Source of the DNA: Azolla caroliniana
Lineage: Eukaryota; Plantae; Polypodiophyta
NCBI GenBank assembly: GCA_043228905.1
Contig: JBHGNT010000008.1
Coordinates: 8,494,001 to 8,558,000, forward strand
Direction of reading: 5' to 3'
DNA: 64,000 bases
Shown here one piece after another: positions 1 through 64,000 of this stretch. Within the stretch, counting starts at the first letter, position 1. The number at the start of each line of letters is the position of its first letter. The position numbers and the translations under genes were made by a program. A model generated the notes under the pieces. That model was not told the origin of the DNA. It was given only the letters and a program-made list of their open reading frames with translations, and did not search any database.

Positions 1-1874
1 CCACGATTCCTGCATAGAGGAGTGAACAACAGAGAATGGATGTCTAGACAGACGAACGACCCAATGACCGAGCGAGCGAGAAGATTAGCCGATCGACTGC
101 AGAGGGGGGAAGCTTACCAGCAGGTGGCAGAAGAGATTCGATAGGATCGATCTTTTCCTAGAGTGCGGGTCGTGGAGGAAATGGTCCTGAATTCAAAATC
201 AACGACACTCAAATGAAGGAAGCTACCTTACTAGTCTACTTGACGTCAAATCGATATTGCAAAATTTAGCAACAAGCACCGAAAATTCAGAGGCCTTTTC
301 GGCATTCGAGTCAGGATTAGACAACGAACAGAGCGTCGACTCAAATTATTGATCCAGTTATGACATTCGGGACAAGCTGGAGGAGGACGGTTCCGAACAG
401 ACACTTACACCGAAGTCGGACATAACGATACCGACACCATCAGTATAGGAAGAGAATCTGGTCCGACCGGACGAAGTAATCCCAGAACAACAACTGGAGG
501 AGGAAGACGATTGCGTGCTTACACCACCGACACACAAACCCTTACTAGGACCAGAACGGGTCGAAGAAGAGGATAACATGCCGTACCCAAATCCCAAGTA
601 CCGGGATGAACTAGACGTGGAAGCACATGTCTATGCCTTTTTACAGACATGGGAGGCCAACCATGTCTCCAATGATAACATAATTTGGGCTATCATTGGA
701 AGGACCAGCGGTGCGATGGCATTCGAAACATCTTTCGGGAAGCTTCACTACATTTTAGGCTTTGTGGGAAACATTCCTCCGACTGTTTCATCGACATGTG
801 GCGCTGAGAGAGCTCGTTAGACAATTCTATATGACATGCCAAGAAGGCAACGAAACTATACCACAATTCATAATCCGGTTCTAGACACTACACAACCAAC
901 TGACAAGGGCACCCCTGGAGGATGAAGCTAAGACATTATTTTTGGCCGCACTCTGGGAGCCACTCCGAATTATGTTAGAAGTGCTGGATTTCTAGGCAAG
1001 CACCATTGACGAAGTCATTGACCGAGTTCTCGACATGGATCGGGCCCAAAACGGGAACTTAAGAATGTCCAACGAAGAGGACCTGCAATTCTGGCAAGTG
1101 ATTTAATGTACGACATATCTAAACCCCGTCTATTAAACTGTAGAATGTACCTTGTGGACACAATGCTTGTTGTGTCATTCAAAGACACACAACATGGACC
1201 GGTGTGATTACAACTTATTGAACCGGCAGGCTGTGTTAGTAACGAAAATCGAACCCCGAGAGCAACAGAGGCTGGATGATGACCAGTACTAGAGAGAGGA
1301 CCGATAAAGACCGGAGGGACGTTACTAGTATGAAAACCGAAGAAGAGAGGATTATTTCCGGGATCGATACGAAAGGGACTATTCTCCAGAGTATGATAGG
1401 AGACGTGGAGGAGACTGAGATATCCGAACCAACAGGGATACAATAATCACCGCCGTAATTCAAACCACTGATGGGGAAGTTTAATCGTAGGAATGAGCGT
1501 CGGGACACGGACCGAGAATACTGTCGGGGGCCGTATACGAATCAAGTTGTTCCACAGTTAGAGCAAGAAAGACTGGAGGAACCCAATCGGATGGTTCCAG
1601 TATCCCACCGACAAGTGAAGAAAAAGGTGAATCAAGTGGGGGCTGGAAAATATACTACTATTATTTTCGGCAAGAAGGGCACTACAATAGTCAATGCTCG
1701 GTGAACAACAAAGAGAAATAACCGACAATTAATATGGTAACCGCCGAGGTCATGGATGTCCAGCAGGTCACGACCCAATCGAAAGGAAAGGCTGCCGAAT
1801 GGGAAACGCAAGAAGCGATCCGTAAACAGGGCACATAATGGATACAACAAGCCAATTAACGAAATGTCCACGAA

Positions 1875-3800
1875 ATGAAGGAACATGCCAAGTCGCTGAA
1901 AGAAACAATCAGAATCACCGACAACGACCCATCATGGTACGCACTACAGAAATGCCAAATCATGTTGCCACTAGGCCGACTATTGCAGTTGGTTCCCCGG
2001 TTCACGGAAACTTTGAAGTTAGCATTGTCACCATTGAATCTGGCAATGACACCCACATTCTTCACAAATCTGGGTGAGGGACCGACAGTGGTGGACACCA
2101 ACAGTTTGGCGGTGATGGTCATCCTTAAAGGCAATGAAGTACCCGATACAATCATAGATGGAGGATCCAGAGTAAATGTATCAAAGAAGAACATGCGACA
2201 CGTTGGGTATCCGGGAATGGGGGCTATGCCCGTTCTGGTTGCAAATGGCAGACACAAGTTCGGTACGACCAACTGGACTAATCCGGAACCTCGACATCAC
2301 AATCGGGGACATGCATTCCGGATCTCGGCAGTAGTGTTGCAACTAAATGCACCAGGAGCATATCCTCTATTGTTGGGGAGTCCTTGGATAACGACGACCC
2401 ATATCAAGCATAACTGGCAAAAGAATATGATCACTTTCCGCACGGCAAGACCAAGGTACATGTACTGATACAAGAACGGGTTGGTACGAGCAAGCAGTTA
2501 ACGCCATTATACGTCAAAGGTATTAATATGCTGGACAATTTGGCCGACGAGGAGGTGGAACAATATTTGGACGAAAATCCCAAGATAGTGCCATTGTTTG
2601 AAGTGGACATGGTAGACGCGGTTACGTCGTATTTCACAAACTGGGATGAAGAAGCTGACGAACTGGATTGGGAGGCGATCAAAGAACTCTGGCAAGCCCA
2701 AGAAGCTTTAGAAAGGGAGGTGGTAGTGTCACAATGAGTAAAAGCCTCCATACTGGAGGAAGTAGATCTCGGCACACGGGAGGCACCACGACCAGTGAAG
2801 GTGGCCAAGGAAATGCCACTAGACGAGAAGACGACAATGATCGAATTGCTAAGAGAATTCAAGGACGTCTTCGCGTGATCAGATGAGGATATGGGGGGAC
2901 TGAACCCGAAGTTGTATCAACACTAGATACACCTAAGTAAGGACGAAAAACCGGTAGCCCAAAGATGCTACCGGATGAACCCCAACTATGCCCTAAAAGT
3001 CATGGAGGAGATTGATAAACGGTTATGAGTCAGTTTTATCCTGTTGGTAAAGCAGACCACATGGCTAAGTCCGATCGTCATAGTACCAAAAAAGAACGAA
3101 TGCGTTTCCATTACATTTTACAGATGGAGTACTGGATGCGACAACGTGACACGCGGTGTATAGTTTCCTTGACGGATTAAGTGGATACAACCAGATCTAG
3201 ATGACCAAGAGAAGACAACATTTGTAATGGAGTGGGGAGTTTTTGTGGCTGTGGTGATGATGTTCAAATTGAAGACAGCACCAACAACGTTCCACCGCAT
3301 TATAATGGAAATCTTCGGAGAATAGCATTATAATGGAAATCTTCAGAGAATACATCCCGACATTCATGCAGGTTTTCTTGGATTACTTTGCCATGTATAG
3401 CCGGAGGATGGACCATTTGGACCATCTCTGGATGTGTCTAGAAAAATTTCGGAATCCCCGATTGAGCTTGAATCCGACTAAGTGTGTGTTCGGGGTCACT
3501 AGTGGAGCGTTGCTAGGGCATATCGTTAGCAAGGAAGGAATTACGGTCAATCTGGATAAGTTCAAAGCAATCCTACAAGCACCAACGTCAACGAACACTA
3601 AAGCCCTGAGCCGATTTCTTGGACAAATCTAGTGGCATAGCCGGATGCTTCGGAATTTAGCAGATTTTGCCACCCCATTGCACGTTGTAGTACACAGACT
3701 ACCATTTCAATGGATGGAGCAAGAGGACAAAGCTTATCCCAAGCTCTGGTTATACAACCACCCGACTTGTCAAAAGATTTTCATGTATTTGTGGACGCAT
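1875..3800 (+). pseudogene. protease-RT-RNase H remnant of the Gypsy element
   Basis: ORF-track fragments 1875-2468, 2528-2737, 3333-3632, 3645-3800 are colinear with element D pol. Confidence 0.85.
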
Positions 3801-4458
3801 TGTCGTGCCTTTTGGCGCCAGATCGTTGTGGGAGTCGGGTGGGAACCGCTGAGGTTTTGGACTAGGAGGAGGAAGAATTTGAGATGAGTCTAGTTATGAA
3901 TGTGAATAGATTGTACGAAAGAGATAGAAATTCCTAAATCCCATGAATATAGTGAATTAGTTTAACTTGATATTTAAAATCAAAGTAATAAATTGAAATA
4001 GTTTAGAATAGATTAGAGTAGATTGAGAAAAGAGATCAAAACTTGTGAATTCCACAAGTATTATATTAATCAATATTTAGGTCATAATAAAAAAAAACGA
4101 AGAATCCATAATCTCAATACATCTTTCTCTTCCCTTCATATAGTGACAAAAGACGTTAAGTATGGCTTCCCACATGGAAAGCATCATGCTTTTTCTGAAG
4201 TGCATGAATAGCTTTTCCTATCATGCTTTTCTTCTAATTATAGTGTTCATGCATGCTAGGTGTGCATGAGTAGCTTTTTCTATAAAGCTTTTTCTTTTAC
4301 TAAAGTTTTTTCCTAGAAAATATGCGTGAAATAACCTTTGTAAGTGGGACATCTACTTTTTTATCACCCATGATGTGTTAATATAATGGTAAGGCTTCAA
4401 TTTATTAATATGGAGGTATAGGGTTTGAATCTTGTAGTGTACGAAATACACTACAACA
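3801..4458 (-). mobile_element. Solo LTR of the Trp-primed Gypsy group (family S)
   Basis: TGTCGTG...CTACAACA termini; homologous to 4502 and 41287 copies; removing it plus 4 bp restores host codons V-D-A-S-D-V-A-I. Confidence 0.85.
4379..4435 (+). promoter_or_regulatory. tRNA-like Pol III A/B-box module inside solo LTR
   Basis: TAATATAATGG at 4379, AGGT, GGTTTGAATCT at 4422 (43-nt spacing). Confidence 0.6.
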
Positions 4459-4501
4459 ACGTCGGATGTGGCCATCGACAACGTGTTGATGCAACTTACG
4501 A

Positions 4502-4670
4502 TGTCGTGCCTTTTAGAGCCGGATCATTGTGTGAGTCGGGTGGGAACCCCTGGGGTTTTGAACTAGGATGATGAGGAATTTGAGGCAAATAAGAATATAA
4601 GATTGAAAGAGAAAGAAATAGAAACATCGTGAATCCCACGAGTGTATTATATTAGGTTAATCAATCCTTA
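4502..4670 (-). mobile_element. Truncated LTR, family S
   Basis: Begins TGTCGTGCC and aligns with the first part of the 3801 and 41287 copies, then switches abruptly to unrelated sequence. Confidence 0.8.
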
Positions 4671-4937
4671 GAACCCTAGTAGTAGATTGGAATAGATTGA
4701 CAAAATGTAATGGTTTGTTGATTCTTGGGTTTCAATCGGAACGGGTCCATTTTGAAAACCCTGTGCGAGTTGGAAGAGCACTGAACCTTAGGCTTGATGT
4801 AGTTGGAGTTGGAGTGACGGCGGCGGAAGGCGTTTGTCGACTGACACGGGGAAGGCAATGAGAAGGAATTTGGAATCGGTAAATCAATGTTACTGTAAAG
4901 AATCGGATGGATTCTGTGCAACAGAAGAACTGTGTGG

Positions 4938-5017
<80 letters not shown>

Positions 5018-6596
5018 CACGATTACAGAAAATCAGAAAACTGTATTACAAAGGAAGCAAGAATAACCAACAGTTACAAAGAGAGGGAGATGGTGCTTAT
5101 GTAGTCACATTCTCTCTAAGTTCTCTCACTAGTACTGCCTCTCGGGAAAGAGGTCATGTCTTAACTACTTACATAATATGTGTCATAGGACATTAACTTC
5201 TATGACACACTAGTTACTATACAACGAGGTGAGATGTTCACACACTTGAGTATCCTAGAGTGTGTTCCCACTCACGGGAAGTTGAGTTTGATTCTCAACA
5301 CGCCCCTTCAAACACAAGTTCCGGTTGTCGGATAGTCGGATGCTTGGTTCGGATTGGTATTCGGGTGAAGGACTCTAGCTTTGGCTTCAAATGGCTAGTA
5401 TACTCCTACTGCTCCGTACTCCCCCTCAAGCTCGGCTGGTCAATGGTTGAAAGACCCAAGACGGTCGTGAACTACCGCAACTTGTCGACTCCTAGGGCCT
5501 TGGTGAAGATTTCGGCCATCTGAAGGTTTGTGTTGATGTGTTGTAGGTCGACATCCTCGGCTAGAACATGTTATCAGATGAAGGGATAGTGCACTTCGAT
5601 GTGCTTAGTCCAAACATGGAAGACTGGGTTCCGAGCAAGGTGGATATTGCTCATGTTTTCGCAGTAGAGGAGAATTGGATCCTTGATGGGAACACCCAGA
5701 TCCTTCAAGATTCTCTTGAGCCAAATGGCTTCACATGTGGCTACGGTGGCACCCTTGTGTTCGGCTTCGGTGCTTGACAGTACGACTTTCGGCTATTTCT
5801 TACTACTCCACGATATGGTGCCACTGCCGAGAGAAAAAACAAATCCGGATGTCAATCATCTGTCAGCTCTGTAGTCGGTCCAGTCTGCATCAGTACAACC
5901 TTCGAGTCGTATTGGTGTGGCTGATTTGTAAAGGATGTTGAAATCCATGGTACCACTCACATACCTTAGCACTCGCTTAGCATAGTCGAAATGGATGTCT
6001 CGTGGAGTTTGCATGAACTGGCTAAGGAGGTCGACCGGGTAAACTCAGGTCGGGTTGAGTAATTGTGAGGTAGACGAGGCTTCCGACTGGTTGACGATAG
6101 TGCGTCGTTTTACACTCTCTAGTGCCTGAGTTGGCATCTAACTTTAGCTTTCCGTCAAGAGGAGTAGTGACGAGCTTACACCGTGTCATCCCAAACTTGA
6201 AAAGAAGATTGAGGATATAGTGCTTTTGAGAAAGCATGATGCCGATTGGAGTCTGAATTGCTTCTATTCCTAGAAAGTAACGGAGCTCCTTCATATCAAT
6301 CATATCAAATCAGTTGGAGGGGAGCTTCTTGATGTGCTCAATATCCGCTAAATGCTCTCCTCTGACCAAGTCATCCACATAAATGATGATAAATACCTAT
6401 CCTCTGGAGTCGCTCCCGATGAAAAAATAGTTGTCGGACTTGGACATGTTCAGGCCGATTTGATGAAGATATTGCGTTATCTTCGAATGCCATGCTCTCG
6501 GTGCCTGCTTGAGGCCGTTGAGAGGCTTTTTGAGTCGGCAGACATCAGTTGGATGTGCAATAGACATGAATCCGAGTGGTTGCACCATGTACATGT
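4671..6596 (-). mobile_element. Ty1/Copia remnant (RT-RNase H, PPT, 3' LTR)
   Basis: Minus-strand RT motifs YMVQPLGF, GLKQAPRAW, MKELRYFLGIE; PPT TGAAGGGGCG (5301-5310) abutting TGTTGAGA at 5300; left LTR end not identifiable. Confidence 0.85.
4931..5015. repeat. (GT)n(GA)n compound microsatellite, probably within the Copia LTR
   Basis: Directly visible. Confidence 0.95.
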
Positions 6597-7041
6597 TGTC
6601 CGCCGGAATAGTAACCGACGGACAGAAGCGCATAAATATTAGAATATAGTAAAAGCGTAAGAAACGCATACATAACGGTTCATGCGGGAAGCGTGAACAA
6701 AGGGCATAAATCCTCTGTAAGAGGTAACGTGTAATTTTGGTGCATAGAGCGTTATTCTAATAGAAAACTATCTTCTCGGATTTCGGTGCATATTTGTGGT
6801 TTTATCTACTATGCTCTTTGTTCTTTGTGGCGGACTGTAATCGTAAAGGTGTAGGCGTAAGTGCGGATACTAAGTGCACTTCCTAAGGAGTTCGGTTGTA
6901 GCCGTCTCCCTTATACGCTACTAGGATACAGGGAAGTATCCCATTATGTATTACAGTACGATGGTACCATTCCTTGCAATGTAGTCACCTTGGGGTCTAG
7001 GTCGAAGGACTGACCATAGACAGTGTTCCTAATCGGTAACA
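6597..7041 (+). repeat. 5' LTR of element D
   Basis: TGTCCG...CGGTAACA interrupting Copia RT at 6596 and followed by a PBS; partner LTR absent. Confidence 0.6.
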
Positions 7042-7045
7042 CGTT

Positions 7046-7059
7046 TGGCATGCCTGGTG
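7046..7059 (+). promoter_or_regulatory. PBS of D, probably tRNA-Arg type
   Basis: TGGCATGCCTGGTG resembles the TGGCACGCCC... PBS of Tat-type elements. Confidence 0.5.
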
Positions 7060-7329
7060 ATCTGTGTCTTCTCGCAGACGAACAACGACGAATGGATGTT
7101 TAGCCGTAGGCGTCCCAAAGAACCAACATGACAAGACCGAACAATCACAAGGTCCATCACACGCCAGGCAGAGGAATGCGCAAGGCAAAAACCTCGCATC
7201 AGTGACCTCAGTGATATCTGTCGGAACCACAAAGTCGACTTTCCACTCACCAAATACCCTAGCGAGACACAGGAAGTTCTGTCACCACAAAAGTACTGTG
7301 GTCTTCCCCTGCCCGCCGTAGCGTCCAAC

Positions 7330-9307
7330 ATGGCCTTCTCCTATCCCCGCTTCAACGGCGAAACAGACGCCGCAACCCACATTCACCTGTTCCTGAATGT
7401 TTGGAATGTGAATCACATGGCGTAGGGACTTCCAGAAGAGGTAGCGCACCAGTCCAAAATGATAGAGTTTGGATTAACTCTGGATGGTAGAGCTGTGTTT
7501 TGGCATTCGCAGATGGATCTGCCAGCAATCACGACCTTTGACCAGTTGTAGTCGGCCTTTCTGCATTTCTTTCATCGAAGGGTGCTGCAACGCGAAATCC
7601 TCGGGCAGTTCTATACAATCAAACAATCGTTGGCCGAGATTGTTGCGGACTTCAATTTACGTTTCCAAAATCTACGACAGAAATTAGAACGGGGCCCGAT
7701 AGAGGAGGAGGCTCAGGAGACATTTTTGGTAGCCTTACAGCAATCCATATGAACGACGCTCAACCACAATAGCGTGAAAGGAGAAACAACCGATATGGTC
7801 ATGGAGCGGGCGTTACACCTTGAGATGGATGAAGAAGAGGAACAGTTTTCCATGTCCTCATTACGACAAGCGTTACTTCAGGACGAGGAACGACATTTTT
7901 GTCAGGTAATGCAGTGCACCATTTGCCTCAATTCTAGGCATTCTACAATGGAATGCAATATGTGAATCCACTGCCCAATCTGTCACTTGAAAGCACACAC
8001 GGTCGAGCAGTGTGTGTACAATATGTTGAATAGACCAACGCCCACAGTACGAAGCATAGACACATAGTGACCACCTCACCGAAATGATCAAAGGCACTAA
8101 GAAGAGTGACCCCGGTATACGGATCGGAATCCAGGCGACGACCGGCACTACCGGAATCGCCGGAATAACAACAATTCCGAGGAAGAAGAACTGGAGGATG
8201 AAGACTACCGGGGCAACCGTAGATACAACAAAGGAGGATGACGTTACAAAAACTACCGACCGGCAAACAAATGTGGTGGTTTCAATGGGCCTCGCGGGAA
8301 ACATCGACATTATAGCGACCAACGATGTTACGACGAAAGTTTGGACGATGAACGGCACCGGGACCAACAACAACCACTGCGGAATTTCAGAAGAATAAAC
8401 CAAGACTAGAAGGAGCAAGTCACACCTGGGGAGAGGAACACGCCACCAGCTATTGGGAGAGGCGAAAAATGTTGATTGGGCTGCGCAAGATGAGATACGT
8501 CAGATGGCCCAAGCATGGGTCGAAAAAGCGAATGCGGCCAATACGGAGTGCATGCGGCAGGAGTCCGCAAACAAGGTTGGGCCATTGGAGGAAGACATCA
8601 TATTCCCGGATCCCATATGGCAAGCACTGGTAGGCTGTGAAATAACCCTGACAATGGAGAAGCTACTTCAACTAGTTCCACGGTTCCGCCAAGCCGTAGA
8701 GGATCGCATAACGGGCAGACCTGGGGCAAGCGTCTCTGCCAACTTTACAGACACCAGGGACGGACCAACGGTGGTGGATCACCACATACCAGCTATTAAG
8801 TTGTTATTACACAGTAAGGCAATCACAGGATGCGTAATCAACGGAGGCTCGGGCGTCAATGTAATTAGTGCGAAGACGTGCGAACAATTGGGAATTTCCG
8901 AATGGGAAGCTTGCCCGTTTTGGCTTCGTATGGCGGATACCCGCTCAGTAAGGCCTTTAGGCTTAATCCAAAAGCTAGGAATCATCATCGGCGGACATTG
9001 CTTCGACATCTCGACCCTAGGAGCGTATCCTATGCTGCTTGGCAGACTTTGGCTTCGTTCGGCGAATATCAAACAGAGCTGGCAACATAAGTGCATTAGT
9101 TTTCGACGAGGACGCACTAAGGTTCGCGTACCCATAGAGGAAATGGCGGCACAACCCAAGGGGATAACACCGTTATACGTGGAAGATATAAATATGGTGG
9201 AGGGGGTGGATGATATAGAATTAGAAGCATACCTCGACGAGCACCCCTGAATCATTCCACTATTGGAAATCGATGTAATAGAAACCGTGGCGGATTACGC
9301 TACCCGT
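7330..9307 (+). pseudogene. gag (CCHC knuckles) and aspartic protease of D
   Basis: CTICLNSRHSTMEC knuckle, VINGGSGVN protease motif, in-frame stops. Confidence 0.85.
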
Positions 9308-9934
9308 TGTCGTGGAGAAAACCACGAACTGGCCCTTATACGTAGGCACAAGTTTTGTTGTAATATATATATTTAGGTACAAGTCGGCAGATGTGAATAT
9401 CCTAGGTAGCATGCATTGGTTAGGTAGAAAATCGAGGCGAATCTATGTCCGAAAGGATAGAGAGTAAAGATGATGTGACGGGTTGTGACGGCCTCCCTCC
9501 TTGGGCTATAAAAGAGACGGAGAGGAATTGTAATGGGGATCGCGGTTGTCAAGGACAAAGTGCTGTTGGATTGGGACAGAGCTCTTCTCCTCTGTCTCGC
9601 TCTCTGTGTTTGTGCTGTGCAGGTTTTCGGGAGGTTGACTCTGCTCCCCGGAACGCTCGAATGCTTCCGGCAGAGTCTCCATCTCACGTCAGTGTGCGTG
9701 TAGGCGTCAATGCTTGTCACTCACCGGCCCGCCGGTTGTAACCCCTTTCATCTGATATATATATATAAACATACACGCATTCATCTTGTTCCAATGGGTT
9801 GCGGTTTCTGTGTATTTGTGTGAGTGCGAAGCACGGTCGTTGTTTTTCTCGCTCCCGTCCTGCTCTCTTGCTCCTCAGTCCAAGACCCCCATGGTCCCGC
9901 CTTGTTCTACATGCACGCACGTAAGAACGTGACA
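9308..9934 (+). repeat. 5' LTR of A
   Basis: TGTCGTG...CGTGACA; matches 15381-15876 apart from indels; TATAAAAG near 9508. Confidence 0.9.
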
Positions 9935-9938
9935 TATT

Positions 9939-9956
9939 TGGTGAACTTGACATGAA
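9939..9956 (+). promoter_or_regulatory. PBS, tRNA-Trp
   Basis: TGGTGAACTTGACATGAA vs TGGTGAACCCGACGTGAA (complement of the plant tRNA-Trp 3' end). Confidence 0.85.
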
Positions 9957-9978
9957 TAGGCGGTAGAGGAATAAGAAG

Positions 9979-12070
9979 ATGAGGGGATCGGAGCTTGCAG
10001 AAGCCATGGCTTCAGCTGTGGATCAGATAGTGAGTGCACGCAAAGGCGCAGGCGCCCTCGATAGGGCCATTGAAGCAATCGTCGACACGATAGGCCGGTT
10101 TGGTGGAAAGGATGCCACGAGCTATTTGGAGGCCTACCAAGCCGAAATGGTGATGAGGGACATTCCGAAGGACAGGCGACTGGCCGGATTCCCTTGGGCG
10201 GCAATGCCGAGCATCCATGCCGAGGTGCTCGAGGTACGGACCTGGGAAGAGTTTGAAGGTCGGCTCCTTGAGAAATACGGGCTTGATGACGCGCTTCGGC
10301 TATCAAAGCAGGACTTCATGGAATGGGTGGAGACCCCCGAAAAAGGGAGAAACACGTCGGTGCTCCTGTAGGAGTTTGAAGAACGCTTCACGCGTCTTTC
10401 GGTGCTGGACCGGACCGTACTGGACACAAGTCGTGTCCTATTGTTTGTTAAATCGGTGGACATGAGGGACCGGGAGCAAGTGGGCCTCCTGCTGGAGACC
10501 GACGACGGGTTGACGGCCGATTGGGCCGTGGTGAAGAGAGTCTGCGGCCGTTTCAACAAATGATGAGTTTGGGTTGATAAAGGCTCAACGGGAGCAGGCT
10601 CTGTTGTGGCAAGGAAGCTTGAGGTAGCCCCACCGGCGCAAAGGGAGGAGACCCGAGACTGGCTCGAGGCCGGCTCGACTTCGACCGGCGTGGTCAAAGG
10701 CCCGTCTGGAGGAGCGGCTCTGGAGGAGCTGACTCAGATGGTGAGGGACCTCCAGATTGCACAGGCACAGAGGGACGGCGGCGAACTAGCCCGTGACTGA
10801 AGGCATCCGGCTGGGCATCAGTGCTTGTGGTGCGATGCGGTCGGCCACGCCCGAAAGGACTACGGCGAATTCGTCGAAGCGATAAGGGCCGACGTGGTGT
10901 ACATGTGGAACGGGTGGGTACACGCTAGCGAAACCCGAGGGGCCCTAGATCTGAAGGTCGGACGAGGGGGAATGAAACGACAGATGGAGGAAGCGGCGGC
11001 TCGCCATGCGGAGACCATCCACTACTCGACATCGGCGGGAATCCGGGTCAGGAATGATGAAGTCCGGAGAACAAAGGACTCCGGGTTCTGGCCGTTTGTG
11101 CTGGAAGGCCTAGCCGGCGTACGACTAAGGAAAGACGGGTCCGGGATGTAACCGGGTGGAGTGACCCGGTCGAAGAGAAGACAGGTCCGGGATGTAACCG
11201 GGTGCAGTGACCCGGTCGAAGAGAAGACGGGCTTCGTGGAAGCCACGTGCCAAAACTACGAGGTTCTGGTGGAAGACAAGCGCGCGGGAAAGACCCGGGG
11301 GGGGGGGGGGGGGGGAGGGGGCATCACAACGATATGAGACCCGGTTCGGGCCGAAGCAGAATGATGTCGGTGCATCGGGCGCACGAGACAAGGTTAAGAA
11401 GGTCGGTTACCGGTTGAGCACAGAGATCAAAAGGATCCTTGACAAGAAAGTGGAGTTGTCGCTAAGGGAGGTGCTCGGTATCGCCAAGAAGGAGTTCCAC
11501 AACTCCATCGAAGACTTGGTGAAGCGGAAAAGGTTTTCGACATAGCCGGAGCTGGAGAAGCCGGTGGAGGTGCGAACGATGCACCTAGAAGACATGGCCC
11601 TGGAAGACGAGTTGGCGGAAAGCCACTACTTGAGGCTACATTGGGCTAGGGCCACTACGGAGACCCCCGTTAAGATCGGAGATGTCCAGGACCCGGTGGT
11701 GGCGTTGGTAGACCACGGTTCGGAAATCAACTTCATGTCCATGGACTTTTACAAGAAGGGCAAGTGGCCGATCAACACGATGCACGGGTGGAAAATACGA
11801 GCGGCGACGCGCGCCACGGAGGAACTACATGGAGACTGCTCGAATGTACAAGTGAAAATCAGTGATGTCGAGATCGATCAACACTTCTTTGTGCAGGAGA
11901 CATCCTCGCATCCGATGATACTCGGGGAACCGTACATCACAGAGCCACGAATGGAGACGAAGGTGTTGGACAACGGTTCGACGTACGCGCGAGTCAAGAG
12001 CCAGGACGGGCGTCACTCCGTCCAGTTTTTGACGGTACGATCGAACCATGAGCGGAATCGAGAGACCCTC
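9979..12070 (+). pseudogene. gag-protease of A
   Basis: Gag-like ORFs 9979-11151 with knuckle remnant CLWCDAVGH; protease ALVDHGSEIN. Confidence 0.85.
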
Positions 12071-12198
12071 AGCGGAAGTTATGGAAGGTGTTCGGAGAGG
12101 GCCTTAGTGAAGACCGGACGATTCCGGTATGTTTGGAAAAGCTATACGAAGTCATCGTCGACTTCGGTAGAGGACTCGAGTCGGATTAGACAGCTTGA

Positions 12199-15100
12199 GT
12201 GGACACGAAGTACAAGATTTTGGACTGGAAGGTGAGGGCAGTTGCGGCACCCTTGCCGGAGGGCAGCGAGTTACGGATGAAAGGGGTCGCGTCGGACCTA
12301 AGTTTACGAGATCCAGCCGGCATAGGAGACCGATTCACCGACATAACGCTACAAGAGCTCAAGGTAGGTGGGGGTGGTTTTCTACTACCTGCGGAGGAGG
12401 ACCGGTTTCAGGGAATGCTCGAGAGGCACGGAAAGGCCTTCGCATCCTCGTTGGAGGAAATCAGGTGCGTAGACCCGACGATTGTGGAACCAATGGTGAT
12501 CTTCACGGTACCGTATGTATCGTGGAATCTCAAACCGATTCCAGTACCGAGAGCTCACATCCCGAAGCTGATGGAGCTGCTGAAACAGAAGGTGGATATG
12601 GGCATCCTGGAACCGTCGAGTGCCCCATATTCTAATCGGTGGTTTACCATGCCCAAGAAGAACGGCACGCTACACTTCATTCAGGACCTGCAACTGGTCA
12701 ACAAGGTGACCATTCGGAACGCAGGAATCAGACCGACCATAAATGAGTTCTCGGAGGCCTTTGCCGGAAGGTCAATTTACTCGGTCGGTGATCTGTACTC
12801 GGGATACGATCAGTTTCAGCTAGCTGTGGAGAGCAGGGACATTACGACGATGCGGACTCCTCTCGGCCTAGTATGGATGTGTACCCTTCCGCAAGGGGGG
12901 ACGAACTCGGTAGCCCACATGGTGAACGCAATGAGCAAAGTGCTAAGGGATTGTATCCCAGACATCACCATGCCATTCTTAGATGACATCCCGAGCAAAG
13001 GATGCCAGGTGGAGAATAAGGGCAAGACAATCGGACCGGACGGATGCCGGAAATTCGTGGCGGACCACGTCGATGACTGCGAGAAGGTGCTGCAAAGACT
13101 AGAAGGTGCGAGGCTCACCTTCTCCGGGGAAAAATCAGCCTTCGGTCAATCGGAGATCATGGTCGTTGGACACCTATGCAGGCCATTCGGTCGGAAGTCG
13201 TCGTCGGCCAAGGTAGAGGCCATCTCTGCGATGAAGCGCAACTGCAATTCGGTCACGGAAGTCTAGAGATTCTTGGGAGCATGGGCGTTCTACCATATCT
13301 GGATCCCGCATTACACCCACATCGTAGAGCCGCTCTATGGATTGATAAATAAAGGGCGTAATTTCGACTGGAGAGAGGAGCATATGGAGTCGGTCCGGAA
13401 GATGAAAGAAGCACTTGTTGTGGCGCCGACACTCAGGAAAGCAGTCTACGGTAAAGACATTCTGATTTACGTGACCATAGACACGAGTCCAACCGGAATA
13501 AGATGGGTGATCAACTAGGAGGATGAGAATGGCACAAGGTTCCCCATCCGGTTCGGTGCGAAAGTCCTCAGTGAACGACAACGAGGGTACGCCCAGGTTA
13601 AACGCGAACTCTGGGGTATCGTTTTGGCGGTCAAGGCCGACAAAGACTATCTGATCGGGACAGAGGTGATAATTGAGACGGATTGCCTGCCGATTCTCGG
13701 TATGGTTTCTAGATGCGCAATGTCGGACCTGGCAATGCTCAGGTGGATAGCGTACATCAAGTCCCTGAATCCGGAAATATGACACATTTCTGGAAAAGGC
13801 AACACCATGGTCGACATGCTTTCGAGGGCGAGATTCGATGATGAGGACAACATGGTTTCGGAGGACAAAGAAGTCGGCGTGGATTTCTTCAAGACGGCTT
13901 AGATAACAACAAGGGAGGGGAGCACTCCGACACTTAACGAGTTCGACGAGAGCAAGTACAACGGGGAATGGCTCCAGATCGGCGGGTTCCTGAAGACAAT
14001 GACACTGGACATGGTGTGGATGAAGGCAGAGACCAACCGGGTTTGGAAAAAGCGTACCGGTTCTTCCTATGGGATGGGTGCATATGGAAGCACCTGAAGA
14101 AGAGAAATGACATTCCGCTCCGGGTTGTGGCGAAGAAAGAGGAACAGGTGGAACTGCTGACGACGTACCACAAGAGTCCCTGGGCCGGACACCGCGGGAC
14201 GTGGGCCACATTCGAGAAGCTGAAGGGGAAATACTGGTGGCTAGGACTATACCGGGACGTGCATCAGCTCATGACGACCTGTGAAAGTTGCCAGATGCAC
14301 TCCATAGTCCGACATCGGGACGGGCTTCACCCGACCTACCCTTCGACGGTCCACTTCAAGTGGATGGTGGATCTGGTGACGATGCCGATGGGGGTAGGGC
14401 AGATGAGATATGTAGTGCTGGCACGGGAGGACCTGATAAACCAGGTGGAAGACCCCGAGCCTTGCCGAACAAAACGACCGCGGCCATGTGCCGATTTCTG
14501 ATCAAAGAAGTGGTATGCCGGTACGGGTGCGTAGGAAAGATCATAGCTGACCGCGAAGAACTGGACGCAGAAGAGGCTGAAGAGCTGTTTGACCGGCTAG
14601 GGGTTAAACTCTCGCTCAGCACAGTGTACAATCCGGAGGGGAACGGGAAGGTGGAACACGGACACAGGTCGATCGTCAAAGCGTTAGTGCGGGCATGTGG
14701 AGGCCAAGTCGGAAAATGGCCGCGGCTCTTACCCTATGCGTTGTGGGCCGACCGAACTACGCATAGTTCGGTAATCGGGTTCATGTCGGCGGAGCTGATG
14801 TACGGGCAGAAGCCGGTCATGCCAATGGAGCGAACGATCTCCTCATGGGCCATAGTGGACTGGAGAGACGAGATGAGACGGGAGGAGCTGTTAGCGGCGC
14901 GGATCCGACAACTCGAGCGGAGGCCAGAGGATGTGGAAGGAGCCGCGGAAAAGCGGCGGGCCGCGAGGGTAAGGAACAAGGGACGATTCGATAGGACTCA
15001 CCGACTAAGGCCGAAGAAAATGGAGGAAGACGACTAGGTTCTGGTATATGAAAACAACCTCGATAACCAGCACAAGGTGATGCGGAAGTTCCCAAGGAGG

Positions 15101-15307
15101 TGGTTCGGGCCTTACGTGGTGACAAGCGCCAACGACAATGAGACCTACCATCTCGCGGAGCTTGACGGAAGGAGGATTGCAGTACTAGTGGCCGGGAAAA
15201 GGATCAAAGTGTTCAAAAAGCGGCACAAGGAGGAATTGGACCCGGATGACTTGGATTGTGAGGACGACCAGTTCGGGGCGAATGGCGGTTCGGAGGATGA
15301 AGGGTAG
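12199..15307 (+). pseudogene. RT-RNase H-integrase of A
   Basis: LPQG and FLDD RT motifs, DTSPTGI RNase H, GHRG/CESCQ integrase zinc finger, WFGPY module. Confidence 0.9.
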
Positions 15308-15380
15308 GCGCGGGCTGGTCTTCTTCGGCGAGAGTCTATTTAGGCGCATACCGGTGGATGCGCGGTCAGGTGGGGGAGGA

Positions 15381-15876
15381 CGTCGTGGATAAAACCGTCC
15401 CTAGGCGGAATCGGAGAATAATGTGCGCGAACTGGCCCTTATACGTAGGCACAAGTTTTGTTGTAATATATATATTTAGGTACTAGTCGGGAGATGTGAA
15501 TATCCTAGGTAGCACGCATTTGTTAGGTAGAAAATCAGGGCAAATCTCTGTCCGAAAGGAGAGAGAGTAAAGATGATGTGATGGGTTGTGACGGCCTCCC
15601 TCCTTGGGCTATAAAAGAGAGGGAGAGGAATTGTAATGGGGATCGCGGTTGTCGAGGACGAAGTTGCTGTTGGATTGGGACAAAGCTCTTCTCCTCCGTC
15701 TCTCTCTGTGTGTTTGTGTTGTGCAGGTTTTCAGGAGGCTGACTCTCCTCCGCGGAATGCCCGAGTGCTTCCGGCAGAGTTTCCATCTTGCGTCTGTGTG
15801 CGTGTGTGCGTGTAGGCGTTAGTGCTTGTCGCTCATCGGTCCACTGGTTGTAACCCCATTCTACACGCACGCGACA
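15381..15876 (+). repeat. 3' LTR of A
   Basis: (C)GTCGTGG...GCGACA, directly after the PPT. Confidence 0.9.
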
Positions 15877-16028
15877 ACGTACTGTGCTTCACGATGAGGC
15901 TTATGAACCAGACCCTGAGTCGATATAAGAGTTAAGTAGAGCAGGGGCGGCGTTCAAGAAGGAAATTTCACGACGAGTCGCTGCCTCACCCCTAGACGAA
16001 GTTAACGTAGGTACGGCATCAGAGTTAC

Positions 16029-16586
16029 TGTCAGGAACTGCACGCTCCCTTTACACAATGCTCTGCCACAACCGAGCTTAGAATCATACACAGAAAACGG
16101 GAAATAAATGCACGACACAGTGAAGAGAAGAGTACATAGGATGTTTACGTGGAAAACCCAAACTAGGGAAAAACCACGGCAGCCCACAGGCTGCAAACTA
16201 TCACTATGTTAGAATGTACAACAGTGAGTTCACGGAAGCAACGACCTCGTGCTCACGATCTTTGCCACAGGCGGCGGTTTCAACAGAGGCAACAAACTCT
16301 TCCTCTCTCTCTCTCACTCTCTGTACACTGTTACGCACTCTGGTCTTGCGTAGACAACAATAAAATAAAATTACTAAATGTTTGCCCTAAGTCATATTTA
16401 TACTAATATGAATTTTCGGCTATTTACAAATATAGCCACGATGGACTCTCAGAAACATATTTACGAATATGTCTCTTCATCCGGTGAGCACTTCTCACCG
16501 GGTCTGCACCATCTGGCTCTCCGTAGCCGGGTACTCGTCATCAACACTGTTCTCCCTTCCCATCCGGAGGGACCTATCTCCCAACA
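16029..16586 (-). mobile_element. Solo LTR related to the Copia G LTR
   Basis: Perfect 5-bp TSD GTTAC; minus strand starts TGTTGGGAGATAGGTCCCTCCGGATGGG like 57996. Confidence 0.9.
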
Positions 16587-16958
16587 GTTACTACCGGATA
16601 AGAAAGAGGCGATGATAGCACTGCTCAGGAAGTATAAAGATGTGTTCGCTTGGTCCCACGAGGACATGAAGGGATTAGATCTGAAGTTCTATCAACATAA
16701 GATCAATTTAGCGATCGATGCGAAACTAGTCCAGTAGCGTTGATACCACATCAATCCAAATTACGCGGCTCACGTAAAAGAGGAAATTGACAAACTTCTT
16801 AAGGCCGAATTCATTCAACCAGTCAAGCAAGCTACATGGCTAAGCCTAATAGTAGTCGTACCAAAGAAAAATGGAAAAATACGTGTGTGCGTGGACTACT
16901 GGAAATTGAACGTTGTAACCACTATGGACGCGTCCCCTTTACCTTTCACCGACAATGT

Positions 16959-18079
16959 TGTCGTGAAGATCCGTCACTACGTGTGGATTGCGAGGCAGAA
17001 CCATCGGGGTTTTGGACAAGAAGGATTCGAAGTTGTACTAGCTTTAGCGAGAAAGGAATTAAGATAGATTGGAAGAGAGAGAGATTAAGATAAGATAGAA
17101 TGCTTGATTTTAGATTGAGAGAGCTTAAGATTGGACCCTTGACTTTAGGTTTAAGAAACAAGATACACCATCAATTGGAGAACAAATTTTCTTCTTCTTA
17201 AATTCTTGAGTCATACCTAGCCTCCTTTTGATCTTTTTCATCGATCCTTTTATAGATGCTCCCATGTATATGATGCATGTGAGGGTACAAGACATGCATA
17301 CAATGCATGGAATTCATGTGATGCATGTTTGCCATTTGTCGCTCATGCATCACATGTCACTCAATCAAGCTCTAATATGAGAATTTATATGTAAAAGTAT
17401 AATGATAAGGAAAACATTTCTAAGGAAATGTCATAGCTTAATGGTAAGTCTATAGACTCTCAACGTGGGGGTGAAAGGATCAAGTGTTCACTTGCACTCC
17501 TTTTGAATATATATACATACATATATATACATATGTTATTATTATTATTAATGTATTCGTACAAGGTGTTTCTCCGTCTGGTCGCCGTCACCGGATGATG
17601 CCGTCGGTCGCCGGATCCATCACCGAACGCTGGACGCCGGATGCCGCCGGTTACCGTCGTTGGTCGCTGTTGCCGGAGTCGTCCAAAACCCATAGTTATA
17701 TGCATTTGGCTACATCCATTTGTTAATTCATACAACTTAATCTTTCTATGCTCCACACATAGACACAAAGATAATAGCTTTTTGCTCTGGCTTATATATG
17801 GTGGGATCTTTATTTGTGCTGTCTATGTGGGATATCACATATTTTTCTCTTCTTCTTTGGAAACTTCATACCCACATAACTTGATACTTAGATGTCCGTT
17901 TCGTACGTAGTAAAGTACATTGAGAAGCTCTTCAAGACCTTCATCTTTTTGCACCAAGATATTAAACTTATTTAAAATAGTATCTTTACTATTATTGTTT
18001 TAGATTTCGTGAGAAGAACCACACTCGATTTCGTATGATCCTTACAAGTTTCACATTATCACCGAAAATCTTCACGACA
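16959..18079 (-). repeat. 3' LTR of C
   Basis: TGTCGTGAAGAT...ATCTTCACGACA terminal inverted repeats; highly similar to 27493-28675. Confidence 0.95.
17434..17495 (+). promoter_or_regulatory. tRNA-like Pol III module in C LTR (second copy at 27968-28029)
   Basis: A box TAGCTTAATGG; degenerate B box GGATCAAGTG 43 nt later inside a GTGAA/TTCAC stem; TTTT follows at about 17501. Confidence 0.6.
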
Positions 18080-18151
18080 TCCACCCCCACCAAACTGCAC
18101 GTCCTCCGGTACATGCCAAGAAGAGAGAGTGCAAGATTTTGGAGAAGGTGA

Positions 18152-21100
18152 TTAATCAGATTCTTCCACGTCTTCATTCACATTCGCCCTATTACCTTCA
18201 TCGTCGAGGTAATCGAGGTCATGATCCTCGTCTTGTATTTTCTTGAAAATCTTTACTCTCTTTCCCGCAATGGGTATGGCCAACCTTGATCCATCTAGCT
18301 CCGCAAGGTGGTATATTGCATTGTCGTTGGCACTTATCACTATATACGGTCTGAACCATCTTCCTTGTTGTACTGTGTTGATTGTCAAGGCTGTTCTCGG
18401 AGACCAATACCCAATCTCCTTCTTCGATCTTCTTGGGACACAGTCGATGCATCTTGTCGAACCGAATTTTGTTCTTCACTCGGGTTGCCTCCAACATCTT
18501 CCGCGCTTTTTCTAGATCTTCAGGTCTCCTTTCAAGTTGCCTTATCCGTGCCGCTAATAACTCTTCTCGGCTCATCTCGTTCTCCCATGGTATCGCTACC
18601 CATGAGGTGATCGTCCTTTTGATGGGCATTAACGGCTTTTGTCCATACATAAGCTCCGTTGGCATATACCCCGTCATCGAGTTGTGTGTCGTTCTTTCAG
18701 CCCACAAGGCATAGGGAAATAGTCATGGCCAATTCCCTTCTTGACCGTTGCATGCCTGTACGATGGCTTTAACGATAGGTCTATGCCCTCGCTCGATCTT
18801 CCCATTCGTTTCTAGATTGTAGGTAGTCATGAGGGAGAGCTTCACGCCTAGTCGTTCGAAAAGCTCCGTTGCTTCATGTGCATCCAACTCCCCTCGGTCG
18901 ACGACTATCTTCCCCACACATCCGTATCGGTAGACAACCTCTTCAAGTAGAAATTTGCAAACACCTGACGTCGTCTTATTTGTCAAGGCCCGTCCTTCCA
19001 CTTGATTTGTCAAGTCTTCTCTTGCCAGAGCTAAGTACTTCATTTGTCCCACTCCCATTGGCATTGAGACCAGATCCACCATCTATTTGAAGTGTATGGT
19101 GAGCGGGTATGTCGGTCGTAGCTCATCACGATGACGTATATTCGAATGTACTTGGCATGTTTTGCATGTGGACACGAAATTGAGTACATCTTTGTACATG
19201 CTTGGCCACCAATACTTCTCCTTCAACTTCTTGAACGTCGCCCATGTTCCTCTATGACCTGCCCAGGCACTCTCGTGGAATTCAGTCATTAGCGTCACTT
19301 GCTCTTCTTTCTTCACCACCACTCGACGTGGTATTCCTGTCCTTCTTTTTGGGTGTCACGAAAGGAATCCTCCCTTCAAGAAGTATTGGTAGGCTTTCTT
19401 CCAGATTCGTAGGGCCTCCTCCTTCGTCAACGAAGCATCCGTCGTCATCGTTCTTAGGAATCTGCCAATTAGTAACCACTCTCGTTCGTACTCGTCCTTG
19501 TTGAAGTCTTGGAGGGTTAGCGTGCCCTTGTCTTCCATCAATAGTGGAGCCATCTTGAAGAAGTCGAGGGTGACGTCTTCATCTTCCGAAACCATGTCAC
19601 CTTCATTCTCAAATCTTGCCCTCGACATCATGTCAGCCATGGCGTTCTTCTTCCCTGCAATATGGCAGATCTCTGGGTTTAAAGACTTGATATAGGCGAT
19701 CCACCTTAGCATAGCTAGATCTGGTGTCGCACATCCTGAGATCATCCCGAGGATTGGGAGAGAATCTGTCTCGATTATTACTTCTGATCCGATCAGGTAG
19801 TCTTTGTCCATCTTCACTGCCGACACAATACCCCAAAGTTCTCGCTTGACTTGGGCGTATCTTTGTTGTCATTCGATGAGAACCTTTGCTCCAAACCGGA
19901 TGGCATACTACGCATTATCTTCTCCTTCTTGGTTGATGACCCACCCGATTCCGGTTGGGCTCGTATCTACAGTCACATAAATCGGCTTCCCTTTAGTATT
20001 TTCGGCCTTTCTTAATGTTGGAGCTTCAAGAAGTAGTTTCTTCAATCTTCGCATCGCGTTTGCGTGCTCGTCTCGCCATTCGAACTTCATTCTTTTCTTT
20101 AGCAATCCATATAAAGGCTCGGTGACATGGGGGTAGTGCGGAATCCAGATATGATAAAACACGCATGCTCCAAGATACCTTCGAACCTCTATTAGGTTTA
20201 TGCATTCTTCTTTCATATCTTGGATCGCGTTCACCTTGGATGGCGAAGGCTTCCGGCCGTATGCTCCGCACAAGTGACCTACCACCAAGATCTCTAGTTG
20301 CCCGAATGCGGATTTTTCTCCCAAAAATGTCAAATTCACATCTTTGAGCCTTTGGAGCACCTTCTCACAATCTTTCATATGATCCGCGATGAACTTTCTA
20401 CACCCTTCCTTATCTTTCGATTCATCTTTCTCCTCATCGAAACATCCTTTTATCGGAATATCATCCAAGAATGACATCGTGATGTTTGGGATGCAATCCT
20501 TCAAGACGTTGTTCATGGCATTCACCATATGTGCCACCGAGTTCGTTGCACCTTGAGGTAAGGTACACATCCGCACGAGCCCGATCGGAGTCCTCATGGT
20601 TGTAATGTCACGACTATCGATCGCCAATTGGAATTGGTCGTATCCAGAGTGGAGATCGCCAATGGAGTAGATGGACCGCCCCGCAAACGCTTCGGCAAAT
20701 TCGTCCACGGTCAGACCGATTCTAGCATTCCGAATTGTCACCTTGTTGACGGGTTGAAGATCTTGGATGAATCGCAATGATCCATTCTTCTTTGGCATCG
20801 TGAACCACCTTCTCCTTTAAGAGCTCAATCAGCTTCGGTAGGTGTGCTCTGGGAACCAGTATCAGTTTCAAATTCCAAGGTACGTGCGGTACCGTGAAGA
20901 TCACCATCGGCTCTATCGTCCTTGGATCAGCACATCCGATTTCTTGTGCAAAAAATGCAAAAGTCTTCCCATGTCGCGAAACATTCGCTCTTCTTCAGGG
21001 AGGAGGAAATCCTCCCTTCCAACTCGTAACTTTCCCTTCGTCTCTTCGGTGAAGATATAACCTATCATCTTCGGATCTCTTAAGCTTGGATTGTTATCGA

Positions 21101-21238
21101 CTTCCTTGATCTTTTGCCAGCTATCTTCCGGTAGCGGAACCGCAATTGGCTTGATCTTCTTATCCACTGTTTTATATTTTGTGTTGACTTCAACTTCCTC
21201 CATCAAGATGCCACGATAGTATTCATCGATGATAGCGT
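18152..21238 (-). pseudogene. RT-RNase H-integrase of C
   Basis: FIQDLQPVNKVT, LPQGATNS, FLDD, GHRGTWAT, WFRPY fragments. Confidence 0.9.
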
Positions 21239-21892
21239 TGTCGTGACGATTTTCGGCTACGGTGTGAAACCGAGTGAGATGAATAAACCAAGGATGTGCA
21301 ACATTGCACATACACTTAGCAAATAAGCCTCCTAAGGCTTAGTGGCACTTGAGCTCATACAGAGGGGTGCAAGCAAGGTTTGAACCTTGCACCTCTAAGA
21401 TACAAGATAATTGCCTTATCACTAGGACAACTATCATATAGTGTAGATTTAATTTATTTACTTTTCATATATGAATTCTAGATGAAACAACCATTAGAAA
21501 ACCATGTGCACAAAACCATGGTTCTAAACCCATGGTTTGTGCATGAAATAAGCAAAACCGTGTGCACAAAACCATGGTTTTAGCCCATGGTTTTGTGCAT
21601 GTCACAAGCATGGAAAGACCTATAAAAGCCTCTACTTGAGCTTGTGTAAGGGGCGGCTCAATATGTGATATCACCAACACCATTATCATCAATATAATTA
21701 TATTTGTCTTTATCTTCTTCATATTTTTCTACTTCTCAAATGTACAATCTTTCTTCTTCTCAAGTAAACCAATTTCATCTAATCTTACATTGATTGTCAT
21801 CTCTTCGATAATTCTGCAAACATCCTCCCCAGTCCAAGACCCCGGTGGTCGCTTGAGTAGCACAAGCACGCGGGAATCTTCGCGACATCATT

Positions 21893-21910
21893 TGGTGAAC
21901 CCGACGTGAA
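21893..21910 (+). promoter_or_regulatory. PBS, tRNA-Trp (perfect 18-mer)
   Basis: TGGTGAACCCGACGTGAA. Confidence 0.9.
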
Positions 21911-21931
21911 GAGCAGCAGGGGAGGACGAAG

Positions 21932-24037
21932 ATGGATGACAAATATCTCATGGAGGCAATGTCAAAAAGGATGATGGAGTTTCTAAGAGAAGGGAAAAGA
22001 AGAAATGAAGCCCAACAAGCTGTCGAGAGGGTAGTCAAGCAAGTGAGCTATTTCAACGGTGCCGAAGTCCAAAGTTTCCTAAAAGTCAACAATGTGGAGA
22101 TGGATTCAAGAGGTGTGGACGAAGCTATGAGGCTAGAGTACTTTTGTCGGGTGGTGTCTCAACCGATCTTCAAAGATGTAAAAGAGCTTCTAGAAGCTCA
22201 TGATTCGTGGGTGACTTTCGAGAAGGCTCTATTGGAGGAATATGGCTATGAGAGACTGAAGGGACGAGATCGACGCAACTTCGACCAATGGGTGACATCA
22301 GCGAAGACCCACCAAGGCACGACGCAAGCATTCGTAGACTTCGAGGATCATTTTTCTCAACTCTCGGAGCGGGAACAAAGATTAGTGGGGGTCGAAAAGG
22401 TCCTTATGTTCGTGAAGTCAATTGATCGAATGGAAAGGATGTCCATCTGCCTCAAACTCGAAGAAGATGATGGTGCAAATGGCCTCATCGAGGATTGGAG
22501 CAAAGTGAAAAGTGTATGCTGACTACACGATAAGGGGCGAGCGAGAATATCGACGACAACAAGACGGCCCATAAGGGACGATCGAAGAGGGGTGAGATGC
22601 AGCAACGCGCCACAAACAAAAGAAATAAAGCTTAAAAGGGAGACAAAACCGAGGCGAATGGTGATTGAGGAAGAATAGACCTCCCAACAAATGTGGTTTA
22701 ATGAAGTGGCCGATACAAAGGCTCAGGTTCGGTATGACGGTACCGTGAGAGAAAGTGCGAAACAAGTCACCTTCTTGTCTTACGAAGAAACGACGGCCAA
22801 GGAGGAGGCCGATGACTCGAGGACGGCGAATGCCACTTCGAGGGAGGATAAATGTTTCGGAACACGCATTGTGTACGAAACATCGGGTGATGAAGGTGCA
22901 AGCATGAGAAACGCTTGCATGATCGAGGGAGATAAAGTGTTTGAGTCTGAAGAGATTGAAGAGGTAGCCATGACAAACGACATCGAGTCGGAGGTGGCTA
23001 TGGACGAGTCGACAACGGATAGCCATGTCAAGACTTTATCCACACTTGTTCCAGAGACTTCGGTGGTTGCACCTGTGTGCCAACATGAGACCGGAGAGAC
23101 GGAAGGTGGTGACGGGAAGACGAAGGCCCAACACAAGGAGGAAGAAGATCGAGGAAGAAAGGATATCCCCACACCTATTCTAGAGACTTCGGCGGTTGTG
23201 CACGTGTGCCAACGTGAGACCGGAGAGACGGAATGTGTGGACGGAAAAGAGGACGACCGGAAGGGCGATGAGGAAGACAAGGTAAATGTGCATGAACGAA
23301 GGGATTCCTTCACACTGGTTCCGAAGACTTCGGCAATCGAGACCGTGTGTCAACATAAGACCAAAGATAAAGGAGGTGGCAGAGAGGAGACAATATGGCT
23401 CGAGGTGAGCATACACGGAGGGAAGGATGGGGTCGACGAGGAGGCCAAGGATGAAGCCGTGGTTGAGTTCAATGGAGAGGCGGCATGCGGGAAGGAAGGA
23501 AGAGTCGAGAACCGGTCGAACCGGAAGACGATCCGGCCAGGATTCTGGCCCGAACGATGGAAGATCCACATGGGAGCTGATCGATCGGGGGCCGACTTGG
23601 CCGAAATCGATCGGACAATCCCGATCCAAAAGGTGGCCGACTCGGCAGGAATCAATCGGTCGAGCCCGACTCGGCGAAATGTGAATGCAGACGAAGGCCA
23701 ACCGAGCCAAGAAGCGATTGGTGGAGACCGATCCGGACAAGGGCAAACCCGGCCTAATCGGAGATCGACACGAACGATCCACAATACCCAGTTGAAGACG
23801 GTGAGCGCGATGAGTGGCCAAGAGTCCAATCGAAGGACACGCGTGGTGTACGAAGGAAAAGTTGTCGGATCGACGACATCGTTCGATCGATCTACTACAA
23901 CCGACCGGGGAAGAAGGTGTGAGCGCCGGATATGGTGGATCGGGTGGCTACGGTGGTTCGGTTGGAAAGATTGGGCATACTCGAAGTGGAAGACGAAGTC
24001 AGACAAGGTCGACGAGCGTGCGGAGGAACTCGGCTGA
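21932..24037 (+). pseudogene. Gag with a long acidic, repetitive extension (about 700 codons, two in-frame stops)
   Basis: ORFs 21932-22522 (similar to A/C gag) and 22691-24037 are in the same frame; three TSxVxxVCQxxT repeats. Confidence 0.75.
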
Positions 24038-24246
24038 TCACCGTTGCCAAAGATCTCACCTCTTCACCTTTCTCGACACATACCGGAGGATGTGCGGGTT
24101 TGGTGGGGGTGGATGTCGTGACGATTTTCGGCTACGGTGTGAAACCGAGTGAAACGAATAAACCAAGGATGTGCAACATTGCACATACACTTAGCAAATA
24201 AGCCTCCTAAGGCCTAGTGGCACTTGAGTTCATACAGAGGGGTGCA

Positions 24247-24304
24247 AGCAAGGTTTGAACCTTGCACCTCTAAGATACAAGATAATTGCTTTACCACTAG
24301 GACA
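24247..24304 (-). promoter_or_regulatory. tRNA-like Pol III module in B LTR (also about 21372-21429 and, truncated, 57958-57995)
   Basis: TGTCCTAGTGG ... AGGT GCAAGG-TTCAAA-CCTTGC hairpin with B box GGTTCAAACC; 43-nt A-to-B spacing. Confidence 0.65.
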
Positions 24305-24753
24305 ACTATCATATAGTGTAAATTTTATGTATTTACTTTTCATATATGAATTATAGATGAAACAACCATTAGAAAACCATGTGCACAAAACCATGGTTCT
24401 AAACCCATGGTTTGTGCATGACATAAGCAAAACCGTGTGCACAAAACCATGGTTTTGTGCATGTCACAAGCATGGAAAGACTTATAAAAGCCTCTACTTG
24501 AGCTTGTGTAAGGGGGGGCTCAATATGTGATATCACCAACACGATTATCATCAATATAATTATATTTGTCTTTATCTTCTTCATATTTTTCTACTTCTCA
24601 AGTGTACAATCTTTCTTCTTCTCAAGTAAACCAATTTCATCTAATCTTACATTGATCGTCATCTCTTCGATAATTCTGCAAACATGCTCCCCAATCCAAG
24701 ACCCCGGTGGTCACTCGAGTAGCACACGCACACGCGAATCTTCGCGACAACGG

Positions 24754-27431
24754 ACATGTTGACGGAGTTAACTGAAATCACATGGTCGTGAAGATAGCTC
24801 AACTCCACGACGTCCTCGATTTCGCCGATGGTGTTGTTAAATGAGGCTTCTTCCATAATATGACTCACGAACTCTTCTTCTTCTATTATGTTTTCTTCTT
24901 TCAGCATCTTCTCGAATTCTTGTATCCGACGCTTGTCCTTCTTGTCGGGTAGTAATAGTTTACATGTGCCACTAGGTGTGACACATGTTGCTTCTCCTCG
25001 CAATCCACGCGCTCTTCTTTCTTGTGGGGACTTGTGATCGCTCAGACTATTTGTGCCCCATGCTTCAATAGTCCGGTCTAAAAATCCGAGGATTCGCCTC
25101 CAAGACTATCTCGATTTCTTTCATGATTAGCTCGCACCGTTAGGAATTGAACAGATCTTTGGTTGTCAAGACTCTTTATTCGAGCAAATGTCGCACCATT
25201 GTCGAACACTTTGGTTTCCATCCGAGATGATGTGATATACGGTTGTCGTAGGATGACAAGATGCGACGTCGATTCTTGCATGAAGAAGTGTTGATCCATC
25301 TCCACATCCCCGATCGCGACTTTAACATTGGGACACGCTCCGTACAAGTCCTTGCCAGTCTTTGTTGCCGTGCGAATCTTCCATCCGTGATTTTTATTGA
25401 TTGGCCATCTTCCTTTTTTGTAGAAGTCGGTTGACATGAGGTTGATCTCCAAGCCATGGTCGATCAAGGCTACCCCGGTCTCTTTCTTCTCCCCGATCTT
25501 CACCGGCGTCTCCGTTGTCGCTCGTGCCCAATGAGGTCAAGTATAGTGGTTGTCCACCATTTCTTCATCGACTTCGTCTCTTGCCATCGTTATGGCATTT
25601 GCTTTCGCTTTTAGTGGCTTCTCTTCTTCTACGTCCTATTGTTGCCTTTTTCGCTTTACAAGGTTCACGATCGTATCGTGGAACTCCTTCTTCGTAATGC
25701 CGAGTAATTCCCTCAAGGACAAGGTCACGTGGCTGTCAAGAATGCGTTCCTCGAGAATCTTCTTTAGGTCTGTCTTCTACTCTATGTACGACCTTAGCTT
25801 ATAGGTAGGCATAGTCCTCGTCTTTCGAGCGGGGTCTTCGACACCAATCTTCATGGGCCGAACCGTTTCTTCGACTCATTTGCTCGACTCCGCTTTTCGG
25901 CTAGCGTCTCCTTCCTCCATTTGTAAAGATCGACTCATTTTTTCATCTTCTTTCTTTTTCGCATTCCTTGTTTCATGTCTTTTTGATGGGCCTTGCTCTT
26001 CTATTCTTTTTCTCTTTTCTTCACAGAACACCTCGTTGTTGTCGCACATCACTTCCGTGAGTATGGTGTTGTCATCCACCAGATCCGACCACCCGGTTAT
26101 GCTTTGCACACTTCGGTCCGCAAGCTCTACCTCGTTCGATGTGACCTTCCCCATCTTCTCATACTCGAGAACGGAAGACCAAAACTTTGCTCCCACTTTC
26201 ACAGCTTCATTTTTGTCTTTCCTGACTTTTATTCCGGCCGTTGCAGCATAGTGCATTGCATCCACATGAGTTGCCTCAGCATCTTCCATAGATTTCTTCA
26301 TTCCCCCTCTTCCGAAATTCACCCGTAGGGGTCTTTGAGTTTTAGTTGAGCAGATCATGTTGTCATCTATGTATACAATATTTTGTCGGATCGCCTCTCG
26401 AAGGCTCACGCAATCCCTTCTCATGTGGTCCATGCTATCGCACCACACGCATCTAAAGGGTTCTTTTCCTTTGGGGCCCCGACGATTCATGTTGGCTAGA
26501 GTGACCATCTCGAACTTCTTCGCTAGCTCTTCGATGATGTCGTCATCAATCTTCTTTCCTTCCGGGTTGCTTTATTTGGCCGGCTCAGCTACTTTCGGTT
26601 GTCTAGTTTTCTCCGCGATAATCGACCCATTGACACAGTCTACCACAAGCCCGTTCGCTTGGGTATTATCTTCGAGGAGAGTACCCAGTTCTCATCTATC
26701 CTTTATATCTACAGCCTTTAGGAAGTACAAAGTTTTGTCCTCCTCAAGTAGCACTTGGTCTGTGGTGGGGAGACGACGAAACATTTGGTCGAATTTGTCG
26801 TACACCCTCGAGGCGCTCATCTTCTTATTCTTCTTTTCTATCCACTTCATCAAGCCAAGTCAAGTCATCCTTGACAAATCTTCGAGGAGAGTACCCAGTT
26901 CTCGTCTTTCCTCTATATCCACAGCCTTTAGGAAGTACAAAGTTTTGTCCTCCTCAAGTAGCGCACTTGGTCTGTGGCGGGGAGATGACGAAACATTTGG
27001 TCGAATTTGTCGTACACCCTCGAGGCGCTCATCTTGTTATTCTTCTTCTCTATCCACTTCATCAAGCCATGTCGAGTCATCCTTGATAAATCTTCTATCG
27101 CAAACTCCGCTAATATCTCTTTCTCGAACTCCGACAACGTTTTCTTCCCTTTTTGAAGCTCGATGACACGCCTTTGGATGTTGTTGGCGACCACTCTCTC
27201 GAAACTTGTGAGTTGCCGCGCTTCAGACACGTCCCTTTCATTCATCTCCCTTTTATATGCATCAAGGAACTTTATAATGTTCCTTCTGTCAAATTGACCC
27301 TCGAGCTCTACGACACAGTCGACGGCCTTCTCCACGCTCGCATCGTTGTCTCGAGATCTCATCATTTGTTCGACGATCAACATCATCATTTCGAAGTCTC
27401 CCGCTTGATTGCTTGAGGATGCCATCTCCAA
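24754..27431 (-). pseudogene. gag-protease and start of pol of C
   Basis: CVWCDSMDHMRRDC knuckle, ALIDHGLEIN protease ending ...SSDF*; about 211-bp tandem duplication at 26668-27090. Confidence 0.85.
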
Positions 27432-27466
27432 GTATTGGTCTCGACTTGATCCTTCCTACCGCCTCT

Positions 27467-27484
27467 TTCACGTTGGGTTCACCA
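27467..27484 (-). promoter_or_regulatory. PBS of C, tRNA-Trp
   Basis: TGGTGAACCCAACGTGAA on the minus strand, 8 nt from the LTR. Confidence 0.9.
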
Positions 27485-27492
27485 CTTAATTA

Positions 27493-28675
27493 TGTCGTGA
27501 AGATTCGTCACTGCATGCGGATCGCGAGGCGGAACCAGTGGGGTTCTGGACTGGAAGGATTCAAAGTTGTACTAGCTTTAGCGAGAAAGGAATTAAGATA
27601 GATTGGAAGAGAGAGAGATTGAGATAAGATAGAACGCTTGATTTTAGATTGAGAGAGCTTAAGATTGGACCCTTGACTTTAGGTTTAAGAAACAAGATAC
27701 ACCATCAAGTGGAGAACAAATTTTCTTCTTCTTAAATTCTTGAATCATACCTAGCCTCCTTTTGATCTTTTTCATCCATCCTTTTATAGATGCTCCCATG
27801 CATATGATGCATGTGAGGGTACAAGATATGCATACAATGCATGGAATTCATGTGATGCATGTTTATCATTTGTCGCTCGTGCATCACATGTCACTCAATC
27901 AAGCTCTAATATGAGAATTTATATGTAAAAGTATAATGATAAGGAAAACATTTCTAAGGAAATGTCATAGCTTAATGGTAAGTCTATAGACTCTCAACGT
28001 AGAGGTGAAAGGATCAAGTGTTCACTTGCACTCCTTTTGAATATATATATATATATATGTGTTTTTTTAATTAATGTATTTTTACAAGGCTTTTGTCCGT
28101 TAGTCGCGGTCGCCGAATGATGCTGGATCCCGGTCGTCGGATGCCGATCTCGCCATCACCGAATGATGCAGCCAGTCGTCGGATCGATCGCCATCACCGG
28201 ATGATGCAGCCAGTCGTCGGATCCATCGCCGGATGACCGATGCCGCCGGTTACCGTCAGTCGCCATCGCCGGATTCGTCCAAAACATATAGTTATATGCA
28301 TTTGGTTACATCCATTCGTTAAGTCATACAACTTAACCTTTCTATGCTCCACACATAGACACAAAGATAATAGCTTTTTGCTCTGCCTTATATATGGTGG
28401 GATCTTTATTTGTGCTATCTATGTGGGATATCACATATTTTTCTCTTCTTCTTTGGAAACTTCATACCCACATAACTTGATACTTAGATGTTTATTTCCT
28501 ACGTAGTAAAGTACATTCAGAATCTCTTCAAGACCTCCATCTTTTTGTATCAACATATTAAACTTATTTAAAATAGTATCTTTACTATTATTGTTTTATA
28601 TTTTGTGAGAAGAACCACACTCGATTTCGTATGTTTCTTACAAGTTTCACATTTTCGCCGAAAATCTTCACAACA
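27493..28675 (-). repeat. 5' LTR of C
   Basis: Pairs with 16959-18079; has extra copies of a GC-rich internal repeat at 28100-28270. Confidence 0.95.
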
Positions 28676-28679
28676 GCGT

Positions 28680-30468
28680 ACTGGATGTTGTTGCAGGGCA
28701 TGACATGTACAACTTTCTAGATGGCTTCAGTGGGTACAATCAACTACACATGCACCCCGAAGAACAAGAGAAGACGACGTTTGTCACGGACTAGGGAGTT
28801 TATGTATCGATTGTAATGATGTTCGGGCTAAAGACCACATTTCCGCGGACAATCACGGAGATTTTTGGGGAATATATACCCATCTTCATGTAGGTCTTTT
28901 AAGACGATTTTGCGATATATGGGACAACAGCAGAATAATTTACGCATCTACAGCTTTGCTTGGAGTGTTGCCAAACTTCACGCTTAAGCCTAAATCCCGC
29001 CAAATGTGCCTTCATCGTCACCAGTGGAGCCCTCCTCGGCAACCTAGTCAGTAAGGAGGGGATAACGGTCGATCCAAACAAAATCTCCACGATTACTCAC
29101 GCAAAGACACCGACAAATGCCAAAGCACTCAACCGGTTTCTGGGACAAATACGATGGCACAATTGGATGATACGCTATTTGGCAGATTTCACCACACCAT
29201 TACATGCCGTCGTCCACCGTACTCCTTTCAAATGGACAACAACGGAAGGAAAGGTGTATGATGCGCTAAAAATAATGCTAACGCAGGCTCTGGTCGTACA
29301 GCCACTAGATTGGGCGAAACCATTTCACGTGTATGTGGATGCCTTGGATATAGCAATAGGTAGTGCGTTGATGCAAATCACGGAGCCAAATTAGTAATGA
29401 CTAGTGTACTATGCCAGTTGGAAACTCTCAACGGCTGAGCGTAACTATTCCACAACGGAACATGAAGCGTTGGGTATGATATACAACATCAATAAATTCC
29501 GGCATTATCTACTAAAGTGAAAATTCACGTTTCACGTGGATCATACGACATTGCTATATTTGGTGGGGAAGCAGGCCCTGATAGGAAAATTGGCTAGATG
29601 GATGTTGTTGCTCCAAGAATTCAACTTTGTAATTTAGCACTGACCGAGTACGCAACACGCGGTGGCAGATTTCTTGAACAGATTGGACAATGGAGAAATG
29701 GCGCAAAAAGATGACGACGACTTTCCGGATGCAGACATTCAACGTATAGCAACTTTAATAGCAAGAATAGAAAAGACTTTTCCGGATAAGTCGTTGACGG
29801 AAATGACCTACTTTCTGACCACGGGGTTACCGCCACCACAACTAAGGACGGACGAGAAAAAACGGTTGGCCGTCCGGAGTCGTAATTTCTGTTTAGTCAA
29901 AGAAGTCGTATATCACAAAGGCAGTGACAACATCTGGAGCCGCGGAATACGGCAGGATAAGAAGGCAGTGGTTTTACGCAAAGGTCACTGTGGTACGGCG
30001 GGAGGACATTACGCGGGCGATGTTACGGCCCGGAAAATCTAGCAAGCAGGACTCTGGTGGCTAACTACGCAACAGGATGTGTATGAATATTGCAAACAAT
30101 GCGATTTATGTCAATGGATGAACCAGCCCACGGAACTCGCGAGAATGCCACATCAACAGGTGTTGTCGTTGGATCCTTTCCAAAAGTGGGGGCTCGATTT
30201 TGTGGGGCCCTTTACACCGGTGGTTGCCCGAACCGGCAATAAGTATATCCTGGTGGCTATGGATTACTACACCATGTGGGTAGAAGCGAAAGAACTACAA
30301 GAAAATACCGCGGCAGTCACGACGAAATTTCTTTACGAACAGATCTGGTGTCGTTTTGGTTGCCCTATTGAGCTCATCATTGACCAAGGGAGTCACTTTC
30401 TGAATATGGTCATCAACGAACTAACCCAACACTATGTCGTGGTCCACAAAAAGAGTACGCCATATTAA
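28680..30468 (+). pseudogene. RT-RNase H-integrase of D, integrase truncated
   Basis: FLDGFSGYNQ, VYVDALDIAIG, GGHYAG, WGLDFVGPF, DQGSHF. Confidence 0.9.
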
Positions 30469-31195
30469 ATACGGGTACGTAAACAACCATGGTGTCAACA
30501 CACAAGTTGTATTTCGAGTGGAAGCCGAATTTAAGGCACCTTAGGGTATTCGGCAACATTGCCTATGTGCATGTGCCGGATGGGAGGCGGAGAAAGTTGG
30601 ACCCAAAGTTGGAGAAGTGCATCCTAGTCAACTACTCTCATGAGCAAAAGAGGTATACATGCTACAACCCCTGGACAAAGACAGTCCAACTAAGCTGAGA
30701 TGTCAAATTTGACGAATCAGCATCATGGTACCTCTACCGACTCCGACCCCCGACTCCAACCCGATTCCAAAAGATGAGGCTAATGAGCCCAAAACGACCC
30801 GGCCAGAAGATGAAGAAGGATTCGGTACTCTAGACGAGAGTCCGATCTCTTCCCAGTTGAGCGGGCCGAATGAAGAGCTGAGCAAGAAAGACCAGCAGAA
30901 CAATGAGCCGGGGAGTAGTGGAGACTCGATCGTGCTCTCCCCGTGCAAGGAATCGTGGAGACGGTTCATGCACCAAGAGAAGGGGAAGAAGAAGATGCTA
31001 GAATAGGACACCAATAGGGAGGGTTCGGATCAGAGTGAATCTAACTCCGGCAAGAATGAGGATGGACCTTCGGAGACTAAGTCCGAATCGGCCAAGAGAA
31101 CCGTTAAATCGGATAACGAGAGGTTACGCCAATCGACCCGCCAGAAGAAACCCGTGAAGCGGTATGGGGATAATGAGTACATGACGCATCACTAT

Positions 31196-31650
31196 TATTA
31201 TAGATCTAGGTACTAAAGTAAGCTTAAGATAAGGATAAAGAAATGAATGATAGAAAGGAGAAAGAGAAAGAAGGGTGCCGATCCACCCGACCACCCCCGA
31301 GCGAAGGGATCGAGACGGACTCGAGCCTCGATCGGCGTCCCATACCACCGCCGTGGCGTTGAGTCGTACCTGGTGCTGGCGCGCTCGCTACAAGAGTTGA
31401 CCCACCACACGAGCAGAGCCTCGATGTAGTCAAAAGATGATCAAATGAGGGTAGCTAGGCCTCTTATTTATAGCGATACCCAAGGCCCCCAGGCAAGTTC
31501 ACACTTGACCTAATGGGTTGTCTCAATCCCGAGGATTAAAAGTAATCCTCCCCTTCTTTACACTCTCGTTTAACCCTCACACTTATCCACGTGTATAGAA
31601 TACTACGGTAAATTCTTACCACGGGATATTATATGGTCATGCCCGTAACA
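31196..31650 (-). repeat. 3' LTR of F
   Basis: Near-identical to 37759-38176 apart from a 37-bp indel. Confidence 0.95.
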
Positions 31651-34600
31651 TACTCCCCCTCTTTAAAACATTGCACTCTTGCAATGGAAAGTTAGGGAAG
31701 TTAGTTCTAAGAGTATTTTCGCGTTCCCATGTGGCATCTTTTATTGATTTATCCATCCATTTTATTTTAAATTCTCGGATTTCTTTAGTACGTAATTTTT
31801 TTGTTTTAACATCGAGAATTCTTTCTGGTACATGTGGTTTAGAAGATAATTCTTCAGAAGTAACCAGAGTTTCAGTCGTAACTGTATTGTCGCCAGAACC
31901 TAGAAGTTCTTTTAGACGACTCACATGAAAGAATGGATGAATACCGACACCATCGGGAAGAGCGAGACGATAGGCTGATGACCCAATGCGTTTGAGGACT
32001 GTAAAAGGTCCACAAAACCGTGGGGCTAACTTAGCGCACTTACCCGTAGACAATGTCTTAGAATTGTGTGGTACACGTAAAAATACCTTCTGTCCAAGGT
32101 TGAATACACGAGGTTGCCTATGATGATCGGCATAAAAACGCGCTCTATCTTGAGCTGTTTTTATATTATCTCGTGCAATATGCAACATATCTTGCATATC
32201 CCGAAGAAAGTTTTGCGTACTTCGCAACTCATCATGATGTATATTAACATCAATCGGGGCTCGTGGCTGAAAACCATACATCAACATAAAAGGACTATAT
32301 CCCGTCGACGTATGCTTGGAGCTGTTATAAGTAAACTCCAAAATTGGGAGATAACGTTCCCATTTTGTTGGTTTTGCACCAATGTATGCTCGAAGCACGT
32401 CCTCAATAATTTGATTTACTCGTTCTGTCTGTCCATCGGATTGAGGATGATCCGTGGAGCTCATGCTCAACGTAGTTTCTAACTTCTTAAAGACTTGTGT
32501 CCAGAAGTCACTAGCAAACTTTGGATCTCGATCACTCACGATATCCATCGGTAACCCATAAAAACGAAACAATTCTTCAACGAATTGGTAAGCCAATTCA
32601 AGAGCTGTTACCGTGGTTTTAGTAGCAATAAATCTGGCCATTTTAGTTAGTCGATCAATGACAACCCAGATGGCATCATGACCTTTTTGGGTGCGAGGAA
32701 GGCTAACAGTAAAATCCATGGATATACTTTCCCACTTATTATTGGGAATGTCCAAGGGATGTAAAAGTCCTGCGGCTTTAAGTCGCTCGGCTTTGTTAAC
32801 CTGACACTGGTGACATTTAGTCACATAGCTATGTATGTCAGGACGCATCTTAGGCCAATAAAATTGAGTGGAGATGAGAACGAGTGTACGATGTATTCCA
32901 GGGTGCCCTGCTGAGGGTGCATCATGGCATTCAAAAAGAATCCTCTTTTTGACCTCGGGTAAATCTGGAACACAAACGTTCCCATTACGGTAGAGCAAAC
33001 CGTTAGCAATGTGGAAGTATTCCTTCGAGGATGTGGTGGTGTCTGTTCCAGACTCAACTCTTGCCCAGTATTTTGCAAAATAACTGTCAGCAGGATACTT
33101 TCCTCGAAGGTGATCATAAAGATCTGATGATATTGCAGTGAAGCTAAGCATGTTAACTTCACGGATGCGACTTAGTGCATCAGCGACAGTGTTCATGGAA
33201 CCTTTACGATATCGTATGGAAAAATCAAAGTCCTGGATGAGATCAGCCCATCGTGCCTTACGACCTTTCAGGTCTTGTTGGTCACAAAAATATTTCAAGG
33301 ACTCGTGGTCCGTAGTTACCACAAAGTGATTTCCATAAAGATAATGGCGCCATGTTTTGAGCGCATGTATAACTGCAAATAATTCCTTTTCTTGAACAGT
33401 ATACCGACATTGAGCAAAATCAAGTTTCTTACTCTCGAATGCTATTGGTTTACCATCTTCATATAAGACAACACCTATAGCATAATCGCTTGCATCGGTT
33501 TCAACCTCAAAAGGTTTTGAAGGATTAGGTAAAAGAAGTGAAGGAGCCTTGCAAACCAGGTCCTTGAGTTCCTTGAAGGCAAGGTCTAGTGTAGCATTCC
33601 ACACAATAGGTTTTGTAGACTTACGCGTTTGACCTTTTAAAAGATCAGTAAACGGCGTCGTCAATTGGGAGTAATTACGAAAAGACTTTCGCAAAAACCC
33701 CACAAAACCAAGGAATGATCGAACTTCTCGAATATTCCGAAGAGTGAGCCAAAGCTTGATTTTCTCAATGCGAGAAGGATCAATTTCAACTCCTCGTTCG
33801 GTTATGAGATGTCCTACATAAGTAATTGATTTCTTGAAGAACTCACATTTTGAGATCTTCGCATAAAACTGTTTGTCACGCAATGTTTGTAAAACAAAGC
33901 GGACATGTCTAGCATGTTCTTGTAATGTACAGCTATAAACTAAAATATCATCCAAGAAAATAACGACAAATTTTCCAAGTTGTTCTCGGAAAATGTCATT
34001 CATTTCTTGTTGAAAAGTAGCTGGAGCATTGGTCAAACCAAAAGGCATAACCAAAAACTCGTAATGGCCATAGCGCGTACGAAATGCCGTTTTAGGAACA
34101 TCGTCCTCACTTATTCGTATTTGATGGTAGCCAGTACGGAGATCAAGTTTCGTAAAATACCGAGCTCCCTGGAGACGGTCAATTAGATCGTCAGCCCGGG
34201 GCAATGGATACGAATTCTTGATCGTCACTTTATTCAAGCGTCGGTAATAAATACACATACGCCATGTGCCCTCTTTCTTTTTAACCAAGAGAACTGGTGC
34301 ACCCCATGGAGATTTACTATAACGTATATAACCCATTCGTAAATAGTCCTTGAGTTGCTTAGATACCTCATCTTCTTCGGATCGACTTAAGCGATACGGA
34401 GGTATACTTATTGGTGCAACACCAGGTACAATATCTATACGATGGTCTATATTACGTTTAGGAGGTAACCCATCAGGTAGTTCACTTGGAAAAACATCAT
34501 GAAAATCATTTAAGATTTTATCAAGTTGTTGTTGTTCAAAATATGTTAATTGAATCGGGACATTATCGATATTGTAAACGTGAATGTCCGGATCAAGTAC

Positions 34601-35941
34601 ACAATAAAATAACGTAGAACAAGACAACTCGGATATTGATGGACACGAGGAAACAATCGAGAGGGATTGTTTTTTTACACATTGAATAAAATGCGTACAA
34701 TCGTTAAGTACAAAAGAAATGGAATGACGAACCCAATCAATAAATAAAGAAGAGTTTTTATTATAAAACCAGGGATAACCCAGTATTACATCGGTGGTAC
34801 AAAGATTCATTACATGGAAGTCTACTTCCTCTATATAAGTATCAATAGAAATTCCTAATGAATGAATCGCCCCGTTGATGTATTGTACTCTTCCATCAGC
34901 CAAGTGCACCGTGTAGGTGTGATCACTTACGGTGGGTTGGATTCCCCATATCTGAACCAAACGATCATTCACAAAATTGTGTGAGCTTCCCGAATCAAAT
35001 AAAAATTGTACGGGAGATCCATTGATATACCCGTTTGCACGTAGTAAATCATTGGGACCCAATACATAGTGAGGGAAAGAACATTGACAATTACTTAAAT
35101 GATGTATATAGACCTGAAGGACATTAGGAATCTGACCTTTATGGTCTGCAGCTTTAGCTTTGTTGTCGTGCTCTTTCCGTTGGAGCTTTCGAAATTGATC
35201 TTTTGTATGACCCTTCTTTTGGTAGAATACACAAAAAGGATGTTGTCGCTTACAATCGCGATCCAGGAATTCGTTGGGTGTCTTGCGTTTCCCAACAAAT
35301 TGCGACTGCTTAGTCCCGGGCGCTTCATTGGGTTTGTTATGGTCCTTCTTCGAAGTGCGTTGATAGCGAAGAACTATTTCAACGGCCTCTTCGAAGGATT
35401 TTGGATCCTTATCGTGCACTATCCAGTGATAGTCCGAATTGGGGATGCCATTGACAAAACAAGCTATCAACCAATTGTCCCCTTCTAGACCCGATTTTTG
35501 GATTTGGGTTCTAGCATGGTGAACATAGTCTTCTAGCGAGGAAAATTTCCTGCTAGAGAGGTTCATTAAAGCTTGTGCTGCCTCGGTTCGAGAGGGAGGT
35601 TGCAGAAATTGGCCCTTAAAAACCGTGACAAAATCTGTCCAGGTATCGGGCAATTTCCCCATAGTACGGAGGCCACGCCACCAGGCGGCGGCCTTACCCC
35701 CGAGTTCTCGGCCGACATATGCAATCTTCGTACTATCTGGCGTGGGATAGAGCTCAAAATGAGACTCCCATCGTCCCAGCCATGTGCAGATTGCTTCTTC
35801 GGTTCTTTCCTTTTTGTCTCCCGCAAATGGCTTAACGACAAATGATGATTCACCTTCTCGCTCATCAGGTCTATTAGTCTCACGTTGTAGACTAATGACA
35901 CGTGCCTCAAGAGCACTCTGAGATTGCCGAAGTTCGGTCAT
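31637..35941 (-). CDS. Gag-Pol polyprotein (gag, PR, RT, RNase H, integrase, chromodomain), 1434 aa; probable true start at 36070 behind one TAG
   Basis: [46 protein letters not shown]...KIKW...ATWE motifs in one open frame. Confidence 0.95.
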
Positions 35942-37249
35942 CTATTGAGCGGTGAAACTAAGGTATTGGGTTATTTGTGCCAAATACATCTCAGTGGACA
36001 TTTGTCCAGGAGGATTCCCTTGAGTTCCTTCCGCTTGAGCGGATGACATCGGGTCGTTAATTTGAGCCATTAAAGATTATTTCTGGAAAAGAAATAGGAT
36101 AAGGTCAGAGATATAGTCATAACATCATGTCGTGATGTAAACATATCATGGGCGAGCATTAATCGATATCATTATCTCACGTCAATACCCCTCTAGACGT
36201 ATGAGATGAGGTTCAAGATCAGGTTACTATGCTAACACAAAGGTGTTTTAAAAACCATGGGGGTGACAAATAAATGTCTTTCCCTGATCTCTATATCGAT
36301 TTTTTCATGGTGGCTCCCCGAGGCTCAACCATGTATGTTCGCGTCATGAATAGTTTATACACGAAAAAAATGTTAATAATAAACTATGTTTCGGTGCCCA
36401 CATATGTGGTTTCGGCTCTTTAAGTCCTATTACGAGGACCCCGAGGTGCACTTAGACCTTAAGTCTAAACATGTGTTATAGTCATATGTATCAAGGATAT
36501 TGTATGGTCTTAGTCATATTTGAACTCGAGACCTCGAGAACAAATACATTAAACACTTGAGCCAACCAAGTAAGTTGCTCTTCTCGAATGCTTAATGTTT
36601 GATGCGTATAAGAGATATGCGAGGCAATTGATCATATATGTTTTTTTAAAAGAACATATATGTCAAGGGTCCTTATTTCGCCCTCATTTACCAAAACTAT
36701 GTTGGTACGTTACCTAACCTCAAGTCTCGTAATTACGATGGCATACGCCAAAGTGCAACCTAATGGTCAAGCCAAATGAGCCCTCGTTTCGTAGTAGGCT
36801 CACGTGGGCCATCACATGGTCACGTCATTACGAATGCCTCTCGTAAGAACGAGCTCATGGTGGCATCGTATCCATGTAACGAGGGAGGGATGTTGGATAC
36901 GTGCGTCATTGGAGCGACCTCACTTGAAGTGGGTCAAGCCCTACGTACTCAACATCATTTTGGCTATTGGCGTTTCTTTACGTAACGAAATCGAGGTCGT
37001 CAACGGGGTTATCAACAATAAAAAAATGTTGAAAAAGGGATGGTGACAACGCCATTCTCACAAAAATGTGAGGACGGCCACCAACATCCTTTTCCCGACC
37101 ATGACAACTTTCGATATAATCACGTAATAACGAATATACACATATGTTTACTTATCACATATATACGATCAAATACGTATATATGTGACCACATATGCCT
37201 ATATTAAACATATCCTTATATTAAATAGCCACAAATGATGTGATCGAGA

Positions 37250-37512
37250 TACGTAATCGAGGTATATACCTCTACGCACACGAAACATCCACAAATAAGA
37301 GATCATCGTAATACGCAATGGAGGTATTGACCTCTTACGCATACGAGACCAAACGCATATCGTTTACAACAAATCAAGGTATTAAACTCATACGCAAACG
37401 TAACATATGTTCGTGAACGTAATACGTAATTGAGGTATTAACCTCGTACGCATACGACACTCATCACATATTATTAATATGTCAAACGAGGTATTGACCT
37501 CGTGCACATATG
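37250..37512. repeat. Five spaced units with a GAGGT-N4-ACCTC hairpin core in the leader of F
   Basis: Cores at 37259, 37321, 37376, 37432, 37488. Confidence 0.8.
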
Positions 37513-37758
37513 TAAACGTTTTAGATAATCAATTAAAGACCACTACAACATCATTGACTTAATGAAAAAAATTACATATAAACTAAACACATGATTAGAT
37601 GGGAGAAGAGAGAATAGAAAGAAAAATTATGGAAAGAGTTACCGAAGTTCTTTGTTGATCGTTGTCTGGATCAAGGCCAACCGCACAACGATCGATCAGC
37701 ATCAATCAAAAGACAAATGAAAAACAAAGAAACATTAGTACAAAAATCTGATACCAAA

Positions 37759-38176
37759 TATTATAGATCTAGGTACTAAAGTAAGCTTAAGATAAGGATA
37801 AAGAAATGAAAGATAGAAAGGAGAAAGAGAAAGAAGGGTGCCGATCCACCCGACCACCCTCGAGCGAAGGGATCGAGACGGACTCGAGCCTCGATCGGCG
37901 TCCCATACCACCGCCGTGGCGTCGAGTCGTACCTGGTGCTGGCGCGCTCGCTACAAGAGTTGACCCACCACACGAGCAGAGTCTCGATGTAGTCAAAAGA
38001 TGATCAAATGAGGGTAGCTAGGCCTCTTATTTATAGCGATACCCAAGGCCCCCAGGCAAGTTCACACTTGACCTAATGGGTTGTCTCACTCTCGTTTAAC
38101 CCTCACACTTATCCACGTGTATAGAATACTACGGTAAATTCTTACCACGGGATATTATATGGTCATGCCCGTAACA
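37759..38176 (-). repeat. 5' LTR of F
   Basis: TGTTACGGG...CTATAATA on the minus strand, followed by the PBS at 37747-37756. Confidence 0.95.
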
Positions 38177-41100
38177 ACTATGCATGCATGATGAAAGTGG
38201 TGGAAGTGCGTAAGCCGGAGAGCTATGCTGAAGTGGCAAAGGATGCGCATTGGCATGCCACTATGGAGGAAGAGATGCGGGCACTTGATGCCAATGACAC
38301 ATGGGACCTTGTTGACCCTCCCAACGTTGCAAACCGATCGGCTGCAAGTGGGTATTCAAGGTGAAGTACAATGTCGACGGTTCGGTCAACCAGTACAAGG
38401 CCCGATTAGTGGCCAAAGGATATGTGCAGACCTACAGAATCGACTATGACGAGGCCTTCGCTCCGGTAACGAAGATGATGACGGTTCATGTGGTGCTAGC
38501 AGTTGTTGCGGTAAGGGGATGACATCTTCACCAAAGGGACGTGAAGAATGCGCTTCTTCAAGGTGATCTTGAAGAGTAGCTCTACATGATCTAGTCCCCG
38601 AGGTGTTCAGTCGAAGATGAATTGGTCGGCAGAGTGCCGACTCAAGAAGTTGCTTTACGGCTTGAAGGAAGCCCCTATGCTTGGAATTCAAGATCATGCA
38701 CCGGTTGCATAAGATGGAGTTTGCGGCCTCCAAGTCGGACTCATCGTTGTTCATCTGGAAAGGTCCAGAAGGTCCAATGTGTCATCACCGGACCCGAACT
38801 CGCTGAAATGGGTTGAGTGAAGTGCCAATTGTTGGATGCATTCGAAATGAAGGACCTAGGGAACCTTAATTACTTCATCGGGATCAATTTGATCCATACC
38901 CCCGATGGCATATTTCTCTCACAACGACATTATGTGTTGAGTATGATGTACAAGTTCGGCATGACCGATTGCCAACCAGTCGCAACACCCCTCGACCGGA
39001 ACCTAAAGCTTCATCCCGACTTCAAACCGGCTTGCAGCGAGAAATGGTTCCAACAAATTGTCGGAAGTCTCATCTATCTTGCTATCACTCGACGCAACAT
39101 CAGTTATCCGGTCAAGATAATAAGTCAGTTTATGCAGAAGCCGACAGTGAAGCACCTTCAGTGTGTGCATTGACTACTCAGTTATGTTGGCAGCACTAAA
39201 GACCAGGGATTATTATATCGACATAGTAGAACCGAAAAGCTAGTCGGTTATACAGACACTAACTAGGCCGGTGACTCGTCAGATCGTCACTCCACTTCCG
39301 ATTTTATGTTCTCTCTTGGTGGCACAGTTGTTGCATGGAGCAGTAAGAAACTATCGGCATTGACTCAATCGAGTAGTGAGGCTAAGTATCGGGGCGCTAC
39401 CGTCACCACCTGTGAAACCATATGGCTTCATAGGCTGCTGCAAGACCTCCGGATCGAAGTACCGACACTGATCCTGATCTATTGTGACAACATAAGTAGC
39501 ATGCAGCTGGCCAAGAACCCTATGTTTCATGCTTGAATGAAGCACATAGAAGTGCATTATCACTTTGTGCGTGAACGGGTCCTGAGCAATGAAGTCAAAC
39601 TTCGGTACGTTCGGACGGATCAGCAGGTTGCCGACATCTTCACCAAGGCACTCGGAACAAAAAAATTGCAGCATTTTGTGGAGATGCTTGGGTTACAACA
39701 CCTCCACATTCCGCACTTGAGGGGGAGAACCGAAATGGAAACCAGGAGAACAGGTAAAGGCACCCGAAAATCAGCCGAAGAGCAGGAAACAACCGAAACA
39801 GGGGGAGACAAGGATGAAAATGAAGCTAAATCCGAACAAGTTGGAACAAGCGGCAACAACAGCAGAGTGAAGAAGGATAGAGCCGACCGGAAGAAGAAGA
39901 CCAAGACCCGGACATGGTCTGATGTTGTGAAGGACCTTAAGATCGAGCACGAGTTGGAGATAGCCAACTCAAACAAGAGGGGGAATTAATCGAAGGTAGC
40001 CGATTCAGTTCAATTGTTTGATTCGGAGGAGCCGGATCAATTGAAGGCCAAGCACACAAGAAGGCAGCGGTAGTCGACACCAGCATGAAGAGGGTGACAG
40101 GTTGAGAAGCGTCGAGGACACAATAGCAAGGGAGCTAAGTTGGGCCTTAAGATCAGGCAAGCCGACCGAGAAGGTCGAGGTGCGTGGAACTGGGCGGGTC
40201 ATGTAAAGCTGGACCGGATGGGTTGAGGAGGAGGAGGGAAGGACCAACAAACATTGATACCACCATCCGACCTCAAGTTGAGGTTGAGGGGGAGTGTTGA
40301 GGGGACAAGCTCGACCGGATCCGGGATCGGCTAAATAAGCTAGAGATGGATCGGAGAGCCTGACCCATGTGTGAACCGATAGGCCGTTGGAGGCCGTTAT
40401 CCTAGGAGTTAGTGTCCGATGCTCTGTACAATCATTGAAGTACTTCTGTGAGTCCTTGCTGGACTTGTATAAAAGTGCTCACTGAGCACATTGTATGAAC
40501 AGAGTCTTCGAGTATTTTTTGAATCAGAGTTTTTCGTTCTGCTCTCTTTGTCTCTCCCGCTCTGTCTATGTGTTCTGTGGAGTTTCCATTAAATCTTAGT
40601 TCCATTTTCTATTGCTAATATTTGCATAGATATTTACATAGATTACTCACTTGAAGATTTATGAGACACAAGTGAACGAGAAGGAAGTTTTGCATCAATA
40701 TTTATGAGACACAAGGAAAAAATCAAAAGTGAACGAGAAGGAAGTTCGTTAGCTTCTGCATGCTAATATATACATAGATTACTCACTTAAAGATTTATGA
40801 GACACAAGTCAACGAGAAGGAAGTTTTGCATCAATATTTATGAGACATAAGAAAAAAATCTCATTTTGAATATTTTGCATAGAAAGAGTTGTCACGCAAC
40901 TTTTGGAAAACAAATCAAACATGTTGAACATGATCTTGCAAGGTACGACTATGTATGAGAATATTATCCAAGAAGACGACAACAAAATCACTGAGTTTAT
41001 CTCGGGAAAAATCATTCATCGTTTCTTGGAATGTGGCAACATCATTAGTCAACCTGAAAGGCATGAGTAAAAACTCATAATGGCCATAGTGCATATGAAA

Positions 41101-41286
41101 AACGGTTTTAGGAATATCATCTTCGGCAATGGGAATCTAATGATAACTTCGGGCCCCATGCAAATGATCAATCAAATCATCGGCATTAGGTAACTGATAT
41201 GCATTTTTTTATTATCATTTTGTTTGAACGGCGATAATTGATACACATTCGCCATGAACCTTCTCCTTAACTAACAGAACTAGCGA

Positions 41287-41937
41287 TGTCGTGCCTTTCG
41301 TCGCCGGATCGTTTGCGTGAGTCGGATGGGAACCGATGGGGTTTTGGACTAGGAGAAAGAAGAATATGAGACAATGTTAGTTAGAAAAAGATTGCAAGAA
41401 GAAGATATGAAAATCATGAACCCCACCAGTATAGTGTATTAATTGATACTTAGATTGTAAGAGAGAAATAGATGGCAAAATCGTGGATCCCACGAATATT
41501 TTATATTAATCAATCCTTACAAAAAAATCAACAACCATATACATCTTTCTCTCTTCCTTATATAGTGATGGAAGAGTCTAAGTTTATCACATGCAAGCAT
41601 CATGCTTTTTCTAACTTTAGTTTTCATGCACACTACATGTGCATGATTAGCTATCTATCACATCTTTTCTTTTAACTTGAGTGTGTACGCATGAATAACT
41701 TTTTCTATCATGCTTATCTAGAATATTTACATGGGATAAAGTTTAATATAACATTAAAACTCATAATATGCTAGTACAGTGATAAGGCTTAAAATCATTA
41801 ACATGGAGGTACAGGGTTCAAATCCTACCCTATGCATGTTACAATATTTTTAATATTTTCTTTTATTTATTTATGCGTACTACAATCAGATATATTTTTT
41901 TACATATTTTACGTAGTGTGTGAATTACACTACGACA
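41287..41937 (-). mobile_element. Solo LTR, family S
   Basis: TGTCGTG...CTACGACA; removal plus 4 bp restores host KSPWRALVLLVK. Confidence 0.88.
41772..41830 (+). promoter_or_regulatory. tRNA-like Pol III module in solo LTR
   Basis: TAGTACAGTGA at 41772, AGGT, consensus B box GGTTCAAATCC at 41815, T-run downstream. Confidence 0.7.
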
Positions 41938-42780
41938 GTGCACGCCAAGGTGATTTAATAAACCTAATGTGCCCCATACTCAAGTATTCCTTAAGTTGTT
42001 TAGCGATCTCATCCTCTTGTAATCGACTAAGTCGATAAGGTGGAATCCTCATAAGAGCAGCACCGGTGATGAGTTCAATATGATGGTCCACATTACGTTT
42101 TGGTGGTAAAGTAACAAGCAATTAATTAGGAAACAGGTCGTCAAAATCGTCTAAAATAGAGTCTAGTAATTGTCGTTCATAATGTGGTAATTGTGTGGCG
42201 TCAATATTAAAATAATAAAATTGAGACGCGGGATCAATTACACACCAATAAATTGATGAACTAGAATACTCACTTAAAGATTTATGAGACACAAGTGAAC
42301 GAGAAGGAAGTTTGGAACATTGAATAAAATGTTTACAATTATTAAGTTCAAATGTGATTGAATGATTAGCCCAATCAATGGACAAAGAAGGGTTCATCTG
42401 CGGATGATAGTTTCATAACATAAAAGTCAAGCTTTTCCATATAGGTATCTATTTGAATTGGCAGTTGACAAACAATGCCACTGATGTATTAGAAGCCTCC
42501 ATTTTCGATGTGAACTTGATAGATATGATCACTTGCGTTTATGTGGAGTTGCATTTGCTGCACCAGGTGATCATTAAGAAAATTGTGAGAACTACCGAAA
42601 TCAAACAAGAAATGTGCTTATGTTCCATTGATATACCTGAGTGCTCGGAGTAAATCATTAGGTCCAAGTAAATGTGAAGAAAAAGTGAATTCACATGAAC
42701 TTAAGTTATTGGTATGAACTTCAATAACATCAAAAGCCTCACCTTTGTGACTCGTCGATTTGTCTTGAGGAGGGGTGTTC

Positions 42781-43667
42781 ATTGACTTCCATTGCGCACT
42801 TGTTCTTTTAAGATTGCTTCATGTTCTTCAACTTCCTCACTTAGGTTAATCTTCTGGCTCCAATGTTTATCTGCATGAAATCTCGTAAGCAAACTTACCT
42901 GAAATGTATCATGCACCTTGATAGAACTAGGGAATTTTAGCTTGTAAGTAACTCCATTAAAACTTTGTAGCACTTCATATGGCCCATAATAATGATGGTT
43001 AAATTTAGGTGAGAGTCGTCCAGGTAAAGGCCAATGAACGGCACTAACGAGGACCAAATCGCATTTCAAAAAATCGATGTGTTGACGTTTTTTGTTAGCT
43101 GCCCAAACCATTCATTCCTTTGTTTGTTGTAATCCTTGTTGTGCAACCCTCATTGTTGCTTGCCAATCTGCTAGAAAAAGATCGACATCGGGCTCTTTAA
43201 TTTTATCTCGAACAGCATGAGAGACCAAAGTCAATGGAGTAAGAACTTGCTTCCCTATAGCTAATTCAAAAGGAGAAAAACTAGTGGCAAAATGTTTAGA
43301 GGAGTTATAACAAAATTCCAGCATATCGATATGATCCACCCAATCTTTTTGATCCACCTGCACATAACAACAAATGTAGTCTTCAAGAGTTTGATTTAGC
43401 CTTTCCGTTTGGCCATCAATTTGGGGATGAGCCATAGAAGGCATTTGAAGTTGTGTGTCTAGCAATTTGAACAATTCTTGTCAAAATCGACTAGTAAAAT
43501 GTGGATCTGTATCTCATACGATAACCGCAGGCATGCGATGATATTTAAAGATATGTTTGAATAACAATTTGGCTACTTGGAGGGCTATGAGAGGTGGTTT
43601 TATTGGTACAAAGCGAGCTTGTTTTGAGAAATAGTCGATGACCACCATGATCGCATTGTAACCTCTT
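42781..43667 (-). pseudogene. Gypsy integrase core/C-terminal fragment inserted in H
   Basis: HPQIDGQTER, YYGPYEV motifs; flanked by about 35-bp direct repeats. Confidence 0.8.
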
Positions 43668-44189
43668 GACTCATAGATTTGTCTTGAGGAGGGTGTTCTT
43701 TCTTTCTTTCTTTCTCAAGACGACCACAGGTATCCTTTGTGTGGCCCCACTTCTTGCAATACGCACAAAAGAGGTTCAGTTTCTTTTAGTCATAGTCGAG
43801 AGTGTCACTAGATTGCTTACATTTCCCAATGAACTTGACATTTTGAGTTTTGGCGAACTTAGGTTTATTGTGGTTTTTCTTGGAAGTCCTATGGTACTAG
43901 AGTACAATGTTGACTGCTTCCTCGAAAGTTGTGGGGTCATTGTCATGGACAATCCAATGGTAATTGCTATTGCGAATACCATTCAAAAAACAAGCGACAA
44001 ATTATTTCTCACCAGTGAGTCCCAATTTTTGGATCTGGGTCCAAGCATGATGCAAATAATCCTCGAGAGAGATAAATGGCTTGCTCGACAATGTGAGCAA
44101 GTTTTGTGCTTGTTCAGTTTGAGAGGGTGGTTGCAAGAACTATTTCTTGAATGTTTGTTCACACTAGAGATACAATATGGGCAGAGTGG

Positions 44190-44740
44190 GACTTTTAGCC
44201 CAACAAGATGTGGGTGTCAGGCATTATATGATTCATCAAAAAGCCATGTTGCACAAGATTTATGCCTATTGATCATGGCATTTGATCTCTTGCAAAACAA
44301 GGATGGTCCATTTTCTAGCTTATTTAGATTTTCCACGTCCCCTTGCATGTGGACTGCGGTATCATTAGCAAATTCTATATCCAAGATGCATTGGTGAGAG
44401 TGCGGCACATGAATACCATGTATCGCGAGTTGAGAAAGCTAGAGAGTGCTTTAGCGTATAAGAGAAATAGGGATGGAGTCAATGGGCATCACAGTTGCAC
44501 ATGATCGTGATATTGGGAACAAGGGGGCCCTTTCACCTGCTAGTGATATGCATCTACTAGAATTCCCTCATAGGGTTGTAGTGCCTTTGATCCATGACTC
44601 TTGGAAGCCGAGTTTCCCCATCATGCTTTCTAGAAAAATCCAACATACCTTGTCGTATGCTTTCTCGAAATTTAGAAGCACCACAACTACCTTGTTGTTG
44701 GTATGCTTGGCAAGGGCTACTGTTTCCTTTTGGTTGTCAT
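44190..44740 (-). mobile_element. LINE RT fragment
   Basis: LLNFEKAYDKV and EFANDT motifs on the minus strand. Confidence 0.75.
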
Positions 44741-45253
44741 TTTCCTTGGAAGTAAAGACTGAAATAGATTAATCTTTTCCACGTTATGTTGTTCTAATAA
44801 ATAACTATTCAAACATATGCCCACAAGTTACCATAATCTCGATATGTTTCCTTTAGGTTGCTCTAAAATTTACCACATGCATGTCCTTTGTCTTAGATAT
44901 GCAAATTTCTATTATTAATTTTGTTTATTCTTCGTCTTTCTTTGAATAAGTACTTTGTATATGTATTCATGCTTTTGATGATTTTTCTTATATTTGACTT
45001 TGTCTAAACTCATGAAGTACTTTTATGCGTCATGACATTTTTTATCAAACCATTTTTTCTTTCAGCGACACGCATTGGTGTCCTTGGGAAGACATAAGCT
45101 TAACTAAAAAACATTTCTTTGTGTTTGAGAAAATGACTTTCTTTTGTAGAATTTTGGAACTTTGTCTTTGTCTTTGTGATATATACTTTGTCTTAGCATA
45201 TATAGCCTTTTAAGGTCTATGTACATATATTGTTCTTTGGAACTACAATGAAA

Positions 45254-45395
45254 TTCCATGTACTCAAATCATTCCATGCATGTAAGATTAATGCAAAAAG
45301 TCTCACGAAATCAAATCATTCCATGCATGCAAGGTTAATGCAAAAATCTCATGGACCCAAATCATTCCATGCATGTAAGGTTAATGCAAAAGTCT
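45254..45395. repeat. Three tandem units of about 47 bp (AAATCATTCCATGCATGYAAGRTTAATGCAAAA)
   Basis: Directly visible. Confidence 0.8.
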
Positions 45396-45539
45396 TATCA
45401 TTGTATTATTATTTTTTCCTTTAAAGATTTTCTTCAGTAGTATTTAACAAAAAACACCCGAAGGCTACAACTTGAGCTTGTCTGCCCAGAAGCTTACAAT
45501 TTTATTTATTTATTTATTTCCAAAACAAAATATACTTCT

Positions 45540-45885
45540 TATACCAAGCATCATATGCATGTGAATCATCACCATTATTCCCATAATATAAGGAATGATT
45601 AAAATCCAGCTCCCAAAGGGAGAGTTTTCCTGCCATCTCTCAAGAAAAACAATATTATGAGCAGTAGATCCACCATATTGTGATGTCAATGCATCTCCCA
45701 TATTTTGATATACATCCATCAGAGCATCTACTATACTATTGTGTGAATCAATCCTTGGGAATATCTGACAGGCCCAAGGAGAATAACTGATGACCTAAGG
45801 CAAGCAAGCCATAAGCATATTGAGCAACATTTTTTCGATTGACGCAGTCAATAAAGTTTTTTCTTTCTTTTTTCAAACTTTTGGA
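45540..45885 (-). pseudogene. Intronless fragment of a SAC-domain (FIG4/SAC1-type) phosphoinositide phosphatase gene
   Basis: Translates FIDCVNRKNVAQYAYGLLALGHQL...ALMDVYQNMGDALTSQYGGSTAHNIVF...GKLSLWELD, matching the recalled plant SAC1 segment CIDCLDRTNVAQYAYGLAALGRQL...LMDMYQSMGDALAQQYGGSAAHN...GKPALWELD. Confidence 0.85.
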
Positions 45886-45943
45886 AGTCCCAATGAATGA
45901 AATGCAATCACTCTCCCTCCACAAAAATCTGGTTTAGATAACC

Positions 45944-47065
45944 AACCCCCACACCATCACCATTCATCTTGATAAAAAAAAAGAAAATCAACTTCCTCAA
46001 GTCCACATCAACCATCTCGTCGTCGCCGATTACCACCAAAATCTTGTACCTACAAAAACAACATGAGTGTACTCTCTACCTCTCCTCATGGAAATTTTCT
46101 TCAACCCCTGCCAACATCATCACTCATCCTTATCTAAACTAAAAAATATGCTTCATTGTCCGCATCAACCATCTTGGAGATTACCACGAAAATCGTCTTA
46201 CATCAATAGTCTCGCCATCTCGCCGATTACCACCAAAATCCTATACTGACAACAACAAATGAGTATAAAAAAACTTTCACTCACCCCCTCATGATAATAT
46301 GCTTCAACCCCCACACCATCATTACCCATCCTGATCAAAAAATAGAAAATCAGCTTCGTCAAGTCCACATCAACCATCTCGATGTCTCCGATTATCACCA
46401 AAATCTTGTACCTACAAAAACAACATGAGTGTACTCTCTACCTCTCCTCATGAAAATTTGCTTCAACCCCCGCCAAAATCATCACTCATCGTAAAAGTTA
46501 AGGTGTAGAAGCATGTACACAACCTGATCAACCGAACAGCAACAAAAAATAGAGACGAAGGTTTAATGGAAACTTGAAAATACAAAGTACGTGGGAGAGA
46601 CAAAGAGAGCAGAACAGTAAACTTTGTTTCAAAAATAATCTCAATACTCTATAAAAACTCTATACATACAAATGTGCTATAGAACACTTTTTATACAAGT
46701 CCTTAAAGGACTGACAAAAGTATTAATGAGTACTTCAATGCTTGTACCGAGCGACTAATGTTGACTCCTAAGAATACGTCTACATATTAGGCTAGGATCG
46801 TAGGCCTCTAACAATCTACCAGTTATACCGATCTAGATCATGATCCGACTTTCCAATCCAACTCTTGGTTCTAGACACCGATCCAGTTCTTTGTTCTGGA
46901 TACCGATCTGGTTCTTTGTTCCGGATACCGATCCGGCTTTGGCTTACTCAGCCGATCCAGATCAGGTTGAGCTTGTCTGCTCAACATCATCCTTATCTAA
47001 ACTAAAAAATATGATTCATTGTCCACATCAACCATCTCAGAGATTACCGCGAAAATTGTCTCCAT
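45944..47065. repeat. About 362-bp tandem duplication; second copy split by a solo LTR
   Basis: 45944-46200 recurs at 46306-46490 plus 46987-47065. Confidence 0.8.
46491..46986 (-). mobile_element. Solo LTR related to the Copia E LTR
   Basis: TCAT(C) duplication; minus strand TGTTGAGCAGACAAGCTCAACC resembles 40295; the uninterrupted site is visible in the duplicate at about 46124. Confidence 0.85.
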
Positions 47066-47149
47066 TCCAATATGCTGCAACCACCTCCTCCATCTTAACT
47101 CATGTTCTTAGCTACGTCCACTTAACATCAGCACATTCTTTTTCAATTA

Positions 47150-50100
47150 GGTTACAATTTTTTATTTACAATTATGTATAGTAATCCTAAGACCAAAGAT
47201 AGGACTTTGTAGAAGGTGTTAGAATTTGTTACTGCCCACGACCATGATTTACTGATATTCAAGAAAGGGTCCATGGAAGTTGATAGTACCATTGAGGCCC
47301 TTGAGTTGACTCTGTAAACAAGGGAAACTTTTTCCATAAGTGAAGAAGCTTCTTCCTTCTCTTATTCACCGTCTCTGGAGAAGCATGCATATTATCATAT
47401 TGGCCACGGACTACTACCAGCAAGTTCTCCCATATCTCAAGCAAGACATCTGAGAGACGTTGATCTGTCGCACCATAAAATCAGTTGCATCGACATTTCC
47501 ATAATTCCCATAACGTTATCATAGTCACTGTTTTCCAAACCTAGAGAGATCGCACCTGCTTTCGAGGTTGCTAAAAGGGGCTAACTAATATCAATCTTCT
47601 ATTATGTACCATCATTGCCTCCTGAACATCGTCTACCTCATACAACATCAAGCTAGAATGTAACACTCCCCACATCGTTGATCCCCATGAAAATAGGCAG
47701 CCAACATTGATTGTTAAGAATAATGAAAGGACTTTATTCCATACTCCTTGAGCTAAGGGACAAGAGTAGAGGACATGCTTGGAAGTTTCTTGAGCTTCAT
47801 GGTAAAAGCCACATTGCCGAAGATTGGGTATTACATTCCCTTTCAATGAATGACCAACGAGTAATATCGTATGCACTAATAGCCATCTGAAGAGAATAAA
47901 TTTAGTTGGCCCCGTAAATGACCAAATCCATCTCCAGTAGGCTTTCAAATGCAAAGTTGAGACCCCCTAGGTGGTCCAATGTTTCTGAGCCATTGCTATC
48001 ATTGCATTCCGAGAGTGCAGTAATGATCTTCCAAGTTTTACTGAGTACTGAAAGAATGGAACCTTTATGATCTGTTCCCCCAAGGATGTGACCAAAACCA
48101 ACCCTTTGAATCCCATGTTAATCTTGCAACAAGGTCTTTTGCGTACAACCACAACATATCACACATATGAGCCATTGAAGGATAAGGATCAAGCATCTAT
48201 TTCTTTCTAGTTTTAGCAACCACTCCGACTAGTGCACTTCGCAAGTGTTGTAGATAACTACAATCAAAGGTATAAGGTTGTAATCTATGATTGTCTAGGA
48301 CCTGAAAATAAGAAGCACACCCGTTAGGCGAAACACCCTTGACAGCCATCATTGTGTCATTTATAAAGCATCCAAACCACAAGTGTTCCTGCCTAGTTTG
48401 GAAGGTTGTAGAATATGTTGTTGATATGCTAGTAGTCATTATCTTGGCACAATGAACATATTGAAAATGTGCAAGACGATCTTCTTGTGACATTTGCTGA
48501 AATTGAATCCAAGTTCTTACAGATGCAGCAGGCGCATGATCCAATTTACCCCAGGCAAGGCGAGTTCTCAGGCCCAACACTTTTTCCTGCATTATCCCAA
48601 AATGGAGAGTTTGCAAGAAGAGGTTGATTAAGTAGTGCATCCTGTTTGGAAACATGTCCCTCCGGATGGGAAGAGTGAGAGTCGAATTGGATGGAGTCGA
48701 TGAGTAATTCGGCCGAGGCCGAAAATCGATTATATAACCAATTCGAGAGACTATATTTGTAAATAGTCTAAATGTGCCCCATGTGGGCTATATTTGTAAA
48801 TAGCTAGAAAGCTGTGTAAGTATAAATACAACTAGGGAAAACTTTATGAGAAAGTATCATTAGTGTAGTTGATCATTATTACTGTTGTATAGTTGAACGA
48901 GGTTGTGTGAGTAATCCTACATATGTCATTCAACGAAGACGAGCTCGAAGTTGTTGCCTCCGAGTCTCCTTGTATTTCTCTCTCTACATATAGTGATTTG
49001 TTTCTTAGGGTTAGTGGACCCCCATGGTTTTTCTTGATTCGGTTTTTCTACGTTAAACATACTTGTGTCTCTTTGTGCTTTCGTTTCTGTTCTTTTGTTC
49101 TTTACACCCGAATATACATACGAGAAACCGGTTGTGGCCGGTTCCAATCCTAACACATCCCATGTAGAAAGCTTGTCCTTAAGCAAAAATGACTTAATCA
49201 CATCCCATGCCCTTATGATTCCTAGAAAAAATTTATTGGATGCAAGATCCTGCCTTGGTGTTTGCACATCATTCACAAATAACCACTTTAAAGAGGGTGA
49301 CCAAACTCCTCCCGTCTTAGAACTTAACTACATCAACTAATTTAGAAATATTTCTTTCCACGCTTTTGATCCTCGCATAAATCCTCTTATCACAAACTTA
49401 GTTAATAGGGCTCATGATTGCATCAAAGGATCTATTATGCCCAATCCTCCATTGCTTTTAGGTTGAATTAACACATTCCACAATCCTTTGGTTATTGTTG
49501 GATATCCTTGCCCCCCCCCTCCCCTAGAGGAAATTACGGATCAACCTTTGCACTTTCGTTATTGCACTTTCGTTATTGCAGATCTAGAAAATAGCCAAAT
49601 AGATGTTATAAACCACGTTGAAGCCAGTAATACTGAGTTTGCTACTACCACATTGACAATAGTAATGGTGATAGCATTGATTCTGTCCTCAAATCTATAC
49701 CAACCATACATCCCAAATATCGAACTGGTTCACCATGGTGAAGCCATCGAAAAGAAGGACTTGGATACCACGCAGGGTGAGTTTCTTCACCCACCCAAAG
49801 TCCGACTGACTTATTCCAGCTAAGTGATGCACTTGTAGCATCTAAGAAAACTTGCAAAGCATCTTGTACCCGACTGAGATTACCAATCTCCCCATAAACA
49901 TAGAGGGTCGTGCCATCTGCAAACTGAATAGGTTGTGTAATAGGTAATGCTATGCCTTTTATACCAACCGAAAATGATCTTAGGTAGGAGGACAAAGCTT
50001 CCCCAAACAAGATAAAAAGAAAAAGGGCAAGAGATCATCCTTGCCTAACAAACCTGGAGATAGGAAATATTGGCCCATATGCTACAACCAACAAAACGGA

Positions 50101-50520
50101 ACTAGAAGCATGCATGTATAGGGCGGAACCACCTTTTATCCATGCATTAGGAAAACCTAATCTTGACAGCACTGCCTCAAGAAAGTCCCAATCTACTTTA
50201 TCATAAGCCTTCTCGAAGTCAAGCAATAATACTACAAGTTGTTTATTTTGCTGAGCTAATGCAACCATTTCCCAGAACAAAAAGATGTTATCAAAAATAC
50301 TTCTATCTTGCAAAAAACCAGATTGTGTGTCATGAATAATAGATGGCAACACCAATTGTAATCTAAGAGAAATGGTTGTTTCCACAATCTTATACACGTC
50401 GTTAAGCAATGGTATTGGGCGCCACTTGGCAACTTCATCACACTGGGCATCCAATTTAGGAATCATATATATGATCCCTTCCGTTCATTCTGCAGGCATA
50501 TTACTACTTGAGAATATGAA
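47150..50520 (-). mobile_element. 5'-truncated, decayed L1-type LINE (ORF2 RT and zinc-binding tail)
   Basis: WRPIPLLN, LDFEKAYDKV, VRQG, QFADGT, HVLYSCPLA motifs. Confidence 0.9.
48643..49155 (+). mobile_element. Solo LTR (Copia G-related) inserted in the LINE
   Basis: Perfect TSD CATCC; TGTTTGG...CTAACA; shared GTCCCTCCGGATGGG and GGCTATATTTGTAAA motifs. Confidence 0.9.
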
Positions 50521-51259
50521 AATTAACCGCTCTAGTAAGTAGAGGACCAAGAAAATCCTAATAATACATTGTATTCTTATGTATATTGGCCAAGTGAAAC
50601 ATTATGTATGTGATCCAATTAACCTATGAAGAATAACATTGTGAGCATTATATTTCTACAAGTAAAACCATTATATGAGAGAGAGCGAGAGAGATCCTTT
50701 TTAGCATCCACGAGATATTGATTGCAATGAAAAGGCCTAAATCAAGGATCAAACTTTGGTTATCTCAATTAGTTCCAATTTTCTCTGAGTTGGACCTAGG
50801 ACCTAGGATGCGGCGAGCTCGACTTGCAATCGAGAATGGACAATAGCAATCGAGAATGGACATATTGAGGTCCGGGAATGATTACATCGACCCTCTCGTT
50901 GTGAGCTCGCTATATTGGAGGTGCTCGAGGGTCGAGCGGTAGCAATCTACAAAGGAAGATGATGAGGATGCGGATGGGGGCGCATGTCAAATTTGGAGAA
51001 GGATTGGGTCACCAAGAGTGAGAGGTCGCCATAGCCGCAGAGCTCGTGGTTCGGCTGGTGGGAAGTAGGGGATTTGTGGATGTCGGTTGACCGATCATAG
51101 TAGGCTACGGAGAGAGAGTCGTGGAGGTGGGACTTGGTGTTAAATTCGAACTCATCAGTGGTAAGGCTGAGGGGGGTGGGAGTCATGAGGAGGAGGAGAA
51201 GAAAAGGAGGAAGCGGCAATGGTTTTTTGGGGGTTTCTTCACACCTCTAAAGCTTTTTT

Positions 51260-51418
51260 GTCCCAAACTGGTTCAAACTGGTCAACGAAAACTAGTTTAG
51301 GGATCGGTTTGGTTTGGTTTTGTTCCGGTTTGAGAACTCCAAAACGGTTTAAGCTTAACCGGTTTGGCTTATCCAAGCCAAACTGGTTAAGCCTTAACCA
51401 AACCATTGCCAATTCCTA
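51260..51418. mobile_element. Possible end of a non-autonomous hAT-type DNA transposon
   Basis: Cluster of AAACC/GGTTT subterminal motifs ending in CCATTGCCAATTCCTA (TAGGAATTGGCAA on the minus strand); other end not found. Confidence 0.45.
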
Positions 51419-51709
51419 ATGTAATACTTCACGCACATGTATTGAGATTGCATTGCACATTTTTCAATCATTCTCTATCATTTACATGTTTACTAAAATT
51501 TATTGTCATAGTAATATACATAACATTTATATCTCTCCTTCGATATGTGATATAAATAAATATCATGTTGATTTTTGGGATTACCTTGTTGATACAAATG
51601 ATCATTGGATGATAGACTATTGTAGTAAATGCAACATACTAAAAATGCTTACCTCATTAGCAAGAGTATTGTTTATGGTCTCCTACTTACGAATATTTTT
51701 CGACTTAAG

Positions 51710-54700
51710 GTTTATTTTATTTTTTTCCCAAAATGAAGCTACTTGCCCATTAGTTAGGTAGGATTATTACAAAGAGACTGTACAAGGAGGCTTAAACATA
51801 GATCGGGGAATCACCCTCCGATCAAGTTCAAGAAATCAAGACTAGTGACATCGCCTTTCGGACTAACTACTTAGTGTAAGGACCTACAGCTAAAAATGTG
51901 CCCTGCAGTGATGGCTAGTACGAGACAAGTCTTGGGGTCGACAACAAAGGGAGGGTGGTAAGTTAACCGGAAACAGCCAGTGTGGGGGTTGCTAGTTCAA
52001 ACTCGGGCCACTTCCTCCTTGTGTCACATAGGCGTGTTCCACCATTTCTGCCAAAAGTGCAAATGGGTAGTACCCACGTCAGAGGAATGGCTGCAAACCT
52101 CATCCAATTGCCCTTGTAGGTAGCTAATAAGCACAAACCATATGTCCATGATCACTTCCTCCGGGGGCCGCACCAGATCCTGGAAGACCTTTAGGCAACG
52201 CGCTTTCCATACATTCCACAAGATGAAGCCTGCGATCAGCATCCAAATGTCCGGGAACCTCGGGGATGTGGACTACAAGCCTCTCTCAAATTGAATCTTG
52301 ACGATTTTTCCTTTTATCCATACATAGCACCAACTATCCGCATTGAAGGCATTCATCCACCTACCAACAGAGTGATCAAGCCATGCTGCAACACTCCACG
52401 ATGTTGTTCCTTCCACTTCACATGTCACAAGGAGGCGAGTCACTCTATCCCATATCTTTTGAGTGTGAGCGAAATCCCACAGACAATGCCTCAGAGTCTC
52501 AATAGGTGAATGACAAAGTGGGCTGCCTAACGGGCTGCCACGTTTACCTAGCCATTCGCCAATGGGAACCACATTATGACCGATTTGGCACCAAAAAATA
52601 TTTATCTTTTCCGGCAAGTGGAGATGCCAGAGGCCCTTCCAAAAGGTAATGAGCACCTCATCAGGGATGCCCAATGTATGCCAGCCATAGTGTAAGGGGT
52701 CGTCTAGCTATAGTTGAAAAGCCCGACCCAGTTTAGTGTTGTACTCAAAGAAATGGCGAAATCTACCATCATGTTTCCACTTGAAATCCCCTGGGTCTCA
52801 TTCTAGTTCGACGAGGGGATGACAACCATATACCCATAACATCCAATGGGGTTCCACCTTAGCAACATCCGGGTCTGTCTTCCAGATGTTACCAACCTAC
52901 ACCACCATGCGGATAGGGTGCCAAGAGCCCCTACTCTGACTCTCCCCAAAAATCCTATCTCTTCCCGAACCGCTCATGCCCTTCAAAGCCTTAACCCTTC
53001 CAGCCTCATCAAAGAGACCGAACCAAGCTTCTTCTCTCACCTCCCCCATTAGAACCCTATCAACTGCCTCAGCTAGCAATCTCCGCATTTTCATGGCTCC
53101 CTTGAGGGGAGGGAATGGGATCCCCTGGGCTCCTCTTAAAGCCATCGTGCGTCTCCAATCATCCAAAGAGTGAAGCCATGTTTGCGCCAGCTTTCCCCAT
53201 GCTAGGCCCTTAAGCTGACCTAACATCATGTCGTCACTTGTTCGCACCTGAGGGTTCCAAAATAATGGTTGTCTAGACCCCTCGGTTAGTGTCTCCGGTG
53301 TGTGCTTGACCAAATGATGTTGTACGTGACACCATGCCCGCAAGATGGAGTTCGTGACCCTCTCCTTCGGAAGACAAGCCACCTTGGGTGGGACGCCGCT
53401 CGTGCAACACCAATTCAAGGAGTCGGGCCAAGGTCTACCATACTTGGGAGTCCCTACCTGCAACCTATTGCGAAGTAGAACCTTCCAACACCTCTTACCT
53501 GGCAAGAGGCAACGAACCACCATTTTGGCTTGCAATGCTCGGTTCTGCATTAAGGGGTCTATGAGGGCGAGCCGCCCTTTGGCCCACGATTGTGTTAACC
53601 AATGTCATGACACTTTGGCGGCATCCATCAGGTTGTCCTTACCTGACCATATAAAGCCCCTGATGGCATCCTTAACCGCGCGCAAGCCTGAAGGGTCCAT
53701 AATCCAGCACGAGACTAAGTGCCACATGGTGGCGAGCATCACTTGGTTCGCAATAAGAACCCTACCAACAAAGAATAGTTTAGACCTGCTCCATTGGTTC
53801 AACTTCTTGCTTAGTTTGTCTTGCACATGTGACAATTGCGCTCCCTTGGGGATTGCCCTCCCCATTGTAAATCCGAGTTACTTGAATGTCGTCCCATCAA
53901 GGACCCATGCAAAATCAGCATGGGGATGCCACCTTGGCTTCTCTTGTTCGCTGAACCAGAGGCCTTGGGTTTTATCCCAATTGATCTTGGAACCGGAAGC
54001 CTGACAAAAGTCTTCAACAAGATGTTTAGCTCGCTGCAAATTTGCATCATCACCCTAGAGAAAAAAAGGATCGTATCGTCCGCATATTCAGATAACAGAA
54101 GATCCTCAATCACATTGGGGATGGACAATCCCCTCAGTCCGCTACTTGGTGCTTGTAAGTAGGTTGAGAAAGCCTCGGTTACAAAGAGATAGAGATATGG
54201 GGCTAGGGGACAACCTTGCCTCACTGAGCAATGTAGTTGGAAGGCGGGGCAGGGCCCCTTGCACCAGATACCAACACACTACTGGTAGCAGTCCGATAGA
54301 GTGCAGAAGTGCAATTCCTCCATTGCGGGGGAAGGCCCATAGCTCTCATCACTCTTTTTCAAAAAGGGCCATAACACCCTGTCGTAAGCCTTCTCAAAGT
54401 CTAACATTAGAATAGCCGAGCTCGATGCGGTGCAATCTACCAATGCCATAACTTCCCAGAGAAGTAGCACATTATCAAAGATACACCTACCCCTGATAAA
54501 CCCTGTTTGATTCTCATGTATGATGTCCGGTAGGAAGCTTGCTATCCGCCTAGCTAGGACTTTTGCGAGTATCTTGTATATCGTGTTAAGGATCGTGATT
54601 GGATGCCATTGACGCAGCTCGAGGCTTCGCCCTGCCACATTAGGGATAAGATAGATCATCCCCTCTGCCAGTCCAGTTGGCATCGCTCCTGAGGACCAAA

Positions 54701-57509
54701 TCTCTTGAATCCTAGCTTCCACTAACGGGATAACGGTTTCCCAATGAATCTCAAAAAAATCTCATGAGAGACCATCAGGGCTGGGGCATGCTCCTCTCCG
54801 CAAATCCCAAAGTGCCTCTGAGAGTTCTAATCGAGAACTGGGGCTATCGAGCACAACTTCCATCTCATCGGTGACCTTGGGGTGAATGCAAGCCATCACT
54901 CTCTCAGCCAGCTCCGTGTTTTGTTGCATATGCATAGGTGTGAGTAGGTCACGATAGTATTGGGTTGCCATATGCAGAATCTCATCCTTATCCTCCGTTA
55001 TTGAGCCGTCTGGTTTGCGCAGGCTTTTTATATGTCCACCACCACCCTTGGGTGCCCTGGAGTGAAAGAAATGACGGTGGACCTTGTCGTCTGTTCTAGC
55101 CCACCATGTTGCGGCCCTACACAATAGCATGTGGTTCTTCTCCAATGTCCTTTCCCGCAGCTTCAACTTTGCTTCCTCTAGCTTAGCTCTGCACCAATTG
55201 CAGCTAGGGTTTGCTTGTCGCAATCGTTGCGCGGCCACAACGAACTTCCGTAATTTTGTTTCAATGGCTCTAGCCTGCTGGAGGGCCAACTTGGTTTCCT
55301 ATTGTAAAAAGGAGGAGAGGGCCAGTTTCTTCTGCAAATCCTCACTGGACGATTCACTTACAATGGTCTCCCGCCATATGCTCTACAACCCTGCTTTCAC
55401 CTTTGCACTCCTCATGATCTTTGTGGGGATTTTCATAGTGAGACTTCCCTTGCTACCACGGGGTGGGTTAAGGTCTAGTCTCATCGGCTGGTAATCCAAG
55501 AAGGTAAGACCTGCCAAGATAGCGAAGGAGCTCCCCCAGCTCTTCGAGGGACAAGCTGATGTATATGCGGTCTAGCCACGCAAGACTATCACCCCTAGCA
55601 TTCACTGCAGCTCGGGAGAAGTGTAGCGAATGTGAGCATCTCCTAAGGGAAGAGCCCCATGTATCCTTCACCCCAATTTTTCCAATTAGGAAAGCCCATG
55701 AGTCCAACTCTGCACCATGAAGCGGTCTTTGGGTCCCTCCTTTCCTATCTCCCAGATGCTCAATCAAGTTGAAATCTCCAGCCATTACCCACGCTAACAT
55801 CCTCCAAAAGATTGCTCTCTCGGGGGAAGAGTTAGGGGCATAAATATTTAGCACTCCAATCTGAAGGCGATTCCACTTCAACAACACATATAAGGCTCTA
55901 CCCGTTACCAACATGCCATGTGATGTTACTTCGTAACGGGCCTGATCATTAATCGAGATGCAGACCCCTCCTCTTTGGTGGAGGTCACCTTGTGCAGCTG
56001 ACCACCACGTGGTCCATCCACCTGACAAGGAGTTTACTAGGCTCTGAGTTCTCTCTTGAGAGAGATGGTGTTCCTACAACAACAATATGTCAATGTTGCC
56101 CCCTATATTAAGGGGATTCAACTCCTCCCATAGTCTTTTGGACTCATGTTGTTGACGGCCTTCACCAAGGCCTTGCACATTCCCCGTTAGGATCCTCATC
56201 TGAAGGCAGTGAGGTTGACGCCCATGTCGGGGCTGACCCCGATGTCATGGGGCAACCTATCATCTACTTTTGGGGGTAGGGACTCCATAGTAGATTGGAG
56301 AGCCCCTAAGGAATTCCCAGCCTGTCATTCCCGGCCCGCTTCAAATAGTTCCCGCGATACAGTTTGGCTCCTAAGCGGTTGCATATCCTGCACCCCTCTA
56401 GCCCAAAGAGACGTCGCCAAACTAGGTGATGGGTTGCCTATTTTACTCTTGATCATGCCTGTCCAGATCCATGACTTCCCTAATCTAAGTTCACCACCAC
56501 ATTCACGTTCCATCTTGAGGGGGGCCTTTGACAACATCTCCTCCGGGGTGGACGATACCTATTGTGGTTGAATCTCCATCGAGGTGGAGAACACGAGTTT
56601 GGGGGATAAGGATTCACAAGGGGACATCGTTGCTGCTTCTGGGTCGCCATCCCCTAGCCCTTGGAGCAATGTGAATCTGTTGGACGTTCTCACCGGTAGG
56701 TTGTGCGTCTCCGCACTCCCCGAGAGGATCTTCACCCGTTTCGAGGGTTCTTCGTCCACACTTGTTGGTGACAAGGTAGGAGAACTTCTTTCTACGGGAC
56801 AATCTTGAAAGAGGGGGGGGAGGTTGCACCTAGGCTTCGAAGTTTCCCTTGCTTCTTAACTGGGTGCCAAGGAGCCTCGCTACCCTTGGATGGCTCGGCC
56901 TTCCCTGAGGTTTGAGGGCCCGAGCTTCCCTTTCCAGTCTTACGAGGACATTCCTTAGCTAGGTACCCTTTTTGTTTGCAAATGAAACACTACCTAGGGA
57001 GTCCCTCATATACCACATTCACCATTGTGAGACCTAGCTCCTCAGAGTAGAGCCTAATTCTAGTAGGAAGTCCATGGAGGGAAGGCACTAAGATGCGTAG
57101 CTTGGACACCTCCGCTACTGTATCTGTCATGGACATTTTGTTAGGGCAAATCGTCCCTCTGTGTTCACCAAAAAAAGGGAGCAAATGACAGAAGTGGGGA
57201 GGGAGGCCAAGAAATGTTGCGGTGATCACCCTAGGATTGTTAAGTTTCCGCACCTCCTCAATTGGATTGAACCCTGGTGACCACGGCTGGAGCAACACCT
57301 TACCGTACTTCAATTCAAGTACCGTGAGCTCTATCAATGGTTGCACCAACACGCCATCTCCCAATTCAATGTGGAAGATATTTTTCCCCAAACCCCGGAC
57401 GCTCTTGATCGGGGGCATGGTTTCCATCACAGCCACTTGGAGCATGTCCCGAACCATGCCACAACTTGGTCTACCTGCAAGCAACCTACATACAAAGGAA
57501 GTACGACAT
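51710..57509 (-). mobile_element. L1-type LINE with ORF1 (knuckle) and ORF2 (APE endonuclease, RT, zinc-binding tail), decayed
   Basis: ORF1 CFICKQKGYLAKEC; ORF2 from about 56199 MRILTGNVQG, NIYAPN, GDFN, LDRIY, DFEKAYDRV, RQGCPLAP, YADD; A-rich tail at about 51710-51727. Confidence 0.92.
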
Positions 57510-57995
57510 TGTCGCGAAGATTCGCGCGTGCGTGTGCTACTCGAGCGACCACCGGGGTCTTGGATTAGGGAGGACGTTCGTAGAATTATCGAAGAGATGA
57601 CGATCAATGTAAGATTGGATGTAATTTGTTCACTTGAGAAGAAGAAAGATTGTACACTTGAGAAGTAGAAAAATATGAAGAAGATAAAGACGAATATAAT
57701 TATATTGATGATAGTGGTGTTGGTGATATCACATATTGACCCCCCTCTTTACACAAGTTCCACTAGGGTTTTTATAGCTTTCTTCATGCACAAAACCATG
57801 GGTTTAGAACCATGGTTTTGGGGACACGGTTTTTTGCTTATGACATGCACAATCCATGGGTTTAGAACCATGGTTATCTGCACATGGTTTTCTATGTTGT
57901 TTCGTCTATAATTTGTATATGAAAAGGAAATACATAAAATTTACAATATATGATAGTTGTCCTAGTGGTAAGGCAAACATCTTGTATCTTAGAGG
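57510..57995 (-). mobile_element. B-family LTR inserted in LINE ORF1 and interrupted by Copia G
   Basis: Reverse complement of 24749 to about 24267. Confidence 0.9.
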
Positions 57996-58365
57996 TGTTG
58001 GGATTACGGTCCCTCCGGATGGGATGGTCGGATGTCCGGGAATCGGGAATGAAGACCCGAATGAGGAGTACCCGGTATCGGAGCCGGATGATGAAGACCC
58101 GGTTCCGGATCCGGATGATGAAGACCCCGGTTCCGGATCCGGATGATGAAGACCCCGGCTGTGGAGCCGGATGACGAATGTACCCGGAGAGAGATCCGGA
58201 TGCGGGGACATATTTGTGAATATGTTTGCCAAGGGCCCTTGAGGCTATATTTGTAAACAGCCCGAAAGTCATATGTGTATAAATATGACTTAGGGCAAAC
58301 AGTTTTGATGTTGTTGCTCATCTTTCTGTTTTCCACTTAGAGGGAGCTAAGTGAGCAGCCGAGAA

Positions 58366-58399
<34 letters not shown>

Positions 58400-58692
58400 G
58401 AAGAGGTCGTTGCCTCTGTGTATTACCGCCGCCTGTGGCGAAGACAGTGAGCTCAAGGTTGTTGCTTTGTAGCTTCACCATTGTACATCTCTGTTTATAG
58501 TGATAGTTGGAGTTTGAGGACTCCCGTGGTTTTTTCCCATTTAGGGTTTTCCACGTAAAACATCCTGTGTACTTTTCTCTCTACTGTCTTCGTGGATTTT
58601 GTACTTCGTTTTCTGTGAGTTGATCCTGTTCCTCGGTGGTGGCCGAGCACTGTGTTCAACAAAGTGGTATCAGAGCGACGGTAACACAGAAA

Positions 58693-61600
58693 ATGGAAGG
58701 CGGCAGCAGCGGGCAGCCGGGGATGATGGTGCTGAATGCGCAGAACTACGCCGACTGGAAGATAAAGATGGAGGATCTGCTCATTGTTCGGGACCTGTAT
58801 GAACCGATCGACAGGTCGGAAATACCCAAGGGGGTACTTGAGACGGAATGGAGGCTTCTGAACCGGAAAGCCGTTGCAACCATTCGGCAATACGTCGACG
58901 TGAGCGTTCTACAACACATGGCGAACGACACCAACGCATATGAGATGTGGCGGAAGCTGTCGGGCCTCTACGAGAGGAAGAATGCGTTAAACCGGACCTC
59001 CCTGATGAGGAAGATAGTGAACCTCAAGTACCGGGACGGCGAGAGTATGGTGGAACACGTAAGCACGTTCATGGGATTCGTGAACCAGCTTGCGGCGATC
59101 AAGTTCCCGTTGGAGGATGCAATGCAAGCCATCATCCTGATGTGTACATTGCCGGAAAGCTGGGAGAACTTGGTGGTGACTCTCAGCACCTCCTGCACCG
59201 AAGATAACTTGTCCCTACAAACGGTAAAAACAAGCATTCTGAACGAAGAAGCGCGTCGGAGAGATAAAGAACCGGCCTCCGATCCGAAGATGCTGCTTGC
59301 CGAATCGGATCGGGGAAGACAACGGAACCGGAGTCCACAAAGACGGGAGAAGTCGGGGACCCGGTCGCAGTCAAGAGGAAGGCCCACATGCTTCCACTGT
59401 GGGAAGCCCGGGCACTTCCGAAAGAATTGTCGGCATTACTGGAAAGACAACGGAATCGACGGTACCAATTCGAAGAAGTCACCGGAGCGAAACGGTGCAT
59501 ACCGGGGAGCCACGGACCGGAGAGGTCCGGATCGGCGAGGGCAAGACCGGAAAGGAACGACGGCACTCGCGGCAAGTGAAGAAGAGATAATGCTCATTAC
59601 CGAAGAGAGGGAGCTGAACCTTGCCGGTGAGGAGATGACCTGGGTGGTCGATTCCGGAGCGTCGTTCCACCTGACCCCGGAGAAGAAATACTTCTCATCC
59701 TACACAGCCGGTGAGCACGGCTGTGTCCGGATGGGAAATGAAGGTACATGCCGGATTGCCGGCATAGGAGACGTGTGGCTGATAACATCAACCGGATGCA
59801 AGATGCTGCTGAAGGATGTTCGACACGTTCCGGAGGTTCGATTGAACCTGATTTCGGCCGGGAGGCTAGACGATGAAGGCTACACAGGTAGCATCCGGAA
59901 CGGCGTAATGAAGTTCAGCAAGGGGAGCCTGATAGTGGCTCGGGCCCGGAAAGTCAACACACTGTACCTTTTGAGTGCCTGGTTGTGTCCGGAGGAGTTG
60001 AACGTGGCAGCCGACACTGCCGGTGAGCTGTGGCACAAGAGACTGTGCCACATGAGTGAGAAGGGGATGAAGAGACTTGCAGAAGACAACCTTATTCCAG
60101 TGAAGCATGTGCACCTGGAGAAGTGCACCGATTGCCTGGCCGGTAAGCAGAACCGAACCTCCTTCCACTCGAGGCCACCGACGAGACGTAGCGCACCATT
60201 GGAGTTGGTGCACACTGACGTGTGTCAAGTAGAAACGAAGTCACATGGCGGAGCCCAGTACTTCGTGACATTCATTGATGACCACAGCCGGAAGCTGTGG
60301 ACGGCACCGTTGAAGACAAAGGACCAAGTGTTGTGCGTCTTCAAAGAACTCCACGCGAGAGTGGAAAGGGAATCCGGCAAGAAGCTGAAAGCGATACGAG
60401 CGGATAACGGAGGGGAATACCGGGGGCAGTTCGAGGAGTACTGTCGCTCGAAGGGAATCCGGCTCGAGTTTACTGTGCCGAAGACGCCGGAACTGAACGG
60501 ACTGGCCGAGAGGATGAACCGGACCATAATGGAAAGGGTCCGGAGTATGCTGGCACATGCGAAATTACCCAAGGGGTTTTGGGCTGAGGCAATGTCGACG
60601 GCGACATACGTGATAAACAGATCACCCTCAGTACCTTTGGACGGAGACACGCCACAGAGAGTGTGGACCGGTAGGGAAGTATCCTACCAGCATCTGAAGG
60701 TGTTCGGGTGTCTCGCATATGTGCATGTGGCAAAGGACCGGAGAGGAAAGCTAGATCCAAAGACCCGGCCATGCATATTCCTCGGTTACGGCGACGACGA
60801 GTTTGGCTACCGAGTATGGGACCCGGTTGACAAGAAAATATTCAGGAGTCGAGATATCATCTTCATGGAGGACAAGACACTCGCCGACTGGGAGTCGGAG
60901 AAGAAGATGAAGAGCTCCAAGTCGACCGGTGAGGATCAACTCTACGAGGAGCAGTCCCGACCGGAAAGGGACCGGTTAGCACTCGAGGATCCGGCCGAAG
61001 ACGGTGAAGAAACAGAACCGGCCGAGGAAGATGAAACTGATACCGGAACCGGCCCCGACCCCGAAATCGATTCGGATGAAGAGGAAACGGAGGAGCCGGT
61101 TACCGAAGCTCCGGAACGGAGATATCCTCTAAGAGAGAGAAGGGCCCCCCGGAGATTTTCGGAACCAGAGCACGTGCTGCTAACCGACGAAGGGGAGCCG
61201 GAGAGTTTTGAAGAAGCAAAGCTTGACACCCATAGCCGCAGGTGGTTAAGTGCCATGCAGGAGGAGATGGATTCCCTGCATGAGAACCACACATATGAAC
61301 TTGTGGAGTTGCCGAAAGGAAAGCGGGCACTTCGAAACAAGTGGGTGTTCAAGCTGAAACCGGGAGATGCCAGAAACCCCCCGAGATACAAAGCCAGGAT
61401 CGTGGTGAAGGGGGTTCCAGCAGAAGAAGGGGCGTCGACTTCGACGAGATATTTGCCCCGGTAGTGAAGATGACCTCCATCCGGACGGTGTTGAGCATAG
61501 CGGCAAGCATGGACCTCGAGGTAGAACAGATGGACGTGAAGACGGCATTCCTTCACGGTGACCTCGAAGAAGAGATTTACATGCAGCAACCGGAAGGATT

Positions 61601-61880
61601 CGAGAAGAAAGGGAAGGGGCACCTGGTATGCCGGTTGAAGAAGAGCCTTTATGGACTGAAGCAGGCTCCCCGGCAACGGTACCCGGAAGTTCGACTCTTT
61701 CATGACCGACGAAGGGTACCACAAAACGCAGTCCGATCACTGCGTGTTTGTGAAGAAGTTCGAAGGAGGAGACTTTCTAATACTCCTCCTGTACGTGGAC
61801 GACATGTTGATCGTCGGACGGGACCAGGTCAAGATACGGATGCTGAAGAAAGCACTTCACCGAACCTTCTCCATTTGAAG
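58693..61880 (+). CDS. Copia Gag-Pol (gag, PR, INT, RT N-terminal part); frame disturbed after about 61410
   Basis: CFHCGKPGHFRKNC, WVVDSGAS, LWHKRLCH, DNGGEY, QMDVKTAFL, LYVDD. Confidence 0.9.
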
Positions 61881-61882
61881 AT

Positions 61883-62928
61883 AAGGTTCAGCTCCCTCTC
61901 TTCGGTAATGAGCATTATCTCTTCTTCACNNNNNNNNNNNNNNNNNNNNNNNNNNNNNNNNNNNNNNNNNNNNNNNNNNNNNNNNNNNNNNNNNNNNNNN
62001 NNNNNNNNNNNNNNNNNNNNNNNNNNNNNAAGCAGCATCTTCGGATCGGAGGCCGGTTCTTTATCTCTCCGACGCGCTTCTTCGTTCAGAATGCTTGTTT
62101 TTACCGTTTGTAGGGACAAGTTATCTTCGGTGCAGGAGGTGCTGAGAGTCACCACCAAGTTCTCCCAGCTTTCCGGCAATGTACACATCAGGATGATGGC
62201 TTGCATTGCATCCTCCAACGGGAACTTGATCGCCGCAAGCTGGTTCACGAATCCCATGAACGTGCTTACGTGTTCCACCATACTCTCGCCGTCCCGGTAC
62301 TTGAGGTTCACTATCTTCCTCATCAGGGAGGTCCGGTTTAACGCATTCTTCCTCTCGTAGAGGCCCGACAGCTTCCGCCACATCTCATATGCGTTGGTGT
62401 CGTTCGCCACGTGTTGTAGAACGCTCACGTCGACGTATTGCCGAATGGTTGCAACGGCTTTCCGGTTCAGAAGCCTCCATTCCGTCTCAAGTACCCCCTT
62501 GGGTATTTCCGACCTGTCGATCGGTTCATACAGGTCCCGAACAATGAGCAGATCCTCCATCTTTATCTTCCAGTCGGCGTAGTTCTGCGCATTCAGCACC
62601 ATCATCCCCGGCTGCCCGCTGCTGCCGCCTTCCATTTTCTGTGTTACCGTCGCTCTGATACCACTTTGTTGAACACAGCGCTCGGCCACCACCGAGGAAC
62701 AGGATCAACTCACAGAAAACGAAGTACAAAATCCACAAAGACAGTAGAGAGAAAAGTACACAGGATGTTTTACGTGGAAAACCCTAAATGGGAAAAAACC
62801 ACGGGAGTCATCAAACTCCAACTATCACTATAAACAGAGATGTACAATGGTGAAGCTACAAAGCAACAACTTTGAGCTCACTGTCTTCGCCACAGGCGGC
62901 GGTAATACACAGAGGCAACGACCTCTTC

Positions 62929-62966
<38 letters not shown>

Positions 62967-63480
62967 TTCTCGGCTGCTCACTTAGCTCCCTCTAAGTGGA
63001 AAACAGAAAGATGAGCAACAACATCAAAACTGTTTGCCCTAAGTCATATTTATACACATATGACTTTCGGGCTGTTTACAAATATAGCCTCAAGGGCCCT
63101 TGGCAAACATATTCACAAATATGTCCCCGCATCCGGATCTCTCTCCGGGTACATTCGTCATCCGGCTCCGTAGCCGGGGTCTTCATCATCCGGCTCCACA
63201 ACCGGGGTCTTCATCATCCGGATCCGGAACCGGGGTCTTCATCATCCGGATCCACAGCCGGGGTCTTCATCATCCGGATCCAGGAACCGGGGTCTTCATC
63301 AAATCCGGATCCGGAACCGGGGTCTTCATGATCCGGATCCGGAACCGGGGTCTTCATCATCCGGATCCGGAACCGGGGTCTTCATCATCCGGCTCCGATA
63401 CCGGGTACTCCTCATTCGGGTCTTCATTCCCGATTCCCGGACATCCGACCATCCCATCCGGAGGGACCGTAATCCCAACA
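61883..63480 (-). mobile_element. Inverted, truncated copy of family G (5' LTR 62667-63480, PBS, gag)
   Basis: Reverse complement of 57996-59622 with a few SNPs and an expanded LTR repeat. Confidence 0.9.
61930..62029. other. Assembly gap (100 N)
   Basis: N run; corresponds to about 280 bp of the G reference copy. Confidence 0.99.
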
Positions 63481-63727
63481 ACTGCGACTGTCAGAGTGCC
63501 ATCCACCTTGCGAAGAACGCGGCCTATCACTCCCGGACGAAGCACATCCAGCGAAGATATCACTGGATCCGGGAAAGGATAGAAGACCAGGAGTTCGTGC
63601 TGACGAAGATCCACACGGACGAGAACGGGTCAGATATGCTGACCAAAGTGCTCACACCCGACAAGCTGGAAGCGTGCCGGGAGAGGGTCGGACTGGAAAG
63701 ACATCCCATGCCGAAGTGAAGGGGGAG
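63481..63727 (+). pseudogene. RNase H C-terminus and PPT of G
   Basis: CDCQSAIHLAKN...HSRTKHIQRRYHWIRE...DMLTKVL. Confidence 0.9.
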
Positions 63728-64000
63728 TTTGTTGGGATTACAGTCCCTCCGGATGGGATGGTCGGATGTCCGGGAATCGGGAATGAAGACCCGAATGAGG
63801 AGTACCCGGTATCGGAGCCGGATGATGAAGACCCGGTTCCGGATCCGGATGATGAAGACCCCGGTTCCGGCTCCGGATGATGAAGACCCCGGCTGTGGAG
63901 CCGGATGACGAATGTACCCGGAGAGAGATCCGGATGCGGGGACATATTTGTGAATATGTTTGCCAAGGGCCCTTGAGGCTATATTTGTAAACAGCCCGAA

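Follow-up and report, generated by a model that had tools for sequence, protein, structure and literature searches.

Why do the LTRs of coding Gypsy retrotransposons of Azolla caroliniana contain what looks like the internal promoter of a tRNA gene, and is that sequence maintained there? The question arises from a stretch of 64,000 nt (contig JBHGNT010000008.1, positions 8,494,001 to 8,558,000 of the forward strand; hereafter the window, numbered from its first letter), which consists of decayed LTR retrotransposons nested in one another and contains a single 100-N gap. A preliminary description had placed tRNA-like modules, each consisting of an A box and a B box, in the LTRs of three families, B, C and S. 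The boxes were confirmed at all six positions given for intact copies, and the recurrence over several families was borne out, the number of families now standing at five (B, C, S, E and F).

Elements of the window and their lineage

The elements A, B and C have their LTR ends and a single 18-nt primer site in common, the site of A being decayed (Table 1). Element C retains a broken gag and remains of RT-RNase H-integrase, B contains gag-like ORFs with no pol domain found, and A has a short U3, with the TATA about 200 nt from the LTR start. RT relatives of A, all of them liverwort or fern proteins, were found in Riccia, Calypogeia and Adiantum at 44-63%, and further relatives reached 85%; the host is on this ground probably a land plant without seeds. 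Family S is present as solo LTRs, whose orientation was taken from the relatives L003, L010 and L046, in which the same LTR end precedes the primer site. The earlier designation of S as a Trp-primed family rests on its relative L010, since the S solo LTRs of the window are without a primer site. Another S-like LTR end (4502-4698) lies 45 nt from the S solo LTR at 3801..4457, and the similarity ends near 4700.

The primer site shared by A, B and C is presumably that of tRNA-Trp. A tRNA-Trp gene was sought for comparison; 31 viral loci contained no tRNA, prokaryote genomes gave 0 matches, and a primer-site scan of viral contigs also gave 0 matches. Elements A, B and C fit the Phygy Gypsy elements, a non-chromovirus Ty3/gypsy clade (Neumann et al. 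2019, PMC6317226), and on their primer site, target and size we call them Phygy-like. In the accessible text of that paper, Phygy elements have a tRNA-Trp primer site in 81%, in agreement with our assignment, together with a 4-bp NCGN target, a size of 7.7-10 kb and no extra domain. The window elements resemble them in the NCGN target, in the size of C (about 8.2 kb) and in the lack of any extra domain found, A (6.6 kb) and B (3.5 kb) being shorter; they differ in the tRNA-like LTR module, of which the accessible text makes no mention. A chromodomain search gave no match in the frames of A or C, which are broken (one search covered 30 of 59 short frames). Among the matches listed, the related loci show NCGN at 17 of 21 5' junctions, and the five Phygy-like insertions of the window are all CG-centred, with left and right target copies differing at 1-2 positions. 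These mismatches are often at the base adjoining the LTR, and for four of the five insertions the surrounding sequence is pol of the same lineage. We also considered a 2-bp CG duplication with added bases and dropped it, because the 5' junctions end in varied letters and NCGN is already published.

Two further elements lie in the window. The Gypsy element at 31196-38176 (minus strand), which sits within a Copia element, has an unbroken 1434-aa polyprotein at 31640-35941 and a TGGTATCAGA-type primer site differing from that of A, B and C; it gave no module match. The Copia element at 57996-64000 shows a 1.2-kb inverted duplication of 99% identity and 28-bp tandem repeats around the N gap at 61930-62029, likely an assembly artefact.

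Table 1. Coordinates of elements, LTRs, modules and associated features, in window numbering unless a locus is named.
Feature	Coordinates	Strand	Remarks
Element A	9308..15876	+	6.6 kb, same lineage; LTRs 9308-9934 and 15381-15876
Element B	21239..24749	+	3.5 kb, nested inside C; LTRs 96.4% identical
Element B LTRs	5' LTR 21239-21887; 3' LTR 24114-24749	+	
Element B primer site	21893-21910		
Element C	16959..28675	-	about 8.2 kb excluding nested B; LTRs 93.4% identical
Element C LTRs	5' LTR 27493-28675; 3' LTR 16959-18079	-	
Element C primer site	27467-27484		
S-family solo LTR	41287..41938	-	element-sense TATA-like box about 41560-41566
Second S-family solo LTR	3801..4457	-	inserted in pol region of older same-lineage element
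Third B-type LTR	57510-57997	-	interrupted by Copia LTR starting about 57996
S module	41772..41824	+	A box 41772-41782, variable-loop AGGT, B box 41815-41824; 31.7 bits
Second S module	4379..4431	+	boxes 4379/4422; 27.2 bits; distal U3 absent directly after B box
C 5' LTR module	27968..28031	+	A box 27968, B box 28011; T4 28035-28038
C 3' LTR module	17434..17497	+	A box 17434, B box 17477; T4 17501-17504
B 3' LTR module	24241..24304	-	A box from 24304, B box from 24261; 33.7 bits
B 5' LTR module	21366..21429	-	boxes 21429/21386; G19 changed to A
Partial module	57958..57997	+	5' part, in third B-type LTR; Copia cut precedes B box
Target copies	3797-3800/4458-4461; 9304-9307/15877-15880; 16955-16958/28676-28679		
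Target copies	21235-21238/24750-24753; 41283-41287/41939-41942		
Weaker tRNA-like segments	27663-27715; 17129-17181	-	window
Weaker tRNA-like segments	L063:1525; L074:1654; L043:1567 and 1714; L032:2241		related loci
Flanking tRNA genes/pseudogenes	L044:1151-1223; L025:2244-2315 and 2614-2685		related loci
Flanking tRNA genes/pseudogenes	L060:1-72 and 241-313; L023:3046-3118		related loci

Structure and distribution of the module

The canonical motifs are TRGYNNARYGG for the A box and GGTTCRANYC for the B box. A generic scan for an A box, a variable-loop motif and a B box was run on both strands of the window and of at least 121 related loci (277,152 nt). The six intact modules were the top matches in the window, with 27.2-33.7 bits against 18.4 bits for the next match, the variable-loop part of the scanned motif having been informed by the finding itself. 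Two block shuffles gave no match at 22 bits or more and one match per shuffle at 20 bits or more; similar matches, which the preliminary description had considered might be common in shuffled sequence, thus fall far below the modules. ARAGORN found 0 tRNA genes in the window, a comparison of the modules with Rfam yielded no tRNA up to E 10, and a bacterial promoter scan, of no relevance here, remained at chance level.

All 17 intact copies among the matches listed keep A14 and T16 of the A box, G53, T55 and A58 of the B box, and the 43-nt spacing between the boxes (measured from T8 to position 52), and all 17 lie in U3, antisense to the element, as had been described. The boxes and their fixed spacing support the geometry of a tRNA type-2 promoter. 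The A box is perfect in C, has T10 in B and A10 in two S copies, and both window C copies deviate from the B-box consensus with A54 and G61. Read in the register of a tRNA, each module has slots for a 7-nt D loop, a 7-nt anticodon loop and a 5-nt variable loop; the acceptor, D, anticodon and T stems of a tRNA gene cloverleaf were not found. Over the 17 modules among the matches listed, the 13 tRNA invariants were 91% kept, whereas the 20 cloverleaf pairs were formed at 44% against 38.5% by chance. The S module at 41772, for example, has 12 of 13 invariants and 7 of 20 cloverleaf pairs, with a T5 run at 41847-41851. The copy reported near 57958 is indeed present, on the plus strand, but is cut by a Copia LTR before the B box. 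Element A was confirmed by both the generic and the profile scans to be without a module, and is an internal negative control from the same lineage.

A TATA-like box in element sense was found in 13 of the 17 copies among the matches listed, 133-260 nt from the module (177 nt in the B 3' LTR and 178 nt in the C 5' LTR); the four copies with none found are the distal E copies, a cut-off F contig and one S copy. Since the module lies antisense upstream of the TATA, it is directed away from the Pol II promoter; by the known layout (PMC7990762), TFIIIB would be on the enhancer side. Between module and TATA-like box there are 4-11 CATG words, as in the solo LTR at 41287..41938, where a CATG-rich block separates the two. 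CATG-rich, partly palindromic repeat blocks also lie upstream of the TATA-like box at 21498-21610 and 24370-24465; such blocks stand between TATA and module in C, E and S LTRs, occur as well in the module-less L038, L064 and L008, and are likely enhancers. Weaker tRNA-like segments in element sense were noted downstream of the TATA in C, E and L043/L032, two of them in L043 (Table 1). They are borderline (14-20 bits, best profile E 0.04), and the window copies are heavily decayed; with them, the TATA region of C and E would be flanked by two outward-facing modules.

The spread of the module was examined in loci obtained by scanning metagenome contigs for the primer site (at least 121 loci; about 340 estimated). 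Of these, 103 had an LTR-like end, and 58, with at least 450 nt on the LTR side, were scorable. A profile trained on the six window modules only, with the 58 stretches held out, detected the module in 8 of 58, at 25-43 bits and on the antisense strand, while the other 50 scored 10.2 bits or less (both among the matches listed); the best of 580 shuffles reached 20.1. The positive loci comprised relatives of C (L029, L040, L065), of B (L002, L062) and of S (L010), as well as L067 and L074, which form a new family E and each have a tandem pair of modules with 12-13 of 13 invariants. Another new family, F, has one module in the U3 of a 3' LTR (L078). Full-length LTRs with no module were found in L016, L038, L057, L064, L066, L049 and L014, the first three of which are gag sisters of C; the negatives L019, L027, L032, L046, L061, L063 and L071 are interrupted before the module position. 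The absence from A and from 50 of 58 scored stretches (among the matches listed) suggested that the module is dispensable for the lineage.

A profile of 17 modules gave 18 matches at E<0.001 in 277 kb, all of them in LTRs (among the matches listed). The SINE origin considered earlier thus found no free-standing copy among these matches; as this sample is LTR-enriched, a free SINE may still exist. A (TA)n tract follows the C module only, and by eye no target duplication was seen at the modules. Module-bearing LTRs were scattered over a gag tree, with 5 changes, a number not below that of shuffles, and the tree (56 rows, many covering less than half of the columns, with long branches meeting) gave no order of events. 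tRNA genes or pseudogenes flank 4 of 121 loci among the matches listed (Table 1), too few to suggest targeting; that of L044 is about 200 nt from the LTR start. The idea that the module serves as a landing pad was rejected: none of the 17 A boxes among the matches listed has an insertion just upstream, and one Copia lies inside a module.

With profiles that left out one family at a time, 3 of 4 B copies were recovered at E<1e-6, 5 of 5 C copies at E 1e-5 or better and 1 of 3 S copies at 1e-4, E only at E of 0.26 or more, and F not at all (among the matches listed). These results suggested that B, C and S likely share one capture and that E and F look separate, so that we infer at least two or three captures of the module. 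The preliminary description had seen, by eye, no alignment of the rest of these U3 regions; the modules of B and C proved to be homologous beyond the boxes, the B 3' LTR aligning with L065 over 74 nt at 80% (E 1e-12). L002 is 73-92% identical to B along the greater part of the TATA-to-module segment (68% in the spacer) and 44-57% elsewhere. E and C have the CATG/TATA block in common at 80-85%, with different modules, and B and C have the module in common, but not the CATG/TATA block. From such comparisons, the module appears to move between families as part of a U3 block. In addition, the gag-like ORFs next to the B-type LTR blocks differ widely among L002, L062 and window B, pointing to swapping of LTRs or U3 between families.

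Constraint and folding

Parsimony counts over the 12 B, C and S copies among the matches listed, with the topology fixed by family, gave 1.00 changes per column at the invariants as against 1.73 for the spacer (p=0.032); for the 3' flank the value was 3.09. A single indel event was counted in the modules of four families, where window means predicted 6.2 (Poisson about 0.015), and module identity ranked in the top 21, 15, 4 and 17% of 53-nt windows in the four families (both among the matches listed). A pairwise indel count (2 versus 18.7) was set aside for the count of unique events, because pairs share a reference and the pairwise figure overstates the case. Within single families, invariants and spacer did not differ significantly (p 0.33, 0.17, 0.82 and 0.17), and the aligned identity of the C module, 68-85%, was equal to that of neighbouring sequence (both among the matches listed). 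The earlier view that the lineage maintains the module was thus supported in part, by the comparison across families, where the boxes are kept better than the spacer, a contrast that is partly circular in that E and F were found by their boxes; it did not hold lineage-wide, or significantly within families. Likewise, the slower decay of boxes than of flanking LTR sequence was seen as fewer changes at invariants across B, C and S, and not within families (p 0.17-0.82). A SINE head before its capture would show the same pattern of boxes without stems.

When contigs of two runs were aligned on C, variants at 8% or more occurred in the A box only at positions 12 and 15, both of them degenerate. 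Of the sites of the module, 6 of 57 varied, compared with 9 of 26 just upstream (p=0.013); this alignment favours the reference letter, and on the C stretch run X13 gave 4 contigs and X14 gave 0. The CATG block was as invariant as the module in these contigs (3 of 54 sites varied). A54 and G61 occur in both LTRs of this C subfamily and in the contigs, where position 28013 showed no other letter at 8% or more. In each of 4 runs, contig depth over the B LTR was highest in the bin of the B box; this depth does not represent copy number. The sequence comparisons point to a constraint that is modest, extends over all 53 nt of the unit and is greatest at the boxes.

The hairpins named in the preliminary description proved to be copy-specific. 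The T-arm-like hairpin of B exists, with a 6-nt loop, but the tRNA register pairs at only 3 of 5 positions and L002 pairs at 2 of 6; the GTGAA/TTCAC stem of C is not kept in L029, L040 or L065. B and C have instead a common 8-bp stem that encloses the B box, with 90% of cells paired and two two-sided changes; 11 of 500 shuffles scored as high, and slid controls were 33-58% paired. Both two-sided changes are G-C to A-T among nine related sequences, so that stem covariation is weak, and RNAalifold chose a different register. Further, the D stem of C is displaced by a single base, and an 8-bp 5' hairpin is present in B. SINE heads may likewise refold into non-tRNA hairpins. Several B and C copies fold at z of -2 to -4 (down to -4.1) on one or both strands, and S, E, F, L002 and L062 fold weakly or no better than shuffles, except for an LTR-end hairpin of one S copy. 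Of 17 copies among the matches listed, 12 have a T4-T5 run 59-87 nt beyond the A box, such runs being common in DNA as AT-rich as this; the B 3' LTR module has no T4 within 400 nt.

Possible roles and relation to known systems

Because the boxes and their spacing are kept and the tRNA fold is not, the module is likely TFIIIC-binding, that is, a candidate site; owing to its orientation, directed away from the element, it cannot be the promoter of the element transcript. The reading that we tentatively put first, as possible rather than probable, is that a captured type-2 Pol III promoter was kept as a putative TFIIIC site that would keep the adjacent Pol II promoter open. On this reading, a U3 segment would have been captured from a tRNA gene or a SINE head, and TFIIIC would bind its boxes and load TFIIIB on the AT-rich side facing the element's enhancer. 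The resulting complex might create a nucleosome-poor patch or a silencing barrier, which could be useful to elements inserting at CG sites within other repeats; any antisense Pol III RNA of 70-100 nt would be a by-product. The divergence data would then reflect modest selection after the capture. tRNA genes act as barriers in yeasts, where A and B boxes are needed (PMC7990762); the barrier evidence that we met comes from yeasts, none from plants. A DNA-only role has no need of the 8-bp stem that B and C keep round the B box, which speaks against it. Doubtful is the wider proposal that promoters of tRNA genes were captured by Phygy elements again and again and are exchanged among families as a mobile TFIIIC barrier cassette, with a module on both sides of the TATA in some of these, and that the Pol II promoter of an element inserted at CG sites within silenced repeats would thereby stay active.

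The module might instead be a passenger relic: a SINE head or tRNA pseudogene would have fallen into U3 a few times and would now ride along with the CATG/TATA block, its boxes dating from its earlier life and decaying with the LTR. The absence of a significant box-versus-spacer difference within families agrees with such a history, as do the amplification of C with a non-consensus B box, the absence of the module from most families, the tRNA genes or pseudogenes flanking 4 of 121 loci (among the matches listed), and the occurrence of tRNA parts in "not a few" LTRs of Repbase, noted by Kojima (PMC10886601). We nevertheless regard it as rather unlikely, since the apparently separate captures (B/C/S, E and F) agree in side and orientation, indels are depleted and invariants changed less among LTR-borne homologues, the tandem E copies keep both boxes, and the 18 matches at E<0.001 in 277 kb include no free-standing copy (among the matches listed).

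A role at the RNA level, either through a short Pol III transcript, antisense and folded into two hairpins, or through hairpins in the 3' U3 of the element RNA that would serve strand transfer, packaging or protection from silencing, seems quite unlikely. The strict spacing would suit a folded RNA, B and C fold better than shuffles with their B-box stem and a family-specific 5' hairpin, and a T-run is at hand in 12 of 17 copies (among the matches listed). Against this, the module strand of S, E and F folds at z -1.3 to +0.3 and L002 and L062 are weak, the two two-sided changes follow the usual direction of methylation decay in nine related sequences, T-runs are common in AT-rich DNA, and the window B copies are without a T4 within 400 nt. 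Very improbable, in our estimation, is an annealing of the primer tRNA to the 3' U3 of the element RNA, which carries the complement of the D, variable and T loops. These loops coincide exactly with the conserved blocks, and the Ty3 3' U3 has a segment that binds the T and D arms of its primer (PMC5371799). The primer site, however, implies a T-stem 3' strand CACGT and hence U52. G52 stands instead in 15 of 17 modules, and the 5' T-stem strand expected from the primer site occurs in none (both among the matches listed), which disfavours the pairing; furthermore, the modules resemble different tRNAs although the families share one primer site. Ty3 is thus alike in having a U3 segment complementary to the D and T arms of a tRNA, and different in that the segment described here mismatches the T stem implied for the element's own primer.

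In HIV-1, a tRNA-like gene in U3/R is reported to aid strand transfer; our analysis does not rest on that case. Cassandra had been put forward as the precedent for the module. Like Ajax, it is a TRIM with the Pol III promoter of a small-RNA gene in its LTRs; that promoter is a 5S-derived type 1 promoter in a short non-coding element, and in Cassandra it starts the element transcript (PMC10886601). The precedent therefore holds in kind, and Helenus (TRIMp3; Kojima 2024, PMC10886601) is closer. Helenus elements are non-coding TRIMs of 311-1263 bp, including one plant family, from Selaginella, whose tRNA-derived LTR segments are conserved at boxes A and B and are proposed to be the element's own Pol III promoter; an insertion of a SINE into the LTR, with multiple origins, is proposed as their source. 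In both LTRs of B and of C there is likewise a tRNA-derived segment with conserved boxes A and B from which a working tRNA is unlikely. In contrast with Helenus, these segments lie in LTRs of 600-1200 bp, in coding elements of 3.5-8.2 kb with a TATA, C (about 8.2 kb) having RT, RNase H and integrase remains and B gag-like ORFs. The Helenus promoter is proposed to transcribe the element, its orientation not being given in the accessible text, whereas 17 of 17 modules among the matches listed are antisense and stand upstream of the TATA-like box where one was found. In the accessible text of PMC10886601, only short elements were followed up among the tRNA-bearing LTRs, and it is argued that the autonomous partners of Helenus must use Pol II. 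The barriers of yeasts formed by tRNA genes or TFIIIC (PMC7990762) are alike in the proposed A/B-box-dependent assembly of TFIIIC and TFIIIB beside silenced chromatin; their function has been tested, and they are tRNA genes of the host or otherwise fixed sites, whereas the module described here is carried by a mobile plant element and its role is putative.

Segments derived from tRNA were thus already known in the LTRs of short TRIMs, and what appears to be new is their antisense occurrence in long coding elements: in the accessible parts of the mainly open-access literature searched (including PMC13570524 and PMC7466625), no such module was found described for Phygy or other long coding plant elements. 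If the module were a passenger, it would be just another tRNA-like scrap inside an LTR. If it is a true TFIIIC site, a host tRNA promoter would have been turned into an anti-silencing part of a coding retrotransposon, whereas the published tRNA-bearing LTRs, as far as the accessible text describes them, are short TRIMs thought to transcribe themselves from the promoter. In that case, the sister families with and without the module would form a natural control, and A and B boxes as plant chromatin barriers would become directly testable.
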